Source: Chitinivibrionales bacterium
GTDB taxonomy: Bacteria; Fibrobacterota; Chitinivibrionia; Chitinivibrionales; FEN-1185
Assembly: GCA_035516255.1 (NCBI GenBank)
Contig: DATJAL010000027.1
Location: 65,312 to 129,311 of the forward strand
DNA: 64,000 bases
Direction: 5' to 3'
Shown here: piece after piece, positions 1 through 64,000 of the stretch
Layout: the number at the start of each line of letters is the position of its first letter
How positions within the stretch are numbered: the first letter of the stretch is position 1
Notes under the pieces: generated by a model
Told to the model about the DNA's origin: nothing
Databases searched by the model: none
Seen by the model: the letters and a program-made list of their open reading frames with translations, nothing else
Program-made: the position numbers and the translations under genes

Positions 1-1657
1 ACGCGTTTATCTTATACTCTTCGTCATCCCCGGCGCTTTCATGCCCGTCATACAGGGCCATTGTCTCCTGAACGCCTTCGGAGTGGTAATAATCGTGTTC
101 AATCAAAGAATTCCCGCACTTGATATTATTCCCCAAATCCGGCAGCGCCCTCTGGTGGAACAATTTCAGTTGTTGCGCAATGCTCTGCTCGTTTTCTCCC
201 TCCAGGACTTTCAATAAAAGCGAGAGCTTCGTAACCTCCACCGCCTGCGTGTCGATGTCCACTCCGTAAATATTATTGAGCAGAATTCTTTTACGCTCCG
301 GTGTGGTAAGACGGTATTCACCTGCTCGCGCCTTGTAAAGCGTTGGATTTTTTCCGGTGGTCCATTTGTCCGGGTCGTTTTTCGTGTACCATTCTCTGTG
401 CCAGTCCAGAAGGTATTGATACGCCCCAATGAGGAACGAGCCCGAGCCGCAGGCGGGATCGAGGATGCGGAGTTCCGACGCTTTTTTAGGCGCTATGTTT
501 TCCACCAGCTTTCCCACCGTGTTCTTAACGATATAATCCACGATATACGTCGGTGTATAAAACACGCCGCCGGCTTTTTTTACTTCTGGTTTGTCTTCTA
601 CCTTTGCCTGGTGTCCTGCCGTAAGCCGGATCACTTTTCCAAGAAACTGTTCGTACACCTGGCCAAGAATGTCGGCGGGCAGCACGGAAAATTCATAGGC
701 GCTTTCGGGGTAATACAGCTTCTCGATTATCTGCTTGAGCACCTTGTCGTCAATGTCAAGACCCAGCGTAACGATGTCCGGCCCTTCTTTTCTGTTTTTT
801 TCCTCACGGAAATAAAAGAGCCCGGAATTGTATTTGTCGTCCGCCTCCCTGAAAAGCACGCACAGCCGTTTATAAACATTTTCGCCGTTCAGGTGAGCTT
901 GCAGGCGGCCGTAGTCCTCTATTCCCCGGTCTTCGCAGATGCGCAGGAAAATCAGGCGGTCTATGGTCCTTTGCACGGCGAAATTCAGTTCGCGGTTCGA
1001 GAGTTTTTCATTGCGCAGGGCGATGTTCCTTGCAAGCAGATCGCGCCACTCCTCTATCTCGGAAAGGAACGCGTCGTCCACCTCGGTGGTGCCCTTTTTC
1101 GCCCTGTTTTCCTCGGCGTATTTGTCAAACGAGCCTTTGAGCACCGCGTCCTTTGAAAAAATACCTGCTATTTCGTCCCAGCGTTTTTCGTATTCATCGT
1201 ATTTGATGTACAGGATTCTTCCGACGGCCGCATTATCGGTTTTCGCGGGCTTCACCCTGCAGTCGTAAACCGCAAGCTCCTCGAAATCCGAAAGGACCGA
1301 GAGCGGCAATTTCGCCGACCAGGCGTAACGGCGGAGCTGAAAGGCCGGGATCGCGTTTTCCCTGATGTTGACGGACGGTTTTTTTGCCTCGACGAAAAAC
1401 TTGCGCGTCCCGCCGACCCGGAACGAATAATCCGGCGCCTTGGTCGCCGTGCCTATCTTGACCGCGTCCTCATGGATCACTTCCTTGTACGCCTCGGCGA
1501 ATCCCTGCTTGTTGGCGACGTCCCAGCCGAGCGCTCCAAAGAAAGGATTAAGAAATTCCTGGCGAAGTTGCGCTTCGTTGTACGACGGGGAGGAATACGA
1601 GGAAATGTTTTGCTTGAACCGGTTTACGAGCAGGCTTATTTCTTGAGGAACGGGCAT
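1..1657 (-). CDS. Type IIG restriction-modification enzyme (fused PD-(D/E)xK endonuclease and N6-adenine DNA methyltransferase). First 552 codons only; the 3' end runs off the window.
   Basis: Absent from the ORF track because it has no stop in the window. Hand translation of the reverse strand from ATG (1657-1655) stays open to position 2. Sequence: MPVPQEISLLVNRFKQNI...APDYSFRVGGTRKFFVEAKKPSV (nuclease D...ExK), FYTPTYIVDYIV, ILDPACGSGSFLIGAY (SAM motif I), NIKCGNSLI (motif IV variant of Eco57I/MmeI-like enzymes). The + ORFs 398..1156 and 939..1268 are its shadows. Confidence 0.85.
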   Translation of the reverse strand, partial: MPVPQEISLLVNRFKQNISSYSSPSYNEAQLRQEFLNPFFGALGWDVANKQGFAEAYKEVIHEDAVKIGTATKAPDYSFRVGGTRKFFVEAKKPSVNIRENAIPAFQLRRYAWSAKLPLSVLSDFEELAVYDCRVKPAKTDNAAVGRILYIKYDEYEKRWDEIAGIFSKDAVLKGSFDKYAEENRAKKGTTEVDDAFLSEIEEWRDLLARNIALRNEKLSNRELNFAVQRTIDRLIFLRICEDRGIEDYGRLQAHLNGENVYKRLCVLFREADDKYNSGLFYFREEKNRKEGPDIVTLGLDIDDKVLKQIIEKLYYPESAYEFSVLPADILGQVYEQFLGKVIRLTAGHQAKVEDKPEVKKAGGVFYTPTYIVDYIVKNTVGKLVENIAPKKASELRILDPACGSGSFLIGAYQYLLDWHREWYTKNDPDKWTTGKNPTLYKARAGEYRLTTPERKRILLNNIYGVDIDTQAVEVTKLSLLLKVLEGENEQSIAQQLKLFHQRALPDLGNNIKCGNSLIEHDYYHSEGVQETMALYDGHESAGDDEEYKINA

Positions 1658-1821
1658 TCGGGAATTGTCCCTTCAACGCGGTGTCATCAGTAAAATAGTT
1701 ATGCGGTCGCCCGTTTTAAAAGAATCATGGGAGAATCTCCTCCCGACGCATTAACCCTTTAATTCATCACCCCTTTAACGTATTTTCCTATTCGCCGCTT
1801 CCCCATTTTCAGGAGCATCCC

Positions 1822-3141
1822 ATGGAGCTTTTCGATTTTTCCATCCCCTCGCTCGGCGCGCCGCGCATCCAGTCGCCCATCGTGTTGTCGAAACTGCCCG
1901 ACGACCTCATCGCGAATTACGCGACCGACGAGCAGTTCATCATGTACGACATCGCGGCGCGGCCCGGCGTCGCGCAGGGCCCGTTTGCAAAACAGAACCT
2001 CCTTGAGCTCGCGGGTCCGCGGGAAAAGATCTTCTTTGACCCGGCAAAGGTGCACGCCGCGATCGTCACGTGCGGCGGCCTGTGCCCCGGCCTCAACGAC
2101 GTGATCTACTCCATCGTCATGGGACTGTGGCACCGGTACGGCGTGCGCAGGATCACGGGCATCAGAAACGGGTACCGCGGCCTGCTTCCGGAATTCGGCG
2201 TGGCGCCCATGGAACTGACGCCTTCCGCGGTCGAGGAGATCCGCCACAACGGCGGCACCATGCTCGGTTCCTCGCGCGGCGGCGGGGAAAAAATCCCGCT
2301 CATGGTCGACACCATTGAGCAGATGAACATCAACATGCTGTTCGCCATCGGCGGCGACGGCACCATGAAGGGCGCGCTTGCCATTTCGCAGGAGGCGTGT
2401 AAGCGCGGCACGCGGCTTAGCGTGGTCGGCGTGCCAAAGACCATCGACAACGACCTTGCGTTCTGCCAGCGGAGCTTCGGCTTCGAGACCGCGGTGTCGC
2501 TCGCCGTGGAGGCGGCCGAGAGCGCGCACGTTGAGGCGCACGACGTGATGAACGGCGTGGGCATCGTCAAGGTGATGGGGCGCGAGTCGGGGTTCATCGC
2601 CGCGCACACCGCGCTGGCCTCCGGCGACGTCAACTACGTGCTGATCCCCGAGGTCCCGTTCGAGCTCGACGGCGAAAAAGGCCTTCTCGCGTCGCTCAAA
2701 AAACGCATCGAATCGCGCCGCCACGCCGTCATCCTCGTCGCCGAGGGCGCGGGCCAGGAGCTTGCGGGCGAGGCCACGGGCACCGACGCATCGGGCAATA
2801 AAAAGCTCAGCGACATCGGCCTGTATCTCAAGAAGCGCATCGAGGAGCATTTTGAAAAACTGGGCATCGAGATAAGCGTGAAATACATAGACCCCAGCTA
2901 CATGATCCGCAGCGCGCCGGCCATTACCACCGATTCCATTTACTGCGCGCGCCTGGGATCAAACGCCGCGCACGCGGCCATGGCGGGCAGGACCGAAGTG
3001 CTCATCTCGCTTGTCAATAACAACTTCGTGCATTTACCAATCAGACTTGCCGTATCGAAACGCAACCGGGTCGATCCGGAGAGCCCGCTGTGGCGGGACG
3101 TGATCGACAGGACCGGGCAGCCCCTTTTATTAAAAAGTTAA
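1822..3141 (+). CDS. pfkA: 6-phosphofructokinase (PfkA family)
   Basis: 439-aa ORF with AGGAG 6 nt upstream of the ATG. Motifs TCGGLCPGLNDVI, IGGDGTMKGA, VGVPKTIDNDL and MGRESGFIA. Phosphoryl donor (ATP or PPi) cannot be decided by eye (GGDG but PKTIDND). Confidence 0.9.
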   Translation: MELFDFSIPSLGAPRIQSPIVLSKLPDDLIANYATDEQFIMYDIAARPGVAQGPFAKQNLLELAGPREKIFFDPAKVHAAIVTCGGLCPGLNDVIYSIVMGLWHRYGVRRITGIRNGYRGLLPEFGVAPMELTPSAVEEIRHNGGTMLGSSRGGGEKIPLMVDTIEQMNINMLFAIGGDGTMKGALAISQEACKRGTRLSVVGVPKTIDNDLAFCQRSFGFETAVSLAVEAAESAHVEAHDVMNGVGIVKVMGRESGFIAAHTALASGDVNYVLIPEVPFELDGEKGLLASLKKRIESRRHAVILVAEGAGQELAGEATGTDASGNKKLSDIGLYLKKRIEEHFEKLGIEISVKYIDPSYMIRSAPAITTDSIYCARLGSNAAHAAMAGRTEVLISLVNNNFVHLPIRLAVSKRNRVDPESPLWRDVIDRTGQPLLLKS

Positions 3142-3147
3142 ATGATC

Positions 3148-3597
3148 TGGGCGCCTGCCGGTCACGGCACCGGTTCTCAAATAATAATTAATTTCCTTAT
3201 TTGGTGGGGACACCACTTCGTGGTTTCCCCTGGCCCCCGGCTTCCGCCGCCGCAGAATGTCACATATAACAATAGCGCGGCGGCAGTGATCCGGGGGCAC
3301 ACCCTTTCCTGCAAAGGGGCGCGCTGGTTCGCTCGCATTAAAGCTCGCGAGGCGTCGCCCCTTCGCAACGCATCCGCTGCGGAACATCCCCCTCCGCCTC
3401 CGGCGGTATCCACCTTGATAAGGGGGAAAAATAACTGCGGAAAGTTCGCCCTTGCCCGCGCGCCAGGCAGGACTGGAGGCCGCGCCAGTGCGCGGTGCTG
3501 CCCGGCCCTCGCCGTCAGGTATATAGGGGCCGTGGCAGCCGGAGCCGAAGGCGAGACCGGAAGGACGGCCGCCGCCGCGAAAGCGGCGGGGCGCCCA
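3148..3597. repeat. Full-length (~450 bp) mosaic hairpin-rich intergenic element with 8-bp terminal inverted repeat
   Basis: Starts TGGGCGCC (3148-3155) and ends GGCGCCCA (3590-3597), its exact reverse complement. The left half is homologous to 32683-32980. The right part (3465-3597) is a reverse-orientation copy of the core element seen at 5138, 16095 and 22591. Track ORFs 3142..3618 and 3177..3413 are translations of this repeat. Confidence 0.7.
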
Positions 3598-3695
3598 ACC
3601 TCATTAAGTAATTATTAATTTTTTATCCCAGCATCAACTATTTTTTCTCGCTCTCAATTCCAGAAGAAATTTATTAAAAAAAGGAGTTTTATATC

Positions 3696-5126
3696 ATGGC
3701 ACCGCACATCAACGTCTGGGACGCGCTCCCCTACCTGGTCGCGGACATCGGGCTTGCCGACTGGGGACGCAAGGAAATCGAAATTGCGGAAAAGGAAATG
3801 CCCGGCCTTATGGCCGTGCGCGAAAAGTACGCGAAAGAGGCTCCGCTCAAGGGCGTGCGCGTTTCCGGCTCCCTGCACATGACCATCCAGACCGCGGTGC
3901 TCATTGAAACGCTGACGAAGCTCGGCGCCCAGGTGCGCTGGGCATCGTGCAACATCTTCTCCACGCAGGACCATGCCGCGGCGGCGATCGCGAAGGCGGG
4001 CGTTCCCGTGTTCGCGTGGAAGGGCGAGTCGCTCGAGGACTATTGGGCGTGCACCTTCCAGGCGCTCTCGTTTCCGGGCGGCAAGGGCCCGGAGCTCATC
4101 GTGGACGACGGCGGCGACGCCACGCTCCTCATCCACAAGGGGTACCAGCTCGAAAACGGCGACACGTGGATAAATTCCGCTTCGTCAAGCCATGAGGAGG
4201 GCGTGATCAAGGACCTGCTCAAGAACGTGTACAAGAAAAAGCCGGGCCATTGGCACGAGGTGGTCAAGGAATGGAAGGGCGTTTCGGAGGAGACCACCAC
4301 GGGCGTGCACCGGCTGTACCAGATGGAGCAGGCGGGCAAGCTGCTCGTTCCGGCGATCAACGTGAACGACTCGGTGACGAAATCGAAATTCGACAACATC
4401 TACGGCTGCCGGCACTCGCTCGCCGACGGCATCCTGCGCGCCATGGACGTGATGCTCGCGGGCAAGATCGCGGTGGTGTGCGGTTACGGCGACGTGGGCA
4501 AGGGTTCCGCGGAATCGCTCTCGTCGCAGAAGGCGCAGGTGTGGGTGACCGAGATCGACCCCATCTGCGCGCTGCAGGCGTCCATGGCCGGCTACAAGGT
4601 GACCACGGTGGAGGACGCGCTCCCCTTTGCCAACATCTACGTGACCACCACGGGCAACTGCGACATCATCACCGCGGACCACATGGCGAAGATGCGGGAC
4701 CAGTCCATTGTCTGCAACATCGGCCATTTCGACAACGAGATCCAGGTTGACAAGCTCAACCATTATCACGGCATCAAGAAGGTCAACATCAAGCCGCAGG
4801 TTGACAAATACATCTTTCCCGACGGCCACTGCATCTACCTGCTCGCCGAGGGCCGGCTCGTGAACCTGGGCTGCGCCACCGGCCACCCGAGCTTCGTGAT
4901 GTCGAACTCGTTCACCAACCAGACCCTGGCGCAGATTGATTTATGGAAAAACAGGGACACGAACAGGCCCGGCGTGACGCGCCTGCCCAAACATCTTGAC
5001 GAGGAAGTGGCGCGGCTGCACCTGGAGAAGATCGGCGTGAAGCTGACCACGCTGACAAAGAAGCAGGCCGAGTATATCGGCGTGCCGGTCGAGGGGCCGT
5101 ACAAGGCGGAACATTATAGATATTAA
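3696..5126 (+). CDS. ahcY: Adenosylhomocysteinase (S-adenosyl-L-homocysteine hydrolase)
   Basis: 476 aa with AAGGAG upstream. Sequence [39 protein letters not shown]-binding [13 protein letters not shown], and C-terminal YKAEHYRY. Confidence 0.95.
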
Positions 5127-5137
5127 AAAATAAATGG

Positions 5138-5311
5138 TTGGGCGTTCCTCCTTGCGGTCCACCCCTTCGGGTGCTTCTCCCTCGTCAGGGATTTCCAAGG
5201 GTCACAAGGGTCGTCGTCCTTCGGCTCGGGCTGCCACGGCCCGATGGCGGCGGACCGCCGGGGTCCGGGCAGCACCGCGCTCCCGCGCGGCCTCCAGTCT
5301 TGCCTAACGCG
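5138..5311 (+). repeat. Core intergenic repeat element (forward copy) carrying the 82-nt conserved block
   Basis: GGGCGTTCC at 5140-5148, 14 nt after the ahcY stop. Ends CCTCCAGTCTTGCCTAACGCG. Block 5158-5239 is identical (reverse complement) to 22641-22722 and 81/82 identical to 63721-63802. Confidence 0.8.
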
Positions 5312-5367
5312 AGAGCCTTCAAAGGCATTTCCAACTATTTGAAAAACTGGCGTAGCTGGAGTTCAAC

Positions 5368-6198
5368 ATGTCCCACTGCATCTCCCCCGCAGCCGAAAAA
5401 ATCCTCGACAAGAAATTCAAGGTCCTCGACAAAGGCTTTGTCCGTCTCGTCGACTATCTCGGCAACGATTCGCGCATTGTCCAGGCCGCCCGCGTATCGT
5501 ACGGCAAGGGGACAAAGACCTACCGCGAAGACAAGGGGCTCATCAACTATCTGCTGCGCAACGACCATACCTCGCCGTTCGAGCAGGTGGTGTTTACCTT
5601 TCACGTGAAGCTGCCTATTTTCGTGGCGCGGCAGTGGATACGGCACCGCACCGCGCGGCTCAACGAGATTTCAGGCCGCTACAGCGTGATGAAGAACGAA
5701 TTCTACATGCCGTCGACCGCCGACATAGCGTTTCAGAGCGAAAACAACAAGCAAGGCCGCGCGACCACCGCGGTACCGGCCGCGCTGCGGAAAAAGGTGC
5801 TGACCATCCTCAAGAAATATCAGAACGAGCTCTATGGGGCATACGAGTCGCTTCTCGAAAACAACATCGCCCGCGAGCTCGCGAGAATCAACCTGCCCCT
5901 GTCCCTTTACACTGAATGGTACTGGCAGATCGACCTGCACAACCTGTTCCGTTTTATCATGCTGCGGCTCGACGCGCACGCGCAGATGGAAATCCGCCAG
6001 TACGCCGCGGTGCTCCTGAAAATCGGGAAAAAAGTATGCCCTGTCGCGTTCGAGGCATTCGAGGAGCATGTGCTGAACGGCGTGAGGTTTTCAAAAAGCG
6101 AGATGACGGCGGTGAGGAACCTGGTTAAGGGAAAATCCTCGGGGCTTGAGGGCAAGGCGGAGGAGAGACTTATAGGGAAGCTTGGCGGTAATCCATAA
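5368..6198 (+). CDS. thyX: FAD-dependent thymidylate synthase
   Basis: 276 aa. ThyX signature RHRTARLNEIS (RHRx7S), plus FTFHVKLPIFVARQWIRH. Confidence 0.95.
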   Translation: MSHCISPAAEKILDKKFKVLDKGFVRLVDYLGNDSRIVQAARVSYGKGTKTYREDKGLINYLLRNDHTSPFEQVVFTFHVKLPIFVARQWIRHRTARLNEISGRYSVMKNEFYMPSTADIAFQSENNKQGRATTAVPAALRKKVLTILKKYQNELYGAYESLLENNIARELARINLPLSLYTEWYWQIDLHNLFRFIMLRLDAHAQMEIRQYAAVLLKIGKKVCPVAFEAFEEHVLNGVRFSKSEMTAVRNLVKGKSSGLEGKAEERLIGKLGGNP

Positions 6199-6335
6199 GG
6201 AACGTTGACCGCCTCTGCCAATTTCGATTTCACCTATTATAATAAGGAAGGATAATTGAACCGGACCCCTCATTTTGCCGTTTTTTCCTTGTTTAAATTT
6301 TTTAAATGATGTGACATACATCACATTATTTTACG

Positions 6336-6364
6336 TTGAAAAATGCTACATTTTATGACATAAT
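6336..6364 (+). promoter_or_regulatory. Candidate sigma70-type promoter for the lipoprotein/giant-protein operon
   Basis: TTGAAA (6336-6341), 17-nt spacer, CATAAT (6359-6364), about 65 nt upstream of the 6429 start. A nearby palindrome ATGTGAcatacaTCACAT (about 6308-6325) could be an operator. Pattern match only. Confidence 0.3.
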
Positions 6365-6428
6365 TATGAGTTACCATGCGCTGAACCCCGTTTGATTCCG
6401 TTTGAACCACATAATAAGGAGATTTTCG

Positions 6429-7151
6429 ATGAAACGCGCCCTGGTTTTTCTGCTCTCCGCATTGATCATTGCTCCCTGCCTCTGCTTCGCCGACAAAGGC
6501 CAGATTCCCATCGCGGTCAACGACCTGACGGGCGAAGGGGTCGAGGCGTCGGAGGCGCGCATCATCTCCGACCGGTTCAGGTCGGAGCTGATCAATGCCC
6601 AGATTTTCCGCGTCATGGAGCGCGGCGAGATGGAAACCATCCTCAAGGAACAGGGGTTCCAGCAGAGCGGCATGTGCAACGACAAATCCTGCATGGTCGA
6701 GATGGGACAGATCCTGGGCGTGAAGCAAATCTTCGCGGGCACCATCGGAAAAATCGGCGGGATGTACACGCTTTCCACGCGGATGATTGACGTCGCGACG
6801 GGCGAGGTCCGGTTCTCGGTCACCCTCGACTGCAAATGCGCCATCAGCGACGTGCTCACCAAGTCGGTCCCGTCCATCGCCCAGCAGATCGTTGAAAAGA
6901 CGAAAGCGGCCATGCAGGCCCCGGCCGCGGCCCAGCCCGCGCAGGCGGCTCCGGCCCCTGCCGCGGCGCCGCAGCCGCAGCAAGCGGCCCAGAAACCGGA
7001 AAAGAAAAAATCGCTGTTTACACAATGGTATTTCTGGGTGCCCGCCGCGGTAGTAGTGTGCGGCGGCGCAGCGGCCGCGTATGTCGTTTTTGAAAGAAAA
7101 AACTCTGAAGTTCCCGAACAGCAAACCGGAGGAGTGATGGTACAATGGTAA
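6429..7151 (+). CDS. CsgG/LpoB-like periplasmic lipoprotein with Pro/Ala-rich linker and C-terminal TM helix
   Basis: The track ORF starts at TTG 6402. The ATG at 6429 has AAGGAG 7 nt upstream and gives MKRALVFLLSALIIAPCLCFA (lipobox-like). Core ISDRFRSELINAQIFRVMERGEMETILKEQGFQQSGMC...GGMYTLSTRMIDVATGEV is a paralog of the 41285..42436 product. Its stop overlaps the next start (caATGGTAA). Confidence 0.7.
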   Translation: MKRALVFLLSALIIAPCLCFADKGQIPIAVNDLTGEGVEASEARIISDRFRSELINAQIFRVMERGEMETILKEQGFQQSGMCNDKSCMVEMGQILGVKQIFAGTIGKIGGMYTLSTRMIDVATGEVRFSVTLDCKCAISDVLTKSVPSIAQQIVEKTKAAMQAPAAAQPAQAAPAPAAAPQPQQAAQKPEKKKSLFTQWYFWVPAAVVVCGGAAAAYVVFERKNSEVPEQQTGGVMVQW

Positions 7152-10100
7152 CCAAAGTAAAGAGCCGTTTCAGCATCGTCGTTTCCGCCGCCCTGGCGTG
7201 CTTCCTCCTCCTGCTGTTCTGCGGCAGGGACTCACTGTTTAACAAACCGGAATCGAAGCCGTACGGCGAGGTGTACCCCGTGCTGCTGTTCAAGAAAGGC
7301 GCGTCGACCATTGCGGTTCCCCCGCAGGTAAAAAGCATCAGGATGCAGGTCATGGGTGCCGAGATAGACACCAGCATCACGGTCCCGGATTCGGCGCACA
7401 AGGCCCAAATCACGCGCGTTCCCGTCGGCGTGGTGGTGGTAACCGTCGAGGGGCTCGACAGCGCCGGCCAGGTCTTTGATTCGGGAAGCGTTTCGGTGAC
7501 GATCGAGGCCAACGTGGTAGCCCAGCCGCAGATTGAATTACTTTCCACCCACCCCATCGTTCTCACCTTCATCTCGCCCAAGAACAACGACACCCTGGCC
7601 AACACCTCGGCGACCCTGAGCGGCACGATCGACGCGGACTACGGCCTGATCACGTTTAAAATGGGCACTTCCGAAATTACCGTGACCGGCGACCAATGGT
7701 CGCGCAACGTGGACCTTGTAAGCGGCACGAACACGTTCGCCTTTGTCGCGGTTGACAACAAGGGAAACACCCTCAGGGACACGCTCACGCTTGTCAATTC
7801 CGCCAGCGCGCATGACGTTACCGGGCCGGTCATCGCGCTCCTGCAGCCGGCCGACAGCAGCAAGGTGCCCGTGACGCCGGTCACCATACTGGGGACGGCG
7901 ACCGATCCCTCGGGCGTGCTTGCAGTCCAGGTGAACAGGCAGACGGCTACGCTTTCGGGCTCGTCGTTCTCGATCAACCAAGACCTTGTCCCGGGAAAGA
8001 ACACCATCATCATCACGGCGATCGACAACAGCCCCTCGCAGAACAAATCGTCCGACACGTTTACCGTGACCCTCGACACCACGGTTAAGGACACCGTGGG
8101 TCCTGTCTTCACCGTTGCCACGCCGAGAAACGGCGACACCGTGGCGACCGCAACGGTCATGATATCGGGGACCACGGCGGACATCAGCGGTGTCGCCTCG
8201 CTGCTGGTGAACGGCGTTGCGGCGACGATCGTGAACAACACCTGGTCGGTCTCGGTTCCCGTGGCCGCCGGGCCGAACAAGCTCCTCATCACCGCGACCG
8301 ACGCATCGCCGCAGCACAACGTGTCCCGCGATTCCATCGCCATTGTCTACAACGCCGCGGCGCAGGACAAGACCCTGCCCTCGGTGGCCATCACCTCGCC
8401 GTCGATCAACACCGTGGTGAGCAATCCGCTCAACATCACCGTTACCGGGACGGCGTCGGATCCGGCTGGAATTGCATCTGTCAAGGTTAACGGTTTTTCT
8501 GCCGCCTACACGAGCGGCACCTGGAGCGCGGTGATCTCACTGTCGCATCCCGGCAGTAACGCGGTGTGGGCGGTCGCCACCGACGGCGCGGGCAACAAGG
8601 ATTCCACGAGCATCAACCTCATATACGATTCCACTGCGGCCGACGTGATCCCGCCCGCGATTACCCTTGTGTCGCATACGACCGGACAGACCGTATCGGT
8701 CTCGCCCGTGCTTATCCAGGTGACCGCCACCGACGCCAACGGCATCAACTGGGTCACCATCAACGGCGACACGGCCGTCCTCAATGCGGGCAAATACGAG
8801 AAATCAATCACGCTTGCAACCGGTGTGAACCAGATCAAGGTGCTGGCTCAGGACAAGAGCACGAACCGCAACATAGACACGCTCAAATTTACGCTTACCT
8901 ACGATCCCACCGCAGCCGACACGGTTCCGCCCAAAATAACGCTTGTCTCGCACACCAACAACCAGGTGGTCTCGTCGAGAAACGCTCTCATCCAGGTTAC
9001 TGCGACCGATGCCAACGGCATTGCGTGGGTCACCATCATGGGTGACACGGCGGTCCTCACCGCGGGCAACTACCAGCGGAACGAGGTTCTTGTCAACGGC
9101 ACGAACACCATAAAAGTGGTGGCACAGGACGCGAGCTCGAACCATAACAAAGACACGCTCGTTTTCACGCTCGTATGCGACACGACGGCCGCGGACAACA
9201 CGCCGCCGACCATAACCTTTGTCTCGCCCCAGCCGGGCCAGAAGCTTTCCGCGCAACCCGTGCTGGTCCAGGTGACGGTCTCGGACCAGAGCGGCGTGGC
9301 GCTGGTGACCATCGGGGGAGACACGGTCTCCTCGACAAACGCGAATTACCAGCATCCGGTGCATTTGACCCAGGGATCGAACACCATCACCGTAACCGCC
9401 CAGGACGCGAGCCCCAACCACAACAAGGCCCTGCAAAACCTGACCGTCACGTACGATTCCACACTTACGGATTCGACGCCGCCCAAAATCTCGCTGGTTT
9501 CCCTCGCCGATTCCCAGGTCATGTCGGTGAAGACGGTCACGGTCCGGCTTACGGCGACCGATGCGAACGGAATTTCCCTGGTCACGCTGAACGGCGACAC
9601 CCTGCAGCTAAGCAGCAATATGTACTCTGAGACCAGAACGCTGGCGCCCGGAGCCAACGCATTCAAGGCGTATGCAATCGACGCAAGCTCGAACCATAAC
9701 CGGGCCGTGCTGAATTTCACCCTGTTTTACGACTCAACGGCCGCGGACACCACGCCGCCGACCATCGCCCTTGCCTCGCCCGCGAGCGCGGTCAACGTGA
9801 GCACCGCAACCGTAAGCGCCACCATCACGGACGCAAGCGGCATTTCCCTGGTGACGATCAACGGCGTTACCGTTTCTCCGTCGGGCAGCAATTATTCATG
9901 GTCGATGCCCTGCACCGCCGGCACCAACCATATCCTCATCGTTGCAACCGACGCGAGCACCCGAAAAAACCAGGCAACGTTGCGGACGACCTTCACCTAC
10001 GACCCGCCGCCCGACGCCGCGGTGCTCGCAACGCCCACGATCTTCTCCTACAATAGCGTGCACCTGACCTGGTCGGTGAGCGCCGACAACGACTTCGCGT

Positions 10101-11977
10101 CGTACAAGGTCTATCATTCGCAGCAGCCGAACGTCTCCACAACAAGCACGCTCGACACCACCATCACCGATGTCTCGACGTCATACTGCACCGTAATCAA
10201 CCTGCAGCAGAACACCAAGTATTATTTCAAGGTTTTCACCGTTGACAAATTCCCCTCGACAACGCCAAGCAACGAGGTGAACGCCACCACCACGCAGGTC
10301 CCGCTGCCGATCGTCTACATCAGTTCGCCCAACCTGCAGCGGGATTCCAATCTTGTCAACAGCTCGCCCGTCGCCGTGTCGGGAACCGTGAGCACCCCGG
10401 CGACCGTCACAAGCATGTCGGCGCTGGTGAACGGCAACGCCGCCACCGTGAGCGGCACCTTCCCCAACTGGAACATTTCGGCGGCACTCAACGCCAACGT
10501 GTGGAACACCCTTCAAGTCAGCGCGACCGACAATTATTCAGGCACGGGGTCAAAAACATTCTGGCTCTTTTTGAAGCAGCCCCTCAACCAGCCGAACTAC
10601 GCGTCGGTGGACAGTTTCAACAACACCAACGTTTATTTGTCCTGGGCGCCCATCCAATACTGCACCAACTATACGATTTTCCGTTCGTCAATAAACAACA
10701 CCGGCCCCTGGACCATCGCCGCGCAAGGCCTTACCGGTCTCCACTATGCGGACACCGGGCTGACGCCGGGCACCCAGTACTGGTATGCGATGAAGGGATC
10801 CTATTCGTACCCGTCGGGCTTCGCCTCATCGGATTCCACGCCGCTGTCGTTGACCAATTATTCCCAAACCAAATTCTGGTTCCAGAAGCTTTACTTTCCG
10901 AACACGCCGGCATCCGAAGGCGCGAGCGTGGCCGCCGCCCAAAACGGTTATTTCGTATTCGGAACCATTCAGCCGCAGGCGGGCGGCCTGCACTTGCCTT
11001 TCTTCTGCAAACTCGACAGCATCGGAGACACCGTTTTCACCTATGCGTATTCGAGCGGGCTCTCCTGGTCCGCCGGCAAGATGGACGCCGCTGCCGACAA
11101 AAGCTTTGCGTATTGCGTGGGGTCCCTGTACAACGGCACGGTCTGGACGGCGCTCGTCATGAAGATGAGCGCCTCGGGAGGCGCGCTTTTCTCAAAAACA
11201 TATAACTGGGCGCAAGGCGTGCATGCGAACTGCGTCAGGGCATTGCCGGACGGAGGGTGCCTGGTGGGCGGTAAATCATCCAATGCAGGCGTTGACAATG
11301 TCTGCATTTTCAGGCTCGACGCATCCGGGACCCTTTTGTGGAGCAGATCATTCAACACGTACCAGACCGAAGCCTACGATCTTGTGGTGCTGGGCGACGG
11401 CACCGGGGCTGTGTATGCGGGACGTATCTGGAACTCCACCAGAATGGCCGCCGACATCGACCTGGGGAAAGTTTCCATGGCCGGCGACTCCCTGTGGGAA
11501 AAACGCATGCCGGCCACAAGCAGTTTCGACTGGTCCGCAGGTAGTATTATTCAGGCGTCGGATGGAAGCCTGGTGATCGCGGGAATGGCCCCGACGAGTT
11601 CCGGCGTGCCGCAAAACTACTTTTTGAAAACCGACGCGACTGGCGCGCAGGTGTGGTCAAATGTTTTTCCCGGGTATTCCACCGGCGCCGCCTCCCTTGC
11701 ATCGGTCAAGCAGACGTCGGACGGCGGTTACATAGCGGCCGGCTATGCCATGAACGTCGGCGGCCAACAGGCCTCTTTGATGAAATTGGCTTCCGATGGA
11801 AGTCAAACATGGCAGGTGAATTACGGACAATCCGGCGGCGATATTGGGCAATCGGTGGACATTGCCCCGGACGGCGGCTTTGTCGTATGCGGCACCAATG
11901 AAAGCAACGGCAACGGCGACAAACTATGGCTGATAAAGACCGATAAGAACGGCGGCTGCGTGATGCCCGGGCCGTAG
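7145..11977 (+). CDS. Giant secreted/surface protein: about 9-10 tandem Ig-like domains, 2 FN3 domains, C-terminal beta-propeller-like repeats
   Basis: 1610 aa with an N-terminal hydrophobic signal (FSIVVSAALACFLLLLFCG). Roughly 92-aa units repeat (..TPPxITLVSxxxxQ..VTATDANGI..VTINGDT...GxNxIxVxAxDxSxNxN..). FN3-like segments YKVYHSQQP...YYFKVFTVD and YTIFRSS...QYWYAMKG. The tail repeats D-G-G-[YF]-[IV]...G...D.WL.K.D..G. Confidence 0.85.
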   Translation: MVTKVKSRFSIVVSAALACFLLLLFCGRDSLFNKPESKPYGEVYPVLLFKKGASTIAVPPQVKSIRMQVMGAEIDTSITVPDSAHKAQITRVPVGVVVVTVEGLDSAGQVFDSGSVSVTIEANVVAQPQIELLSTHPIVLTFISPKNNDTLANTSATLSGTIDADYGLITFKMGTSEITVTGDQWSRNVDLVSGTNTFAFVAVDNKGNTLRDTLTLVNSASAHDVTGPVIALLQPADSSKVPVTPVTILGTATDPSGVLAVQVNRQTATLSGSSFSINQDLVPGKNTIIITAIDNSPSQNKSSDTFTVTLDTTVKDTVGPVFTVATPRNGDTVATATVMISGTTADISGVASLLVNGVAATIVNNTWSVSVPVAAGPNKLLITATDASPQHNVSRDSIAIVYNAAAQDKTLPSVAITSPSINTVVSNPLNITVTGTASDPAGIASVKVNGFSAAYTSGTWSAVISLSHPGSNAVWAVATDGAGNKDSTSINLIYDSTAADVIPPAITLVSHTTGQTVSVSPVLIQVTATDANGINWVTINGDTAVLNAGKYEKSITLATGVNQIKVLAQDKSTNRNIDTLKFTLTYDPTAADTVPPKITLVSHTNNQVVSSRNALIQVTATDANGIAWVTIMGDTAVLTAGNYQRNEVLVNGTNTIKVVAQDASSNHNKDTLVFTLVCDTTAADNTPPTITFVSPQPGQKLSAQPVLVQVTVSDQSGVALVTIGGDTVSSTNANYQHPVHLTQGSNTITVTAQDASPNHNKALQNLTVTYDSTLTDSTPPKISLVSLADSQVMSVKTVTVRLTATDANGISLVTLNGDTLQLSSNMYSETRTLAPGANAFKAYAIDASSNHNRAVLNFTLFYDSTAADTTPPTIALASPASAVNVSTATVSATITDASGISLVTINGVTVSPSGSNYSWSMPCTAGTNHILIVATDASTRKNQATLRTTFTYDPPPDAAVLATPTIFSYNSVHLTWSVSADNDFASYKVYHSQQPNVSTTSTLDTTITDVSTSYCTVINLQQNTKYYFKVFTVDKFPSTTPSNEVNATTTQVPLPIVYISSPNLQRDSNLVNSSPVAVSGTVSTPATVTSMSALVNGNAATVSGTFPNWNISAALNANVWNTLQVSATDNYSGTGSKTFWLFLKQPLNQPNYASVDSFNNTNVYLSWAPIQYCTNYTIFRSSINNTGPWTIAAQGLTGLHYADTGLTPGTQYWYAMKGSYSYPSGFASSDSTPLSLTNYSQTKFWFQKLYFPNTPASEGASVAAAQNGYFVFGTIQPQAGGLHLPFFCKLDSIGDTVFTYAYSSGLSWSAGKMDAAADKSFAYCVGSLYNGTVWTALVMKMSASGGALFSKTYNWAQGVHANCVRALPDGGCLVGGKSSNAGVDNVCIFRLDASGTLLWSRSFNTYQTEAYDLVVLGDGTGAVYAGRIWNSTRMAADIDLGKVSMAGDSLWEKRMPATSSFDWSAGSIIQASDGSLVIAGMAPTSSGVPQNYFLKTDATGAQVWSNVFPGYSTGAASLASVKQTSDGGYIAAGYAMNVGGQQASLMKLASDGSQTWQVNYGQSGGDIGQSVDIAPDGGFVVCGTNESNGNGDKLWLIKTDKNGGCVMPGP
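7553..10005 (+). repeat. Coding tandem array of Ig-like domain units (about 276-285 bp period)
   Basis: The five best-conserved units (about 8625-10005) begin D[ST]TAAD..PP.I.L.S. Four more divergent units lie upstream. Protein-domain repeats, not CRISPR. Confidence 0.7.
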
Positions 11978-12004
11978 CGGTCGACATTTTGGGCCGATGC
12001 ATCC

Positions 12005-12037
12005 AAAAATCCCCCGCTTGTCAAGGGGGATTTTTTT
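12005..12037 (+). terminator. Rho-independent terminator after the giant-protein gene
   Basis: AAAAATCCCCC (12005-12015), loop gcttgtcaa, GGGGGATTTTT (12025-12035), followed by a T-run. Confidence 0.7.
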
Positions 12038-12235
12038 ATTACGTTTTCAAGTGGAAAATGCGAAAAGAACAACCTCCCTTGGAAACCCCATGATTTCTCA
12101 TGCAGACAAATACTGTTTTTAATTGCTTCCATTGATAAATTGTACTAAATTCCATACGGTAGCTTTATGGAAATCGCCCGGTCCGCACCGCTCTCGCAAT
12201 CCGCAGTGTTGAATATTCGATGTAAGGAGTGTTGT

Positions 12236-14047
12236 ATGAAACCAGCCGCATTACTGCTTCCGGTTTTGCTTTTTTCCTTCCTGTTCCTGCAGTGTTCCGG
12301 AAACGGGGAAAACGCCAAGAAACCGCCCCAGCCTTCCCAGCTTTCGGTGACCCAGCCAACGGCCAACGGCGCAACGCTCGTGTGGAAGCCGGGCGCAGAC
12401 AGCCTTAATATCACCAGCTACCGGCTGGTGTTCTCGCACCAGAGCGGCGTTGACAGCCTCGACACCGTTGTTGTGGCCACGGCCGGGACGGGCCGCAGCT
12501 TCACCCTGTGCAACCTGCTGCCGGGCTCCACGCTTTATTTCAAGGTGTACGGCGTGGATGAAAACGGGCTGATGACCGGCTCCAACGAGGTACCGGTCAC
12601 CATCCCCGACGCATCGCCGCACATCACCGTGTCTGCGCTCTCGTCCGGAAGTCAGATCGACAACGACAACGACGGCTATGCGAGCTCATACACGCTGTCC
12701 TATACGCTGCAGAACACGCGCCAGGACACGGGCACCGTCATCTGCCGGGTGTATTACCTTCCGTCGGCGGCGACGGCGTGGACGGCCTTTCACGCCGACA
12801 CCGTCTCCTTTACAGCCGCGAAAGCCGAGACCACGCTTTCGCACATCACCGGCGCCGACCTGCGCGACAGCGTCGCGGTCCGCGCATCGGTCTTCAACCA
12901 GGCCGGCACGCTCCTTTCTTCCCGGATCCTCACCGGCATCCGCGAGGAGTCCAACGCCGACGACGGCATCGTGCGGCAGCAGTTCACCATCAAGATGTCC
13001 CTCAAGGACAGCGTCGATTTCAACAAAAACGGGTACCTGAGCAATTATTCCATTCTGTACGACGTCGATGTGTCGAGCGGCACCAGCCAGGTGGTCGTGC
13101 GGCTTTACAGCCGGCAAAACGGCACCACGGCATGGAAACAGTTCCTCCGCGACACCATTACCGTGACCGGCGTCAGCACGTCGGACCGCGTCTCCGAAAC
13201 CATAGGGGCGGACCAGCACGAGACGGTGGACATCCTCGCACGCGTCACGGACCTTTCCGGCCGCCCGGTGGCGTCCGATTCGATCCTCGGCGTCAGGGAG
13301 GAGAGCCGGGACGACGACCGCGTCTACCGCCTCGCCTATGCGGTCATCGACAGCGTTTACGACGGCGACCAGGACCACTACTACAGCCAGTACCGCCTGA
13401 AATTCGGGGCCGACATGAGCTGGGGCAGCGACTCGGCGTATGCGGTGGTCATCCATCACGGGCCCGCGCTTGCGACGGACTCGATCGTGTACCAGAGCCC
13501 GCTCTTCCCCATCAGCAATTCGCTGCCCGCGGAGACGAACCCGCATTACGTGATGCTGACCGGGCTCGAAGCCGGTGCCACCGCCACGATCACCCTCAAG
13601 GTGTTCCGCGCGGGCGGCATCCTGATCGACACGGCGGTGTTCTCCGTGCCGGATGAAACGCCGGCGGACGACGTCCCGGTGATCTTCACCGCAACCATGG
13701 CGCTTACCGCACATGTCGATGGCAACAACAACGGCTGTTACAGCTCGTGGACACTCAACTCATGCGTGTCGGTGAACACGGGCGGCACGCAGACCGTCAC
13801 CGCCACCTTTTATTACCGGCTCAGCACCGGCACCCAGTGGTTCCCGCTTAACAACACGGCAAACGGCACCAGCACCATTTCCTACACGGTTTCTCCCGGC
13901 GCCGCCGTCTGCCATCCGTTTACCGGCACGTACAATACCGGTCCGTGCCGCACCTTTGACGTTCAAATGACGGTCACCAAGGGCGGTTCCGTGGTGGCGC
14001 AAACCTATTATTACGGACTGAAGGACGAATACTTTATTTATGACTGA
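12236..14047 (+). CDS. Lipoprotein with N-terminal FN3 domain and four ~117-aa repeats, each opening with a DxDxDG-like loop
   Basis: The ATG at 12236 has AAGGAG 7 nt upstream and gives MKPAALLLPVLLFSFLFLQCSG (lipobox LQC); the track start at 12167 is less likely. Repeats open with DNDNDGYASSY, DFNKNGYLSNY, DGDQDHYYSQY and DGNNNGCYSSW at about 352-nt spacing. Confidence 0.75.
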   Translation: MKPAALLLPVLLFSFLFLQCSGNGENAKKPPQPSQLSVTQPTANGATLVWKPGADSLNITSYRLVFSHQSGVDSLDTVVVATAGTGRSFTLCNLLPGSTLYFKVYGVDENGLMTGSNEVPVTIPDASPHITVSALSSGSQIDNDNDGYASSYTLSYTLQNTRQDTGTVICRVYYLPSAATAWTAFHADTVSFTAAKAETTLSHITGADLRDSVAVRASVFNQAGTLLSSRILTGIREESNADDGIVRQQFTIKMSLKDSVDFNKNGYLSNYSILYDVDVSSGTSQVVVRLYSRQNGTTAWKQFLRDTITVTGVSTSDRVSETIGADQHETVDILARVTDLSGRPVASDSILGVREESRDDDRVYRLAYAVIDSVYDGDQDHYYSQYRLKFGADMSWGSDSAYAVVIHHGPALATDSIVYQSPLFPISNSLPAETNPHYVMLTGLEAGATATITLKVFRAGGILIDTAVFSVPDETPADDVPVIFTATMALTAHVDGNNNGCYSSWTLNSCVSVNTGGTQTVTATFYYRLSTGTQWFPLNNTANGTSTISYTVSPGAAVCHPFTGTYNTGPCRTFDVQMTVTKGGSVVAQTYYYGLKDEYFIYD

Positions 14048-14070
14048 TCACCCGAATCGGATGATGATGC

Positions 14071-15483
14071 ATGCCTGAGTCGGCCTATAACATTTCCCGG
14101 AAAAACGGCGGAGCATTGACGCTCACGTCCGAATGTCACTGCGTCCGTGTTCCGCACAAGCCGGACCAATGGCTGCTGTATTTCCCGCTCAAGTCGCTGT
14201 TCTTTAAAGTAAACAAGACCGCCGCGGAAGTCATCGGGCGGCTCAAGGCGGGCAGAAACGGTTTTTCCCCGAAAGAAAGATCGTTTATCTCCCTGCTGAA
14301 AGGCGCCGGCCTGGTTAACGGGGCAGGCGACAAAACGCCCTACACCGGCCTTCAGGTCTCCAAACCCGCGCCGTACCGCACCCAACTGCTGCTCACCCAT
14401 GACTGTTCCCTTGCCTGCCTGTACTGCTACAGCGGCGCCATACGCAGCCGCAGCCGCATGTCCTTCGCGCATGCCCGCGCCGCGGTGGATCTCGTGATCC
14501 GCAATGCATTGGCGGCTCATCAGCGCAGCATTGACATCGGGTTCCACGGCGGCGGCGAGCCGACCGCGAACTGGAAGGTGCTTACAAAAACGGTCGAGTA
14601 TGCCCGCAGGCGGTGCGCGGAAGTAAAGCTGGGATGCAGCTTCTCGCTGTGCACCAACATGCTGCTCCCTGTTGTCAAGGCCGACTGGATCGCGCGCAAC
14701 ATCGGCAGCGTCACCATATCCATCGACGGCACGCCCGCGATCCAGAACCGGCAGCGGCCCACCAGGAGCGGCGGGCCTTCCTACACGGTCGTGGCCAGGG
14801 CCATCGACCGGCTCACGCGGCTGAAAAAGCCGTATGGATTCCGCGTGACCGTCACGGGCATCTCGGAAAACAAGATTGAAGCGATATACCGCCACCTCAC
14901 CACACGGTTCAGGCCCAACAGCATCTGCTTCGAGCCGCTCTTCGTGTGCGGAAAGCGGCCCACCGAATCCTGCCGCCGCCCGGGCGCCGGCGCGTTTATC
15001 AACGGCATCAAGGCGGTTTCGCGGCTTGCGCAAAAGCAAAGGATCGGCATCCAGTATTCGGGCGGCCGGCTCGCCTACATGGGCAATGCCTTTTGCGGCG
15101 CGGCGGGCGACAATTTTTTCATCACCCCGCAGGGCGACGTCACGTCGTGCCTCGAGGTCTCGTCGCGTCGCGACAAGCGCTCGCGCCTGTTCTTCTACGG
15201 TTCATTCAATGCCAAAAAGAAATCCTTTGATTTCAACTTGGCCAAGTACCGGCGGCTCAAGTCGCTGCGCATGGAGCGGTTCGAGCCGTGCTCGGCGTGC
15301 TTCGCGCGCTGGCACTGCGCCGGCGACTGCCTGGCCAAGAAACCCGATTTTGACAATATCACAAAACTCGCCAACGATTACCGTTGCGGCATCAACCGCG
15401 AGCTCACGCTCCACCAGCTGCTGCGGCAGCTTGATTTTAAGGAACGGAGCGTGCAAAGGAGGCACTGTGGAGAAAAGAAGTAG
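14071..15483 (+). CDS. Radical SAM/SPASM-domain peptide/protein-modifying enzyme
   Basis: 470 aa. CSLACLYC (CX3CX2C) followed by GGGEPTANW. Full SPASM pattern: CGAAGDNFFITPQGDVTSC (CX13GX4C), CSACFARWHCAGDC (CX2CX5CX3C), then a later Cys (YRCG). The N-terminal ~100 aa (LFFKVNKTAAEVIGRLKAG...) resembles a PqqD/RRE-type leader-binding segment. Confidence 0.9.
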   Translation: MPESAYNISRKNGGALTLTSECHCVRVPHKPDQWLLYFPLKSLFFKVNKTAAEVIGRLKAGRNGFSPKERSFISLLKGAGLVNGAGDKTPYTGLQVSKPAPYRTQLLLTHDCSLACLYCYSGAIRSRSRMSFAHARAAVDLVIRNALAAHQRSIDIGFHGGGEPTANWKVLTKTVEYARRRCAEVKLGCSFSLCTNMLLPVVKADWIARNIGSVTISIDGTPAIQNRQRPTRSGGPSYTVVARAIDRLTRLKKPYGFRVTVTGISENKIEAIYRHLTTRFRPNSICFEPLFVCGKRPTESCRRPGAGAFINGIKAVSRLAQKQRIGIQYSGGRLAYMGNAFCGAAGDNFFITPQGDVTSCLEVSSRRDKRSRLFFYGSFNAKKKSFDFNLAKYRRLKSLRMERFEPCSACFARWHCAGDCLAKKPDFDNITKLANDYRCGINRELTLHQLLRQLDFKERSVQRRHCGEKK

Positions 15484-16063
15484 AAAACAACCCGAAGGTC
15501 CGAAGATCCTCGCCGTGAGCGATCTTTTCCATCTTGAAACCCGCCAGCGTCTCGGACTCGTCAACGCCGCGGAAGTCACCAGGCGGCGCGCGTTCCTCAA
15601 GAAAATGCTCGGCGGCGCGGCCCTGCTTGCCTTTCCGTCAATCGGCACTCCCATGATCACCGGCCCGTCCGGCGTGCGCACTATCGCCTCGACAAAGGAC
15701 GTTCCGGGCCAGACCCTCTGCTGCACCTGCGACACCGACCTCCAATGCAAGTGCCAGACCCACGTCCCCTGCACCTGCCAGTCCGATGCGCCCGCCTGCA
15801 CGTGCGACGCGGACATGGGGTGCAAGTGCCAGGCATACGCCGGCACGTGCGCGAGCTACGGCTCGTTCCAGCCGTGCAGCTGCAACGCCTACAGCGCGGC
15901 GGTCTGCTCGGCCCACAGCACCTGCACGTGCCAGAACCAGTGCGCGTGCCAGAACTACAACCCGTGCGCCTGCGATCCGCAATGCACCTGCCAGAGCAAT
16001 TGCGGCTGCGACGGCCAATGCATGTGCGAGATCCAGTGCGCGTGCCAGTTGTACGGGGTTTGA
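15467..16063 (+). CDS. Tat-signal, extremely Cys-rich CxC[Q/D/N/E]-repeat protein (putative substrate/precursor)
   Basis: This is the in-frame 3' part of track ORF 14876..16063, whose first ~590 nt merely overlap the rSAM gene out of frame. GTG at 15467 lies 4 nt after AGGAGG (15457-15462). Twin-arginine motif TRRRAFLKK (RRR at 15581-15589), then h-region MLGGAALLAF. The last 114 aa (15719-16060) hold 29 Cys in 13 CxC units. Alternative starts: GTG 15515, or ATG 15605, which would delete the RR motif. Confidence 0.7.
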   Translation: MEKRSRKQPEGPKILAVSDLFHLETRQRLGLVNAAEVTRRRAFLKKMLGGAALLAFPSIGTPMITGPSGVRTIASTKDVPGQTLCCTCDTDLQCKCQTHVPCTCQSDAPACTCDADMGCKCQAYAGTCASYGSFQPCSCNAYSAAVCSAHSTCTCQNQCACQNYNPCACDPQCTCQSNCGCDGQCMCEIQCACQLYGV

Positions 16064-16094
16064 ACTACTAACTAAAATTAAATTATAAAAATCT

Positions 16095-16246
16095 GGGCGT
16101 TCCCCCACCTCGCACACCCGTGCGAGGTGGGGTCGGTTCTCCTTCCGGTCTCGCCTTCGGCTCGGGCTGCCACGGCCCCTATATGCCTGACGGCGAGGGC
16201 CGGGCAGCACCGCACTCCAGCGCGGCCTCCAGTCGCCCCTAACGCG
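16095..16246 (+). repeat. Core intergenic repeat element (forward copy)
   Basis: GGGCGTTCC (16095-16103), perfect 12-bp hairpin CCCACCTCGCAC/GTGCGAGGTGGG (16104-16131), then TCGGTTCTCCTTCCGGTCTCGCCTTCGGCTCGGGCTGCCACGG...GGCCTCCAGTCGCCCCTAACGCG. Lies 32 nt after the Cys-rich gene stop. Confidence 0.8.
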
Positions 16247-16354
16247 CGGGACATAATTTCTTTTCAGTCAAGACATCCTATCGCGCCACTTGGCAATGCG
16301 TTTCCCTATAAATCTTAAGAATATTTCTATTGAATCCGGATATATTTTTCCCTC

Positions 16355-17185
16355 ATGAATTTAAAAAAGGCATATTACATTTCCTGCTCGCGGCGCACCG
16401 ATGTTCCACGGTTCTTTCTCAATGAATTTTTTGACGCGTGGGAAAAGGGCGAAATCTCCTACGACGCCGGGTACGGACGGTCCTACACGGTTTCGCTCAA
16501 ACCGCGGGACGTGCTGGGATACGTTTTCTGGTCAAAAGATTTTTCCGCGTTTATCAAGCACGAACTGTTTGGTGAACTGTGGAAAATAAACAACGCCGTG
16601 TTTCATTACACCATTAATAATTGTCCTGAGCTTGAGCCCAATGTCGCGCCGCTTCACGTACGCCTGCAGACGCTTGATCGCCTTTGCGAACTTGCGGGAC
16701 CGGAAAGGGTGTCGTGGCGGTTTGATCCGATTTGCAAATACCGGAGAAAAGACGGAAGTGCCGTCACGAATTTTCCGTCCTTCTATGACATTCTGTCCCA
16801 TGTCAAGAAATCGGGAGTGAAACGCTGCTACTTTTCGTTCATGAGCCATTATTCAAAATTGAAGAAAAGGGATGTGCTGTTCGGTGATTTTGATGAAAAG
16901 GAAAGAACCGCGCTGGGAAAAGAATTGCTGGATGCGGCTTCACAGGCGGGAATGGTACTGTATAATTGCTGCAATCCGGAAGTCCTGCGGCTTGTTCCGG
17001 GAATCAGACAGGCGCATTGCATTGACGATGAAATTCTAAAGGAGACGGACAGGTTCGGCGTTCACCCGGATTTAGGCCTCAAGCCCACGCGGGAAGGATG
17101 CGGGTGTTTTGAAAGCAGGGACGTGGGGTCATATTTGCAGAAATGTCCGCACAGGTGCTTATACTGTTATGCGAATCCGGGGTAA
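16355..17185 (+). CDS. DUF1848-family protein with C-terminal radical-SAM-like Cys cluster
   Basis: 276 aa. N-terminal YYISCSRRTDVPRFF and extreme C-terminal CPHRCLYCYANPG (CX3CX2C), as described for Pfam DUF1848. GC is visibly lower than in neighbouring genes. Confidence 0.75.
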   Translation: MNLKKAYYISCSRRTDVPRFFLNEFFDAWEKGEISYDAGYGRSYTVSLKPRDVLGYVFWSKDFSAFIKHELFGELWKINNAVFHYTINNCPELEPNVAPLHVRLQTLDRLCELAGPERVSWRFDPICKYRRKDGSAVTNFPSFYDILSHVKKSGVKRCYFSFMSHYSKLKKRDVLFGDFDEKERTALGKELLDAASQAGMVLYNCCNPEVLRLVPGIRQAHCIDDEILKETDRFGVHPDLGLKPTREGCGCFESRDVGSYLQKCPHRCLYCYANPG

Positions 17186-17329
17186 AAGGGGTTTGAAGCC
17201 ATTTGACTGATGAGCATCCCGGATTGGATATCGAGCGATTATTGAGAATTTCATTGGATGGTTGCTTCGTCGCCGGCAGTTCCTCGCAATGACGTTCTTG
17301 CTCGCTGGCAAGTACACAGTACCAGAATA

Positions 17330-17505
17330 TCGTTTCAACCGCCGCTCGCGGGTGCGCCCAGCGGATGTGTGGAGCTTGCAAGATGCTGGTACCCGGCCGC
17401 ACCCAAAGGGGGTGTGGGCGCAGATCGCCGCCGCCTTCCAAATTTCTTTTCTTGTCAAGGAGGCGGCGGAAGCCGCACCCCAGGGGGATACCTCTCCCAC
17501 CAGAT
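17330..17505. repeat. Mosaic repeat modules (reverse-orientation relatives of the 3200-3330 and 32710-32830 modules)
   Basis: GATCGCCGCCGCCTTCC..loop..GGAGGCGGCGGAAGCC hairpin and flanking CCCAAAGGGGGTG / CCCCAGGGGGA match the reverse complement of 32740-32830. A separate small ..TTGCTTCGTCG..CTCGCAATGAC.. repeat sits at 17262-17292. Confidence 0.55.
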
Positions 17506-17613
17506 GACACAACATTTTTTATCCATCGCCCTGTCAACAACAACCGAATGAAACCTCAACCATCCGGGTATTATATTGAGAACATCCAGTCCACATCTCA
17601 TTAAGGGGGGCAC

Positions 17614-20247
17614 ATGCAAAATCGTGTTCCGTCCGCATTTGCGTCCGTCATCAGTTCAACTCTTCTTCTTTTTCTTTTCACAGTCCAACCTGTAAATGCC
17701 ACGAAACTCGCCGAGGTTCGGGTCGTTGACAAGGATTATCTCGAGGTGTATTTCAAGGACGGCGACGTCTTTTTCGTTGACAACGGAAAGGGCCCCAGCG
17801 CGTTTCTCAACCTTGCCCACGACACGACCAACGAGATCCTCACCTACTACGGCACCGGACTCAACACCGCCACAGCGGTCACGACCGCCTCGTGGAAGCT
17901 CGCCTCAGCCGACGACGCGGCGTATGGGACCGCGGGACTCGCGCCCGTAAACTGCTTTCGCAAATCCAAGCTCAACGGCATGTACGAGGGGAGCTGGTCG
18001 GGCAGCGATTTCGTCTATTCGCACACCATGGAACACCATATTTACCTCAAGCTGCCGTCTTCCCTGGTGCAGGGCAAGACCTATACGCTGCAGATCGCCG
18101 CGGGCACCAACACCGATTCGACGTCCGCGACATTCACGTACGATATTTACAGCAGCCGCTCCGAGGCGGTGCATGTGAACCTGTCGGGGTATTCGGCGGC
18201 GCCGAACGTCAAGGCCGCCGACCTGTACGCCTGGCTCGGCGACGGCGGGGCCCGGGACTACTCCGGATTCGTCGGGAACAAAGTCTATATTGTCAACACC
18301 TCCACCGGAACGCCCCAGCAGACCGGCACGGTGTCGCTGTGGAAAACGAGCGCGGCGGAGGCGCAGGGCTACAACATGACCGGCTCGAACGTGTGGAAGG
18401 TTGATTTCACCGGCTTCACCACGCCGGGCACCTACCGTCTGGCGGTTGATGGCGTCGGGTGCAGCCAGGACTTCACCATCGCCGACACCATCTATCACGA
18501 CCCGTTCATGGTCGCGGTCCGCGGCTATTTTTACATGCGCATCGGCCAGGACAGCGCCGGCATACGGCCCATTCCGCGGCGGCCGCTTTACATTCCGGGA
18601 AAAGACCCGGCCAACACCGTGGTGTACATCACCACCATGCAGCCCACCGATCCCGCTTGGACCACCTTTACCGGCGGCGACGTGTGGGACAATCCCGACG
18701 CCTGGGCGCCGTATAAAAACGGCAAGACCAATGCGAACGCCTACGGCGGCCACGCCGACGCGGCCGACTGGGACCGGAACATGAACCACATCTCCAATAT
18801 TTACGACATGCTGTTCCCCTACATCCTCACGGGCGGGGCGCTTTCGGACGACAACCTGGGCATCGCCGAAAGCCGCAACGGCATCCCGGACATCATTGAC
18901 GAAGCGAGAAACGAGGTCGATTTCTGGCTGCGGCTGCGCGACGGACAGGCGTATTCGTACGGACTCACCAATCCGGACGGCAACAACGTGCTTTACCAGG
19001 CGGGAACCAACGCTATAGCAGCGTGGGCAGCGGCCGCGGGCAGCGCCATGCTCGCCGAGGCGTTCCGCATCGCGGGAAACACCGCGCTTTCAAACGCCTA
19101 CCGCGATTCCGCCGTCAACGCGTACAATTTCGCCGGCACGCTCGCCGACCAGATGCTCGACTTCAAGCAGAACGTGGGCGAAAGCACGGTGCGCGGCAGG
19201 GACCTCAAGATGACGGCCGCCGCCTACCTGTACAACCTTACCGGCACCACTGCCTACGAGGACGAGGTCAACGCCGAAAGCAAGGCCGCGTCCAGCGCCA
19301 CCGCGGCGATCATCGACCCGAGCAACTTCAACCAAATCTGGGCCACGGCAGGCTATCTCAAGACGAACAGGACCGTGCATTACCAGACGCTCTACAGCAA
19401 CATGGTGTCGTCGGTGGTGAGCGACGCGAAGAACAGCGAGACCAACTACAGCGGCTCGCGTCCGTCAAGACGCTGTACCGACAACAACACCGAGTATTTC
19501 CACACCGAAACGCACGTGCACCGCACGATCCTGGCCCATGCGGTCGCCGCGACCCAGGCCGACAAGGACCTGTTCCTCAACGCGCTCATTTGCGAGGCGG
19601 ATTGGAACCTGGGCCGCAACCCGGCAAACCTGATCCAGATGACCACCGCGTCCACGCCCCTGTCGAGCAAGCGCAGCGTGGACGCCATGTACATCTCGGG
19701 CGGCAATGACGGCACGCCGGGCCAGCACCCGGGCATGACGCCCTATTTCAACACCGACGACTGGGGCGGCAACATGATCATGGGAAATCCGAGCTGGATG
19801 TGCGCGTTCAGCTACCCGGCCAACAACACGTGGCCCAAGGGCGAGGTCTATTTCAACACGCGCTGGGTGTACGCCCATTCGGAGTTCACGCCGCAGCAGA
19901 CCATGCGGGGGAAGATCGCGCTGTACGGATACCTGTACGGGATAAGGAATGGGAACAACCCGGTGAGGCAGAACCCTGGCGTGATTGACAATTTAAGAAA
20001 CTCGGCGCAGCTGTTCCGCATCGAACGCCTGGCCAACGGGAACTTCGCGTTGACCTTCACCGGCGCGACGGAGGCCGGCAAGCGGCTGCAGCTTTACAAT
20101 TGCACAGGCAGGTTGATAAAGTCAATCATGCTCGCAGGCAATCGCGCGAGTGTCCGGCTGGAGACGGCCACCATGGATAAAGGGATTTATTTCCTGAAGG
20201 TCGAGGCGGAGGGAAGGAAGGTCTGTAAAATGATAGCTGTATTTTAA
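17614..20247 (+). CDS. GH9-like glycoside hydrolase with N-terminal Ig-like (CelD_N-type) domain and T9SS C-terminal sorting domain
   Basis: 877 aa with AAGGGGGG upstream and a signal peptide. Ig-like module ends GTYRLAVDGVGCSQDFTIADTIY. GGHADAADWDRN resembles the GH9 GGWxDAGD motif. The C-terminus GIYFLKVEAEGRKVCKMIAVF is a typical T9SS CTD. Family call is by eye only. Confidence 0.7.
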   Translation: MQNRVPSAFASVISSTLLLFLFTVQPVNATKLAEVRVVDKDYLEVYFKDGDVFFVDNGKGPSAFLNLAHDTTNEILTYYGTGLNTATAVTTASWKLASADDAAYGTAGLAPVNCFRKSKLNGMYEGSWSGSDFVYSHTMEHHIYLKLPSSLVQGKTYTLQIAAGTNTDSTSATFTYDIYSSRSEAVHVNLSGYSAAPNVKAADLYAWLGDGGARDYSGFVGNKVYIVNTSTGTPQQTGTVSLWKTSAAEAQGYNMTGSNVWKVDFTGFTTPGTYRLAVDGVGCSQDFTIADTIYHDPFMVAVRGYFYMRIGQDSAGIRPIPRRPLYIPGKDPANTVVYITTMQPTDPAWTTFTGGDVWDNPDAWAPYKNGKTNANAYGGHADAADWDRNMNHISNIYDMLFPYILTGGALSDDNLGIAESRNGIPDIIDEARNEVDFWLRLRDGQAYSYGLTNPDGNNVLYQAGTNAIAAWAAAAGSAMLAEAFRIAGNTALSNAYRDSAVNAYNFAGTLADQMLDFKQNVGESTVRGRDLKMTAAAYLYNLTGTTAYEDEVNAESKAASSATAAIIDPSNFNQIWATAGYLKTNRTVHYQTLYSNMVSSVVSDAKNSETNYSGSRPSRRCTDNNTEYFHTETHVHRTILAHAVAATQADKDLFLNALICEADWNLGRNPANLIQMTTASTPLSSKRSVDAMYISGGNDGTPGQHPGMTPYFNTDDWGGNMIMGNPSWMCAFSYPANNTWPKGEVYFNTRWVYAHSEFTPQQTMRGKIALYGYLYGIRNGNNPVRQNPGVIDNLRNSAQLFRIERLANGNFALTFTGATEAGKRLQLYNCTGRLIKSIMLAGNRASVRLETATMDKGIYFLKVEAEGRKVCKMIAVF

Positions 20248-20282
20248 CAGCGTCGCTTTGATGATTGAAACCCAAGGGAGCG

Positions 20283-20663
20283 CTAAGAACCGGCTCCCTT
20301 TTTCTTTTCCCTCTTTATTTCCCTCACCCTGAACCACAGCAGCAGCACCCCGGCCACCGCAAGCGTCATCTCGATCTCCATCGCCATGGCATGCATCGCC
20401 CGCATGGACGCCTTGCCGTATTGTACGGTCGTCGCGGCAAGGGCGTCCTTGAGAAACATCGCTTCGGCCGAATGAGGGACAACGTTCTTTTGCACCGCCG
20501 CGACGACCCCGTTCCATTTGTGCCGCACGTGCGCGGTTTTCCAGACAAACAGCGGCGCTAAAAGAATTGCGAGCAACAAGCAGGCGACGCCGAAGCAGGC
20601 CATATAATCGATCCTTTTTTCAGGCGGGCTTGCGGGACGCTGATCATGTGCCGTTATTTCCAT
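20283..20663 (-). CDS. Hypothetical small membrane protein (two predicted TM helices)
   Basis: Internal ATG (20663) of track ORF 20283..20792. Hydrophobic stretches MACFGVACLLLAILLAPLF and LAVAGVLLLWF. No recognisable family. Its 3' end overlaps a hairpin plus T-run that may be the GH9 terminator, so it may not be real. Confidence 0.35.
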   Translation of the reverse strand: MEITAHDQRPASPPEKRIDYMACFGVACLLLAILLAPLFVWKTAHVRHKWNGVVAAVQKNVVPHSAEAMFLKDALAATTVQYGKASMRAMHAMAMEIEMTLAVAGVLLLWFRVREIKREKKKGAGS

Positions 20664-21119
20664 GAGATGTGTCCTTGTTCGGGTGTCTGCGTTTCCTTCT
20701 TGACAATGTTTATTATATACCGGCGAAACTGGTGCGTCAACAGGATATTCACGTCCGGCGATTTTAGAGCGGCAGATTTCAGCAGTCACCAATCAGCGGT
20801 CAGCAAATCAAAAATGGGATTGCATATCTTGACGAATGCTACTTTCCCAAGCCCGTGAGTAAATATCCAATTGATTGAACGACCATAAGGCAATAGGTGA
20901 GAATAATCCAGTTGCGCCGGAAATGTTTGATCTTGATGAACATCTCCGCAAGTTTCATTAAAATAAAAGCTGAATGGGAGAAGTTAGGACAACAACAAGA
21001 GGATAGAATGAAGGACTAATTAGGAAATTCATCGGTAAGCAGTGTGAAAGTGACGTTTTATCTTTTAACCTCTTTCGGGAGATTGCTTCGTCGAGGACCC
21101 CTCGCAATGACATCATTAA

Positions 21120-21285
21120 TCATTTTCATTTTAACAAAGCGGAAAACAAAACCGGCAAAGTTTTTTATCTCCGGCGTTAGTTACTATGTTAACAAAGTTG
21201 CGTATAGCCCAATAAAAAAGCTACCTTCTTTCTAAACCAAACTCAACGTAGTGCTAGAAACACCACAAAGAAAGGAAGGTAGCTT
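21120..21285 (+). ncRNA. Candidate IS110 left-end non-coding (bridge/guide-type) RNA region
   Basis: About 165 nt of AT-rich non-coding DNA directly upstream of the IS110 recombinase gene, the position where IS110-subgroup elements encode their bridge RNA. Contains a duplicated TTAACAAAG (about 21134 and 21189) and a 14-bp stem. No covariance-model check was possible. Confidence 0.3.
21219..21284 (+). promoter_or_regulatory. Stem-loop that sequesters the transposase ribosome-binding site
   Basis: AGCTACCTTCTTTC (21219-21232) pairs with GAAAGgAAGGTAGCT (21270-21284): 10 + 4 bp with a 1-nt bulge and a 37-nt loop. The 3' arm contains the GGAAGG Shine-Dalgarno and ends 1 nt before ATG 21286. Confidence 0.5.
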
Positions 21286-22359
21286 ATGGACAAGAAAATG
21301 CAAGATTGGATCGTAAAGGGGAAAGAAGTTTTTGTTGGACTTGATGATGCGAAGAAGACGTGGCGTGTATGCGTACGTTCTGAAAAGATGGCAGTTCACG
21401 AAAGCAGTATGCCTGCCAACTACGACGTGTTGCGTGCCTATTTAAGACGCCGATATCCGGAGTGTACGATCAAGGTGATGTATGAGGCGGGATTCAGGGG
21501 CTTTAACCTGTACGACCGTTTGAGTGAAGATGGGATTGAGTGTGTCGTGTTGCCACCACACTTGATGTTGGAAGAGAAGGTAAACCGAGTAAAGACGGAT
21601 AGACGGGACGCATGGCGATTGGCGAAGATGCTTGAAGGCGAAGAGCATCTTCGCGGATGTCATGTACCTGATAAGGAACGGCGAGAGGACCGTCAGGCGT
21701 GCCGGACGCTGAATGCGGTGGAGAAGGAGATCAAGTCGACACGCAACCGGATTAGAAAGTTGCTGCAGTATCACGGTATCGAGACGGCGATACCGGAGGA
21801 GAAAGCATGGGGAAAGAGTGAATTTCGGAGCGTTGAGGAATTGTCGGTAGGTGTAGTGCTGCGGAAGCCGATCAAGGTGCTACTTTCACTTTTAGAGAAT
21901 TTGTGGACATATCAAATTGAGTTGCGTAAGGAGCTACTAGCATTAAGTAAGAATCCGCGATACCAGAGGGCATTTGCAATAGCAAGAGGTCTTCCTGGGA
22001 TAGGATGGCTGACGGCCATACGGCTGGTGCTGGAGCTTGGGGAAGATTTTACGAGATTCAGCACCGGCAAGTCGCTAGCAAATTTTCTTGGATTGACAGG
22101 AGGTGAACATTCTTCAGGGGAGACGGAACACAAAGGGAGAATAACCGGCCAGGGGCCGACGTTTGTCCGATCGTGGATGATAGAAAGCGCATGGGTAAGC
22201 ATCCGAAAGGACCCAGTATTGCGTGAGAAATTCGAAAAGGTGAGGAGAAACTCGGGGAGTAAGAAGAAGGCTATTGTTGCGGTGGCACGCAAGCTTGCAG
22301 TAAGGCTGTATGCGTGTATGGTTATGAATCAAGAATATCAAATAGGTCTTGTTGCGTAG
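21286..22359 (+). CDS. IS110-family (DEDD/RuvC-like) transposase
   Basis: 357 aa. VFVGLDDAKKTW (first D), VMYEAGFRGFNL, KTDRRDAWRLAKML, then the C-terminal Transposase_20-type LPGIGWLTAIRLVLELGEDFTRFSTGKSLANFLGLTGGEHSSGE...KGRITGQGPTFVRSWMIESAW. Confidence 0.93.
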   Translation: MDKKMQDWIVKGKEVFVGLDDAKKTWRVCVRSEKMAVHESSMPANYDVLRAYLRRRYPECTIKVMYEAGFRGFNLYDRLSEDGIECVVLPPHLMLEEKVNRVKTDRRDAWRLAKMLEGEEHLRGCHVPDKERREDRQACRTLNAVEKEIKSTRNRIRKLLQYHGIETAIPEEKAWGKSEFRSVEELSVGVVLRKPIKVLLSLLENLWTYQIELRKELLALSKNPRYQRAFAIARGLPGIGWLTAIRLVLELGEDFTRFSTGKSLANFLGLTGGEHSSGETEHKGRITGQGPTFVRSWMIESAWVSIRKDPVLREKFEKVRRNSGSKKKAIVAVARKLAVRLYACMVMNQEYQIGLVA

Positions 22360-22590
22360 TGGGACTGGAAAACAAATGGTCAATGAAGGCTTAGAAAAAA
22401 GAAATCGACAAGTAGTTCGGGAAAGTGGTGTACGACGTCAGTCCTACTGGTTAGAGAGCAATCTTTAACGAGCGTTAGAATTGTTGACACCATCTCCCAA
22501 TTTCACGAACAGCAAACTTGTGCGAAGAGCTCGGATAGCAGGTTGTTGAAATCTTTTTTCTGAAGGTAGATTTTTTTTATTGCCTTGTTA

Positions 22591-22766
22591 CATAGCAGGC
22601 AGGACTGGGGGCCGCGCCGGAGCGCGATGCTGCCCGGACACCGTGGCAGCCCGAGCCGAAGGACGACGACCCTTGTGACCCTTGGAAATCCCTGACGAGG
22701 GAGAAGCACCCGAAGGGGTGGACCGGAAGGACGGCCGACCCCGTGCCTTGAGCGCGGGGAACGCCC
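22591..22766 (-). repeat. Core intergenic repeat element (reverse copy) with the 82-nt block
   Basis: ..AGGCAGGACTGGGGGCCGCGCCGGAGCGCGATGCTGCCCGG..CCGTGGCAGCCCGAGCCGAAGG..GACCGGAAGGACGGCCGA, hairpin CCCCGTGC/GCGCGGGG (22739-22759), GAACGCCC. It starts 6 nt beyond the stop of the 22773 minus-strand ORF. Track ORFs 22503..22709 and 22577..22927 are translations of it. Confidence 0.8.
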
Positions 22767-22772
22767 GGATTA

Positions 22773-22994
22773 TTAATTTGAATTATCAAGATCCGGCGTC
22801 TCGGCCTTCTTCTCCAGATACTTTTTCCCCAAAATAAACGCGGCCACGACAAGCGCAACGGTGCCCAGCCGCCTGCCGAGCACGAACCGGGTCGCGGCGA
22901 TGCCCGTACCGAGAACAAGACGGACAATCCCGAACACGGCGCCCAGGCCTTTTTTAAGGATCCAGAAAGGCAGAAGAATGATTTTTCCCATCAT
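22773..22994 (-). CDS. Hypothetical small membrane protein
   Basis: The track ORF starts at TTG 23021. The ATG at 22994 (MMGKIILLPFWILKKGLGAVFG...) has AGGGG upstream. Two hydrophobic helices. Lies downstream of the cyclase gene on the same strand. Confidence 0.45.
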   Translation of the reverse strand: MMGKIILLPFWILKKGLGAVFGIVRLVLGTGIAATRFVLGRRLGTVALVVAAFILGKKYLEKKAETPDLDNSN

Positions 22995-23106
22995 AGCGAA
23001 CCCCTTTTTTGGTGTCGACAAGAATACGTTCCAGCCGCAAAACCATTGCCGGTTAAATCAATATACTATTCAGGCGGCGTCAAAACTTTTTTCATTGACG
23101 TTTCAT

Positions 23107-26025
23107 TTACTTCGACGTCAGCCGGTTCACGCCCTCCCAACCGGGGCCGGGCGGGTTTTCCCTGTACTTGACGCAGTTCCTGATGAGCTCCCTGCTCGGC
23201 GTGGTCTTTGCAAACGCCCGGTACGGCTCGAGTTTTTCCGATTCGTTAAGCACCTCAACGGCCTTGTCCCATTCCTGTTTGCAATAGTGCGCCATGCCCT
23301 TTGAATATAGGTCCCGCATCTGCGCGGTTCCGGTGGAAAGCTTCCCCTTTTCGGCCATGAGCTCGTAGATGGTCACCGGCTCGGATTTTCCCACCACGGT
23401 GATTTTGTCGAGCTGCCGCACCTCGAAATCGTTTTTCACCAGGTCGCAGGTGAAGTTGCTGATCATGGTGAACACGCCGTACTGCTTTGCGGCGCTCTCC
23501 AGCCGCGCCGCGAGGTTCACGGGGTCGCCCATCATGGTGTAGTTCATGCGCGTCTTGGAGCCCATGTTGCCGGTGACGATGCGCCCGGTGTTGATGCCGA
23601 TGCGCATGCGCATTTCGTGCACGATGGCGGGCCACTTGTCGCCCTCCGCCGTCCATTTCTTCCGCAGCTCTGCCAGCCGGCGCTGCATGTCGAGCGCGGT
23701 GAGGCACGCCTGCTTGGCGTGGTCGTCCATGGGCATGGGCGCGCCGAAGCACGCGATGATCGCGTCGCCCTCGTATTTGTCAAGCATGCCGTCGCGCTTC
23801 AGCAGGATGTCGGTCATCTCCGAAAGGTATTCGTTGAGCAGCTCCACGAGGCGCGTCGGGGAACCAAGCTTCTCGGAGAACGTCGAGAACCCCTGGATGT
23901 CGGTGAAATACGCGGTGCGGACATGCTCGTCGCCGCCGAGCATGGGCAGCTGCCGTGAGGCGTACATCCGGTCGATGAGCTCGGGCGACAGGTACTGTTT
24001 GAAGGTGCTCTGCAGGAACTTGCGGTCCTTCTCCTCGGTGATGTAGCGGTAGGCCATCACGGCAGTGAACGTGAGCAGGATGGCGAGCACGGGGCGCGCG
24101 ATCTCGATCCACAGATGGCTGCCGCCGAAAATGGTCATCGCGACGGCAAAGTACCCGATCACCGCGGCCACGCTCAAAATCGCGCCGACAAGCGGCTTGA
24201 GGAAAAACGACATGAACCCGATGATGATGGCCACCATGAGCAGGATGATGAAGTCCTGCCACGGCGCAAGCCGCGTGACAAAGGTGTTGGTCAAAAAGGA
24301 ATTGAGGAGCGACGCGTGCACCTCCACGCCCGGGTACCGGTTGTCGATGGGCGCTGGCACGATGTCGAAAAGGCCCTGCACCGAGGCGCCCACGAGGAAA
24401 ATCCTGCCTTCCAGATTGCCATGCACGCGGTCCTTTAAGACTTCATAAAAGCTTTTATATTGAAAGGTCTTTGTCTTGGGTCCGAAATAAGTGACAATGT
24501 GGCGGTTGTCTTTGGTGAGCGGTATCCTCACCGGTTTGCCGAAGTCCATGCGCGTGCCGGGGGCCAGTTTTTCGATTGGCGCCCAGCCCGTAGTGCACAA
24601 ATCCTTGAGCACCGACGCGTTCATGATTGGCAGCGAGGATGCGAGAGTGCCGTCATGGTTCGTCACGTAAAAATCGTAAAACAGAAGTCTTTTTTCACCG
24701 GGACGGACCTTGTCAAAATCGGAACGGCTGAGCCGGCCCAGCGTCTCGAGGTCCACTGCCGACAAATCCCATTCGCCGTCGCCCTCGGGCGCGGTGAGCG
24801 CCCACTGGTCCGAAGAGGACCGCTTGACAACCATGGAAGGCCCGAGGAAAAGCGAATCACCTTTTCTCAACGCCGCCATCCTGCCGGTGCCTGAGTCGAG
24901 GAGCGCGCGGGAGACCGACGGCGGGAACAGCCCGCACGACATCTCGACGAACGCGGCGCCGTTCTTGTCCCTGCCGACCCTGAGCAGCGACGCGACCTCC
25001 ACCGTGGCACGAGGCCTGCAGCCCATGATTGCTTCCCTTTTGTCAATTATCGCTTCCACCATGGGGGCGGTGAGGTTGGGGTAGGAGAACCTGAGCGTGC
25101 CGCTTGAGTCTTTGAAGGCCTTGAGGGGCCTGCCGATGTCGAGATAGCGTCCCGGCTCGAACACGATCTCGCCGTTGGGCGTGCCGAACAGGGTCGCGGC
25201 CGCGCGCACGCTGATGGGCAGGTACACGGGCGTATGGTCGCCGAAGCCGTACAGAAGCGGGATCTCGCGGACAACGCCGTCCGAGTTGGGCGGCATATTG
25301 ACAAACCCGATGTCCCGCGCGGCCCGGGCGAGTTCCGGGAATATGCCGTCGATGACCGGCTTTTTATCGAAAAGTTGCTTCCGCTTGAGCGGCGGCAGAA
25401 TAAGGGCCGACGACGGATGGAGCGAATCGTGCCATTCCATGGTCATTTTCGATTCGATCGTGGATTGCGCCCAGCCCGGATAGTCGCGTTTCTCTTCCAT
25501 CTCAACGGCATGAAAAACGTTCCCCGCCTGACCGGTGGCGGCGATGAACCGCCGGTCGTAATCGATGGACGACAAAAGCGGCCCGTATACCGGCGCGGGC
25601 ACGGTAAACCCCGGCGTCCTGCTTTTGCATGTGTCAATAAGGCGCTCGAACCGCGAGACGTAATTTTTATCGTCGGGATCAAAGAACATGATGTCGAACA
25701 GGACCGCCGCGGGGTCGTGTTTCGCAAGCGTCCTGAGCATCTGGGCATGGTACGAGCGGTCCCAGTTCCAATACTTGCCGAGCTTGTGCTGGCTCATCTC
25801 GTCGATGTCGATGATGTAAATGCCGTTGTCGTTTTCCTCCTCCATGCCGTCCGCCCTGGCCGGCGCGTTATCTTCGTATAACATATGATAGCGCAGGTAA
25901 TAGGTCTGGTCTTCAAGCACGTCGATGACCCGTTTTAAAAAAAAGAGGTTGAATAAAAGGGCGACAGCGATCCCCATGGCCGATCCGATGAGCAGGCTCT
26001 TCCCGATTCTCCTGAGCAATTTCAT
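23107..26025 (-). CDS. CHASE2-sensor class III adenylate/guanylate cyclase with C-terminal TPR-like tail
   Basis: 972 aa. N-terminal TM, a large periplasmic region, then a cluster of 3-4 TM helices (CHASE2 layout). Cyclase core FTDIQGFSTFSEKL...DKYEGDAIIACFGAP...RIGINTGRIVTGNMGS..RMNYTMMGDPVNLAARLES. Confidence 0.9.
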   Translation of the reverse strand: MKLLRRIGKSLLIGSAMGIAVALLFNLFFLKRVIDVLEDQTYYLRYHMLYEDNAPARADGMEEENDNGIYIIDIDEMSQHKLGKYWNWDRSYHAQMLRTLAKHDPAAVLFDIMFFDPDDKNYVSRFERLIDTCKSRTPGFTVPAPVYGPLLSSIDYDRRFIAATGQAGNVFHAVEMEEKRDYPGWAQSTIESKMTMEWHDSLHPSSALILPPLKRKQLFDKKPVIDGIFPELARAARDIGFVNMPPNSDGVVREIPLLYGFGDHTPVYLPISVRAAATLFGTPNGEIVFEPGRYLDIGRPLKAFKDSSGTLRFSYPNLTAPMVEAIIDKREAIMGCRPRATVEVASLLRVGRDKNGAAFVEMSCGLFPPSVSRALLDSGTGRMAALRKGDSLFLGPSMVVKRSSSDQWALTAPEGDGEWDLSAVDLETLGRLSRSDFDKVRPGEKRLLFYDFYVTNHDGTLASSLPIMNASVLKDLCTTGWAPIEKLAPGTRMDFGKPVRIPLTKDNRHIVTYFGPKTKTFQYKSFYEVLKDRVHGNLEGRIFLVGASVQGLFDIVPAPIDNRYPGVEVHASLLNSFLTNTFVTRLAPWQDFIILLMVAIIIGFMSFFLKPLVGAILSVAAVIGYFAVAMTIFGGSHLWIEIARPVLAILLTFTAVMAYRYITEEKDRKFLQSTFKQYLSPELIDRMYASRQLPMLGGDEHVRTAYFTDIQGFSTFSEKLGSPTRLVELLNEYLSEMTDILLKRDGMLDKYEGDAIIACFGAPMPMDDHAKQACLTALDMQRRLAELRKKWTAEGDKWPAIVHEMRMRIGINTGRIVTGNMGSKTRMNYTMMGDPVNLAARLESAAKQYGVFTMISNFTCDLVKNDFEVRQLDKITVVGKSEPVTIYELMAEKGKLSTGTAQMRDLYSKGMAHYCKQEWDKAVEVLNESEKLEPYRAFAKTTPSRELIRNCVKYRENPPGPGWEGVNRLTSK

Positions 26026-26068
26026 TGCCCGGCTCCTATTAAGCAGGGGTTTGCTAAATATAAGGTTT

Positions 26069-26202
26069 GGGCGTTCCCCCGCTGCGCGGGGTCGGCCGTC
26101 CTTCCGGTCTCGTGCTTCACACTCGGGCTGCCACCGCCCTTATATGCCTTGCGTCTCGATACGCCGCTTAAAAGCGGCCACTCGGCAACTGCACCCTACA
26201 GG
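26069..26202 (+). repeat. Core intergenic repeat element (forward, diverged 3' half)
   Basis: GGGCGTTCC, hairpin CCCCGC-tgc-GCGGGG (26077-26091), TCGGCCGTCCTTCCGGTCTCG..CTCGGGCTGCCACCG. Sits in the divergent region between the cyclase and DUF89 genes. Confidence 0.65.
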
Positions 26203-26507
26203 CTATAATACTTGTCTTTATCTACAGAATAATGGCTTACGCTGCCACTCCTGCATCGCCAGCCACTAATTCTTTCCGCGAATCACTAAAGTACCGGCGC
26301 CAAGAGGGGTGTGCCCCCGGATCACCGCCGCATCCTCCAAGAGGTTTTTATTATTGACATATGGGATGCGGCGGAAGCAGGGGGCCAGGTGGAGGCCCCA
26401 CCAACATTATCATAATCATATAACCATTATATAGAGATTGACCGTAAATTACAAGCATCATCATTTTAACGGCTTATCAATACTTGTCTTTCATTTATTT
26501 TACTATT

Positions 26508-27431
26508 ATGAAATTCGTCCCCGAATGCCTCGCCTGTTTCGTGGATGACATAACGGGAGCGCTTGACATGCTCCACGCGCCGGCCGCCGGAGGCGCGGCC
26601 GTGCTCAGCGAGTCGCTTGCCTACCTTTCCGGCCATATCGCCGACGGGATGCCCCCCTCGTATTATATCACCGAGCTCCACCGTATCCTCAAGCGCCGCC
26701 TCGGCGTCAAGATGCCCTTTGCAAGGCTGCGCGCCGCGTGCCTGAAGGCGGGAATGGCAATCGCCCGCAGGGTCGAAAAGAGGGCCTCGGCGCTGAGCGG
26801 CGAGCGCAGGTTCAGGTATCTTGTACGGTGGGCGATTGCGGCAAACAGCCTTGACTTCCGCACCGCGGGCGCGGGCTACGGCCTCACCGCCGCGCGGGCC
26901 GAAAAAACCATTGCCGGGTATTTTCGCAAAGGGCTCGACGTCGACCATTGCCGCCGCATCCACGCGGCGGCGTGGCGGGCCAAATCGATCGTTTACATAC
27001 CGGACAACGTGGGCGAGCTCCCCTTTGACAAGCTTCTGGTCGGCCTTCTTTCGTCGTACGGCGCCGATGTCACCGTGCCGCTGCGCGGCGGGCCCATCAC
27101 CAGCGATGCGGTGATGGCCGACGCAAGGGCCGCCGGGATGCAGCACGCGGCTTCGCGGCTCATTGGTGCCGGCCCCGACACGCTCGGAATTTCTTTTAGG
27201 GAAATGAGCCGCGCGCTGTCGGCCGCGCTGTCCCGCGCCGACCTGGTGATCGCAAAAGGCCAGGCCAATTACTACGTGCTTTCGGAATTCGGCCGCCGGT
27301 ACCCGCGTGCGACCATCGCCTGCCTGTTCACCGCGAAATGCGGACCGGTGTGGGAAAAATTCGGCTGCAGCGGCAAGGCGTCCATTGCCGCGATCATACA
27401 GAACGTAAAAACCGGAGGCAACCCCAAATGA
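26508..27431 (+). CDS. DUF89/ARMT1-like damage-control phosphatase family protein
   Basis: The track start is TTG 26484. ATG 26508 gives MKFVPECLACFVDD, a typical DUF89 N-terminus. Also IPDNVGELPFDKLLVGLL and LVIAKGQANYYVLSEF. The stop overlaps the next start (ATGA at 27428-27431). Confidence 0.8.
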   Translation: MKFVPECLACFVDDITGALDMLHAPAAGGAAVLSESLAYLSGHIADGMPPSYYITELHRILKRRLGVKMPFARLRAACLKAGMAIARRVEKRASALSGERRFRYLVRWAIAANSLDFRTAGAGYGLTAARAEKTIAGYFRKGLDVDHCRRIHAAAWRAKSIVYIPDNVGELPFDKLLVGLLSSYGADVTVPLRGGPITSDAVMADARAAGMQHAASRLIGAGPDTLGISFREMSRALSAALSRADLVIAKGQANYYVLSEFGRRYPRATIACLFTAKCGPVWEKFGCSGKASIAAIIQNVKTGGNPK

Positions 27432-28045
27432 AACCGTTCAACCTCGCCATCGCGCTTACCCTGTCGCGCATCGTCATAGCGCCGTTTTTCGCGTTCTTCT
27501 TCATCCGGAGTTTTCACGCCGCCTCGCCCGTGGTCGGCCTGTGGATCTCCGCCGGCCTTGCGGCGCTCATCGAGCTTTCCGACGCTTTTGACGGACGCAT
27601 GGCGCGGGCGCGCAACCAGGTCTCCGATTTCGGCAAGCTCCTCGACCCCATGGCCGACAGCCTTTCGCGCCAGACCATTTTCCTATCGTTCATGGTGTGC
27701 GCCGACCGCATCATCCCGCTGTGGATGTTCCTGCTTTTTTTATACCGCGACGCCGTGCTTTCCATTCTGCGCATGATGTGCGCATACCACGGCAAGGTGC
27801 TTGCGGCGCGGCAGATGGGAAAGCTCAAGGCCGTGGTGCAGGCCGTGGGCGCGTTCACGGTCCTGGCCCTGTGCCTCGGCGCAGCATATCACGTGCCGTG
27901 GATCCCGCTCGTGGTTTGGGGCAGGCACCCGGGGTTCTGGGTCATGTGCGTTCCCGCTGCGGTGACGGTTTTTTCCATTTACGATTACATCGCCTCGAAC
28001 TGGGATGTGGTGAAGGTCATGGCCGTTTCGCAATTTTTCAAGTAG
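27428..28045 (+). CDS. CDP-alcohol phosphatidyltransferase (PgsA-like)
   Basis: Internal ATG of track ORF 27338..28045. MKPFNLAIALTLSRIVIAPFF..., with signature DAFDGRMARARNQVSDFGKLLDPMAD (DX2DGX2ARX8GX3DX3D). Confidence 0.85.
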   Translation: MKPFNLAIALTLSRIVIAPFFAFFFIRSFHAASPVVGLWISAGLAALIELSDAFDGRMARARNQVSDFGKLLDPMADSLSRQTIFLSFMVCADRIIPLWMFLLFLYRDAVLSILRMMCAYHGKVLAARQMGKLKAVVQAVGAFTVLALCLGAAYHVPWIPLVVWGRHPGFWVMCVPAAVTVFSIYDYIASNWDVVKVMAVSQFFK

Positions 28046-28058
28046 AAAGCAGCAGCGC

Positions 28059-28745
28059 ATGTCAAAACCGGCGGTTCTCGTGGCGCCGTCCATTCTTTCG
28101 GCGGATTTTAGGGTGTTGGAAAAGGAAGTGAAGCAGGCCGAGGCCTGCGGCGCGGACCGCATCCACTGCGATGTGATGGACGGCCACTTTGTGCCCAACC
28201 TCACGTTCGGCCCGCTTCTGGTGGAGGCCGTGAAGAAATGCGTTTCGATACCGCTCGACGTGCACCTCATGATTTCGAACCCTCAAAAGTATATAACGCA
28301 GTACTGCGACGCGGGCGCGAATGTTCTTATCGTGCACGCCGAGGTGTGCGAAAGCGATCTGGAGCAGGTGCTTTCCGACATCCGCAAGCGCAACGTGCGC
28401 GCCGGCGCGTCCATCAATCCCGACAAAGGCGTTGACCTGCTTCTTCCCCATCTCGCCGCAATGGACCAGGCGCTCATCATGACGGTGTATGCCGGGTTCG
28501 GCGGCCAGAAATTCATTCCCGAAATGCTGCCCAAAATAAAAACGCTGGCCGGCGAGGCTTCACGCCGTAACCCCAAACTCGACATCGAAGTGGACGGCGG
28601 CATCAACCGCGAAACCGCGGCGCTGTGCGCACGCGAGGGCGCGAATGTTTTTGTGGCGGGCAATTATGTGTTCAAGGCGGAGGATTATAAAGAACGGATT
28701 TCGGCGATACGCAACGCGGCGGAGGAAGCCAGGAAAAAAGGTTGA
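28059..28745 (+). CDS. rpe: Ribulose-phosphate 3-epimerase
   Basis: 228 aa. VAPSILSADF, RIHCDVMDGHFVPNLTFGP, LDVHLMISNP, MTVYAGFGGQKFI. Confidence 0.93.
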   Translation: MSKPAVLVAPSILSADFRVLEKEVKQAEACGADRIHCDVMDGHFVPNLTFGPLLVEAVKKCVSIPLDVHLMISNPQKYITQYCDAGANVLIVHAEVCESDLEQVLSDIRKRNVRAGASINPDKGVDLLLPHLAAMDQALIMTVYAGFGGQKFIPEMLPKIKTLAGEASRRNPKLDIEVDGGINRETAALCAREGANVFVAGNYVFKAEDYKERISAIRNAAEEARKKG

Positions 28746-28782
28746 CGGGTTGAGAGGTTGTTGAAGCGAAGTGAGAATAATT

Positions 28783-28842
28783 GTCACTCCCGCGAAAGCG
28801 GGAGTCCAGTCCACATGGATTCCCGCTTTCGCGGGAATGACC
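28783..28842. repeat. Pair of inverted small palindromic repeats (GTCAyTCCCGCGAAAGCGGGArTCC type)
   Basis: Hairpin ACTCCCGC-gaaa-GCGGGAGT (28786-28805) and inverted copy ATTCCCGC-tttc-GCGGGAAT (28819-28838). Further copies at 53966-53990 and 60625-50, with a degenerate one at 54058-54077. Translating it gives the IPAFAGMT-type peptide at the false 28771 start. Confidence 0.75.
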
Positions 28843-28896
28843 CCGATGTCATCCTTGCCAGGCCTGTCGAAGGGTTTCTATTTGGATAGATCGTAT

Positions 28897-29967
28897 ATGA
28901 AAAGGACCCACTCATCTGTTCGTCCCTGCGTGATTCTAGAAGCCGTCTTTTCAAGCATTGCCTGTTTATTCATTTCCGGATGCGCCACCTACCCCTTCGA
29001 CACTTCCGGCCGCGACCTGCCCGAGTTCGAAAGCGTGTGGCAGTACCTTTCGGCGTACAGCCTGTGGCAGGACAAGGTGCCAAGCGAAAAGACCGCGCTC
29101 GATTCCTTTCAGATCCCCGAGGCCCTGCTCGCGAGCGTCGACGACACGCTCCACGGCGTCAATTACACCACCTACGACTCCACGCAGCTTCCGGCGGGCG
29201 CCGCGCTGTCATCGGCCGCGGCCGTGCTCGATACCCACACCGTGTATTATGATGCTCTCACCGATTCAACCGCGGTGCTGACGATCACCGAATTCAAGCA
29301 ATACGTCACCTATTCGGAATTTCTCACCACGCTTCCCCTCCTTGCCGGGCGACCCAACATCATCATCGACCTGCGCAACAACGGCGGCGGCGACATCAAT
29401 ACGGTCGATTCGATCATGGAATATTTCCTTCCTGTCAATACGCCCTACATCCAGGCGACGTACCGCACATACGACGAGTCGGCGCGCACCGCCGCGACCG
29501 TGCCGTGGGTGAACTGGAAAACGCTCCTCGCGCATTCGCCCACGCTCGCCGGCAAGCGCCTGGCCGTGCTCATGAACGGCTTTTCCGCCAGCGCCTCGGA
29601 GATCCTCATCGCGGGCCTCAAGGACGGCCGCGCCGCGGCCGGCGGCGACACGGCCGCGCTCGTGGGCGAGACCACCTACGGCAAGGGCATCGGCCAGATC
29701 ATCATCTCGCGCACATATCTTGGCAAAAGAGACCTCAAGATCACCTTTCTGCGCCTCATGGGGATAAGCTCCCGCATCGGCGATTACCACCGCAAGGGCA
29801 TTGTTCCCGACGCGGCGGTGACCGGCCCCGTGGCGCAGCTGTCAACCGCGCTGCATATTCTTGAGCCGTCCGCGCCGCTGCTAAAGTCTACGGTTACACC
29901 TTTATTGGGCAAAGCTATTGCAGAGGGGTATATCCGCATGCCTGCAGTTCCCGTTCTTGAAAAGTAA
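28897..29967 (+). CDS. S41-family (tail-specific/C-terminal processing type) serine peptidase lipoprotein
   Basis: Internal ATG of track ORF 28771..29967 gives MKRTHSSVRPCVILEAVFSSIACLFISGC (lipobox). IIIDLRNNGGGDI, LMNGFSASASEILIAGLKD, GETTYGKGIGQ. Confidence 0.85.
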   Translation: MKRTHSSVRPCVILEAVFSSIACLFISGCATYPFDTSGRDLPEFESVWQYLSAYSLWQDKVPSEKTALDSFQIPEALLASVDDTLHGVNYTTYDSTQLPAGAALSSAAAVLDTHTVYYDALTDSTAVLTITEFKQYVTYSEFLTTLPLLAGRPNIIIDLRNNGGGDINTVDSIMEYFLPVNTPYIQATYRTYDESARTAATVPWVNWKTLLAHSPTLAGKRLAVLMNGFSASASEILIAGLKDGRAAAGGDTAALVGETTYGKGIGQIIISRTYLGKRDLKITFLRLMGISSRIGDYHRKGIVPDAAVTGPVAQLSTALHILEPSAPLLKSTVTPLLGKAIAEGYIRMPAVPVLEK

Positions 29968-29991
29968 AGAGATGAATCTACGTTGTGGTCT

Positions 29992-30030
29992 GGGCGTTTC
30001 CCCGCTTCGCGGGGTCGGCGCCGACATCGG
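29992..30030 (+). repeat. 5' fragment of the core repeat element
   Basis: GGGCGTTTC plus hairpin CCCCGC-ttc-GCGGGG (30000-30014) plus TCGGCGCCGACATCGG, 25 nt after the S41 stop. The rest of the element is absent. Confidence 0.6.
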
Positions 30031-30075
30031 CAAATAATCAACCGACAGAATAATTTCTTTTATCTTGATTGCGTT

Positions 30076-30167
30076 AACCTCACCCCCTTCTCCCACAGGG
30101 CGAGGGGGATAAGAATTTTTTCCCCTCTCCTTACGGGAGAGGGGTGGCCGAAGGCCGGGGTGAGGTT
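30076..30167. repeat. GGGGTGAGG-type palindromic repeat
   Basis: AACCTCACCCCC...CCCCTCTCCttacGGGAGAGGGGtggccgaaggccGGGGTGAGGTT. Related copies at 36313-36362 and 48602-48639. Confidence 0.65.
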
Positions 30168-30293
30168 TCTCGCTTGCACTTTCCTTTTTTATTCGAAAAA
30201 TAATTCTATAAGCATCCATCCTTACTACATGGAAATCAGGTATCATTTATATTATTCATAATAAAATTTACCCTTTAATAAAACATTCCAGGA

Positions 30294-31325
30294 ATGATCG
30301 TGCACAGACCGTTACTCCCGAAATTTCATCCGTCATTATCATTCCTTTTTCTTTTCATCATTCTCGCCGTCACCTCATTTGCCTCCCAAACCGGGCACCC
30401 GCTCAATCCCGACATGCTCGGCAACAAAAGCTTCACCGAATATTACACCCTCACCGCCATGCACGGCGACCGTTTGTTTGTCCAGGTGCAATTGACTTTT
30501 ACCAATCTGGGCGTGGAAAACAACAACGCCGCGTGCAAGGCGCTCGTGCTCAAGCCGGGGGCGACCTCCTGGAAGGTTAACGAGAAATTCAGCCGGAAGG
30601 AATGGAACTACTCTGAGCAGGGCGCCTCCACGCTGTCGGTGGGGACCAACACGCTGAGCGTTTGCGGCGGAAACACGTGCCTTTTTGCGAAACTGGGCAA
30701 GGGCACGGTGAAGATCAAACTGCACGGCGTTCCCGCGGCCATGAAAACACCCAACCTCGATTTCCCGAAAAACGAATCGGGAAAATTCTATGATTATGAA
30801 ATCCTGGTTCCGTGGACCTCGCTGGAGACCTCGCTCGACGTTCCCGGATTTCCCAAACAGGACCTGAACGGATTCGGCATGCTGGAAGTGGCGAAATCGG
30901 TGGGCACCTCCCGGGACGTCTGCCGCGGATGGGTGACCTTCAGGGGATTTGAAGGCGACAGCTTTTTTCTCGCGGATTTCAGGCTGCCGCCGGAGGAAAA
31001 ACTGCCGGCCGCGGGATGGATCTGGAAAAACGGCCAGGAGAAGCCCCTTGCCATGACCGGCCTTCATATCAGGAAGGAATGGCTGTCGGTTGACGGAAAG
31101 CAAGTCGAGGGCCGCGTCATTTCGGCGCTCGACAATTCATTCATCATCACCGGACGCGACCTGCTGTACCGGTACTCGTTCGTGGACGAACTCGGCGCCT
31201 TTACCGGCTACCTGGTCAAGGTGGTGATCGGGAAACCCATCACCCGTTATTACGACGCCGAGGTCAGGTTCGCCGGCGAAGCGCGGCCGCTGCACGGCGT
31301 CTTGGAGCTGATGAGCATTGAATAA
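30294..31325 (+). CDS. Hypothetical secreted protein
   Basis: 343 aa with a signal-like LSFLFLFIILAVTSFASQ. No family recognised by eye. The stop overlaps the start of the downstream phosphatase gene by 8 nt. Confidence 0.6.
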   Translation: MIVHRPLLPKFHPSLSFLFLFIILAVTSFASQTGHPLNPDMLGNKSFTEYYTLTAMHGDRLFVQVQLTFTNLGVENNNAACKALVLKPGATSWKVNEKFSRKEWNYSEQGASTLSVGTNTLSVCGGNTCLFAKLGKGTVKIKLHGVPAAMKTPNLDFPKNESGKFYDYEILVPWTSLETSLDVPGFPKQDLNGFGMLEVAKSVGTSRDVCRGWVTFRGFEGDSFFLADFRLPPEEKLPAAGWIWKNGQEKPLAMTGLHIRKEWLSVDGKQVEGRVISALDNSFIITGRDLLYRYSFVDELGAFTGYLVKVVIGKPITRYYDAEVRFAGEARPLHGVLELMSIE

Positions 31326-32691
31326 GAAACCGCACACGCGCCAGTCATGGAGCACCGCCGCGGAGAGCGGCGCGGCCGACGCGCGGGAACTGCGGCGGCG
31401 TCTTGACGCATGCGAACATTCGCTGTCGCTCATCGCCCGGGAGCGCGACCTCCTCAAGGTGCTGCTCGACAAGATCCCGGACAACATCTACGTCAAGGAC
31501 GCGGACGGCCGCTACATCGTCGACAACGCGGCGCACCGGAAATTCATCGGCGAGAGCGATGAGCGCAATGTGATCGGCAAAACGGTGTACGACTTTTTCC
31601 CGCCCGACCTGGCCGGCCGGTACCACGACGACGACCGGAACATCATCAGGTCCGGCACGCCCATCCTCGACCGCGAGGAGCCCATCATGGGCATCGCGGG
31701 AAAGGAGCAGTGGGTCGCCACGTCAAAGGTGCCCGAATTCGACGACGGCGGCAGTGTCTCGCGGCTCATCTGCGTGAGCCGGAACATCACCGAGCGCAAA
31801 CAATATCAGGACGCGCTGCAAAAGGCGAAAAACGACCTTGAGCGGCGTGTTGAGGAGCGCACGGCGGAGCTGAAGACCGCCAACGATCAGCTGCACGCGC
31901 AGATGGCGATGCTCCAACAGAAGGCCCGTCTCGACATCGAACTCGAGGCGGCGCGCGCCATCCAGCACCGGCTGACGCCGTCATTCAGGCCGAACATCCC
32001 CCGCGTGAGCCTCAAGGGAGTGTATTATCCGGCGTACGAGGTGGGCGGCGATTACCTCGATTATTTCCAGAACGACGCCGGCAACTGGGTTGTCGCGATC
32101 GCCGACGTGTGCGGCAAGGGGATCCCGGCCGCGCTACTCATGACGATGCTGCGGTCGATGTTCCGCGCCGAAGGAAGGCGCGAAACGTCGGCACGCAGCC
32201 TGCTGTGCTCCGTGAACGACAGCATGGCGGCGAACATCGACCACCGCTCGTTCATCACGGCCCTGTGCCTCATCATCAGCGGCGACGGCGCGTCCATGAC
32301 GTATGCGCGGGCCGGCCACCCGCCGCTCATAAAGCTTGACAAATACAACGGCGGGCCGCGGATCATGGCGACCGGCGGCATGGCGCTCGGCCTGGTTTCC
32401 GACGGCGCCTCGTTTCGCGCCGAGCTCGGGGAATCGACCATTCCGCTGGAAGCGGGCGACAGCTTTTTCATGTACACCGACGGCCTCATCGACGCCGAAG
32501 GCGTTCACGGCGACACCTATGGTTCGGAGCGCCTCGAAAAACTTCTCGCGAGGCTTCCGCACGCCGACACCGCCGACGCGCTTGTCGCCGGGATCATGGA
32601 CGACGTCCGGCAGTTCACGGGCGGCCGCCCCTTTCGCGACGACATGACCATCTGCGGCCTGCAGGTCATTGGGGATGGACGAACGCCATAG
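31318..32691 (+). CDS. PAS-domain PP2C/SpoIIE-family serine phosphatase (RsbU-like)
   Basis: The start codon is TTG (31318), and there is no in-frame ATG before the PAS domain. PAS: IPDNIYVKDADGRYIVDNAAH...ICVSRNITERK. A coiled coil follows. Phosphatase: YYPAYEVGGDYLDYF..VVAIADVCGKGIPAALLM...FFMYTDGLIDA. Confidence 0.85.
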   Translation: MNKKPHTRQSWSTAAESGAADARELRRRLDACEHSLSLIARERDLLKVLLDKIPDNIYVKDADGRYIVDNAAHRKFIGESDERNVIGKTVYDFFPPDLAGRYHDDDRNIIRSGTPILDREEPIMGIAGKEQWVATSKVPEFDDGGSVSRLICVSRNITERKQYQDALQKAKNDLERRVEERTAELKTANDQLHAQMAMLQQKARLDIELEAARAIQHRLTPSFRPNIPRVSLKGVYYPAYEVGGDYLDYFQNDAGNWVVAIADVCGKGIPAALLMTMLRSMFRAEGRRETSARSLLCSVNDSMAANIDHRSFITALCLIISGDGASMTYARAGHPPLIKLDKYNGGPRIMATGGMALGLVSDGASFRAELGESTIPLEAGDSFFMYTDGLIDAEGVHGDTYGSERLEKLLARLPHADTADALVAGIMDDVRQFTGGRPFRDDMTICGLQVIGDGRTP

Positions 32692-32980
32692 CCCGTGTCG
32701 ATTTATTAATTTGATGGGGACGCCACTTCGTGGTTTCCCCCGGCTCCCGGCTTCCGCCGCCCTCTTGACAAGAAGAAAAACCGGGAAGGCGGCGGCGATC
32801 CGGGGGCACGCCCTTTCCTGCAAAGGGGCGCGTGGGTTCGCTCGCACCAAAGCTCGCGATGCGTCGCCCCTTCGCGACGCATCCACAGCGGAAAGTCCCC
32901 CTCTGCCTGGGCATCCCCTTGATAAGGGGGAGAAAAAAACGCGGTAACATTACCTTTGCCCGCGCGTCAGGCAGGACTGG
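32683..32980. repeat. Left-half copy of the long mosaic repeat
   Basis: Collinear with 3190-3476 (GGGGACrCCACTTCGTGGTTTCCCC, CCGCCGCC hairpin, CCCTTTCCTGCAAAGGGG, GATGCGTCGC-cccttc-GCGACGCATC, CTTGATAAGGGGG, GCCCGCGCG.CAGGCAGGACTGG), then ends. Its start overlaps the phosphatase stop codon. Confidence 0.65.
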
Positions 32981-33035
32981 AAAAAGATAAGTGCGGTGCA
33001 CACTGCTTAAGCATGATGCATTTTTAGAGCTTAAA

Positions 33036-33686
33036 ATGAAATTCTTTACACGGAGAGAACTCCTTGTTCCCACCCTGTGGGGATGGTGCGCCATCGCACT
33101 GCTCGCGGCCGCCGGGTGCTTTGCGTTTGTGTTTTCCATTCATCCGTTTCTCTCGCCGGTGCGCCCCGGACGATCGGATGTTCTTGTTGTTGAGGGATGG
33201 GTGCCCGACTACGCGCTGCAGCTTGCCGCGAAGGATTTCCTCAACAGGAACTGCCGCCTGCTTGTGGTCACCGGAGGCCCGCCTGAAACCGGATTCTTTT
33301 TAACCGGCTATTCTTCCTTCGCGCATATCTGTTCGGCCACCCTGAAGAAAATGGGCGTCGACAGTTCCAAAATAATCGCAGTTCCTTCGGTATTTGTCCA
33401 GAAAGACCGCACCTACGAGGAAGGGGTGGCGGTCAAGAAATGGCTGTCGCAGTCCGCGCCCGGGGTAAAATCAATCACCCTGTATTCCCTGGGGTGCCAT
33501 TCGCGGCGTTCGCAGCTGCTCTTTCAAAAAGCGCTGGGAAAAGGCTGCTCCGTTGGGATCGTGGCATGCCCGAGCCGCGATTACGACGCCGGAAAGTGGT
33601 GGCATTACAGCAACGGCATCAGGGCCGTGGCCGATGAGACGCTGGCCTATTGCTACGCGCTGCTCTTTTACGCGTTCGGGTCGTAA
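33036..33686 (+). CDS. DUF218 (YdcF/ElyC/SanA-like) family membrane-anchored protein
   Basis: Internal ATG of track ORF 32991..33686 (GTG start lying inside the repeat). N-terminal TM WGWCAIALLAAAGCFAFVF, then DVLVVEGWVPDYALQ...LLVVTGGPPE. Confidence 0.6.
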   Translation: MKFFTRRELLVPTLWGWCAIALLAAAGCFAFVFSIHPFLSPVRPGRSDVLVVEGWVPDYALQLAAKDFLNRNCRLLVVTGGPPETGFFLTGYSSFAHICSATLKKMGVDSSKIIAVPSVFVQKDRTYEEGVAVKKWLSQSAPGVKSITLYSLGCHSRRSQLLFQKALGKGCSVGIVACPSRDYDAGKWWHYSNGIRAVADETLAYCYALLFYAFGS

Positions 33687-33820
33687 GCACAGGCATGATT
33701 GGTCATCCTCCATTCCGATTTCCTTTACTCCGGCCTTGAAAAACCGCTCCCGAAGTAGTACAATTTGGAATCATTATATAGTATTGTATTTCATTTTTAT
33801 CATTATATCAGCTTCACCTG

Positions 33821-36013
33821 ATGAGCAATTCCACCTCCATCAAAACCAAGAACGGCCCGGACGTCGAGCACGCCGGTCTCATGGATATTCTCCGCAGAAT
33901 ATCGCATTTTGTCACCCGCAGCAGCCCGAGCAAGAACCTGGAGGAATGGCTTTTTCCCTGGGTGCAGATCCTTTGCGGCTGCGCCGCCCTTTTAGCGTTT
34001 GTCGAGAATGCCCTGCTCAAGTTTAATATGGTCCTCCAGATCGGCACCCTGCTTGCCGCGCTCCTGTTCGCCCTGTTCTGGTACCTGTCCTGGCGCGGCG
34101 TTTCGTACACGAAACTGGTGTACCCGGCAACCGGCACGCTGGTCGCCCTCCTTTCGGTGGTGTGGATTTTCAACGCGGGAAGCCGCGGCGGCACGCAGCT
34201 GTTCCTTCTCATCTGCCCCCTTATTTTTCTCGTGTTCGCCAGCGGCGTGGGGCGCATTCTCACCCTGGGCATGTACCTCATCGACGTGGTGCTGCTCATG
34301 ATCCTGGAGTTCACCAATCCCGAGATCATCGTTGGATATTCTTCAGAGCTCGAACGCATGGCCGACGTCTCGACCTCGTTTTTCATGGCGCTGGCGCTTG
34401 CCGTGATCTTCACGCTCGTGCTCCACCGCGGGTACCGCAACGCCATGGCAAAGGCCGACGCCGAGAAACGCGCCAGCGACGCGCGTTTTTTTGAGACGGC
34501 CGACATGCTACCGGTGGGCATCTGCGAAGCGGACCGCGACCTGGTCATTTCGTTCTTCAACCGGTCGGGATACGAACTGACCGGTTTCACCCAGGGCGAG
34601 TTCGACCGCGAGCATACCGTGCTCGACCTGCTTCATCCCGACGACCGGCAGCAGGCGAAAAGCGATTTTAGCGCGATCCTTGCCGGAAGCCACCTTCCGC
34701 TGCACGACTTCAGGATCGTGCGCAAGGACGGCAAGACGCTCAGGGTGCTTCTCCAGTGCGACCAGGTGCACGCGGAAGGTAAAATCACGGGCATGCGCAT
34801 GTGCATGATTGACGTAACGGAAAAGAAGGCCCTCGAGGAGCAGTACCGGCAGTCGCAGAAAATGGAGTCGGTGGGCCTGCTCGCGGGCGGCGTGGCGCAC
34901 GATTTCAACAACATCCTGTCCGCGGTCATGGGATACGCGAGCCTCATCAGGCTCGAAAACCGCGAAAAAGGCGGCGCGGCCAGCGATCCGAAGGTCGAGG
35001 AACAGGCCACCGCGATCCTCAATGCCGGCGACCGCGCCACCGACCTCGTGCGCAAGCTGCTGGCGTTCTCGCGGCAGGGCGCCTACGAGGTGAAGCCGCT
35101 CAACATCCACACCCTCATCGACGACGTCGCGGCGCTCCTGTCGCACAGCATCGACAAGCGCATCGTGATCGCCAAGAACCTCACCGCGCTCAACCCGGTG
35201 ATCCAGGGCGACCAGTCGCTTTTGCAAAGCGCGTTCCTCAACCTCGCCATCAACGCGCGCGACGCCATGCCCGACGGCGGCACGCTCACCTTTTCCACCG
35301 CCTGCGTCTCGATCGACAAGGTGTTCGCGGCAAAACGCCCCTACACCATCGTGCCGGGCCAGTACGTTTCGGTCTCCGTGTCCGACACGGGCACGGGCAT
35401 GGACGCAAATGTCAAGGCACACCTGTTCGAGCCGTTCTTCACCACCAAGGAGCCGGGCAAGGGAACGGGCCTCGGGCTCGCGAGCGTGTTCGGGACCGTG
35501 AAGCGCCACGGCGGGTTCATCGAGGCGGAGTCGACGGTCGCCAAGGGCACCGCCATGACGCTCTGGCTGCCGCAGGCGGCGAGCCCCGCGCCCGCCGAAA
35601 AGGCGCCGGCCGTGTCGAAAAAAAAGGGCCGCCTCCTGCACGTGATGGTCGTCGACGACGAGCCCATGATATGCGAGTTTGTCAAGGAATTCCTGTCCGG
35701 CGAAGGGCACACCACCACCTCGTTCACCAACCCCAAGAAGGCCGTGGAGTGGTACCGCCAGAACTACGGGAATGTCGACTGCATCGTGCTCGACATGAAC
35801 ATGCCCATCATGGACGGCAGGGCCTGCTTCTCTGCCCTGCGCGCCGTCAATCCCGATGCGCGCGCCATTTTCTCCACCGGGTTCATGGTGGGCGACACGG
35901 CCTCGATCATCAGGATGCCGGGGATACGGGGGTATATCCAGAAACCGTTTACATTGGAGAGGCTGGTGGCCGCGGTAAGCCAGGCTGTTGAAGGCGCCCC
36001 AAGTAAGAAGTAA
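33821..36013 (+). CDS. Hybrid sensor histidine kinase/response regulator (multi-TM N-terminus, PAS, HisKA, HATPase_c, REC)
   Basis: 730 aa. H-box GGVAHDFNNILSAVMGY, N-box LNLAINARDAM, G-boxes DTGTGMD and GKGTGLGLASV. C-terminal receiver HVMVVDDEP...IVLDMNMPIMDG. Confidence 0.92.
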   Translation: MSNSTSIKTKNGPDVEHAGLMDILRRISHFVTRSSPSKNLEEWLFPWVQILCGCAALLAFVENALLKFNMVLQIGTLLAALLFALFWYLSWRGVSYTKLVYPATGTLVALLSVVWIFNAGSRGGTQLFLLICPLIFLVFASGVGRILTLGMYLIDVVLLMILEFTNPEIIVGYSSELERMADVSTSFFMALALAVIFTLVLHRGYRNAMAKADAEKRASDARFFETADMLPVGICEADRDLVISFFNRSGYELTGFTQGEFDREHTVLDLLHPDDRQQAKSDFSAILAGSHLPLHDFRIVRKDGKTLRVLLQCDQVHAEGKITGMRMCMIDVTEKKALEEQYRQSQKMESVGLLAGGVAHDFNNILSAVMGYASLIRLENREKGGAASDPKVEEQATAILNAGDRATDLVRKLLAFSRQGAYEVKPLNIHTLIDDVAALLSHSIDKRIVIAKNLTALNPVIQGDQSLLQSAFLNLAINARDAMPDGGTLTFSTACVSIDKVFAAKRPYTIVPGQYVSVSVSDTGTGMDANVKAHLFEPFFTTKEPGKGTGLGLASVFGTVKRHGGFIEAESTVAKGTAMTLWLPQAASPAPAEKAPAVSKKKGRLLHVMVVDDEPMICEFVKEFLSGEGHTTTSFTNPKKAVEWYRQNYGNVDCIVLDMNMPIMDGRACFSALRAVNPDARAIFSTGFMVGDTASIIRMPGIRGYIQKPFTLERLVAAVSQAVEGAPSKK

Positions 36014-36044
36014 ATAATCCAAGTTTATAAAATAAAATCATCTC

Positions 36045-36536
36045 GTGGGGAAAGTTTCCCCCTCGCTCCGGCCAGGTCGCGCTCCACCATTTTTCAACAG
36101 ATTCGTACCCGTTAAGCACGCCCGGTCCTACGCTACCCCCTCCTGGGTGCGGCCGGGTACCGGCGTCCGCAAGCCCGAACCTCCCGCTGGGCGCACCCTT
36201 GAAGCGACCGATTACCAAGGCGAACTTTCATTTTAGTTATTGAAACCGCCACGAAGTGGCTGCATAGTTATAGCCCGGGGCACCGCCCCGGGTTGAACCG
36301 GAGAATATAAGCGTCCCCCTCTCCTGCGGGAGAGAGGCGGCCCGCAGGGCCGGGGTGAGGTTATCCTATTAATCAATACTTGGTCGGCGCCATTGTGCTA
36401 GTTGACAGGCTTGAATTTTGCCGCCGCGTCGGCGGCTTCGCGCGGCAGCCCGAGGGCGGGCCCGAGACCGGAAGGACGGCCGACCCCATAATAAAGGCTG
36501 GATCGTGTGACCCAGCCTTTATTATGGGGGAACGCC
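36045..36536. repeat. Long mosaic repeat region ending in a reverse core copy
   Basis: Modules GGGGAAAGTTTCCCC, GAAACCGCCACGAAGTGGC and the GGGGTGAGG repeat (36313-36362). The core (36420-36536) contains GGCAGCCCGAGG..GACCGGAAGGACGGCCGA, a perfect 18-bp hairpin (36484-36529) and GAACGCC. It lies 23 nt beyond the stop of the 36559 minus-strand gene. Confidence 0.65.
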
Positions 36537-36558
36537 ATGGCTTTCTATTTTAAATTTA

Positions 36559-41031
<4,473 letters not shown>

Positions 41032-41284
41032 GGGAGCACAATACTTTCCAAAACCATTTTGACCCGACTTGTTCTTAAAAATTCACCGCAGAGACGCGGA
41101 GAGCGCAAAGAACACAAGACAGAGAGAACATGAATAGTTTAACGTTGGAAGTTGAAGGTTTGAGGCCGATTATTTGTTTTCTTACTTTCAACGCTCAACC
41201 TCCAACTTCCAACTTTGTTTCAATTTCTCCGCGTCCTCGGCGCCTTTGCAAGGATGTTTTCTACAACTTAATGAATAATCCTTC

Positions 41285-42436
41285 TCAAAACGAAAGCGAT
41301 ACCACGAACCCGATCCCCAACGCGCCGGCAAGCCCGTAACAGATATATTCGGCAAGCTGGAACGCGTTCGCGTTGTCGGTGTTCTGCTTGATCTGCGAAG
41401 AATAATACGGATACTGCGTATTGTCGGCCAGCTTGGCATAATCGCTTTTAAGGCCGTTTGCCTTTTTGACCTGCTCCTGCACCAGAAAATCCATGTAAAC
41501 GCCGGCCGCCACGGAAACCAGCGAAAGCGCGCCGAACGTGATCTTGACCGCGGGGCTTTTCTTCCGCTGCTTCTCTTTTTCAGCCTTCACCACAGGCTTG
41601 ACAGATGCAATTCTCCGCAGCGAGTCGCGCCGCGCCGCGGCCACCGAATCGCGCCACGTCACCGTGTGCTCAAGCGTGAATTCCCTTTTTTCAACCTTTC
41701 CCTCGGCAATGACCACCGAATCGTCGACGAACTTGTACGAAGGCATGTCGAGCCTGAGATGATACGGCCCGGCCTCGAGTTTCTCGGTCGCAAACGGCGT
41801 TTCGCCGGCTGCAGAACCATTGATGATCACCTGCGCGCCGCTCGGAACGCTCGCAACGCTGAGCCCGCCAAAATGCTTGACAGGAGGAGGAGGCGGCGGC
41901 GGTGCTGCGGGCTCAGCAGGCTGCTCCGCCGGGGCCGCGATCTGGGCAGTGTCCTGCGACGGATTGGTAATGTGCCGCGCGATCTTCTTCGCGACCACCG
42001 GTATCGAGCCGGTAATCACCTTTTCAATCGGGCATTCGCAGTCCACGCTCTCGGAATACACGATTTTCCCGGACGACACCTCGAACATCCGGATGTCGAG
42101 CGTGTACAACTTTTCGAGCTTGCCGATGGTGCCGCTGATCATGTGCGACACGCCGAGCAACTGCCCCACCTGCACGATGCACGAGTCGGCCGAACACGCC
42201 GTCTGCTGAAACCCCTGCTCCTTGAGAATGTCCTGCATCACCCCGCGCTCAAGCACCGTGATCGAACCGGTCTTGAAAAGCTCGGTGCGCAACCGGTCCG
42301 AAAGTATGGCCGCCGTGGACTGGTCAATGCCCTGGCCCACAAGGTCGGTCACGGCAATGGTGTATTTGTTGGACTCGGCAAGCAGGGTCACGGTCAGGAG
42401 GCCGGTAAATAAAGTGAATGCGGCTGTTTTGTTCAA
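41285..42436 (-). CDS. CsgG/LpoB-like periplasmic protein with PEGA domain and C-terminal TM helices (paralog of 6429..7151)
   Basis: 383 aa with a TTG start (no nearby ATG). ILSDRLRTELFKTGSITVLERGVMQDILKEQGFQQTACS...LYTLDIRMFEVSSGKI aligns with the 6429 product. A PPPPPPP linker follows. PEGA-like LSVASVPSGAQVIINGSAAGETPF...GPYHLRLDMPSY. Confidence 0.75.
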   Translation of the reverse strand: MNKTAAFTLFTGLLTVTLLAESNKYTIAVTDLVGQGIDQSTAAILSDRLRTELFKTGSITVLERGVMQDILKEQGFQQTACSADSCIVQVGQLLGVSHMISGTIGKLEKLYTLDIRMFEVSSGKIVYSESVDCECPIEKVITGSIPVVAKKIARHITNPSQDTAQIAAPAEQPAEPAAPPPPPPPVKHFGGLSVASVPSGAQVIINGSAAGETPFATEKLEAGPYHLRLDMPSYKFVDDSVVIAEGKVEKREFTLEHTVTWRDSVAAARRDSLRRIASVKPVVKAEKEKQRKKSPAVKITFGALSLVSVAAGVYMDFLVQEQVKKANGLKSDYAKLADNTQYPYYSSQIKQNTDNANAFQLAEYICYGLAGALGIGFVVSLSF

Positions 42437-42566
42437 AGCGGTTCCCGGTAAAGAATGATAATGGATTTTTTGATACTTAATGATACCACGATGTTACAAA
42501 AAAAAGAAGAGAAAAATGACGCATTGACCTGTGGATATGGGGGTTACGACGGCGAAATGGATTTCG

Positions 42567-42595
42567 TTGACATTGGGGAGGAGGGATGGTATAAT
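42567..42595 (+). promoter_or_regulatory. Perfect consensus sigma70 promoter (extended -10) with no downstream ORF
   Basis: TTGACA (42567-42572), exactly 17 nt spacer ending TGg, TATAAT (42590-42595). The next ~530 nt on the + strand have no credible ORF and include a diverged repeat copy (42763-43024). Confidence 0.45.
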
Positions 42596-42762
42596 GTGGG
42601 GATTTGTTGATTTGATGGGAAAAGGGCAGGTCGGCAGGACGGATTGAGGGCGGTGAAATGCGACAACATTTAATAAGAAAAGCATACAGCGTAGCATTTT
42701 GACATGTAGGATATACTTTGGGGACGAAATGATAGGTCAAAAAGGATATCATGCGCCTAATT

Positions 42763-43024
42763 GGGCGTCATGCCCGGGCGGGAAGACAATTTGCACGGGT
42801 AATTTAGGGTTAAGAAAACGAAAATGCAAATACAAATTCAAGATATGGAAGGGCCTCACCGGCCCTTAGACCCGGCAAGGAAAATGCGATTGTATCGCCC
42901 TCCAAGCCTCCCCCGGGGAGGATGTTAGCTGCCGATTCCAAACAAGGTCTCATCCGCATACCGAAACTAGCAGGTTTGTGCCCAGGGCCTTTCTGTCAGC
43001 AAGGCCTCCGGTCCTGCCTAACAG
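42763..43024 (+). repeat. Diverged member of the core repeat family with different internal cargo
   Basis: Begins TTGGGCGTCATGCCCGGGCGG and ends GGCCTCCGGTCCTGCCTAACAGG, the same termini as the 5138, 16095 and 48126 copies. The internal sequence is unrelated and AT-richer. Confidence 0.45.
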
Positions 43025-43130
43025 GCTGTTGAAAAAATCATCGTTTATTACGCCAACCGCACATCAAGCACGCTTTTTTACCGTCTTCAGTGCCGCTTCC
43101 CGAGGCAGGAGGAATCGCCGCTGCAAGACG

Positions 43131-43164
43131 GAAAAATAGAAAAGCCCCACAAACGGATGGGGCT
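43131..43164 (-). terminator. Rho-independent terminator of the 43191..43493 gene
   Basis: Minus-strand RNA reads AGCCCCA-uccguuug-UGGGGCU followed by UUUUCUAUUUUUC, 27 nt after the stop. Confidence 0.6.
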
Positions 43165-43190
43165 TCCTGCGTCGGCGAAAAATTGTACGA

Positions 43191-43493
43191 CTAATTAGCG
43201 ACCTGTATTCCTATCACGTTATTTGAAGCGTCGTAATTTACGCACACGTTGAATCCTGCCGTCTTCGCCATGATCAGCAAAGCAATCAGCTGATTCTGCA
43301 GCGTGGTATTCGTGGTGGAAATGATATACGTATCAGAGCAACCCGACAACCCGAAACAAAAATCATTTGAATTGGCATTCTGATACACCCAATTTACGGT
43401 CCCGGTATACAGATTATTAGAGCCGCATGCCGCAAAGGAACCGGAAAAAGCCAGAATGACCCCGACCATTGCACAAAGAAGAATACGTTTCAT
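43191..43493 (-). CDS. Hypothetical small secreted protein (100 aa, 4 Cys in the mature part)
   Basis: GGAGG 7 nt upstream of the ATG. Signal MKRILLCAMVGVILAFSGSFAAC. Low-GC gene with its own terminator. Confidence 0.65.
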   Translation of the reverse strand: MKRILLCAMVGVILAFSGSFAACGSNNLYTGTVNWVYQNANSNDFCFGLSGCSDTYIISTTNTTLQNQLIALLIMAKTAGFNVCVNYDASNNVIGIQVAN

Positions 43494-43598
43494 AAAAAAC
43501 CTCCATCTTGTTTAAGGTGAAAAAATAACGGTTCCGATTTTCAATCAATAATCATGGTTTCCTTTTGTCTTAATATTTGTTTTAGCTGTCTTTCCATT

Positions 43599-45320
43599 CT
43601 ATTTCAAAAGCAGATCGGCATAGGGGGCCGTGCCGGGGTACGCGTGGATATAATTTGGTTTATTGACGGTAATTTGCCAGCCCGTTCCGCATCCGGCGTC
43701 GCTTGCATATAAGGCGACGGTATACTTGCCGGCTTTCGCATACTTATGCGTGAATGTCACGACATTCGGCGGCGTCTGCGTGTCTTGTCCGGTCACGATG
43801 ACGCCATCGCCAAAATCCCACTTTAAACAAGGAAGCTTTCCCTTCCAAATAGGATCGACGCTTGACAACAGATTATTCGTCAGATTAAAGGTGACGGTAA
43901 ATGGAATTGTTCCGGAAACTTTCGTAGCGTAGAAATCGACGGTATAATAATTATTGATGGCACAGGTAGTGTAGCAATTAACGGCCCCCGGGACCCCGAT
44001 CGCGCTTTGAACACAGGTGAGCCATTTGTAATTACCTCCCCACCCGTAATTGCAGTACAATTTTATTGACGAGGCATAGGACGCGATTTGCTGGCCGAGA
44101 ATATAAACCGTCTTGTTGCATCGTAAATATTGCTCGGCGACAATATAGTGGTCCGGAATTCCTCCCGGAGCGCCAAAAGCGGTTGACCAGAAATTGTCGT
44201 CCGTGCCGATAATGACGGGCTGATCGTTGCTTATATTTGATTTTATCTCATCAAGATTGGTCGGGGCGGTATTATTCGTGCATGTTACTTCGTATCCCAA
44301 ATTTTGCGCGTACCAGACTCCTTCTCCCATATTAAACGGCAGTGTTGCGCTTGAATTCCCGATTTCAAACGTTCCCATATTGCCGGAACAAATATCCATG
44401 CAATTATAGACGGGCTGATCGAGGGCGGGGATTGTGGTGGGAGAACCGGAACAGGTATTATTCTCCATACAATAATCCCCATTGAGATTTGCAAGGCCCG
44501 GAAAGAGCTTGTCCTTTCCTTTAAATTGCTTCCAGTAACCGTACACAATTGCCCACGCCACCGGCCCGCACCCGTTGAATGCGCCATCGCTCTTATTATA
44601 TTGGTTCCACGGCGGAGTCTGGATATTTGCCAAAGTAGGGTGCGTGTTATTGCAAGGGGGGTATCCGGAACAGGAGTAACTGCTTTTCAATTGGCAAAAA
44701 TCCGTGGTGGCGGCCGCAATTTTCCCTAAAACGGTTTTAGTGCTGTCGCTGTAGTATTGTTTGATAAAGGAAGGCGGATAATTAGGTTGGCACCCGGCCT
44801 TTTGGGAAGCTGCCCGGAAGTTTGTGATGGCCGAAGTGGCTGCGGCAGCCGCGGTTTTTGCCAAGCCTTGTTGGTTGGGATTGGGAAATCCCATGGTAGC
44901 AAGCACGTTTTTGCTGGTCGGATCTAAAGCCGCCGAGCACACATCGTTGTAACGACAAACGATAAAGTTCGTGCTTCCAAGCATTGCTTGAAATTGTTCG
45001 TACAGCGTCTTCCCTATCGTAGCACTTTCAACAATAATGACGTCGGTTTGATTTACATTGACCAGTACATAACCCGCATCGACCCCATTAGTCGTTGCCT
45101 TGCATTCGTAGTATGAGATACCTGTTATGCCGTCTATGTAAATCGGATAGGCCGTGGCTATTTGCGTTTGAGACGTCCATCTGCCGCAGGTGGACACTTT
45201 TACGGTATTCTGGATTTCCTGCTGGGCAATTTGCATGGCGTCCTGTTGTGACAGCGTGGCATGGGCAAGGAATGCCAGGCCGCATACGGTAAGAGCGGAT
45301 TTCCAAATTGATGGTCTCAT
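43599..45320 (-). CDS. Secreted putative cysteine peptidase (C10/streptopain-like motifs) with C-terminal PKD domain
   Basis: ATG 45320 has GAGGAG upstream and gives signal MRPSIWKSALTVCGLAFLAHA. PPWNQYNKSDGAFNGCGPVAWAIVYGYW resembles the C10 catalytic-Cys region. IPDHYIVAEQY and YCNYGWGGNYKWL resemble the His and NWGWGG regions. PKD: PFTVTFNLTN...WDFGDG...FTHKYAKAGKYTVALYASD. Peptidase family is by eye only. Confidence 0.6.
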   Translation of the reverse strand: MRPSIWKSALTVCGLAFLAHATLSQQDAMQIAQQEIQNTVKVSTCGRWTSQTQIATAYPIYIDGITGISYYECKATTNGVDAGYVLVNVNQTDVIIVESATIGKTLYEQFQAMLGSTNFIVCRYNDVCSAALDPTSKNVLATMGFPNPNQQGLAKTAAAAATSAITNFRAASQKAGCQPNYPPSFIKQYYSDSTKTVLGKIAAATTDFCQLKSSYSCSGYPPCNNTHPTLANIQTPPWNQYNKSDGAFNGCGPVAWAIVYGYWKQFKGKDKLFPGLANLNGDYCMENNTCSGSPTTIPALDQPVYNCMDICSGNMGTFEIGNSSATLPFNMGEGVWYAQNLGYEVTCTNNTAPTNLDEIKSNISNDQPVIIGTDDNFWSTAFGAPGGIPDHYIVAEQYLRCNKTVYILGQQIASYASSIKLYCNYGWGGNYKWLTCVQSAIGVPGAVNCYTTCAINNYYTVDFYATKVSGTIPFTVTFNLTNNLLSSVDPIWKGKLPCLKWDFGDGVIVTGQDTQTPPNVVTFTHKYAKAGKYTVALYASDAGCGTGWQITVNKPNYIHAYPGTAPYADLLLK

Positions 45321-45528
45321 ATTGCTCCTCTGATGGATAAGGGTTTTATGAAGAATGGATTTGTTGAAAAAACTTCTCTTTGCAAATTCATGTATCTGTC
45401 TTTTTTCACACAACAATTTTTTTATACCTTTGTCAACCTCTTTTAAAATACTAATGGTTTTAAAAGCAAGATGTGATGGCTGTCACATTTGCAAAAAAAA
45501 TAAAAAACACAGCCGGGCCCACATAGGT

Positions 45529-45656
45529 TAGGCGTTCCGCGGCTTCGCCGCGGCGGCAGTTCTTACTGAAGCACAATCAATTTGCGGGGGGAAGCCCAGC
45601 AGGTCTCGTGGCCACATCAATAATCATGGCGCCTGCGGTCACGGCACCGGTTCTCA
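45529..45656 (+). repeat. Short mosaic repeat (core 5' end plus GGCGCCTGCGGTCACGGCACCGG module)
   Basis: TTAGGCGTTCCGCGGCTTCGCCGCGG...GCGGGGGGAAGCCC...ATCATGGCGCCTGCGGTCACGGCACCGGTTCTC. The last module matches 3150-3178 and 48170-48196. Confidence 0.6.
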
Positions 45657-45692
45657 TTAATCAACTCTAAGATTTTTAGATCGAACTTGATT

Positions 45693-48092
45693 TTATCTCA
45701 TCACCTTCAAACTCTTTATCACCCTATTTTCCTCCAGCACCTGAACCACATACACTCCCTTTGCGCACCCTGCGCACAGTTGTGCGGGCGCGACGTCCGG
45801 CCGGCCTGCCTTTGCCATGCGTACTGTTTTTCCGTGCAGGTCGATGATTCTGTAGAGCCACGGCCCGGGCGCCTTGGGAAAGAACGCCGCGCCTGTTGCC
45901 GGCGCCGCGACCGCCGAAGGGCCGGTCACGAGGATTGCCGTTTTGCAATTGTCAATGGACAGCACGTGCGGCCCCGCCGCCTGCGCAATGAGCGAAAACA
46001 CCACTGCCGTGTCGGTGTTGGCGGCAAGGCTGAGTATCTTCGTGTCGACAACGCCGCCGTCGCTGGTGAGTTGCACCGTGTCGATGCCGTCGGCGTCCCC
46101 GTAATTCCAGATGGTCGCGCCCACGGCCACCTGGCCGCCGCCCGAAACGTTCGCGGTGTCGGCCATAAGCGCGGCGCAGCAAAATTGCGGCACCACGAGC
46201 GCGGTGGAGAGGTTTATGGTGTTTTCCTCGCCCCAGTAGCTGTATATTTTTTTCTCCTCGGACACCCACACGAAGCACGACGGCCATTCGTATTTGCCGC
46301 CGTACCACGACGCGCCCGCCTTGTCGCGCGCCTTGTGCCAGTCGCCCCAGTAATACGGGAACCCGGGGATGGTCTGGATGGCCTTGACCTTCCACGGCGC
46401 CTTGCCGTCGAGGATGATCTCCTGGGGGAACGCCTTTTCGTAGCGCATGCCGTCCTTGAACCCCATGACCCTGATGTCGCCGTCGAGCGCCACGGCGCTG
46501 CTCGTGGCCGAGTTGAGGCATTCCATCATCCACTGGTTCTGCTGCTCGAGCGCGGCGTTGGCGGCGTTGCCGTACAGGTCGGTGCACTCGATCTTGACAT
46601 AGTTCAATTCGTCGTTCGACAGCTTGATCATGGTGCTGCCGCCCTTGCCCACGTCGCCCTCGAGAATGCTGAGGAACCGATACGCCGTGCCGTTGTACGC
46701 GATGGGAGAAAGCGTGGGCCAGTCTTTTGTGTCAAGGAACACGTGCTCGCGGCCGCAGTCGGGCAGGCCCGCGTGCTCGGCCCACTTGGTCCACACGCCG
46801 CTGCCCGGGTCGGTGGAATAATATATCTGCACCGGGTTGTAACAGCAGCCGTCGCAGGAAGCAAGATAGGTGCGGCCGTCGCTCCACGGGTTTCCGGCGA
46901 CGCCGAGCGTGGCCGGGTCCATGATGGACACCGGCGGCGCGTTGGCGGTCTGGTCGGACCAGTTCACGCCGTCGGTGCTCCAGCGGATCTTGTTGTCGGT
47001 GCGCGCGGTGAGCCACCACTTCTTGTTCGCGTCGCGCCACACGGCGGGGTTGAATCCCGCCCAGGCGGGATTGAGGGGCCCCTGGTGCGGCACCCAGTTG
47101 TACGACCATCTGTCAAGGAGCTGGAACCTGAAATCGTCGGCGCGCGCTGCGCCGTTCCTCACGATGAACAGCGGGTGCGGGGCGTACACGTCGTCGAGGA
47201 TGCTCTGCAGCGATTTGAGCACGGTGCCGGTTTCGGTCTCCAGCACCGCCTGCGCCGCCTTGCCCATTGAGGGCAGGCGGTTCGACAGGTCGAATCTCAG
47301 GCGGTACTTTGTTCCCTGCGCGAGCGCGGGCAGCGGCTGCGAATCGGCGCACCAGACATAGAAGCCGTTTTCCTGGCGCTCGGTCCAGTTCGCCTTTGTA
47401 TAGCCCGCCTCGGTGTGCGGGAAAATCGAGTACGTCGCGCGGCGCTCGACGTTCAGGGCGTTGTGCGCCCGGTCGAGTATGGCATAGCACCACACGCCGT
47501 TTTCGGCGGCAAAGCCCACGCCCACGTCGGCGTTTGGGTCGTCAAGGGAAAACAGCACGCTCGCCTCCGCCTCCTGCTCGTTGGTGAACGCGGGGTTCAT
47601 CGCGTAATGCATCACCATGGACGACGGCGTCGCGTAAGTCGCGGAGCGGGCGCCGTCGAGCGCGTTCGATGTTATGGCGATGCCGTCTGAAATGTAGTCG
47701 TTGAGGTCGCCGCGCTCGAACCCGTCGGTGCAGTCCCACATATGCTGCGGCGGCGTTTCGACCATGAAGACGTCCGTGTCGGCGCTGGAGACGGTTGCAC
47801 CGCCGCCGGTCGCCTTGACAAACCAGGTATGGCGTCCCGGCGCGAGCGGCTGCTGCGCAATGCACGACACGCCGGTCATTCCGGTGGCGGCCTGTTTGCC
47901 GTCGATCCATAAGTCATACTGGGAGGCGCCGCTGCTTGCCTGCCAGATAAACGCGGGCGAATGCGTCTGCAGCCAGACGCTGTCGGGCGCGACAAGCGAG
48001 AATGCGGCCGGCGCCGCCGATAACAGGCTTGCATTAACGATGAGAATCAGAATCGACGTTGATGGAACCTTGTTTTGATTAATCTGTTTCAT
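45693..48092 (-). CDS. Secreted multi-domain protein: FN3-like, lectin-like, Asp-box (BNR) beta-propeller, CARDB-like, T9SS CTD
   Basis: 799 aa with GGAGG 6 nt upstream. Asp-box-like IRWSTDGVNWSD and YYSTDPGSGVWTKW. The C-terminus GVYVVQVLEENRVIKSLKVMR is a T9SS CTD. The + ORF 45687..47270 (527 aa) is its shadow. Confidence 0.8.
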   Translation of the reverse strand: MKQINQNKVPSTSILILIVNASLLSAAPAAFSLVAPDSVWLQTHSPAFIWQASSGASQYDLWIDGKQAATGMTGVSCIAQQPLAPGRHTWFVKATGGGATVSSADTDVFMVETPPQHMWDCTDGFERGDLNDYISDGIAITSNALDGARSATYATPSSMVMHYAMNPAFTNEQEAEASVLFSLDDPNADVGVGFAAENGVWCYAILDRAHNALNVERRATYSIFPHTEAGYTKANWTERQENGFYVWCADSQPLPALAQGTKYRLRFDLSNRLPSMGKAAQAVLETETGTVLKSLQSILDDVYAPHPLFIVRNGAARADDFRFQLLDRWSYNWVPHQGPLNPAWAGFNPAVWRDANKKWWLTARTDNKIRWSTDGVNWSDQTANAPPVSIMDPATLGVAGNPWSDGRTYLASCDGCCYNPVQIYYSTDPGSGVWTKWAEHAGLPDCGREHVFLDTKDWPTLSPIAYNGTAYRFLSILEGDVGKGGSTMIKLSNDELNYVKIECTDLYGNAANAALEQQNQWMMECLNSATSSAVALDGDIRVMGFKDGMRYEKAFPQEIILDGKAPWKVKAIQTIPGFPYYWGDWHKARDKAGASWYGGKYEWPSCFVWVSEEKKIYSYWGEENTINLSTALVVPQFCCAALMADTANVSGGGQVAVGATIWNYGDADGIDTVQLTSDGGVVDTKILSLAANTDTAVVFSLIAQAAGPHVLSIDNCKTAILVTGPSAVAAPATGAAFFPKAPGPWLYRIIDLHGKTVRMAKAGRPDVAPAQLCAGCAKGVYVVQVLEENRVIKSLKVMR

Positions 48093-48125
48093 GTTTTTCC
48101 TCCATTATAATAAAACCGAAAAAGC

Positions 48126-48562
48126 GGGCGTTCCGCGGCTTCACGTTTTTTTTATACAGCATGGCAATCATGGCGCCTGCCGGTCACGGCACCGTGCCTT
48201 GTAAATTTGCCAAAAAATATTCAATCTGTGGGGGGAGGTCTCCCCCTGGGATGCAGCTTCCGCCGCCGCACAGGTTTGTATGGGCGCGGCATACCTTGTC
48301 CCCATTATCAAGAAGCGCGGCGGCGGTGATCTGCACCCACACCCCCTCCTTGACGTCGATACACCAATGATTCGCCGAGTGACGTAGTGGCTTGCGATCC
48401 GTCAGCTGCAGCGCGAGCTTTACGCGGTGGAGAAAGACAAGAATTGTAGCCAGCATATGGTACACTACGGTTTTGTTTTCTCCGCTCTCTAAAAGTTACT
48501 AAAAAAACCGATTGCCGTTTAAAACCTGACGGGAGTCATCATCCCAAGTCCTGCCTAACGCG
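48126..48562 (+). repeat. Long (~437 bp) member of the repeat family with core-type termini
   Basis: Starts GGGCGTTCCGCGG and ends CAAGTCCTGCCTAACGCGG. The inside carries the ATCATGGCGCCTGCCGGTCACGGCACCG, GGGGGGAGGTCTCCCCC and CCGCCGCCGC/GCGGCGGCGG modules. It is followed by a GGGGTGAGG repeat (48602-48639). Confidence 0.65.
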
Positions 48563-48704
48563 GCAAAAGGTAATATTGCGTATTTGTAAATTCCTTAAAA
48601 CGCCCCTCTCCGATTCGGAGGGGGAGGTTGGGGTGAGGTCTGGACGATCATGCAAACAAGACTTTCTTGTCTTTTGCCGTTTTGTCCCAAAAGAACGGCT
48701 TTCA

Positions 48705-51266
48705 TCATCGCTCAATGAGAAGAGTCCCGGATTTGATAAACGACCGACCCTTAAGCTCAATCTTGACTTTCCAGACATACGCCCCCGCCGGAACGCGTGC
48801 GTTTGCGGCGTCGGTCAGATTCCACCGGACCGAATTGCCGTTTGCGGACACCATCTTAATCAAACTGCCGTTCAAACGATAAATGCCGGCGACCAGGCGT
48901 TTAGCGTCATCCCCATTATCAACCGTGCTGAATACTATTGTCCTGGCAGGCATTCCTTCTTTTGTTATGCTGAACGATCCTTTACATTGAGCTCTATAAG
49001 GGCCAAACGCCATTCCAGTGGCGGCTCCCGCCGGTAAGCTCATCCTCGCCAGAATTTCATTATATGATGTTCCGTCCGGTGCGACATGGATGGTTTCGTT
49101 GACCGCCGTCACCAGAGTGATTTCGCCCCCCGACACCGTGCCAGAATCGATTCCGTTTCGGTAAACCCGCAATGTCTGACCCGGCCACGGATTTACAAAA
49201 GTGCAGTTTCTTCCCTTGTTGCTGACGATCCGCACATATTGCACCGCGTTTTTCTCTATGTCGCTCGACACAAGAAACCCGCCGTACGCCGCGAGGTCGC
49301 CGAATTTCGCGTACGTGTTTGCCGGCCAGTCGGAAAACAGCCGGATTTTGTTCTGGAACGACTGCGCGAGCATCTCGCACACGGTTGACGGGACGGTATT
49401 GAAATTCTCCAGCCCGCCGCCGCCCGTGTGGATGTGCAGGTTCGGGTAGGTATGGCCGGCGATCCAGGAATCGAGCTGGGTGAGAATGGTGGCCGGGTCA
49501 TAGCCCACGCGCGCTGCCGCCGGATAAAAGGTGTTCGTGCCGTTGTCGTCGCTCCATCGCGCCATCTGGCCCACCATGTTTTTCGCGATCTGCAAAAGCG
49601 TTGAATCGCTCCCCAGGCCGATCTGGCTTCCGGGGTAAATGTGCTGGATGCCGATGGCGTTGCCGCTGTTCCAGTCCAGCCCGATCTCGGTGTAGCGGAA
49701 CACCGTTTGGCCGTTGCGGGTGAAGGTCGGGAACGCGCTGAGCTTTCCCAGCCGGTCCTGCCAGGTCGCGCGAAGCGACGCGTCCTGGTTGAGATCCGCG
49801 CTCAGGTCGATGCACCCCTGCAAAAGGAACCGCACCAGGCCCAGCGACATGACGCCGTTGGTCTGCGGATACGCGTTGCCCTCGTGCTGGGCGTCGTTGA
49901 GGATCACGTACCGCGTGCCGTCCCACGACAGGTAGTTCTGCCAGAACGTCGCGACCTGTTTGAGCGCCGGATAGACCTTGTTCGCGTATGTCAAATCACG
50001 CGTGTAATAGTAATGCATGAGCATGTCGGTCGCGGCGAACGCACCGCACGACTTCTGGTTCCACTGGTTCGTGTCCGCGCTGCCGCCGGGCAGCGGCCCG
50101 ATGTGCACGCGGTAATAGGCGCCGGTCCAGCCGTTCGCGGCCGCGAGCGCCTGGCCGTTGGCCGCCCAGTCGATCACGGGCTTGTCGTAGCAGTCGGCGA
50201 GCTCGGCATGGTTGGTGGGGAACGCCAGGTAAAACGGCGCCTCGTAATTGTAGTTCAGGGTGTAATCGCCGTTCCACGCGGGGTTCTTGAGCGCCCAGTT
50301 TCCGAACAGGCCCGGCGCCGCCTCGTTGGTCCTTGCGCTGCTTGCCAGAAGATACAGCGACGCGTAATATTCCTTTTCGATGGCCTTGTCCGGGATCTCG
50401 ATGAACGATGCGCCGTAGAAGTTGTTCCACCAGGCATGATGGGTGCTCAAATATGAATCGATATCGCCTACCGTTGCCGCACTCACGCCGCTGATTGCCG
50501 CGGCCTGGTAACCGGCGCTGTCGTAGTTGCTCATGATGCAGGTGACAAGCGAAACGGTTTGCCCTGATGTCAAGGTAAAATTAAGGGTGTTGCCGGTGAC
50601 GGTCCCGGCGGCACCGATAACCCGCGCGGCCAGCCGCGCCTTATGCGCGGCGTATCCTCCGACATTGTCGACATTGTCCGCCCGCACGTCGATGGAGAGA
50701 ACGTCTCCGGATGAGCCGGTTGAATTGGGATACGAGTTCCCGTCGCCTGGGGCAAAAGAAACCGCAACGCTCCTGGTTCCGCTTCCCGTGTAGGTGAATT
50801 TGGTGATGAGCCTGTTGATGACCGTATTGTCTGCCTGCACCCATGTTTTTGTGGTGATGGTGGCTCCGTTCAGCCCGAACGTGCCGTTCACCTCGCCCAA
50901 TGCAATATCCTCGGTCATTGAATAGGAAGCGCCCGCCATTGACGGGACGGAAAGGGACATTTTCGCCATGGTCCTCACGCCCTTGTCGTTGAGCGACCAG
51001 AATTCGTTCTTGTCTATCACGAACGTCATTGAGGAGATGCCGCTCAGGACCGCGACGCCCACGTCGCCGTTTCCCAGCAGCGGCGCGTCGGTGGTCTGGT
51101 CGGTGCTTATCACCGATGGCGCGGAGGCGAAAGTGCCTTTATATTGATTGACAATGCGGAGCGCGTGGGTGGAAGTGATCTGGTCGGCAAAAACGGGCCC
51201 GGTCATGCAAAAAGTGACCGCGATCAAGCATGCGCTCAATCCTGAATACGATAATACGCTTTTCAT
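48705..51266 (-). CDS. GH95-like (six-hairpin) glycoside hydrolase with T9SS CTD
   Basis: ATG 51266 gives signal MKSVLSYSGLSACLIAVTFCMTGPVFA (the track start at 51287 is TTG). PLLGNGDVGVAVL...IDKNEFWS matches the GH95/GH65-N-type N-terminal motif (LGNGxxG...NExxxW). The C-terminus GAYVWKVKIELKGRSFIKSGTLLIER is a T9SS CTD. Family by eye only. Confidence 0.75.
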   Translation of the reverse strand: MKSVLSYSGLSACLIAVTFCMTGPVFADQITSTHALRIVNQYKGTFASAPSVISTDQTTDAPLLGNGDVGVAVLSGISSMTFVIDKNEFWSLNDKGVRTMAKMSLSVPSMAGASYSMTEDIALGEVNGTFGLNGATITTKTWVQADNTVINRLITKFTYTGSGTRSVAVSFAPGDGNSYPNSTGSSGDVLSIDVRADNVDNVGGYAAHKARLAARVIGAAGTVTGNTLNFTLTSGQTVSLVTCIMSNYDSAGYQAAAISGVSAATVGDIDSYLSTHHAWWNNFYGASFIEIPDKAIEKEYYASLYLLASSARTNEAAPGLFGNWALKNPAWNGDYTLNYNYEAPFYLAFPTNHAELADCYDKPVIDWAANGQALAAANGWTGAYYRVHIGPLPGGSADTNQWNQKSCGAFAATDMLMHYYYTRDLTYANKVYPALKQVATFWQNYLSWDGTRYVILNDAQHEGNAYPQTNGVMSLGLVRFLLQGCIDLSADLNQDASLRATWQDRLGKLSAFPTFTRNGQTVFRYTEIGLDWNSGNAIGIQHIYPGSQIGLGSDSTLLQIAKNMVGQMARWSDDNGTNTFYPAAARVGYDPATILTQLDSWIAGHTYPNLHIHTGGGGLENFNTVPSTVCEMLAQSFQNKIRLFSDWPANTYAKFGDLAAYGGFLVSSDIEKNAVQYVRIVSNKGRNCTFVNPWPGQTLRVYRNGIDSGTVSGGEITLVTAVNETIHVAPDGTSYNEILARMSLPAGAATGMAFGPYRAQCKGSFSITKEGMPARTIVFSTVDNGDDAKRLVAGIYRLNGSLIKMVSANGNSVRWNLTDAANARVPAGAYVWKVKIELKGRSFIKSGTLLIER

Positions 51267-51277
51267 GATTGGCCCGG

Positions 51278-53917
51278 TTACTTGCAAAGCGCCTTTACCT
51301 TGACGATATAGGTCCCACCCGCCGCCCGAACGTCCTTGCGCATGTCAACGAACTCCTTATCGACGGTCATCGCCCTGATCAGCCGCCCCGAAAGACTGTA
51401 CACCGCAACGGCATATGCATCATGCCGGCCGGGATTCTGGACGGCAAACCGGTCCGACGTCACCGTGAAGGTCCGCACCGCGGACGCAAGGGTTTTAGCT
51501 TGACATACAGGCATCAGCGTTCCCACCGGGTTTCCCTGCCCCGATCCCAGGATCAGGGTGGTGCCGTTGTAGGTCATCGTCTTCGCCGAGCCGTTCGCGG
51601 CGGCGGTGAGCTGCGCGAGGGTATAGGTGCTCAGGAGCTTGGCGGTCCGCTCAAGCACATACACCTGGCCGGCCGACGTGGCAAACGATATCACGTTGCC
51701 CGACGACGTCGTGATGACGCCGTTGTCCGACGTCCTCCGCACCTGGACCTGCTGGCCGGTCCATGGATTGACCACCGCGGCCTGAAGGCCGTACAAACTT
51801 TTGATGCCGACATATTTGATGTCCCCCGCCTCCCGCTCCGAGCTCACCAGGAACCCGTCGCGGCCAAGGAGCGTGAATTTCGTAGAGAGCGTCGCGTCGG
51901 CCGGCAGCGCCGGAAAAACCCTGATGGTGTCGCTGTGGCTCTGCAGCAGCGACTCGTTCATGGCGAGCAGGTGCACGCCCACGAACTCGAACACGCCGTT
52001 TGTATTGTTTGTAAAGCCGTTGGGATAACTCTGGTACGAGGCGAGCATACGCCGCAGGCCGTTGAAAGCCTCGTCGCCCAGGCCCATGCGCGCGGCCTGG
52101 ATCGCGTCGGGCGACCAGACGCTCGAATACGGGTTGGGCCTGCTGTTCCAGTTGTTCAGCGCGGTCTGGTAATCGGGCGCGCCGATGCCGGTCACGCTGT
52201 AGGGCCACATGAGCTCGCACACGACGTTTTCGCCGTTGCTCTGGCTCACCGCCGGCGGATCGTACGCCAGGTAGCGGGTCCCGCCGTTGTACGGTTCCGT
52301 TTTGTAAGGAACAAGGCTGTCGAGGATCCCCTGCCACCGCTGCCTGAGGCTTGCATCGGCGTTGAACGCCTTGCTCGCCTGTATCGCCTGCGGAAACAGC
52401 GCCCGCACTTCCGCGAGGTCCGTGATCGCGTTCTTGACGCCCCAGTAGGTCTCGTGGGCGTTGGAGTTGGCCATGTAGTACTGCTTCGCGGCCGTGTCGT
52501 ACGAAAGCTTCCCCGCGACGAACTTTGCCGTTTCGCGCATGTACGGATAGGCCGTGTCGCGCAGGAACGCCGAATCGTTGGTGTAACAGGCGCGCATGAA
52601 CATGTTCGACGCCACCTCGGAGCCCGTCGTGTAGATCCGGTCGGTGTAGGTGCTGGTCGTCGTCCAGGTGGCGTCGCCGTCCCAGCGCATGGTCTCGGGC
52701 GTCCACGCTCCGTCGATGGAAAACCGGGTCATGGTGAACGCTGTGAGCTTGGAAAGCACCCTGCTATACAAACGGTAAAACGCCGAAAGCGCGTCGGGAT
52801 GGTTCGAGGCGAGAAACGAGTTGTACACGTCGCGCTGGTTCCAGTACCAGTACGCGCCGCTCCAGTGGATGCCGATGTCCGCGTTGCTCTTGTACACGCC
52901 GTTGATAAAGTGGAACGGATAGTTCCCGTACGCGCCCGACGCGATGATGTAGGCGGCGAGGTAATAGTAGTTCTCGCAGTAGTCGGCGTCGCCGGCCGAA
53001 TTGGAATACTGAACAAACGATTTCTCCCAGAACGCGTGCCACCAGTTGACAAACGCGGTCATGGTGGCGTTGTAGCCGGCGGTCTTGACCGCGGCAAGCA
53101 GGTTTTGCGCCTGGGTCACCGAATTATTTCCCGGCGCGTTGAGCCGGCTCGCGCAGGCGATCCAGATGGTGTAGCTTGGCGCGGGCGTGATCTGCAGCGC
53201 CACCGTGCGGCCGTCCACCTGCCTCGTGGTGAACGACGCGCCCTCGACGGTCGCGGCCAGCGTGTAGCCGAAATTGTTCGCGTCGGTCTGGCCGCGGCTG
53301 ATCCCGGCCGCGCTCTGGTTCGCAAACGGCGTAACGGTCTTCCACGTGTTGATGTCGGGCACGTCCGACATCATGGAGTTCCACGAGCCGCTGGAGGTCA
53401 TTTGGGTGTTCGGGTCCCACATCGCGATCTGGAACGCGACCGAATTGACATTGGCGCGTCCGTCTTCCACGTGGATGCCGAGGACCTCCGAATTCGGCGC
53501 CCCGAAAAAGGTCACGGTCCGGTTGTTGTCCCAGTGCGCGGTAACCGTGCCGTCGTAGAGGTTCAGGTACTGCTGGAACGCGGCGTAGTTCGAGTCCATG
53601 CCCGGCAGCGTTGACAGCGTGCACCACCCGGCCGAAAAGCACGTCTCTTCCGATGCGTCAACACCACTCACTTGCAGGGAAACGCCCTTCGCGTTCCATA
53701 CCATGGCGCCCACCCTGCCGTTGCCCACGGTGAGGGCGTTTGTCGGGTTGGTGATGGGCTTGTTGAACACGATGTTGTGCTTGGAAAGGTAATGGCCGTA
53801 ATCGACGGAGAGCACGCCCGCCGACTGGTCGAAGGAGTGGGTGGCGGCGGAACTGTTATTTGTCATGATAGAGAGCGCCAGAACGGCAAGGGCCGGGAGG
53901 ATAAAATGTTTTTTCAT
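51278..53917 (-). CDS. GH95-like (six-hairpin) glycoside hydrolase with T9SS CTD
   Basis: ATG 53917 (GGAGAA upstream) gives MKKHFILPALAVLALSIMTNNSSA. LTVGNGRVGAMVWN motif. The C-terminus GTYIVKVKALCK is CTD-like. The 781-aa + ORF 51269..53614 is its Arg-rich shadow. Confidence 0.75.
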   Translation of the reverse strand: MKKHFILPALAVLALSIMTNNSSAATHSFDQSAGVLSVDYGHYLSKHNIVFNKPITNPTNALTVGNGRVGAMVWNAKGVSLQVSGVDASEETCFSAGWCTLSTLPGMDSNYAAFQQYLNLYDGTVTAHWDNNRTVTFFGAPNSEVLGIHVEDGRANVNSVAFQIAMWDPNTQMTSSGSWNSMMSDVPDINTWKTVTPFANQSAAGISRGQTDANNFGYTLAATVEGASFTTRQVDGRTVALQITPAPSYTIWIACASRLNAPGNNSVTQAQNLLAAVKTAGYNATMTAFVNWWHAFWEKSFVQYSNSAGDADYCENYYYLAAYIIASGAYGNYPFHFINGVYKSNADIGIHWSGAYWYWNQRDVYNSFLASNHPDALSAFYRLYSRVLSKLTAFTMTRFSIDGAWTPETMRWDGDATWTTTSTYTDRIYTTGSEVASNMFMRACYTNDSAFLRDTAYPYMRETAKFVAGKLSYDTAAKQYYMANSNAHETYWGVKNAITDLAEVRALFPQAIQASKAFNADASLRQRWQGILDSLVPYKTEPYNGGTRYLAYDPPAVSQSNGENVVCELMWPYSVTGIGAPDYQTALNNWNSRPNPYSSVWSPDAIQAARMGLGDEAFNGLRRMLASYQSYPNGFTNNTNGVFEFVGVHLLAMNESLLQSHSDTIRVFPALPADATLSTKFTLLGRDGFLVSSEREAGDIKYVGIKSLYGLQAAVVNPWTGQQVQVRRTSDNGVITTSSGNVISFATSAGQVYVLERTAKLLSTYTLAQLTAAANGSAKTMTYNGTTLILGSGQGNPVGTLMPVCQAKTLASAVRTFTVTSDRFAVQNPGRHDAYAVAVYSLSGRLIRAMTVDKEFVDMRKDVRAAGGTYIVKVKALCK

Positions 53918-54111
53918 AGGTTCTCCGATTATGAACATTTTTTAATGAAATGAGGTCCGTGCATTGTCACTCCCGCGAAAGCGGGAGTCCATCCCGTCTC
54001 TTGACCGGATTGGCAGGAGCCGAAACTCCTTTAGCATTGTATGCCGTCACAGTCGTTTTCCCGCGTTCGCGGAATGGCGTCCGCGTCAGAATAATTCAAC
54101 TATTATGAACC

Positions 54112-55683
54112 TTATCTAACAATCTTGGACACAAATTCACTGTTTCCCGACTTTATCCGCGCCACATACACACCGCTGGACAAATCGGATATCGGGATTT
54201 CAATTGTACGTGACGCGTCATTGTCTCTGGTCACTTTTGCCATTCTGCCATTGACCTTTTCAATCATGATCTCAACCGGTCCCGCCGACTTCAGGAATAT
54301 CCTGAGCGTATTGTCATTTACGGACATTCTTTCCATCCAGGAACCCGGCATCGATTGACAAACGCCTTTTGCCACCCGGGACGGGTTTGACGGATCGATC
54401 GGCATGGTCTTTGACACCGGAATCTTTCCCGTGAGCATTTGCTTCGCGAGTCCGGCCAGCCGCAGGTACCAGTCGCTCGGCAGGTTGTATCCATCCGCGT
54501 CAAGCGTCAATGTGTAGCCGTCTGCCGGCGCGAGCGATTTTTTCGGGCACGCCTTGAGAATGGCCGTGGCCTCGTCCACCTCGTCGAACATCGCGTTGTA
54601 GAGCATGGTGGCGCCGGCGCTCACGCAGTTGTACGCCTGGTCCCAGAACAGTTTGCCGCCCAGGCGCGGGATCTGGTTCTGCGGCGTGGTGCCCTGGTGC
54701 ATGTTCGCCCAGGAGAACCCGGGCCATATCACGGGCAGGTAGTCCTTGCCGAGGCTCTTACATTCCGCGATGTCGGGGACCAGGTGGCTTGCTTTCCAGG
54801 AATCGGCGCCGGCGGTGTCGCCGAACCTGCCCACGAGCCACGGGCTGATGATGTCGACGCTCCGGCACACCGTGGCCCACGCCGTGGTGGTGGTGCGCCA
54901 GTCGTCATTCACGCCGCCCATGATCGTTGCCTGGTACTTGGGGTCGGCGCCGGTCTGGAACCAGGTGATGATGTTCTGCGCCACGTCGGTGGTGATTGAC
55001 CTGTCGGAAAACCCGAACCCCCACACCGACACGAGCGGCTTGCCCTTGTATTTGAGGTACCGCACGCTCTGCGTGACCTTAAAGGTGTCCACGAGGTATT
55101 TCCAGTCGCTCGTGAGGTCGTCGAACAGCGTGGCGTTGTTCGCGCCGGAAACGTCGTACATGACCACGAACACCCTGCCGTAGGTCTCGGCCGCCTTTTT
55201 ACAATTGAGAAGGACCTTGTTGGTGAAATCGGTCCAGCCCACGTGCTTGGGGCCGAAGCGCTGCACCCACGCGCCGTCGATGCCGTAGTCCTTCATCCAC
55301 TTGAAGTGGCGCATCTCCGTCGCTTCCGGGTACGCGGAATTCAGCTTGACCACGGAGCCGTCGGCGTAGTGCATGTTCGTGGGAAACAGCTCGCTCGCCG
55401 CGTACTCGGTGAAATCGGGGAACAGGTCGACGTTGAGCGACGAATACGACGGCGTCTGGCTGTTGAACCAGTGGAACCACCCTCCGCCCGACCCGTCGCC
55501 CGGGCACTCGAACCAGCCCTGGTAGCCGCACATGTATTTGCCCACGAGGGTCGTGGCGTCCACCGTGTCCTGGGCCGCGGCAGGGGTTGTTGCAAGAGTA
55601 AGTAGAACGGTGATGATGATGAACACGCGGAAAGGGAGCGTGAAAAGCGACCCGCCGTCGCTTAATCGTTGAAGGTGCCTCAT
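54112..55683 (-). CDS. Secreted putative glycoside hydrolase (family not assignable by eye) with T9SS CTD
   Basis: 523 aa with AAGGAGG upstream and a signal peptide. CGYQGWFECPGDGSGGGWFHWF, DYGIDGAWVQRFG, VVMYDVSG and KPLVSVWGFGF suggest a TIM-barrel glycosidase-like fold. The C-terminus GVYVARIKSGNSEFVSKIVR is a T9SS CTD. Confidence 0.65.
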   Translation of the reverse strand: MRHLQRLSDGGSLFTLPFRVFIIITVLLTLATTPAAAQDTVDATTLVGKYMCGYQGWFECPGDGSGGGWFHWFNSQTPSYSSLNVDLFPDFTEYAASELFPTNMHYADGSVVKLNSAYPEATEMRHFKWMKDYGIDGAWVQRFGPKHVGWTDFTNKVLLNCKKAAETYGRVFVVMYDVSGANNATLFDDLTSDWKYLVDTFKVTQSVRYLKYKGKPLVSVWGFGFSDRSITTDVAQNIITWFQTGADPKYQATIMGGVNDDWRTTTTAWATVCRSVDIISPWLVGRFGDTAGADSWKASHLVPDIAECKSLGKDYLPVIWPGFSWANMHQGTTPQNQIPRLGGKLFWDQAYNCVSAGATMLYNAMFDEVDEATAILKACPKKSLAPADGYTLTLDADGYNLPSDWYLRLAGLAKQMLTGKIPVSKTMPIDPSNPSRVAKGVCQSMPGSWMERMSVNDNTLRIFLKSAGPVEIMIEKVNGRMAKVTRDNDASRTIEIPISDLSSGVYVARIKSGNSEFVSKIVR

Positions 55684-55861
55684 GATCCTCCTTTGTCAAT
55701 TTATTAAAGTATCTTGGATTCGAAATGGAGACTATGCTCCTATTATGCTACCATCCACCGGCTATTATTGATAAAAGGCGTTTCGAATTTAGTCCCTTAT
55801 CATACCTCTTCTTCCTCCGTGTAAACTCTCTATCACCACTGTCGCAACGACAGCCACTCAA

Positions 55862-55912
55862 ATGATCCGGCCGAGGGAGTCACGGCGCCAAAGAGGGGGA
55901 GACCTCCCCCCA
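55862..55912 (-). repeat. Short mosaic repeat module (reverse copy)
   Basis: The reverse complement GGGGGGAGGTCTCCCCC...GGCGCCGTGAC matches modules at 48170-48250. Confidence 0.5.
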
Positions 55913-55927
55913 TTATTACTTTACAAA

Positions 55928-57283
55928 TTAAAAATTAAATTGCGCCCTAAGCGTAAACTGCCAGTCGCCCTGGCTCGGGCATTCCTCCCTGGTGTCGCGG
56001 TAGAACTGCAGGTTTCCTGTTGTAAAGTAATGCGTCCGGCCGACGTCGCCCATCACCTGCAGGCCCGGAACAATGGTCCGGGAGAAGAAAATGTCCCAGT
56101 ACCAGGCGTAATGCGCCGGCTCTCCCAGAGCCAAAAGCGGCAGGGGGCTGCGCGGCGTATCGAAATACGTGTGCTTGTAGTTGTTGGAATATCTGCTGTC
56201 GTACCATTCGACTTCGGCGGAGAGAACATCGAGCAATCTGAACGCCGGGACATTGAACCCCACCATGACCGGAATGCGCCTGAGGATGCTGTCGTAGGCA
56301 ATGGGATAGTCCTTTGTTCCCAGGATGCAGGCCTCCGCGTATAATTTTAGGTCCTGGTCGCCGAAGATTTTCGGGCCGCCGAAGAGCTGCTTGGGATCGA
56401 ACGATAACCGCGCCATCACCTTGGTGGCGGCGAAGGAGCAATAGGTGGTGTCGGACACGATCGTGGTCTCGGCGGGCGCGGGATACAGCGTGTCGTAGGA
56501 AACGAGCTGGTTTGCCGGATAATGCGACGTGGTGAGCGCCGGGTTCATGGGGATAAGCCGCGTGAAGCTCACGCCGGCGCCCACCTCGACCAACGGACGG
56601 CCTTCGCCGCCGCCCATGGCGTAGCTCGCCACGAGCGAGGGCGTGAGGTCGCCCACCGGATACTGTGTCTCGCTTGTAAACAAGCCGTCGATTGTCAGGC
56701 CCTTGAGGGGCCTGTATTCCAGGCACAGCCCGGCCATGCGCGCATACACCGACGCGAAGCTGTTGATGATGTAGCCCGGATACGCCGTTGCCCTGAACAG
56801 GTATTCGCCCAGGCTCTTGACATCATGGTTATAGGTATATTTGAAATATCCCAGGGTGATTTTCAGGAACGGATCGTCTGTAGTGCCGAACAGGTACGTT
56901 CCCTTCATCTCGTCGGCGTAAAACCGGTAGAACATGTTGTAGGAGTCGAGGTCCTGCGCGTACAGCGTGATCGTGGCGGGGTCGATAACGGCCTGCGCCA
57001 GCTCGCATTCGGTGCCCACCACGATTTGCAGCCGCTTGTTGACCGTTGCGCAAACGTCCACGCCGCCGTATAAAAAGTTCTGCCATTGATGGTCGAGCCG
57101 GTCAAAGCTGATGCCGTACATGCCCTTCACGATTTCGCCGGCCTGGTACGCGGTGTAGCCGGAATAATTGAACGTCACGTCGGGCTTGTCGGCATTGCAG
57201 GGAATGCCGATGAATAGCATGATGGCGATGGCAATCGCGGCGATGGGCATTTTTTTGCGGGGGACCTTTTTATTTATCATCAT
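55928..57283 (-). CDS. Putative outer-membrane beta-barrel protein
   Basis: 451 aa with signal MPIAAIAIAIMLFIGIPCNA. Aromatic-rich alternating pattern, ending ...FTLRAQFNF (C-terminal Phe typical of OMPs). Embedded in the glycosidase cluster. Confidence 0.65.
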   Translation of the reverse strand: MMINKKVPRKKMPIAAIAIAIMLFIGIPCNADKPDVTFNYSGYTAYQAGEIVKGMYGISFDRLDHQWQNFLYGGVDVCATVNKRLQIVVGTECELAQAVIDPATITLYAQDLDSYNMFYRFYADEMKGTYLFGTTDDPFLKITLGYFKYTYNHDVKSLGEYLFRATAYPGYIINSFASVYARMAGLCLEYRPLKGLTIDGLFTSETQYPVGDLTPSLVASYAMGGGEGRPLVEVGAGVSFTRLIPMNPALTTSHYPANQLVSYDTLYPAPAETTIVSDTTYCSFAATKVMARLSFDPKQLFGGPKIFGDQDLKLYAEACILGTKDYPIAYDSILRRIPVMVGFNVPAFRLLDVLSAEVEWYDSRYSNNYKHTYFDTPRSPLPLLALGEPAHYAWYWDIFFSRTIVPGLQVMGDVGRTHYFTTGNLQFYRDTREECPSQGDWQFTLRAQFNF

Positions 57284-57309
57284 TTGCGGAATATCCTTTT
57301 TATCAAATC

Positions 57310-59076
57310 TTATTTAAGCAGAACCTTCTGCATGCCGCCGATTGCTCCGGAATTCCACTTGATGATATAAGCGCCCGGTTTCAAGATTTGTCTTGCTATG
57401 ACAATGCTGCCATTTCCCGATGTAAATTCGCCCGCGCACCTTCCGTCAAGCAAGAATATCGCCGCCTTCACATTTTTACATGAGCCGAAAGTCAAACTTG
57501 TTGACCGAGCGGAACTCGCGGTTATCTTCATCCCGCCGTTTCCCGCAGAACTTAAACCGCACAATGGACTTGCCACCGCAACCGGCGTATTCGACATGTT
57601 CATCACGATGGTATGTTTTCCCGCGAGGCCGCCGGAGAAGAACGGCTCATGGGGCGCGCCGTCGAGCGTGAACGATGCCAGGTATTTTCCCGGTCCCGTG
57701 ACTGTCATATTGAGCGTGTCCTTCCGGTAAATGAAGTTGTCCAGGGTCATCGCGTTCTTGAACGTGTCGGGCACCATGGGGTCGAACCGGATGCCGTCAA
57801 CGTCGAAATTCATGCCGAACAGCCCGTGGAACACCATGGAGATGTATCCCGACGCGCTCCAGAGCTGGCGATGGCCGCCGTCGGGCGTGCCCTGCTCGGG
57901 GCGGTAGAATTCCAGGAACTCCCCGCCCTGCGTGTGGGCCCAGAGCTGCGCCAGCTTGTCGATGCAGTTTGTGAAGGCTGCCATGTTTTTGATCTTCGTC
58001 GCGGCCCAGGCGATGTAGCCCTGCACGAACGGCCACACCATTCCCGTATGGTAATAGTCGGCGTCCTGGGCCGTGGGGCACCCCTTGGCGTAGCACATCC
58101 AGTTGGTGTCCTGCGGATACTGGCAGCGGTAACCCCATGCGCAGGGAACGGTGTTGCTCAGGATGCTCTCCTTCATTGACGAATCGGCGATGTCGTAGAG
58201 GATCGCGAACGCGTCGGCGAGGCCTTCGTTCCTGTCGAGAAACGTCTTGCCGTCCTGGTACTTGATGTAATAGTAGTATCCCTTGGCCGGGTTCCATAAT
58301 TGTTTGTTGATCGCGTTCTTGATCGTCAATGCCCTTGCGCTGAGGGAATCGAGCGTGGCCTGTGGCTTTCCGAGCAGCTTTGCCATGGAATCGGCCACGA
58401 CCCAGGCATGGTAATACAGCATGTTCGTGCTGCCGCACTTGGTGTTGCCCACCGCGGGCTTGGTGAGGTCGGAATAGTTCTGGTTGCCCGCGAACGGCGG
58501 CGGATACGCGCTGTTCGATTCCATGAACGACGAGCAGCCGCGGTACAGGCTGTCTGTCTTGTCAAGCACCACCCACCCGCCGGCGCCGGGTGTCTCCGCC
58601 ATGGCAAGCGAGTTGCGCACGATGGGATACGCCCACGAGAGGAAGCTTTGGTCGCCGGTCTCCCGGTAATAGGCCCAGGCGCCGGTCGCCCACACGATGC
58701 CGTCGGTGAGGTTCGGCCACCCTCCGAAGTGTCCGCATACGTCCTGGCGCTGCACGGTGAGGCCGTTCCACTGCGCCGTGTTGTAGTTGAAGGTGTTCTT
58801 CGACGTCACCGGATCGAGGTGCCCGCACGCCATCTCGATGGAATAGGAGCCGTCGCGCTCCCAGACCTCCGCCCAGAACGCGCCCGCGTTGAACACGGTG
58901 CTGCCGTCGGCCGATTGCACCGTGTTGGTGTCGATGTTCGCCTTGGCGTTCTTGAACGGGTTGTCGTACTTGGAAATGCCTGAAGTAAAGACGAAATTTT
59001 CCGCACCGGCCGGAAGAGAAAGACTTATTGACAGTATCATTGCGACGGTTGACGAAGAAAAAGTTAAGAATTTCAT
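57310..59076 (-). CDS. (alpha/alpha)6-barrel glycoside hydrolase (GDE_C/GH63-like) with T9SS CTD
   Basis: 588 aa with AAGGAAG upstream and a signal peptide. HTGMVWPFVQGYIAWAATK resembles the amylo-alpha-1,6-glucosidase/GH63-like motif. The C-terminus GAYIIKWNSGAIGGMQKVLLK is a T9SS CTD. Confidence 0.7.
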   Translation of the reverse strand: MKFLTFSSSTVAMILSISLSLPAGAENFVFTSGISKYDNPFKNAKANIDTNTVQSADGSTVFNAGAFWAEVWERDGSYSIEMACGHLDPVTSKNTFNYNTAQWNGLTVQRQDVCGHFGGWPNLTDGIVWATGAWAYYRETGDQSFLSWAYPIVRNSLAMAETPGAGGWVVLDKTDSLYRGCSSFMESNSAYPPPFAGNQNYSDLTKPAVGNTKCGSTNMLYYHAWVVADSMAKLLGKPQATLDSLSARALTIKNAINKQLWNPAKGYYYYIKYQDGKTFLDRNEGLADAFAILYDIADSSMKESILSNTVPCAWGYRCQYPQDTNWMCYAKGCPTAQDADYYHTGMVWPFVQGYIAWAATKIKNMAAFTNCIDKLAQLWAHTQGGEFLEFYRPEQGTPDGGHRQLWSASGYISMVFHGLFGMNFDVDGIRFDPMVPDTFKNAMTLDNFIYRKDTLNMTVTGPGKYLASFTLDGAPHEPFFSGGLAGKHTIVMNMSNTPVAVASPLCGLSSAGNGGMKITASSARSTSLTFGSCKNVKAAIFLLDGRCAGEFTSGNGSIVIARQILKPGAYIIKWNSGAIGGMQKVLLK

Positions 59077-59141
59077 GACAACTTCCTTTTTTATATTTTA
59101 TTCTTCTCTGTGTCCTCTGTGTCTCTGTGGCTATTCTTCCC

Positions 59142-60527
59142 CTACTTCTTCCACAGCGCTTCCATTGCTTCGAGGGTCTTGCCCTTCGTCTCCGGCACCA
59201 GCTTCCAGATGAACAGCACGGAGAGCACGCACATGCTGCCGTAGATCCAGAACGGGAACCCGCCGTGGAACTTGTCCGACAGAAACACATTGCCGAGCAG
59301 GATGGGAAACGTCCACGACACCGCGAGGTTGGAGATCCACTGCGCGGCCACGGCTATTGACATGACGGAATCACGTATCTTGTTGGGGAATATCTCCGAG
59401 AGCAGCACCCAGGTGACCGGCCCGGCGGCCAGCGCGAAGCAGGCGATGTATAAGAGCATCATCATGAGCATGGCGAGCCCGGCCTGGTTGAGGAACGCGG
59501 TCACGCCCACGCCCGTGATGCCGACGCACATGCCCGAATACCCGATCAGCATGAGCGCCTTGCGTCCCAGTTTGTCAACAGAGAGGATGGCGATCACCGT
59601 GAACAGAAGGTTCACCGCGCCCACGATGATGGTCTGCAGCAGCGAGGCATTGGTGGTGCTTCCCATCTTCTTGAAAATCTCGGGCGCGTAATACAGGATC
59701 ACGTTGATGCCCGTGATCTGCTGGAACACCGAGAGCATGATGCCGATCAATACCAGCAGCGTGCCGAACGAGAATATTTTTCCCCGTTCCTGCAGAAGCG
59801 ACTTTCTGATCTCGTCCGCCTCCGCCGCCGCGTGGCCTTGGCCCCCCACCTTCGCAAGCACGCCGAACGCCTCGTCGTTTCTCGCCTTCATCATGAGCCA
59901 GCGCGGGCTTTCGGGGATGAAAAACAGCGCCACGAGGAACAGAAACGACGGGATCGCGCCGGAGGCGAACATCCAGCGCCAGCCCGTGGTGTTGAGCCAG
60001 GATTCGTTTCCCTGCAGCGCGATGCCCCAATTGACAAAATAGACCACCAGCATGCCGAAGATGATGGCGAACTGGTTCCACGAGACGAGCCTGCCGCGGA
60101 TGGCGGCGGGCGCGATCTCGGCGATGTACATGGGCGACAGCATGGACGCCATGCCCACGCCGATGCCGCCCACGATGCGGAACAGTACGAACACGATGAG
60201 CTGGTTGGGCAGCGCGGTGCCGATGGCGCCGGAAAGGAACAAAAGTGCGGCCGCGATCATGGCTCTTTTTCTTCCGAGCCGGTTGCTTGCCAGCCCGGCA
60301 ATCGCGCCGCCGATGATGCAGCCGAGCAGCGCGCTTGACGTTGCCCAGCCCAGCAGCGAATTGCCCGCGTCAACGCCCAGGTGCCGCGAGTCGATGAAAT
60401 ACGCCTTGAGCGATCCCACCGCGCCCGATATCACGGCCGTGTCGTATCCGAACAACAGCCCGCCCAGCGTCGCCACCAACGTGAGGGCGAGAACGTAGGC
60501 CTTGCTGCCGTTTTCCTTCTGAGCCAT
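59142..60527 (-). CDS. MFS sugar porter (sugar:H+ symporter, XylE/GalP-like)
   Basis: 461 aa with AAGGAG upstream. LFGYDTAVISGA, GRKRAMIAAALLF, PESPRWL, VDKLGRKALM, PETKGKTLEAME. Confidence 0.92.
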   Translation of the reverse strand: MAQKENGSKAYVLALTLVATLGGLLFGYDTAVISGAVGSLKAYFIDSRHLGVDAGNSLLGWATSSALLGCIIGGAIAGLASNRLGRKRAMIAAALLFLSGAIGTALPNQLIVFVLFRIVGGIGVGMASMLSPMYIAEIAPAAIRGRLVSWNQFAIIFGMLVVYFVNWGIALQGNESWLNTTGWRWMFASGAIPSFLFLVALFFIPESPRWLMMKARNDEAFGVLAKVGGQGHAAAEADEIRKSLLQERGKIFSFGTLLVLIGIMLSVFQQITGINVILYYAPEIFKKMGSTTNASLLQTIIVGAVNLLFTVIAILSVDKLGRKALMLIGYSGMCVGITGVGVTAFLNQAGLAMLMMMLLYIACFALAAGPVTWVLLSEIFPNKIRDSVMSIAVAAQWISNLAVSWTFPILLGNVFLSDKFHGGFPFWIYGSMCVLSVLFIWKLVPETKGKTLEAMEALWKK

Positions 60528-60682
60528 TTATTCTCCTTTTGCGCGCGGACTCTCCGCCTTGGCATTGCAGTTTTTTGTCATGCCCGACACCGGTCGGGCA
60601 CCCACTCTTTAGAGCAACTTGAAATGGATTCCCGCTTCCGCAGGAATGACAATCAATTCATCTTCCTTCAACGCTACAAGCA

Positions 60683-61819
60683 TCAGTTATACATTTTCTT
60701 GAACTCCGCGCACGCGTCCATCACCGCCTCGCGCATCATGTCTTCCGCTTTTGCCGTTTCCCTTTTCGCAAGGAACCCCAACAACTTTTTTGTCTCGAGT
60801 TTCGCGGCGGCTTTTTCGCACGCGTCCCACGAAAGGATGCTGCGCACCACCCGGTCGATGCCCTGGCGCTCGCTGTCGTACGGCCGCACCTGCATGTCGT
60901 GGCCCTTCCACCGCTTATAGCCCGATTCGGCGAGAAGGCCGGCGATGGCGATGTTCATGCCGTTGATCTTCACGCCGTGGTCGATGTCGAATTTGCCGGC
61001 CCCCCCTAGGATGATGCCGTCATCGCAGCCCTGGCTGTTCATGTGCATGTGGAGCAATGCGTTGTTGTCAAGCTCTTCCACCGTGTCGTACACATGGTCA
61101 AGCCCTATCATCTCCGAATGCCCGAATTCCTTGTTGATGCCCTTTTTGTCGCGCTTGATCCCGAACTCCTGTTCGAGATTGTACCAGAGCAGAAGCGCGC
61201 TTGCGACCGTGGGAAGCATCAGCGCCGGATGGCCTTCGTTGGGTTTCGGCTCGATGGCGATGTACAGTTTTCCGCCCTGCGATGCCTCGTGCCGGCACAA
61301 CGCCGCGATGCTTTCCTTAAGGTTCGCGTACATTTTTTTTAGTCCGACGGTCGCGATGTCGTAGCCGTACGACCCGTTCCACAGCACGAACGCGGGCGCA
61401 AGCCCCGCCTCCGGGTGCCACGCCCTGGCAAGCGGCCCGTAGGTGAGGTCGACGGCCTTTTTGCCCATGTCCTGCGCCGCCGACCTTTCCTTTCCGTCAA
61501 GCGACGCGATGCCGCCGTAGGCAAAGTGGCTGTGCGCGCCGGGCGTCATCATCGCTAGATACATGCCGTTTTCCCGCAGCGCGTCCGCCACGGCCGCCGC
61601 GTTTTTTTCGTCGACCTCGGTGTCGTAATGCACTTCGTAGCCGAGTTGGATGTGCGGCGGCAGGCGCGGCGCGATTTCCTTTTTTATCAACCCGATGAGG
61701 TTCACGGTGTCGAGCTTTCCCGCTCCCCACTGCTTGCGGATGTCGGAGGGAACGAATCCTCCCTTGCCCGCGTGAAATGTCCACCTGCACACACTGTGAA
61801 ACGATTTTGGTTCTGCCAT
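60683..61819 (-). CDS. Xylose-isomerase-family (class I XylA-like) sugar isomerase, divergent
   Basis: 378 aa. IAIEPKPNEGHPALMLPTV aligns with the XylA FAIEPKPNEPRGDILLPTV. INKEFGHSEMIGL aligns with VNPEVGHEQMAGL, and KFDIDHG with YDQDLRFG. The LFHIDLN position reads LLHMHMN. Confidence 0.8.
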   Translation of the reverse strand: MAEPKSFHSVCRWTFHAGKGGFVPSDIRKQWGAGKLDTVNLIGLIKKEIAPRLPPHIQLGYEVHYDTEVDEKNAAAVADALRENGMYLAMMTPGAHSHFAYGGIASLDGKERSAAQDMGKKAVDLTYGPLARAWHPEAGLAPAFVLWNGSYGYDIATVGLKKMYANLKESIAALCRHEASQGGKLYIAIEPKPNEGHPALMLPTVASALLLWYNLEQEFGIKRDKKGINKEFGHSEMIGLDHVYDTVEELDNNALLHMHMNSQGCDDGIILGGAGKFDIDHGVKINGMNIAIAGLLAESGYKRWKGHDMQVRPYDSERQGIDRVVRSILSWDACEKAAAKLETKKLLGFLAKRETAKAEDMMREAVMDACAEFKKMYN

Positions 61820-61854
61820 ACAACGATGCCCTTCTAAGCTTAAGATGAAAACAC

Positions 61855-63399
61855 TTAACCGACCTGTTTTATCGCTTCCCGCTTTTCCGAATGCGGCCTT
61901 ATTTTGTCAAGCCTGTCGGCCCATTGCCGGTACCAGCCGGCGTATACCGCGACAAGTTCTTTATCCGGCGGAATCGTGCGCACGACCGACAACCCCTTAA
62001 AGGCGTCCTTTACCGAAGGGAATATACCGGCGCCTATTCCCGCGCCCCGCGCGGATCCCTGGGCGCCGTCGGTGTTGTACAGCTCCACGGTCGCGTTGCA
62101 GGCCGCAGCGAACACCTGGCCAAAAAGCTCGCTTTTAAACATGTTGGCGTGCCCGGCGCGCACCGTTTTCACCAGGATGCCGGACTTGCGCATGATGTCA
62201 AGGCCGTATTTCAGGGCGAACACGATGCCCTCCTGCGACGCGCGCAGCAGGTGCCTGCGCGCGTGCACGGAAAAATCCAGGCCGTGGATGGAGGCGGACA
62301 CGTTCCGGTTTCCCAGGGTCCGTTCGGCGCCGTTGCCGTACGGGAACACCATGAGCCCCTCGCACGCGGGCGGCGCTTTCCACGCCTCGGCATTCATCTG
62401 CTCGTAGGTCAGGCTCTCGCCGCCAACGGTGCACAGGTTCCGCCGCAGCCACCGGTTCAATACGCCCGTGCCGTTGACGCACAGGAGAACGCCGTAGCGC
62501 GGAGAGCCCGGCGTGTAATTGACATGCGCAAAAGTGTTGAGGCGCGACGCGGGGTCAACGACCGGCGCATCGCTGACGCCGTACACCACGCCCGAGGTTC
62601 CCGCGGTTGCCGCGATTTCCCCGGGCTCAAGTACCGCGAGCGACAGCGCGTTGTTGGGCTGGTCGCCCGCGCGGTAGGAAACCGGAACCCCTGGTTCGAT
62701 CCCGAGCTCCTGCGCAACCATTGCCGTTACGCCGCCCTGCGCCGAAAAGCACGGAACGATTTTGGGCACCAGGTCGTAGCTGAAATCGAAATGGTCAAAG
62801 AGGAAATCCGCGAGCCGGTGGTACGTGAAGTCCCACATGATGCCCTCGGAAAGCCCGCCCGGCGTCGTGAAGATGTCGCCGGTGAGTTTCATGGCGATGT
62901 AGTCGCCCGGCAGCATGATCTTGTGGATTTTCTTGTAGACGTCGGGGAGATGTTCCTTTACCCATGCGAGTTTGGAGGCCGTGAAATTTCCCGGCGGATT
63001 GAGGAGCCGCGACAGGCATTGGGCGCCGCCGATGGCGGCGCATGCGCGCTCGCCCGTCTCGACCGCCCTGCTGTCGCACCAGATGATCGCGTTGGCGAGC
63101 GGTTTTTCGTTTTTGTCAACCATAACCAGCCCGTGCATCTGGTACGCTATGCCGATGGCGCGGACCGCTTTCATATCGATTTGGGGATTCCGCCTGAGCG
63201 CGGCAATGGCGAGCCTTACGTGGCTCCACCAGGTTTCCGGATGCTGTTCCGCCCAGCCCGGTTTCGGGGAAATGATTTCCATTTCTGATTCCGGGCTCGT
63301 TGCCGAGGCGACGACCTTCTGGTTTTCAATATCGAGCAGCGACGCCTTTATCGACGAACTGCCGATGTCCAGGCCGAGGAGGTATCCGGTGTCGTTCAT
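61855..63399 (-). CDS. FGGY-family carbohydrate kinase (xylulokinase-like)
   Basis: 514 aa. LLGLDIGSSSIKASLLD, GWAEQHPETWW, GDQPNNALSL, GNGAERTLGN. The + ORF 61891..63288 is its shadow. Confidence 0.9.
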   Translation of the reverse strand: MNDTGYLLGLDIGSSSIKASLLDIENQKVVASATSPESEMEIISPKPGWAEQHPETWWSHVRLAIAALRRNPQIDMKAVRAIGIAYQMHGLVMVDKNEKPLANAIIWCDSRAVETGERACAAIGGAQCLSRLLNPPGNFTASKLAWVKEHLPDVYKKIHKIMLPGDYIAMKLTGDIFTTPGGLSEGIMWDFTYHRLADFLFDHFDFSYDLVPKIVPCFSAQGGVTAMVAQELGIEPGVPVSYRAGDQPNNALSLAVLEPGEIAATAGTSGVVYGVSDAPVVDPASRLNTFAHVNYTPGSPRYGVLLCVNGTGVLNRWLRRNLCTVGGESLTYEQMNAEAWKAPPACEGLMVFPYGNGAERTLGNRNVSASIHGLDFSVHARRHLLRASQEGIVFALKYGLDIMRKSGILVKTVRAGHANMFKSELFGQVFAAACNATVELYNTDGAQGSARGAGIGAGIFPSVKDAFKGLSVVRTIPPDKELVAVYAGWYRQWADRLDKIRPHSEKREAIKQVG

Positions 63400-63609
63400 G
63401 AAAATATCACCCTGAACTTTTTTATCAACTCTTAAATTGTTCTTTTCAATGCTGATAATATGGAATCATCTGCCAAATAATTTAAAAGATGAGGCAGTAA
63501 AAAGCCTGATAGAATTAGTTACTTTGTTTATCTAATTGATATATCTTTAAATATCGTGATCCATTTCAGGCAGGAAGAGCAAAGGATCCTTTATATAATA
63601 TTTTTGCGT

Positions 63610-63830
63610 GGCAGCGCCCACGCGCTCGTGACAGTTTGATCGTCGCATGCATCCGGGGCCTTCAGCCCCCGGGCCCGTTTTGTTGGGGCGGTTCGCGAAC
63701 CGCCCCAACAAAACCTCGGGCCGCGGCAGCCCGAGCCGAAGGACGACGACCCTTGTGACCCTTGGAAATCCCTGACGAGGGAGAAGCACCCGAAGGGGTG
63801 GACCGTAAGAAGGGCCGCCGCGGAACGCCC
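63610..63830 (-). repeat. Core intergenic repeat element (reverse copy) with the 82-nt block and a divergent far end
   Basis: 63721-63802 is 81/82 identical to 22641-22722. Ends GGAACGCCC (63822-63830). The far half has a different hairpin, TTTTGTTGGGGCGGTTCGCGAACCGCCCCAACAAAA. Confidence 0.75.
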
Positions 63831-63873
63831 AAATTTATTTTTAAGAAAAACATCAAACTAGGGATTTCCTCCT

Positions 63874-64000
63874 ATGAAAAAAAGACCCGGCATCCAAAAA
63901 GCGGTCCATTATTTAACCCACGGCGTCGAGACCGGCGCCTTCAGGCAAAAACTCCCCACTATTAAATCGCTCGCAAAGGCCGCAGACGTCTCGTTCGTCA
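63874..64000 (+). CDS. GntR-type HTH transcriptional regulator, N-terminal 42 codons (runs off the window)
   Basis: Not in the track (no stop). MKKRPGIQKAVHYLTHGVETGAFRQKLPTIKSLAKAADVSFV resembles the GntR-family N-terminal wHTH (G.l..g.kLPs.r.LA...gVS). Divergent from the sugar operon. Confidence 0.45.
   Translation, partial: MKKRPGIQKAVHYLTHGVETGAFRQKLPTIKSLAKAADVSFV

Follow-up and report, generated by a model that had tools for sequence, protein, structure and literature searches.

What does a radical SAM/SPASM enzyme act on when its gene lies between those of a secreted repeat protein and a Cys-rich protein with a twin-arginine motif? In the 64,000-nucleotide stretch of a Chitinivibrionales bacterium contig analysed here (the window), three + strand genes at 12236-16063 encode the repeat protein, the radical SAM/SPASM enzyme, and the Cys-rich protein, of 603, 470, and 198 aa, respectively (Table 1). 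A reading of the letters alone (hereafter the sequence-only reading) had proposed an undescribed protein cross-linking or RiPP-like system for this operon, and its three-gene layout, coordinates, and counts all hold: a gap of +23 nt between the repeat protein and enzyme genes, one of −17 nt between the enzyme and Cys-rich genes, 29 Cys, and 13 CxC units. The 17-nt overlap suggests, as far as sequence can tell, that translation of the enzyme and the Cys-rich protein is coupled. The terminator placed upstream of the operon was found as a hairpin followed by T7, possibly bidirectional because its flanks are A5 and T7, and the repeat element placed after the operon is a dispersed repeat at about 16140-16250 with at least 6 further copies elsewhere in the window. 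A GC-rich hairpin 40 nt 3' of the Cys-rich stop codon could possibly be the 3' end structure of the operon. On the observed linkage, conservation, family placement, and domain architecture, we lean toward a two-gene core, consisting of a radical SAM/SPASM maturase and its substrate, with the repeat protein a co-transcribed, lineage-specific extra.

Table 1. Coordinates of the operon, its boundaries, and the parts of its products.
Feature	Position	Strand	Remarks
Terminator-like hairpin (TCCCCC...GGGGGA), then T7	12010..12037	.	Upstream operon boundary, read from sequence; scan lists the − strand version
603-aa secreted repeat protein	12236..14047	+	Signal peptide with Cys20, one fn3 domain, four "choice-of-anchor H" stretches
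470-aa radical SAM/SPASM maturase (putative)	14071..15483	+	PF04055, invariant Cys motifs, AF2 model, structure comparison
RRE-like N-terminal domain, residues 17-80 (predicted)	14119..14310	+	AF2 model, three strands followed by two helices
CX3CX2C radical SAM cluster motif (C112, C116, C119)	14404..14427	+	Invariant in 38 homologues
SPASM region, seven invariant Cys	15094..15387	+	C342, C360, C407, C410, C416, C420, C439
AGGAGG ribosome-binding site	15457..15462	+	Within the enzyme gene, at its 3' end; 4 nt separate it from GTG 15467
198-aa Cys-rich precursor (putative)	15467..16063	+	GTG start at 15467; 17-nt overlap with the enzyme gene
N-terminal leader, residues 1-38	15467..15580	+	Before the twin-arginine motif; conserved in alignments
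Tat-type motif R40-R41-A-F-L-K and h-region, residues 40-60	15584..15646	+	Conserved; covered by predicted helix 34-54
Cys-rich core, residues 85-198	15719..16060	+	29 Cys, 13 CxC[QDNE] units, 8- and 6-residue periods
12-bp GC-rich hairpin	16103..16132	+	3' of the Cys-rich stop codon, without a T run

The enzyme is a member of the radical SAM superfamily by its match to PF04055 (50.8 bits, cut-off 29.5). It belongs to the SPASM subgroup by seven invariant Cys beyond the CX3CX2C motif, the full signature that had been read from the sequence, which align to the SPASM domains of CteB and anSME; the Pfam SPASM model PF13186 itself scores below its cut-off (16.5 versus 21.5). No family-specific cut-off in NCBIfam or Pfam is reached, the best NCBIfam scores being 105-115 bits against cut-offs of 340-519, and this places the enzyme outside the families with a known substrate; a placement inside one of them would have counted against the sequence-only reading. 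The top NCBIfam similarities are to thioether formers that act on peptides and proteins: the PapB family (NF047865, 111.4 versus 340), the SCIFF maturase (TIGR03974, 109.8 versus 425), QhpD (TIGR03906, 107.1 versus 453), and nif11-type enzymes. The anaerobic sulfatase maturase model TIGR03942 gives 65.6 against 349. CteB, a thioether-forming maturase, is the nearest solved structure (profile E 1.5e-46), and Foldseek matches it to the AF2 model of the enzyme (mean pLDDT 90) with E 5e-22 and TM 0.69-0.76. The N-terminal domain of that model, predicted with high confidence, resembles a RiPP recognition element (RRE); alignments to CteB begin inside this N-terminal region.

The identity of the substrate is indicated by gene linkage. 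Where the enzyme is at least 39% identical, its gene is followed in all 16 fetched loci by that of a precursor with CxC repeats and an RRxFL motif (RK in one case). An enzyme-seeded genome scan found an ORF with at least 3 CxC directly downstream in 54 of the 77 loci with enough downstream sequence, versus 3% of background ORFs. In the reverse test, an independent profile search, 5 of 5 precursor relatives lay directly behind a radical SAM gene with overlaps or gaps of at most 38 nt, and minimal loci consist of the two genes alone. Every Cys-rich homologue examined sits directly downstream of an orthologous radical SAM gene, bearing out the linkage that the cross-linking proposal called for. 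The Cys-rich protein, described at the outset as an unrecognised family, reaches no family-specific cut-off in NCBIfam or Pfam either, and the enzyme-substrate pair, which corresponds to no family of the current libraries, recurs in many genomes.

Distant relatives keep this leader, the Tat motif, and the CxC core at the C-terminus, with Ig-like domains or WD40 propellers enclosed. Short peptides within larger RiPP-type gene clusters that hold a stand-alone PqqD, a B12-rSAM, and a U32-family protein make up a third group of precursors. The leader motif occurs in 25 of the 54 scan precursors versus 5.8% of background, and only weak homology (hhalign P 0.023, 13 columns) links the leader of the window precursor to those of the short-peptide clade. 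The RiPP-like logic first suggested for the operon gains support from several features: a leader and core, an RRE-like maturase domain in the AF2 model, CteB as nearest structure, conserved adjacency, and PqqD in distant members. The product is beyond the usual RiPP size, with a 114-residue core here and whole proteins in relatives.

The precursor itself can be divided into three parts. Among 21 precursors with only 25-56% identity, no change is seen at P12, D19, and R40, and hardly any at I14, L20, L23, R28, R41, and L44; the leader segment is therefore as conserved as the twin-arginine motif that follows it. The core ends in a conserved C-terminal motif, CxCE(I/V)QCxCQLY(G/R)(V/I), and no confident autonomous fold was predicted for it (pLDDT below 50), which would fit a peptide-like substrate that needs cross-links.

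These parts suggest a route that we consider slightly better than an even bet, in which leader-guided cross-linking in the cytoplasm, probably by thioethers, is followed by Tat export and by a single cut that takes off leader and signal. The substrate would be made in the cytoplasm with its leader, Tat-type signal (RRAFLK and h-region), and unstructured 114-residue CxC core, and the leader would be bound by the RRE-like domain of the enzyme. The radical SAM site, aided by two auxiliary SPASM clusters, would then abstract hydrogen atoms in the core, and Cys sulfurs would most probably be joined to nearby residue carbons as sactionine- or ranthionine-type thioethers, with the conserved C-terminal CxCEVQCxCQLY block as the likely primary modification site. 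Rigidified in this way and barred from Sec, the core domain would leave folded through Tat. Leader and signal would be removed together by one signal-peptidase cut, made by LspA at the lipobox in most relatives, whereas the window precursor could be cut by SPase I or stay uncut, with the signal as its anchor. Removal in this way would explain the absence of a dedicated protease or exporter gene. What is expected to result is a heavily stapled Cys-rich module, located in the periplasm or at the cell surface, that possibly works with the repeat protein of the operon and that in relatives is fused to Ig-like or WD40 domains. Leader binding, chemistry, Tat route, cleavage, and function are all inferred here.

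The chemistry is the step at which the most credible alternative arises. The same enzyme and substrate could be joined by a non-thioether reaction, such as formylglycine-like Cys/Ser oxidation, epimerisation, C-C or C-O cross-links with the conserved C-terminal Tyr, or formation of a protein-derived redox cofactor. With this enzyme, no thioether-forming model comes anywhere near its cut-off, SPASM enzymes as a group carry out many different reactions, and anSME, TigE, and ChlB are also among its structural neighbours. Close to their C-terminus the precursors retain a Tyr or His (QLYRI, PLYRI, PVH), and the B12-rSAM and U32-family protein are additions of the short-peptide clade. However, the closest relatives in sequence and structure, CteB, PapB, and QhpD, all form Cys thioethers, and a dense run of Cys pairs is the only feature common to all three precursor types. 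We regard other chemistry as having a limited but real chance. The residue after CxC, which was said to be acidic or an amide in every case, is indeed Q, D, N, or E in all 13 units of the window protein but varies across the wider family, where V, N, and G are common; for this reason the cross-link acceptor is unreadable from sequence.

The export route can also be questioned. The RRAFLK segment might not be a working Tat signal here and could instead be a Sec signal or a permanent N-terminal membrane anchor, the leader staying in the cytoplasm. The reported motif is present and conserved, but the window precursor has no match to Pfam TAT_signal (PF10518) at E up to 10, while 3 of 10 relatives match it (best E 1.4e-6). 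Its h-region is short, it has no obvious AxA cleavage site, and it lacks the lipobox Cys that follows RRxFL and the h-region in most relatives. RK replaces RR in two close relatives (L004 and P0125), and two relatives weakly match an uncleaved Rieske-type Tat anchor. Neither tatA nor tatC was seen within the 64-kb window, which says nothing on the rest of the genome. Against this, R-R-x-F-L-K is a perfect consensus with RR (near-)invariant at a fixed position across the clade, the WD40 relatives carry RRGFLG on propellers of a kind that folds in the cytoplasm, and a Rieske-type anchor would itself be inserted by Tat. We think a non-Tat role for the segment unlikely.

Still less probable is a role of the Cys-rich domain chiefly in binding metal or Fe-S, in the manner of a metallothionein or ferredoxin. 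Such a module would be loaded while still in the cytoplasm and would pass through Tat in folded form, the radical SAM enzyme helping in cofactor assembly or being only loosely coupled. The CxC spacing and 25% Cys content resemble those of metallothioneins, and Tat commonly transports cofactor-loaded proteins. The sole PDB similarity of the Cys-rich protein, which is non-significant (E about 0.5), is to periplasmic formate dehydrogenases, in their Tat signal and N-terminal Fe-S region. Signal-peptide-bearing, metal-binding RiPPs are known in the bufferins (PMC11626156). A metal module leaves unexplained the conserved leader before the twin arginines, the RRE-like domain, and the near-universal adjacency and overlap with a peptide-maturase-type radical SAM gene. 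A stapled product that also binds metal could be accommodated by the cross-linking reading.

The Cys-rich ORF is a genuine gene. GC3 reaches 0.83 in its frame versus 0.52 and 0.57 in the remaining two, real genes of the window having about 0.75-0.87. All 29 Cys, every one encoded by TGC, fall within the last 114 residues, and 28 of them are invariant across 5 homologues with identities of 56-99%. A compositional artefact of GC-rich DNA, with the target of the enzyme encoded elsewhere, has practically no chance and is rejected: overlapping ORFs are present on both strands and a naive longest-ORF caller selects the antisense ORF at 15638-16210, but the GC3 of that ORF is 0.49, the 57%-identical L001 homologue differs at 42 synonymous and 85 non-synonymous codons, and the gene position and Shine-Dalgarno site are conserved.

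Comparison with known systems places the proposed cross-linking pathway near several of them. As in CteB/SCIFF and PapB, there is an RRE-like N-domain, a CX3CX2C motif, a 7-Cys SPASM domain, and a Cys-rich substrate encoded beside the enzyme. In contrast to the ranthipeptides, with their peptide of about 45 aa, the substrate here has 198 aa (relatives up to about 1000 aa), its 29 Cys lie in CxC hexads and octads, a Tat-type signal follows the leader, and genes for a dedicated protease or transporter are absent. The Qhp system likewise combines a radical SAM/SPASM enzyme with a small Cys protein, and the gene order here resembles qhpA-D-C, in which a large secreted protein, a radical SAM enzyme, and a small Cys protein follow one another. 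The QhpC leader, however, is cut by a dedicated protease, and the known export route is an ABC exporter rather than Tat. The core here also lacks the Trp needed for cysteine tryptophylquinone (CTQ) and has 29 Cys rather than 4, and no heme-c subunit or qhpE/F/G-type gene was identified next to the operon. QhpD cross-links Cys to side-chain carbons in the small, finally periplasmic QhpC subunit (PMC7876137).

The bufferins and the DybA "RiPP-lipoprotein" provide a precedent for the order of events, as their Cys precursor is modified in the cytoplasm by MNIO (DUF692) enzymes, then enters the general secretion or lipoprotein pathway, and loses its leader to signal peptidase (PMC11626156, PMC13056109). 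Here a radical SAM/SPASM enzyme stands in place of the MNIO, and the signal is of the twin-arginine type, with a separate conserved leader upstream, instead of a Sec or lipoprotein signal. anSME resembles the proposal as a SPASM enzyme acting on Cys/Ser of a later-exported protein, but no sulfatase turned up beside the operon, and the conserved partner is the CxC protein.

Tentatively, the operon may belong to a large class of bacterial and archaeal systems, as yet without a name, with a RiPP-type leader inside the twin-arginine n-region. If true, Tat export has to wait until the radical SAM/SPASM enzyme has stapled the CxC module at the C-terminus in the cytoplasm. Maturation would thereby be checked much as chaperones proofread Tat cofactor enzymes, and the general signal peptidase would take off the leader. 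Once stapled, the module would represent a new kind of extracytoplasmic poly-thioether unit with a part in metal binding, redox chemistry, or structure; it would be employed by itself, next to repeat proteins, or as a fusion with Ig-like domains and WD40 propellers.

The upstream repeat protein had been described as a lipoprotein with four DxDxDG-headed repeats. Four stretches do match NF038116 "choice-of-anchor H" (75 bits, cut-off 53), but only the first has a true DxDxDG head (DNDNDG), the others being degenerate. Its N-terminus, MKPAALLLPVLLFSFLFLQ-C20, has Q at −1, and because this lipobox (FLQ-C20) is atypical with respect to [LVI][ASTVI][GAS]C, the protein is only a probable lipoprotein. 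A radical SAM/SPASM gene beside a probable lipoprotein recalls the TIGRFAM/NCBIfam "rSAM/lipoprotein system", a link that was suggested earlier and that falls away: the upstream protein matches only NF038116, and the radical SAM model of that system is absent among the 25 best NCBIfam matches of the enzyme. As an accessory partner specific to a narrow lineage, the repeat protein stands outside the core and is confined to this operon, with just 3 clusters among 5.8 billion proteins searched, each directly upstream of the radical SAM gene.

The locus centers on a radical SAM/SPASM enzyme (rSAM) and a Cys-rich protein that may be its substrate, with a repeat protein upstream in the same operon (see table). 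The sequence-only reading had described an operon combining an rSAM with an RR-motif, CxC-repeat protein and intergenic gaps of +23 and −17 nt; its coordinates, Cys counts and both gaps are reproduced. All 29 Cys of the Cys-rich protein use the codon TGC and fall within its last 114 residues; they form 13 CxC units. Weak 24- and 18-nt periodicities run through its DNA. That the frame is merely a spurious ORF is excluded by its GC3 and by homologues with conserved Cys. Its GC3 is 0.83 versus 0.52 and 0.57 in the other two frames, where credible genes in the window have about 0.75–0.87. A word-indexed search found 4 homologues (99, 80, 57, and 56% identity) in which 28 of the 29 Cys are invariant, and the codon differences from the 57% homologue comprise 42 synonymous and 85 non-synonymous changes. 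The Cys-rich frame is a real gene. A naive longest-ORF caller picks the overlapping antisense ORF, which, with a GC3 of 0.49, is an artefact of repeated TGC/GCA codons. NCBIfam, Pfam, and PADLOC yield no match to the Cys-rich protein, and no PDB sequence matches it significantly.

Positions of the operon, its surroundings and related features in fetched loci carrying rSAM relatives (L-handles)
Feature	Location	Coordinates	Strand	Remarks
Hairpin + T7	Window	12010-12037		Precedes operon; read in sequence
Upstream protein	Window	12236-14047	+	ORF, 603 aa
rSAM	Window	14071-15483	+	ORF, 470 aa
Cys-rich protein	Window	15467-16063	+	198 aa; GTG start; AGGAGG 4 nt 5' of start
Antisense ORF	Window	15638-16210	-	190 aa
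Large surface protein	Window	7145-11977	+	1610 aa
Large surface protein	Window	17614-20247	+	877 aa
DUF1848 protein	Window	16355-17185	+	Directly 3' of repeat element
Dispersed repeat copies	Window	16140-16250; 3455-3565 (-); 5218-5311; 22603-22662 (-); 26088-26149; 36441-36488 (-); 63718-63742 (-)		First copy directly 3' of operon
RK-bearing precursor	L004	7423-7938		
RK-bearing precursor P0125	L084	4179-4700		
Short-peptide clusters	L037; L025	5475-12043; 5498-11623		Order: PqqD-like, rSAM/SPASM, peptide ending CRCAPVH, TPR/Sel1, B12-binding rSAM, Peptidase_U32-family
WD40-type ORFs	L058, L067, L069, L073, L078, L080, L082, L050, L055, L059			Directly after rSAM

The pairing of enzyme and Cys-rich protein is supported from both directions. 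A pattern scan of a single genome per GTDB species returned 492 stretches with rSAM relatives. The best 80 of these, at 31–47% identity and from many bacterial phyla and several archaea, were fetched, and 77 had the at least 400 nt downstream that made them usable. In 54 of the 77, an ORF on the rSAM's strand that contains 3 or more CxC starts at or near the rSAM stop; among all ORFs of 100 aa or longer in these loci, only 3% have that many. Starting instead from the Cys-rich family, an exhaustive profile search of 1.84 billion representatives gave only 27 proteins at E ≤1e-3, and the relatives that were looked up lay directly behind an rSAM gene in 5 of 5 cases, with several of these loci holding nothing else conserved. 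The order of all three genes is kept on every contig carrying P0003 and P0004, the 2 distant homologues of the Cys-rich protein. This linkage in both directions, combined with the loci where nothing else is conserved, indicates that the core is a two-gene pair, and the proposed tie of Cys-rich homologues to rSAM genes in other genomes is thereby borne out. A leader-alignment scan of metagenomes produced 49 pattern matches, 0 of which were confirmed by tblastn.

The upstream protein, which combines a single fn3 domain with four "choice-of-anchor H" stretches and has an atypical lipobox (FLQC), is a lineage-specific but exclusive accessory: only three clusters of it occur among 5.8 billion proteins, each directly 5' of an rSAM of this kind. 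Other lineages put different secreted proteins beside the pair: L004 and L084 have an InlB-B-repeat lipoprotein on its downstream side, and L012 and L086 have unknown proteins on its upstream side. The likeness to the TIGRFAM "rSAM/lipoprotein system" seen in the sequence-only reading is rejected, as the upstream protein matches no such model and that system's rSAM model is not among the enzyme's 25 best NCBIfam matches.

The rSAM passes the PF04055 cut-off. All 38 homologues retain its CX3CX2C motif (C112/C116/C119) together with the seven other Cys that make up the SPASM signature. Neither NCBIfam (June 2026 release) nor Pfam has a model specific to this enzyme family, and the PADLOC similarity of the rSAM is of the generic viperin type only. 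Identity with anSME is ruled out by a score of 66 bits versus a cut-off of 349, and the enzyme falls into no family with a different known substrate. The top NCBIfam similarities are to the nif11-type maturase, PapB, the SCIFF maturase, and QhpD, at 107–115 bits versus cut-offs of 340–519, which rules out SCIFF or PapB membership as well as QhpD identity. Because its best similarities are all maturases scoring far under their cut-offs, the rSAM is placed in the peptide/protein-maturase part of the SPASM group and in no named family; five more distant relatives likewise belong to none. A profile search of PDB sequences ranked CteB (5WGG) first (E 1.5e-46) and anSME next, and the AlphaFold model (pLDDT 90) matched CteB in Foldseek (E 5e-22, TM 0.69–0.76). 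The model shows residues 17–80 as an N-terminal domain built from three strands and two helices, a predicted type of fold shared with RiPP recognition elements (RREs). In its action the enzyme would resemble CteB, PapB, or QhpD-type maturases, while falling under every membership cut-off.

In the clade with twin-arginine motifs, the most conserved positions of 21 precursor relatives (25–56% identical) are N-terminal. P12, D19, and R40 are invariant, and I14, L20, L23, R28, R41, and L44 nearly so. The precursors begin with some 35 leader residues (consensus kPxIlxAxDLvHLnxxQRLxLLG); RRxFLK and a hydrophobic stretch come next, and most relatives then have a lipobox Cys, which is missing from the window protein and its nearest relatives. 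The Pfam TAT_signal model matches 3 of 10 clade N-termini (best E 1.4e-6), and the window protein's own is not among them. On these motifs, putative Tat targeting has good support in the clade and no more than reasonable support in the window protein. The two closest non-Chitinivibrionales precursors, in L004 and L084, carry RK for RR (T-R-K-x-F-L-K) with the lipobox kept, and may serve as a natural test of how strict the need for the twin arginine is. Queries with the E. coli sequences matched no tatA or tatC within the 64-kb window, a result that says nothing about the rest of the genome.

Beyond the signal lie CxC[E/Q]xD repeats, an optional 1 to 4 Big_5 Ig-like domains, and a C-terminal Cys block ending in the strongly conserved CxCEVQCGCQLYRI (CMCEIQCACQLYGV in the window protein). 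Some relatives (P0132, P0134) retain only this last block, and it is therefore taken as the part of the core that stays constant. AlphaFold predicted a helix over the signal region and no core fold (pLDDT 49) for the substrate alone.

The fetched loci hold two further substrate types. The first comprises short peptides of 100–140 aa, without a signal peptide, in which a leader (xKPDDR...EPKIYxVVDGxxFxRPGLETFF) precedes a (CSCxxV)n core ending in CRCAPVH. In Desulfobacter curvatus and a Syntrophomonadaceae MAG, such peptides belong to conserved, typical RiPP clusters, whose enzyme and peptide match no named NCBIfam family. The second comprises large proteins (430–1010 aa) that combine a leader and an RRGFLG motif with a WD40 propeller and a C-terminal core (YTLPCGxPIPPGAVCTCNCVPG...CTCNKICTCIPV); their genes often overlap the rSAM stop by 4–8 nt. 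By eye only, the tails in L067, L069, and L073 resemble a phage tail-spike intramolecular chaperone and those in L059 and L080 a helical repeat. A short motif, P-x-[IVL]-h-x3-[DEN], turns up close to the N-terminus in each of the three precursor types (25 of 54 precursors versus 5.8% of background). Aligning the Tat-clade and short-peptide leaders with hhalign recovered only a 13-column P-x-I...D motif (P 0.023), weak profile-level support that is suggestive, not proof, of homology.

Taken together, the RiPP-like, cross-linking interpretation of the operon is supported, with caveats. The leader would guide the rSAM to the Cys core, which would be modified in the cytoplasm. The modified domain would then leave through Tat, which accepts folded or cross-linked cargo, and a single signal-peptidase cut would take off leader and signal together. 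Such export and one-cut processing would explain why the Tat-type loci are without the PqqD, peptidase-like, and transporter genes of the short-peptide loci: with the leader inside the signal peptide, a dedicated protease and exporter would be unneeded. We infer binding, chemistry, export, cleavage, and function alike, and regard the mechanism as a whole as somewhat probable. For the chemistry itself, thioethers are the most likely links because the enzyme's neighbors are CteB, PapB, and QhpD, and we propose them tentatively. The suggestion that an acidic or amide residue follows every CxC holds for the window protein (Q, D, N, or E in 13 of 13 units) and fails in other clades, and acceptor residues are therefore not readable from the sequence.

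Radical SAM/SPASM maturases are a main source of new peptide chemistry, and we classify the system as such a maturation in which both the substrate family and the export arrangement are new. If confirmed, it would add a substrate class with two Cys per 6–8-residue unit, whole folded proteins (Ig-like domains, WD40 propellers) as substrates, and rSAM maturation coupled to Tat export with the leader inside the signal peptide. The rSAM relatives span hundreds of species-level genomes, with a CxC-rich partner in most of the best 80 examined, and the small two-gene system is directly testable. MNIO systems likewise have a general secretion signal on the precursor that they modify: bufferins carry a Sec signal (PMC11626156) and DybA is a "RiPP-lipoprotein" using the lipoprotein pathway (PMC13056109). 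Full-text searches outside the subscription journals returned no description of a twin-arginine precursor paired with an rSAM, nor of CxC precursors of this kind.

Large surface proteins lie on either side of the operon. The 1610-aa protein carries fn3 in addition to 9 Glucodextran_B and 4 Big_7 stretches, and the 877-aa protein combines a CelD_N Ig-like domain with a C-terminal T9SS sorting domain. The DUF1848 protein (E 2e-54) ends in CPHRCLYCYA, a CX3CX2C-like motif; among the related loci with examined gene lists, none has such a gene beside the pair, and it appears unrelated to the operon. The intergenic repeat bordering the operon, about 100 nt long and present at at least 6 further sites in the window in copies 80–94% identical, may be a REP- or MITE-like element.

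Follow-up and report, generated by a model that had tools for sequence, protein, structure and literature searches.

Genes at the Locus

In the 64,000-nucleotide stretch of DNA that was analyzed (the window), a gene for a radical-SAM (rSAM) enzyme is followed directly by a gene for a Cys-repeat protein (Table 1). A 395-aa ORF at 14876-16063 does exist in the ORF list, but it is not the gene; its first 591 nt are out-of-frame with the rSAM gene and read as an Arg/Ser/Ala-rich shadow. As the preliminary description had proposed, a real gene of 198 codons lies inside this chimeric ORF. Direct reading confirmed an AGGAGG Shine-Dalgarno sequence 4 nt before its GTG start at 15467, which itself lies 17 nt ahead of the rSAM stop codon. 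Four homologs (P0001-P0004, 54-99% identity) start at the same position and keep the frame and every Cys, with indels that are multiples of 3, and the JGI and NCBI annotations both give the same 198-aa protein with the same start (hypothetical protein HUI92191.1). Comparison with an 80%-identical homolog gave a dN/dS of 0.18 for the whole gene and of 0.11 for its Cys-rich portion. A frame open by chance might be suspected in a GC-rich region where several ORFs overlap on both strands; this explanation is refuted by the shared start of the homologs, by the dN/dS values and the indel pattern, and by the 27 relatives found among 1.84 billion representative proteins. Moreover, this frame is the sole one open across all three homologous DNAs compared. 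One further match, a eukaryote-like CLCDRYWG repeat protein (P0140), was compositional and was discarded as a relative, and a metagenome scan with a 10-sequence alignment returned only 4 loci.

Translational coupling to the rSAM gene, which had been proposed from the position of the Shine-Dalgarno sequence, holds in part. The adjacency of the two genes is conserved, but the overlap varies: the precursor starts 58 nt beyond the rSAM stop in loci L001-L003, and on the P0004 contig the overlap is 4 nt; strict coupling is thus not conserved. Homologs of the rSAM protein align up to its residue 462-470.

Table 1. Features of the Cys-repeat locus, with positions in the window.
Feature	Position	Strand	Basis
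626-aa fn3/choice-of-anchor-H protein, lipoprotein-type signal	12167..14047	+	Upstream; syntenic in L001-L003
Radical-SAM/SPASM peptide maturase, 470 aa, RRE-like N-domain	14071..15483	+	Pfam, motifs, AF2, fold match
Shine-Dalgarno AGGAGG	15457..15462	+	Within the end of the rSAM gene, 4 nt before GTG; read directly
Cys-repeat precursor gene, 198 aa plus stop, GTG start	15467..16063	+	Homolog starts, dN/dS, existing annotation HUI92191.1
Leader motif EGPKILAVSDLFHLETRQRLGLV, residues 10-32; proposed RRE docking site	15494..15562	+	Conservation in 26 members
Putative twin-arginine signal T38-RRRAFLKK-46 with h-region M47-G60 (MLGGAALLAFPSIG)	15578..15646	+	Motif fit, conservation
Cys-rich core, residues 85-198	15719..16060	+	13 CxC[Q/D/N/E], dN/dS 0.11
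GC-rich hairpin, 13-bp, after the stop codon	16103..16132	+	MFE -37.7 kcal/mol, z = -4.8

The Radical-SAM Maturase

The rSAM protein matches the Pfam families Radical_SAM (50.8 bits against a cut-off of 29.5) and Fer4_12. Its CX3CX2C motif (C112/C116/C119) is invariant in 38 homologs, as are the residues C342-x12-G355-x4-C360, C407-x2-C410-x5-C416-x3-C420, and C439, which conform to the seven-Cys motif (CX9-15GX4C ... CX2CX5CX3C ... C) by which a SPASM domain was recognized; the Pfam PF13186 profile gave no match to the protein. The best NCBIfam matches are the nif11, PapB, SCIFF, and QhpD maturases, all far below the equivalog cut-offs (PapB 111.4 bits against 340, SCIFF 109.8 against 425, and QhpD 107.1 against 453), with CefB at 70 against 600 and anSME at 66 against 349. 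Since it reaches the cut-off of no curated maturase family, homology is no basis on which to assign its reaction.

The AF2 model of the maturase (pLDDT 89.6) begins with a three-strand, two-helix domain, predicted at pLDDT >90, in which strands 23-26, 33-38, and 43-48 are followed by helices 49-59 and 67-78. As modeled, this N-domain corresponds to a PqqD-like RRE and is a predicted leader binder. The nearest PDB sequence is CteB (E 4e-21), and CteB is likewise the nearest fold in Foldseek (5why/5wgg; TM 0.69/0.77), where the alignment of the 470-residue query covers 451-465 columns and thereby the greater part of either chain. CteB is a thioether-forming ranthipeptide maturase; anSME is also found among the structural neighbors.

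Leader and Twin-Arginine Signal of the Precursor

From its N-terminus, the Cys-repeat protein consists of a leader (PKILAVSDLFHL..QRLGL), an RRxFLK motif with a hydrophobic stretch, and the CxC[E/Q/D] core; in some relatives, Ig-like or WD40 domains are placed between signal and core. In the leader, P12 and D19 are invariant among 26 clade members, while I14, L20, L23, and R28 are conserved in at least 90%. The core of this motif, P-[KRQE]-[IV]-[LFY], also occurs in most of the signal-less precursors that adjoin related rSAMs. Such conservation suggests that leader residues ~10-32 dock on the RRE of the maturase.

The residues T38-R-R-R-A-F-L-K-K fit the pattern S/T-R-R-x-F-L-K and are directly followed by the sole hydrophobic stretch of the 198-aa protein (residues 47-61), with an h-region of 14 residues and a mean KD of 1.6. 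The twin-arginine motif noted in the preliminary description is therefore present and conserved, as R40 is invariant and R41 and L44 reach at least 90% in the 26 relatives. Most of the 26 clade members have the RRxFLK motif, the h-region, and a lipobox Cys. At the lipobox position, the window protein has T61, its homologs P0002-P0004 have T or S, and most of the other 22 read ...G-C; neither an AxA site nor a lipobox occurs in the subclade of the window protein. The TIGR01409 Tat model leaves the window protein unmatched even at E <= 10 and registers 8 of the 26 clade members, its cut-off of 16.7 bits being reached by P0126 (20.3) and P0132 (16.7). By its twin-arginine motif, the protein is a putative Tat substrate.

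The Cys-Rich Core

A recount gave exactly the composition reported in the preliminary description: the last 114 aa contain 29 Cys (25.4%) and 13 CxC motifs, partly in period 6, which divide into 7 CxCQ, 4 CxCD, 1 CxCN, and 1 CxCE. The core ends with the clade-wide tail CxCE[IV]QCxCQLY and includes 5 Tyr, 1 Phe, and 2 His. Shuffled cores contain a mean of 7.1 CxC motifs and reach 13 in 416 of 100,000 shuffles; for CxC[QDNE], the mean is 1.6 and 13 was reached in 0 of 100,000. Across the clade, E/Q/D/N follows CxC in 120 of 126 cases (95%). The sister clades have Val, Asn, or His after CxC, often Val or His, and the family as a whole hence does not adhere to an E/Q/D acceptor. AF2 (with a 5-sequence alignment) returned no confident fold for the Cys-repeat peptide (pLDDT 36), as would be expected for an enzyme substrate or for a peptide that depends on cross-links.

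Conservation of the Maturase-Precursor Pair

The rSAM gene lies directly upstream of the Cys-repeat gene in the window and in its relatives (L001-L003, the P0004 contig, L004-L010, L029, and L084-L087), and all homologous loci with enough upstream sequence show an RRE-rSAM-SPASM maturase directly before the Cys-repeat gene. When genome loci were retrieved through the rSAM, a CxC-rich ORF was present in the fetched flanks of 67 of 80, usually adjacent. A scan of 185,579 species genomes matched the maturase family in 231, spread over many phyla, and its members are nearly always found beside CxC-repeat peptides. None of the 22 signal-bearing loci has a U32 peptidase, a TPR protein, a B12-rSAM, or a stand-alone PqqD. 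Among 19 loci of a signal-less "..PVH" clade, 17 have the U32 peptidase, 17 the TPR protein, 16 the B12-rSAM, and 13 the stand-alone PqqD. The separate PqqD-like protein, which sister clades have in place of the RRE domain, scores slightly under the PF05402 cut-off (21.8 bits). The only constant across loci is the rSAM-peptide pair; other neighbors vary. With an adjacent precursor, a conserved leader, and a variable, putatively modifiable core, the two genes have the appearance of a maturase-precursor pair.

No Pfam or NCBIfam family was matched by the peptide or its relatives at E <= 0.01, and the distant rSAMs likewise gave none. Weak matches to MSCRAMM proteins were artefacts of Ser/Asp-repeat composition, and a single "invert_tail" match falls within a signal peptide. 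A literature search, which covered papers outside subscription-only journals, found no description of the Cys-repeat/maturase family. The Cys-repeat protein thus belongs to a widespread family that has no curated model and, in the literature covered, no published description.

Comparison with Known Systems

Like the SCIFF/CteB and PapA/PapB (freyrasin) ranthipeptide systems, the window locus has a gene for an RRE + rSAM + SPASM maturase beside one for a Cys-rich precursor. PapB links Cys to the C-beta of Asp or the C-gamma of Glu, forming a single small thioether ring at each of the repeated Cys...Asp/Glu motifs, and Cys-Xn-Asp spacers of n = 0-6 are tolerated (PMC9413430). In contrast to these systems, the window maturase scores far below the equivalog cut-offs, its substrate has a core of 114 aa with 13 CxC[E/Q/D/N] motifs and a Tat signal between leader and core, and the system is without a dedicated protease or transporter; its relatives are predicted to modify the tails of 30-50 kDa proteins.

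A second point of reference is QhpD, which is among the best NCBIfam matches given above. QhpD is an rSAM/SPASM enzyme that introduces Cys-to-Asp/Glu methylene thioethers into a Cys-rich polypeptide destined for the periplasm. Its substrate QhpC, the gamma subunit of quinohemoprotein amine dehydrogenase, is first cleaved by a subtilisin-like protease, then leaves the cytoplasm through an ABC transporter of its own, and finally forms part of the enzyme. The window protein, on the other hand, carries a Tat signal motif, and the annotated part of the window, which comprises the operon and the sequence directly next to it, holds no Qhp genes. Modification in the cytoplasm ahead of export is also known from anSME/AtsB, an rSAM/SPASM enzyme that targets one residue, Cys or Ser, in signal-bearing sulfatases bound for secretion. 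Unlike the window maturase, anSME has no RRE or leader, and its product is a lone formylglycine within a folded enzyme.

A parallel in precursor design exists with the DAG-RiPPs and bufferins, whose precursors have a signal peptide, often with a lipobox. These are modified in the cytoplasm and then processed and localized by the general lipoprotein/secretion machinery (Lgt, LspA, and Lnt in the case of DybA), and some of the substrates are proteins of >30 kDa that are modified C-terminally (PMC13056109). They differ from the window family in their enzyme, which is an MNIO (DUF692) instead of an rSAM/SPASM protein, in a short C-terminal recognition motif instead of a conserved N-terminal leader, and, for DAG-RiPPs, in a lipobox Cys that is missing from the window protein. 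There is no mention of radical SAM, Tat, or twin-arginine in that paper (PMC13056109).

Proposed Mechanism and Alternative Explanations

The reading preferred here, with a probability of roughly 0.6, is that the product of the Cys-repeat gene is a RiPP-like precursor, made on the ribosome, modified by the radical-SAM enzyme, and exported as a Cys-repeat protein. The precursor would be translated directly after its maturase, whose N-terminal RRE would dock on leader residues ~10-32, and in the cytoplasm the rSAM/SPASM enzyme would modify the C-terminal CxC[E/Q/D/N] repeats. The likeliest chemistry is the formation of thioether bridges from Cys-S to Glu/Gln C-gamma or Asp/Asn C-beta, since by analogy the E/Q/D/N residues after CxC are acceptor types of QhpD and PapB. 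To our knowledge, Gln has no characterized precedent as a thioether acceptor, and about half of the candidate acceptors in the window protein are Gln. The modified, non-threadable product could then leave through Tat by means of the RRxFLK signal between leader and core, and a general signal peptidase could cut off leader and signal together, probably SPase I near SIG60|T61 in this subclade; most close relatives have a lipobox in its place. Neither a dedicated protease nor a dedicated transporter would be needed, and the mature protein of ~138 aa would act in the envelope, where it might bind metal or serve as a rigid, cross-linked module.

A wider proposal can be put forward only tentatively, namely that the family forms an undescribed class whose RiPP leader is part of the n-region in a Tat signal, often one of the Tat-lipoprotein type. 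Binding of the maturase beside the RR would delay export until cross-linking is done, in the manner of Tat proofreading chaperones, and the signal peptidase would double as leader protease. CxC[E/Q/D] would then be a portable thioether-stapled, possibly metal-binding tail for small peptides, Ig-like domains, and WD40 propellers across many phyla.

The exported protein might also be modified by the rSAM with another chemistry (alpha-carbon sactionine, C-C links, or Cys oxidation) and have a metal or redox role like the signal-bearing MNIO metallophores (bufferins). All of the architectural evidence for the thioether reading serves this one equally well; moreover, V/N/H after CxC in the sister clades speaks against a single acceptor rule, the maturase is under all equivalog cut-offs, and anSME, which oxidizes Cys/Ser, is a structural neighbor. 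Nonetheless, the 95% of E/Q/D/N after CxC in the clade calls for an explanation and the nearest structure is that of a thioether synthase, CteB, so that a different chemistry appears unlikely, if still the strongest competitor to thioether formation.

The preliminary description had offered the alternative of a periplasmic, metallothionein-like metal or cluster binder, exported in loaded form by Tat and with or without rSAM modification. On this view the Cys would stay free thiolates and take up Cu/Zn/Cd or a cluster before export from the cytoplasm, with the rSAM irrelevant or accessory. The protein does share with metallothioneins and Csp1 a very high Cys content (here 25%) and CxC motifs, which in its core stand at period 6; the CxCxxx spacing is that of plant type-1 metallothioneins and would suit metal binding if all Cys were free thiols, and AF2 predicts no fold without ligands. 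Cofactor-loaded proteins travel by Tat, and among its substrates is a Cys-rich metal store, the copper storage protein Csp1. However, Csp1 is a four-helix bundle, whereas the core here has no predicted fold. Metallothioneins are small and Cys-rich (15-30%, in CxC/CxxC clusters) with few aromatic residues; the Cys and CxC content of the core agrees with this, while 5 Tyr, 1 Phe, and 2 His in 114 aa would be unusual. The protein is not similar to metallothioneins or any other family (Pfam/NCBIfam at E <= 0.01; NCBIfam to E = 10), and almost every CxC is followed by E/Q/D. It differs from metallothioneins and Csp1 by its obligate rSAM partner, an RRE-bearing, CteB-like maturase in every locus with enough flank, and by its leader, which recurs in RiPP-type precursors that are signal-less and accompanied by genes for PqqD, B12-rSAM, and peptidase. 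Because of this maturase pairing, the shared leader, the E/Q/D/N residues after CxC, and the lack of a metallothionein family, the rSAM partnership defines the system and is not optional. "Metallothionein" is probably the wrong frame, and a metal binder independent of the rSAM is improbable; the product may still bind metal.

Less probable again is a disulfide-rich structural or adhesive envelope protein whose Cys oxidize after export while the rSAM acts elsewhere. Relatives that join the tail to Ig-like/WD40 domains and lipoprotein signals resemble surface proteins, and neighboring genes in the window encode large ones; but the conserved signal motif is of the Tat, not the Sec, type, the rSAM-peptide pair is the one element that all loci share, and the leader motif recurs in small RiPP-type precursors. 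Such a protein is therefore considered very improbable.

Significance

If the RiPP-like reading is correct, radical-SAM RiPP logic would extend to exported proteins, with a widespread maturase family whose target has escaped the Pfam and NCBIfam models. The precursor would be modular, with a leader, a Tat or lipoprotein signal, an optional folded passenger, and a Cys-repeat core, and would parallel, with an rSAM enzyme, the MNIO lipoprotein-RiPP hybrids that were described recently. The loci could do without proteases and transporters because Tat and signal peptidase would be borrowed, and the use of Tat would be explained by the inability of a cross-linked product to pass through Sec. The CxC[E/Q/D] repeat would be a new multi-site thioether substrate, in which Gln might be a novel acceptor, and also a candidate for a metal-binding module of the envelope.

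Neighboring Elements

The 626-aa gene upstream of the maturase is syntenic in L001-L003 (47% identity), and its position is taken by unrelated genes in L004 and in the Bacteroidales loci. It was rejected as a family-wide partner, since synteny is confined to the nearest subclade and it is unrelated to the Bacteroidales neighbor; its membership in the system is uncertain. A downstream DUF1848 gene was likewise rejected, as it has no synteny in relatives. Genes of the window that neighbor the Cys-repeat locus encode large surface proteins. After the Cys-repeat gene, a terminator scan called no classical terminator; the hairpin located there went uncalled because it has no T-run, and it probably marks the end of the operon or stabilizes the transcript.

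The Cys-Repeat Gene and Its Start

The 395-aa open reading frame in the longest-ORF track is chimeric, as the preliminary description had proposed: its first 591 nt are another frame of the upstream radical SAM (rSAM) gene, with a translation rich in Arg, Ser, and Ala, and alignments of rSAM homologs extend to the last residues of the enzyme. The start assigned to the Cys-repeat gene, GTG 15467, also holds, with AGGAGG 4 nt before it, the rSAM stop codon 17 nt after it, and a product of 198 aa. The real gene noticed in that description is confirmed, and it is "hidden" only in the longest-ORF track, because JGI and NCBI already call the identical 198-aa protein (HUI92191.1, a hypothetical protein from a Chitinivibrionales (Fibrobacterota) MAG). 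Frame, start position, and every Cys are kept in four homologs with 54–99% identity. Relative to an 80%-identical homolog, DNA indels are multiples of three, and dN/dS is 0.18 over the whole gene, 0.11 for the Cys-rich part, and 0.33 for the first 84 residues. Starting translation internally, at M47, would drop a region under selection that includes the invariant P12, D19, and R40. The reported Cys counts are exact: 29 of the last 114 aa are Cys, with 13 CxC (7 CxCQ, 4 CxCD, 1 CxCN, and 1 CxCE). In 100,000 composition-preserving shuffles of this core, CxC had a mean of 7.1 and occurred at least 13 times in 416, while CxC[QDNE] had a mean of 1.6 and reached 13 in none.

Features of the Cys-repeat gene region (window positions)
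Feature	Position	Strand	Remark
1610-aa secreted protein	7145-11977	+	eight Glucodextran_B-type repeats, Big_7, fn3, C-terminal beta-propeller-like region
626-aa fn3/choice-of-anchor-H protein	12167-14047	+	24 nt 5' of rSAM gene
rSAM gene	14071-15483	+	470 aa
Chimeric track ORF	14876-16063	+	395 aa
Cys-repeat gene	15467-16063	+	198 aa
Perfect 13-bp GC-rich hairpin	16103-16132	+	40 nt 3' of Cys-repeat stop
DUF1848 protein	16355-17185	+	just 3' of Cys-repeat gene; no synteny in relatives
CelD_N protein	17614-20247	+	T9SS sorting tail
IS110-family transposase	21286-22359	+	
CHASE2-adenylate/guanylate cyclase	23107-26025	-	

The Upstream Enzyme and the Gene Pair

According to sequence and structure predictions, the upstream neighbor is a peptide maturase. 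It has CX3CX2C at C112/C116/C119 and a complete seven-Cys SPASM pattern that is invariant in 38 homologs. Its best NCBIfam matches are all RiPP maturases (nif11, PapB, SCIFF, QhpD, DynA, CefB, and CcpM), scoring a quarter to a third of the curated cut-off, or lower, and it thus belongs to no described equivalog. The closest solved sequence is CteB (E 4e-21, alignment starting at residue 47), the SCIFF ranthipeptide thioether synthase. The AF2 model (pLDDT 89.6) places an N-terminal three-strand, two-helix domain ahead of a TIM-like core, and Foldseek with this model returned CteB first (451–465 columns, TM 0.69/0.77), followed by TigE, ChlB, anSME, and SuiB. The predicted architecture is RRE, rSAM, and SPASM.

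The rSAM and Cys-repeat genes form a conserved unit, while the other neighbors vary. An rSAM homolog lies directly 5' of the Cys-repeat gene in every locus with enough flank (fetched loci L001-3, L084, L085-87, L004-L010, and L029, and the contig of the relative P0004). Screening one genome per species located rSAM relatives at 231 loci; of the 80 rSAM loci fetched, 67 have a CxC-rich ORF, which in most cases follows the rSAM gene directly. The 626-aa upstream protein, in which a lipoprotein-type signal (…FLFLQC), a single fn3 domain, and three matches to choice-of-anchor-H were recognized, is syntenic in the nearest subclade only (47% identity in L001); its position is taken by a histidine kinase in L004 and by an unrelated 455-aa gene in Bacteroidales. 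The hairpin (MFE -37.7 kcal/mol, z -4.8) was not called by the terminator scan because it has no T-run.

Leader, Signal, and Core

Only 27 relatives turned up among 1.84 billion representatives when these were searched with a profile of the five closest sequences, and they match chiefly via the N-terminus. P0140 (887 aa, eukaryote-like, dozens of CLCDRYWG repeats) scored E 2e-5 against the profile and was judged a compositional match, not a relative. The aligned relatives share a basic start; the motif P-[EKR]-I-[LIF]-x-A-x-D-L-x-H-L-N-x-x-Q-R-L-x-L-L-G; the motif W-x-x-R-R-x-F-L-K-x-L-L-G-x-A-A, then a short hydrophobic run; and, last, CxC[E/Q/D] repeats ending C-x-C-E-V-Q-C-G-C-Q-L-Y-R-I. 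A lipobox (...G-C) follows the hydrophobic run in most of them, and many have an Ig-like passenger domain after the signal. The window protein matches this order (PKILAVSDLFHLETRQRLGL; TRRRAFLKK; MLGGAALLAFPSIG; CMCEIQCACQLYGV), the lipobox Cys being replaced by Thr or Ser in it and its three closest relatives.

The leader core P-[KRQE]-[IV]-[LFY] is also present in most signal-less precursors beside distant rSAM-family members, against a chance of about 5% per sequence (estimated from typical residue frequencies), which suggests that the conserved N-terminal motif behaves as an enzyme-recognition leader rather than belonging to the export signal. In other branches of the family, the leader-RRxFLK-lipobox module stands ahead of WD40 propellers or short cores ending YWYPN. 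With the curated Tat-signal model, 8 of the 26 clade members give a match, and two of these reach the cut-off. The window protein gives none; its predicted Tat targeting, already proposed in the preliminary description, is based on the RRxFLK-type motif and family conservation. None of the 22 loci with an RR-signal precursor has a U32 peptidase, TPR protein, B12-rSAM, or stand-alone PqqD, vs. 17, 17, 16, and 13, respectively, of the 19 loci of the signal-less "...CRCAPVH" clade. This supports borrowed export and processing, being the pattern expected if signal-bearing precursors rely on Tat and a signal peptidase for export and leader removal.

Probable Identity and Putative Chemistry

We read the Cys-repeat protein as a Tat-exported, rSAM-modified RiPP-like protein, with a probability of roughly 0.6. 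The preliminary interpretation is retained for gene, start, and Tat-type signal, but not for "metallothionein" as the primary frame. Metallothionein domains have a Cys density and CxCxxx spacing similar to the core, and Csp1 is a Tat-exported, Cys-rich metal store; however, neither Pfam nor NCBIfam gave a family match, and an rSAM partnership and a leader are unexpected for a metallothionein. The metallothionein reading is probably secondary, and a partly cross-linked product might bind metal.

In the window clade, the residue after CxC is E, Q, D, or N in 120 of 126 cases (E 49, Q 45, D 22, N 4). QhpD forms Cys-to-Asp/Glu methylene thioethers. PapB connects Cys with Asp C-beta or Glu C-gamma, and its accepted substrates include Cys-Xn-Asp with n = 0-6 (PMC9413430). 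Taken with the CteB-like fold, these residues and both precedents make a series of small thioether staples the most economical guess for the rSAM product, albeit a tentative one with the odds somewhat against it. We know of no precedent for Gln as a thioether acceptor, Val, Asn, or His often follows CxC in the sister clades, and the enzyme is the equivalog of no characterized maturase. AF2 did not find the core to fold (pLDDT 36), as fits a substrate that relies on cross-links or ligands for its structure.

The system's way of working resembles ranthipeptide and QhpC-type maturation, but it differs in repeat type, size, its embedded Tat signal, and the lack of dedicated processing genes. NCBIfam release 20 and Pfam hold no model for the peptide or the rSAM clade, and full-text searches of openly accessible literature turned up no description of the peptide-rSAM family; in a paper on lipoprotein-RiPP hybrids (MNIO/DAG-RiPP), radical SAM and Tat appear nowhere in the text (PMC13056109).

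Related Loci

In one sister clade (L015, L030 (Desulfobacter curvatus DSM 3379), L023, L025, and ~15 others), small precursors have CxCxxV repeats and end ...CRCAPVH; with a PqqD-like protein, TPR protein, B12-binding rSAM, and one or two U32 peptidases on their flanks, they make up a full RiPP-type cluster without a curated model. In a further sister clade (L046, L059, L060, L067, L069, and L076), precursors end ...YWYP[NC], and the loci encode two to three paralogous rSAM/SPASM enzymes as well as an 800-aa PQQ-like beta-propeller/TPR protein bearing a T9SS sorting tail. As many as seven rSAM/SPASM paralogs surround one Cys-repeat precursor in L053, L062, L063, and L078, together with a conserved ~100-aa protein (cluster 10) lacking a Pfam match. 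WD40-repeat (390-520 aa) and Ig-like-domain (265-380 aa) proteins with a C-terminal CxC tail adjoin the same rSAM family in L052, L073, L074, L078, and L079 and in L005-L010; most have the N-terminal leader and Tat-lipobox module (L074 has neither), and the enzyme apparently modifies the tails of these full-size proteins.

Follow-up and report, generated by a model that had tools for sequence, protein, structure and literature searches.

A candidate IS1111-type bridge-recombinase system with a guide RNA downstream of the recombinase gene in an uncultured Fibrobacterota genome

The closest described relatives of the element considered here belong to two groups of insertion sequences. In the IS1111 group with seekRNA (ISEc11, ISPa11, ISKpn4 and ISPst6), as presented in the parts of PMC11187229 drawn upon here, the non-coding region downstream of the recombinase gene is the longer one, the inverted repeats are subterminal, the two ends each contribute part of a promoter when they are joined, and the host target is repeated. 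According to the same parts, the complement of the target's top strand lies 5' of the match to its bottom strand within these seekRNAs. In IS110-subgroup elements, the RNA is located in the left end, as stated in the sections of PMC11208160 used here. IS621 and ISCro4, in the portions of PMC11208160 and PMC11208158 considered, have DEDD and serine catalytic residues and REP-like targets. Their RNA carries two loops, each with a left-identical and a right-complementary guide, both of which include the 2-nt core.

The stretch analysed, called the window, is 64,000 nucleotides of DNA from a Chitinivibrionales bacterium (phylum Fibrobacterota). Positions 21181-22596 are very probably a copy of an IS110-family insertion sequence of the IS1111 type, with a bridge (seek) RNA 3' of the recombinase gene. 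The ends, the core, the RNA structure, the covariation of the guides with targets and own ends, and the catalytic residues are established at the level of sequence. The element has the known IS1111 architecture, namely a downstream non-coding region, subterminal repeats and the top-strand complement first, and it shares the repeated host target and the putative split promoter. It differs from the described IS1111 members in that no named insertion sequence is close to it, its subterminal repeat is imperfect, and its host is an uncultured member of Fibrobacterota; its placement in the group is made by architecture. With IS621 and ISCro4, as far as the cited parts describe them, it has in common the catalytic residues, the repeat-like target and the two-loop RNA with its guide pairs. 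In contrast to them, its RNA lies in the right end instead of the left, the guides of each loop stand in reverse order, the core reads AG and not CT, and the subterminal repeats are longer; the relationship is distant, and only the Tnp domain aligns. The recombinase also belongs to the same protein family as that of ISEc21, an IS110-type element with an upstream seekRNA, to which it is 24% identical over 119 C-terminal residues (E 2e-4), whereas the non-coding region of ISEc21 lies upstream. The element and its boundaries are as follows.

21181 to 22596, forward strand: insertion sequence body, 1416 bp, delimited by homology with the sister element L021, host repeat copies and the family end pattern
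21179 to 21180, forward strand: left copy of the AG core dinucleotide, the overlap of the repeat matches at the left (..GCGTTAG) and right (AGGCAGG..) junctions
22597 to 22598, forward strand: right copy of the AG core dinucleotide, placed by repeat matches, L021 homology and related loci
21184 to 21195, forward strand: left subterminal inverted repeat CTATGTTAACAA, equal to the reverse-complemented 22585-22595 but for an additional T
22585 to 22595, forward strand: right subterminal inverted repeat TTGTTACATAG, within the right terminus 22580 to 22596 and followed by the terminal C
21286 to 22359, forward strand: recombinase gene, 357 aa, with DEDD (RuvC-like) and Tnp domains, identified by Pfam, NCBIfam and conserved residues

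The ends were placed from paralogous repeat copies, from L021 and from 39 related elements with both ends. L021 shares the architecture of the window element and is 83% identical to it at the amino acid level and 79% at the DNA level; homology between the two stops at about 22599, beyond which the sequences diverge into a similar repeat. The left boundary was set by the family end pattern, flank-AG-NNN-CTATG ... CATAG-N-AG-flank, together with the left arms of uninterrupted repeat copies. The CTATG/CATAG motif is common to both end listings, with CTATG 3 nt inside the left end across the listed relatives and right ends reading cTTGACttttATCATAG-C followed by AG. A left end at about 20867 had been considered, as 20800-20866 resembles the left arms of some repeat copies, and was dropped once the relatives gave the family end pattern. 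In a contig of run X3, from another sample (depth 2.7), the sequence from 21174 onward is joined to a different left flank, ...CACACCGC directly before GCGTTAG.

The core is identical at both junctions in 33 of the 39 related loci and is AG in 31 of those 33. Insertion is thus site-specific around a short core at both junctions, without long terminal inverted repeats, as is typical of the IS110 family. The subterminal repeats fall in the range of the IS1111 group (about 7-17 bp) and are imperfect, with 6+5 matching bases and one extra T; they begin 3 nt inside the left end and 1 nt inside the right end. The left end is 105 nt long (21181-21285) and the right end 237 nt (22360-22596), so that, in agreement with the IS1111 group, the longer non-coding region follows the recombinase gene. 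Related elements range from 1358 to 1758 bp, and the right end reaches about 455 nt in L022-L024. These boundaries revise the sequence-only reading, which had taken 21120-21285 as a single 165-nt non-coding end and 22560 as the right limit. The element begins only at 21181, about a third of the supposed left end is host DNA, and the earlier right limit omits the last 36 nt. That reading had itself named host DNA as a possible outcome, and this proved true of 21120-21180 but not of 21181-21285. The duplicated TTAACAAAG to which it drew attention is real (21131-21139 and 21189-21197; the window has 2 matches where 0.17 would be expected). One of the two copies, at 21131-21139, lies outside the element, and the 9-mer is not kept in L021, which has TTAACGAG.

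The host DNA on both sides is a repeat, and two of its parts make up the target.

21140 to 21178, forward strand: left half of the target, host DNA with a variable hairpin and GCGTT, a pattern shared with uninterrupted repeat copies
22599 to 22779, forward strand: right part of the target, the host repeat body (GCAGGACTGG...), host DNA with 45 matches in the same genome

Approximately 89 copies of the repeat are found in the genome when its 20-mer core is searched with up to 3 mismatches, and GCGTT stands in front in 48 of these 89. Its consensus is multi-hairpin. Bases 21120-21180 form the left arm of this repeat, outside the element, and the pattern aaaaccggcaa..ttatccggcgtt before AGGCAGG occurs in uninterrupted copies, for example at C61:6804, C13:141085 and C29:5462. 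Empty copies of the 17-nt target number 19 exact and 46 near-exact (at most 1 mismatch) in the genome, where the element itself is single-copy. The comparison with an uninterrupted locus in related genomes, which had been proposed earlier, yielded no empty orthologous site in five same-genus genomes, where the genes of the left and right flanks lie on different contigs. Because the flanks are non-syntenic there, the empty site is represented by paralogous repeat copies. Among the contigs of three wetland DNA runs, which cannot reveal rare forms, none joins 21180 to 22597 and none contains a circle junction.

The assignment of the 357-aa open reading frame to the IS110 family, made in the sequence-only reading, is borne out. 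It matches PF01548 (DEDD_Tnp_IS110, 1.2e-13) and PF02371 (Transposase_20, 1.5e-19), as well as NCBIfam NF033542, 'IS110 family RNA-guided transposase', with 180.6 bits against a cut-off of 140 and over profile positions 1-342 of 343. The residues D21, E67, D105, D108, S276 and G278 are invariant in an alignment of 8 sequences. The D-x-x-D spacing is as in IS621, where these residues are D102/D105 in the cited part of PMC11208158; the residues were mapped by motif and not by structural alignment. When a recombinase profile was compared with the PDB, chains of ISCro4 (1e-15) and IS621 (6.2e-14), 9t56 and 8wt6 included, were matched through the C-terminal Tnp domain only, and a single-protein phmmer search of the PDB gave no match at 1e-3. 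A plasmid tblastn search returned no close or informatively named relative, the best being about 35% identical and annotated only as 'IS110 family transposase'.

The candidate guide RNA lies directly behind this gene. It was located with a covariance model, R2, that was built without the window and without L021. The model matched 22415-22566 with 73.8 bits (E 1.2e-15), its sole match on both strands of the 64 kb, and gave 67 matches in 66 of 98 sources. An nhmmer search with the right end of the window element gave 36 matches in 35 loci. The RNA and its parts can be listed as follows.

22415 to 22566, forward strand: candidate bridge/seek RNA gene, the covariance-model match
22439 to 22448, forward strand: right target guide (RTG), containing CAGUCCUAC, 5' of the left target guide in the target-binding loop
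22448 to 22470, forward strand: inner hairpin P3 of the target-binding loop (helix 3: 95.8% paired, 2 compensatory pairs)
22472 to 22478, forward strand: left target guide (LTG) GCGUUAG, 3' strand of the target-binding loop, equal to left flank GCGTT plus core AG
22514 to 22518, forward strand: right donor guide (RDG) AAACU in the donor-binding loop (5' strand), the complement of core AG followed by the first bases of the left end
22519 to 22533, forward strand: inner hairpin P5 of the donor-binding loop, with a U.U mismatch (22521/22531) in the window copy
22535 to 22541, forward strand: left donor guide (LDG) AUAGCAG, the same as the 5 terminal nt of the right end followed by core AG

On 24 relatives, the structure comprises 30 pairs, with 93.2% of cells paired against 34-49% when partners are slid, and there are 14 compensatory pairs compared with 6.7+-1.7 in shuffles, a number reached in 0 of 500 shuffles. 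Of 26 rows, 24 have UA at the P5 pair 22521/22531, one has AU and one, the window, has UU; L021 keeps the GTGC..GCAC of P5. Support is weaker for P4, the expected closing stem of the donor loop, which is 78.7% paired and scored 4.77 against 4.33 in an own versus cross stem test. A long-range stem ATCT..AGAT that encloses the donor loop in the minimum-energy fold of the window copy is absent from L021 and was rejected. The RNA probably ends at the U-run 22553-22558. A search of 20500-23000 with Rfam 15 (4227 covariance models) gave three chance-level matches only (E 1.6-9.6), and a promoter and terminator scan of 21000-22800 gave one promoter-like site, inside the RNA at 22452-22481, no more than in shuffles.

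The internal loops of this structure covary with the target flanks, the core and the element's own ends, as would be expected of a bridge or seek RNA. In the target-binding loop, CAGUCCUAC of the right target guide is complementary to the right flank at 8 of 9 positions, with 22439-22447 opposite right-target positions +9 to +1, one step off the majority register. Over the 39 loci, columns 22440-22446 are complementary to right-target positions +7 to +1 in 23-29 loci (10-16 expected), and columns 22472-22476 equal left-target positions -5 to -1 in 20, 22, 35, 32 and 36 loci (about 10-12 expected). The left target guide of the window matches the left flank and core at 7/7, and in 34 of 39 loci the corresponding 7-mer agrees with the flank at 5 or more of its 7 positions. 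As GCGUUAG is identical to the left flank plus core, it would pair with the bottom strand. The top-strand complement (22439-48) therefore lies 5' of the bottom-strand match (22472-78), the order described in the cited parts of the IS1111 work. In the donor-binding loop, columns 22514-22516 are complementary to right-donor positions +3, +2 and +1 in 35, 28 and 30 of the 39 loci, respectively; at donor +3, the position paired in 35/39, the window copy has A opposite A. The variable base of the left donor guide (22539) is the same as the element's final base in all 39 loci (28.4 expected), and the variants ATAGTAG (L022), ATAGGAG (L023, L024) and ATAGCGG (L075) each match their own end.

The same specificity is seen when whole loop strands are compared. 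Strand A and the reverse complement of its own right flank share a mean longest match of 7.87 (n=31) against 3.95 for the flanks of other elements (n=924), and strand B and its own left flank share 5.39 (n=28) against 3.25. Between L021 and the window there are two compensatory guide/flank changes, CGGTCCA/TGGACCG versus CAGTCCT/AGGACTG. One could propose that the conserved right-end structure is merely a 3'-UTR, a terminator or a regulatory RNA and that the protein chooses the target, given that the structure follows the reading frame directly and ends in U-runs. Such a proposal is very improbable. A terminator would not have two loop strands that covary with its own flanks and two more that covary with its own termini, and recombinases that are 50-60% identical occupy unrelated targets, each of which matches its own loops.

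A guide RNA with a readable target had been anticipated in the sequence-only reading, but in the left end. Its presence stands and its position does not, as the RNA is in the right end. The strong stem-loop described there does exist and recurs in relatives with compensatory arms.

21218 to 21285, forward strand: 5'-UTR hairpin (minimum-energy fold), whose 3' arm (21272-21285) holds the ribosome site GGAAGG and adjoins the ATG

Its 14-bp helix pairs 21218-21231 with 21272-21285 and stops at the ATG; the z-score of the whole left-end fold is -1.81. An inner GTGG..CCAC hairpin within it resembles P5 of the guide RNA. The helix is kept in relatives with changed arms, of which GAGGCTACC/GGTAGCCTC, GAGGTTGCC/GGCAACCTC and GAGACTGCC/GGCAGTCTC are examples taken from the listing and not formally counted.

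This conserved hairpin, and the left-end position of the RNA in IS110-subgroup elements (in the cited sections of PMC11208160), would favour a bridge RNA upstream of the recombinase with the stem-loop as a part of it. We nevertheless consider that arrangement extremely unlikely. Only 105 nt are available in the left end once the host DNA at 21120-21180 is set aside, and neither covariance model matches there, a result that the sequence-only reading had named as counting against its proposal. Variable internal loops are missing from the hairpin, the 3' arm of which holds the ribosome site. Over 39 loci and four orientations, the interior of the left end fits the targets of other elements as well as it fits its own (mean longest match, own/cross: 4.36/4.31, 4.51/4.52, 4.28/4.33 and 4.15/4.33), unlike the right-end RNA, for which the values are 5.9/4.61 and 7.62/4.61 in exactly the two expected orientations. 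The left-end hairpin most likely represses translation of the recombinase by burying the ribosome site, and it could be an autoregulatory site bound by the recombinase.

The register of the match to the right flank varies among the loci. The shift is 0 in 23 of 39, +1 in 7 (the window included), -1 in 7 and +2 in 2, and one element found at two sites (L059/L060) has one of them in the +1 group. A 15-nt 'ideal' target in the majority register had 0 exact matches in the genome and was replaced by the +1 register, with its 8/9 pairs to the real repeat. A joint reading, in which the distance from the core to the guide match in the right flank varies and the left-end hairpin is possibly a site of autoregulatory binding by the recombinase, is rather doubtful. 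If the offsets are real and do not stem from misalignment within a loop whose length varies, the recombinase would tolerate a slipped guide-target register beside the cleavage site.

A working mechanism can be proposed on the model of IS621 and ISEc11. Excision of the element would give a circle in which its ends abut across the AG core, with the predicted junction ...CATAGC-AG-TTACTATG... The junction may create a promoter, TTGCCT and TATGTT separated by 17 nt, that would transcribe the recombinase and the downstream RNA; its proposed role follows the junction promoters in PMC11187229 and PMC11208160.

22580 to 22585, forward strand: proposed -35 element TTGCCT, read across the joined ends with a 17-nt spacer to TATGTT
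21185 to 21190, forward strand: proposed -10 element TATGTT, within the left subterminal repeat, with a putative promoter role

A bridge (seek) RNA of approximately 140-150 nt with two internal loops, one target-binding and one donor-binding, would presumably be transcribed and processed. The complex of RNA and recombinase would pair with the circle junction and with the host-repeat motif GCGTT-AG-GCAGGACTG and recombine both at AG.

It is less probable, though it carries some weight, that the element is correctly identified and the window copy is a decaying, immobile relic with a non-working guide RNA. Its single-copy state despite 19 identical empty targets agrees with decay, as do the P5 and donor +3 mismatches, the off-majority register and a -35 element, TTGCCT, weaker than the TTGACT of relatives. 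Against decay, the reading frame is full-length with all invariant residues, the sister copy L021 retains the same architecture at 79% DNA identity, and the +1 register is common to 7 of the 39 natural copies. The second left junction with a different flank in another sample (one contig, depth 2.7) also speaks against a relic. The guides still fit the local repeat, the left target guide at 7/7 and the right at 8/9, and the right target guide differs from that of L021 just as the local repeat variant does, which points to recent selection for function. The window copy may still be active.

These results would add an IS1111-type bridge-recombinase system, well delimited and apparently intact, from the wetland genome of an uncultured member of Fibrobacterota. 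Since 2024, such a system is what specialists would expect. The annotation of the ends is corrected, and in the clade of the window element, the guide should be sought downstream of the gene. Taken together, some 65 related loci, the structural model and the map from guides to targets make it possible to read the specificity of each element from its sequence. Of practical value are a further compact recombinase/RNA pair and the natural data on register tolerance; register slippage, if true, bears on the off-target rules of bridge recombinases.

The ORF at 21286..22359 (+) encodes a 357-aa product that carries the IS110-family pair of Pfam domains, PF01548 (1.2e-13) and PF02371 (1.5e-19). It also aligns with almost the entire NCBIfam profile NF033542, "IS110 family RNA-guided transposase", at 180.6 bits, above the curated cut-off of 140 bits. 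These matches bear out the sequence-only reading of the ORF as an IS110-family recombinase. An alignment with seven relatives (42–83% identity) shows no variation at D21, E67, D105, D108, S276 and G278. The catalytic set of IS621, given as D11/E60/D102/D105/S241 in PMC11208158, has its counterpart here in the D-x-x-D spacing and the Ser-Gly motif. In the PDB, the alignment profile matches ISCro4 (1e-15) and IS621 (6.2e-14) in the C-terminal domain only.

The ends of the element were defined by comparison with its surroundings. A search of its own genome with 20900-22800 returned a single full-length match, the window itself, and 44 short matches, all within query 1697-1880 (window ~22596 rightwards); the element is therefore single-copy and adjoins a dispersed repeat. 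Left of 21180, the window sequence aaaaccggcaaagttttttatctccggcgtt-AG is the left-arm form of uninterrupted repeat copies on contigs of the same genome (e.g., C61:6804, C13:141085, C29:5462). The left junction runs from the left part of the repeat, through GCGTT-AG, into TTACTATG, and the right junction from TTACATAGC into AG-GCAGGACTGG. Only AG overlaps between the two, which fixes the core and a body of 1416 bp.

Ends of the element and adjoining host DNA
21179-80 and 22597-98: AG core, left and right copies, from the junction overlap in repeat copies
21120-21180: host repeat DNA, matching the left arms of uninterrupted copies
21181-21285: left end (LE), 105 nt
22360-22596: right end (RE), 237 nt
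21218-31 with 21272-85: LE helix, 14 bp, whose 3' arm contains GGAAGG and stops at ATG

The stretch 21120-21285, earlier taken as one end of the element, is thus host repeat up to 21180, and the true LE starts at 21181. The sister element L021 (83% aa; uncultured Fibrobacterota, same genus) is alignable to ~22599 and then enters a related yet different flank, and three deltaproteobacterial copies (L022-L024) had their own ends defined by mutual comparison. Metagenome relatives show the pattern flank-AG-NNN-CTATG ... CATAG-N-AG-flank, as in the window. Across the 39 relatives' loci with both ends, body size is 1358–1758 bp, and the cores are identical at both junctions in 33 (31 AG, 1 TG, 1 GG). 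Four metagenome contigs (L080, L081, L104, L105) have AG on the left and GG on the right, which could reflect mismatched-core insertion or a later change. At both its ends the window element has an imperfect subterminal inverted repeat, CTATGTTAACAA vs. TTGTTACATAG. A contig from the wetland DNA sequencing run X3 (record 19, depth 2.7) follows the window from 21174 onward with no differences and is joined to another left flank, ...CACACCGC, before GCGTTAG; apparently this is a second insertion, into a different copy of the repeat. In five same-genus genomes the flanking genes do not lie side by side, and for this reason no orthologous empty site was found.

The two features noticed earlier in this region are present. 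The 9-mer TTAACAAAG occurs at 21131 and 21189, once in the host flank and once in the subterminal inverted repeat; it is absent from L021 at the matching site, and no role for the duplication was found. The strong stem-loop is real and reaches the ATG. By eye, the LE helix is seen again in a listing of 36 relatives with arms changed but complementary, and many of these LEs hold an inner hairpin, CGTGGTCGC..GCGCCACA. The helix probably keeps translation of the recombinase masked.

A conserved RNA plan was found in the opposite end. An nhmmer search with 22415-22600 gave 36 hits, spread over 35 of the related loci. The plan opens with TTCGGAA-n-GGTGTAyrACG, a ~10-nt variable stretch, a TGTG...CACG hairpin and a ~9-nt variable stretch ending in AG, continues with TGTTGACACC-n-TTCCGA and then ...CGAA plus a variable stretch, and closes with a TGTGG-loop-CCACG hairpin, AATAGCAGG-yTGTAAAG and a U-run. 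In a MAFFT alignment of 24 relatives, with the window and L021 left out, a five-helix structure is paired in 93.2% of 717 cells vs. 34–49% when partners are slid by 1–3 columns. Fourteen pairs changed on both sides vs. 6.7±1.7 in shuffles, and none of the 500 shuffles attained that number. Support is lowest for helix 4 (78.7% paired), the stem that closes the second loop, and its own-vs-cross test, a crude one, was unconvincing (4.77 vs. 4.33). A covariance model built from the same 24 relatives was searched against the window plus 97 loci, and 66 of these sources yielded 67 matches in all. With both strands of the 64-kb window covered, its sole match there is 22415-22566 (+) (73.8 bits, E 1.2e-15), with none in the LE. 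In 65/65 loci kept in recombinase orientation, match and recombinase share a strand. Rfam 15 holds no match for the right-end RNA region.

Whether the loops read target and donor was judged by the IS621 rule: according to PMC11208160, a left guide is identical to the top strand on the left of the core, and a right guide is the complement of the top strand on its right, core included in each case. The longest common substring between the first variable stretch and the reverse complement of its own right flank averages 7.87 (n=31; at least 7 in 28/31), vs. 3.95 with the flanks of other elements (n=924). For the second variable stretch and the left flank, the means are 5.39 (own, n=28) and 3.25 (others, n=754). 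The second test was a column-by-position scan of the 39 loci. Columns 22472-22476 equal left-flank -5..-1 in 20, 22, 35, 32 and 36 loci (~10–12 expected), and columns 22440-22446 are complementary to right-flank +7..+1 in 23–29 (10–16 expected). On the donor side, the variable base of AUAG-N-AG (22539) is the element's last base in 39/39 loci (28.4 expected), and columns 22514-22516 can pair with the opening three bases of the LE in 35, 28 and 30.

The same 39 loci separate the two candidate locations. For the LE interior, own/cross longest matches in the four orientations were 4.36/4.31, 4.51/4.52, 4.28/4.33 and 4.15/4.33, with no excess. For the right-end RNA, the values were 5.9/4.61 in the same-sense comparison with the left flank and 7.62/4.61 in the complementary one with the right flank, with no own-flank excess in the two wrong orientations. 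A guide RNA in the left end is refuted by the equality of own and cross matches, and the own-flank excess in the expected orientations speaks for the right end as the site of a bridge RNA. The earlier proposal of a bridge-type RNA with a readable target therefore holds as regards guides that covary with their own flanks, and fails as regards their place.

Target guides (LTG, RTG; left, right) and donor guides (LDG, RDG) of the window copy
22472-78 (+): LTG GCGUUAG, left flank plus core, 7/7 positions
22439-22447 (+): RTG, pairs with right-flank +9..+1 in 8/9, A.C mismatch at +2
22535-41 (+): LDG AUAGCAG, equal to the right terminus plus core
22514-18 (+): RDG AAACU, pairs with AG+TT, A.A mismatch at +3

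The window RTG lies one step farther from the core than the majority register. Of the 39 loci, 23 fit best in register 0, 7 in +1, 7 in -1 and 2 in +2; the spread may partly be alignment noise, with a loop of variable length. The loci L059 and L060 share an identical guide, which sits in register 0 at one site and in +1 at the other. In P5, a stem of the donor-binding loop, the window has a U.U pair where 24/26 sequences show U-A. The window and L021 RTGs differ at two positions, matched by two flank differences (CAGTCCT/AGGACTG vs. CGGTCCA/TGGACCG). From a second wetland sample, an X2 contig over 22403-22524 carries a guide-RNA region that differs from the window's in 12 places, of which T22438C, A22440G and T22445A in the RTG are the guide changes of L021. 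These wetland habitats therefore hold two guide variants side by side.

A BLAST search with the target repeat returned 97 rows. Its consensus is ...GCC-NN-GCGTT followed by AGGCAGGACTGGAGGCCGCGCTGGAGCGCGGTGCTGCCCGG, with a variable hairpin before it (~70 copies in register). The 17-nt reconstructed target occurs in the genome 19 times exactly and 46 times when one mismatch is allowed. For the repeat core there are 89 genome copies, with GCGTT in front of 48, and the element itself is present once. Window copies lie at 22597-22779 (+), ~5140-5306 (-) and 63721-63817 (+), and further ones at loci L137-L145. The 5' module AGGCAGGACTGGAGGCCGCGCTGGAGCGCGGTGCTGCCCGG has ~89 genome copies, and the repeat goes beyond a short REP: ~30 copies additionally hold a 100-nt core of 95–100% identity between two sequence-variable hairpins, ending in GGGGAACGCCC. 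The consensus folds into a multi-hairpin structure with paired termini (48 pairs), and its core is too conserved for covariation testing. In three wetland runs, contig depth over the repeat is 50–90x that of the flanks. Rfam has no match for the repeat. A non-autonomous mobile element is one candidate for its nature, a structured RNA in many copies another. Directly left of the target, 21075-21114 holds a 35–40-nt GC-rich palindromic motif (..gcttcgtcgaggacccctcgcaatgac..) that recurs in many places in three same-genus genomes (G062, G063, G066; 89–94% identity) and in the own genome; it is a second small dispersed repeat. Farther left, 20250-21080 is AT-rich (GC 0.38–0.49 vs. ~0.6 around), contains short ORFs only and is without a homologue in five same-genus genomes; perhaps it is a further segment that was acquired or has decayed.

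The element's guide order, top-strand complement first, agrees with IS1111-type seekRNAs as described in PMC11187229, where the order is reversed in the IS110 type and where a downstream non-coding region, subterminal repeats and a junction promoter are also reported for the IS1111 type. This architecture was published in 2024, so the element belongs to an already known kind. No closely related named IS was found; the best plasmid-borne relatives are ~35% identical, and ISEc21 shares 24% identity with the recombinase over 119 residues. The clade occurs in 13/296 genomes of the phylum, the window's own included (E<=1e-40), and a relative is encoded in 435 of 601 candidate metagenome stretches, from which 79 loci were kept.

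The relatives' right termini read cTTGAC-N4-ATCATAG-N and their left starts NNN-C-TATGnT; joined across the core, they give TTGACT, 17 nt and TATGnT. The window gives TTGCCT (22580-85), 17 nt and TATGTT (21185-90). A generic promoter scan of the element region found nothing beyond chance. The joined ends would form a junction promoter, and their layout agrees with those of the IS110 and IS1111 groups in PMC11208160 and PMC11187229. The element would be excised to a circle, in which this promoter would transcribe the recombinase and the downstream RNA. The RNA would fold into target-binding and donor-binding loops, a structure shown by covariation, and would pair with the circle junction and with GCGTT-AG-GCAGGACTG of the repeat, a pairing likewise shown by covariation across elements. 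Strand exchange at AG would then proceed, by homology, through the DEDD and Ser sites.
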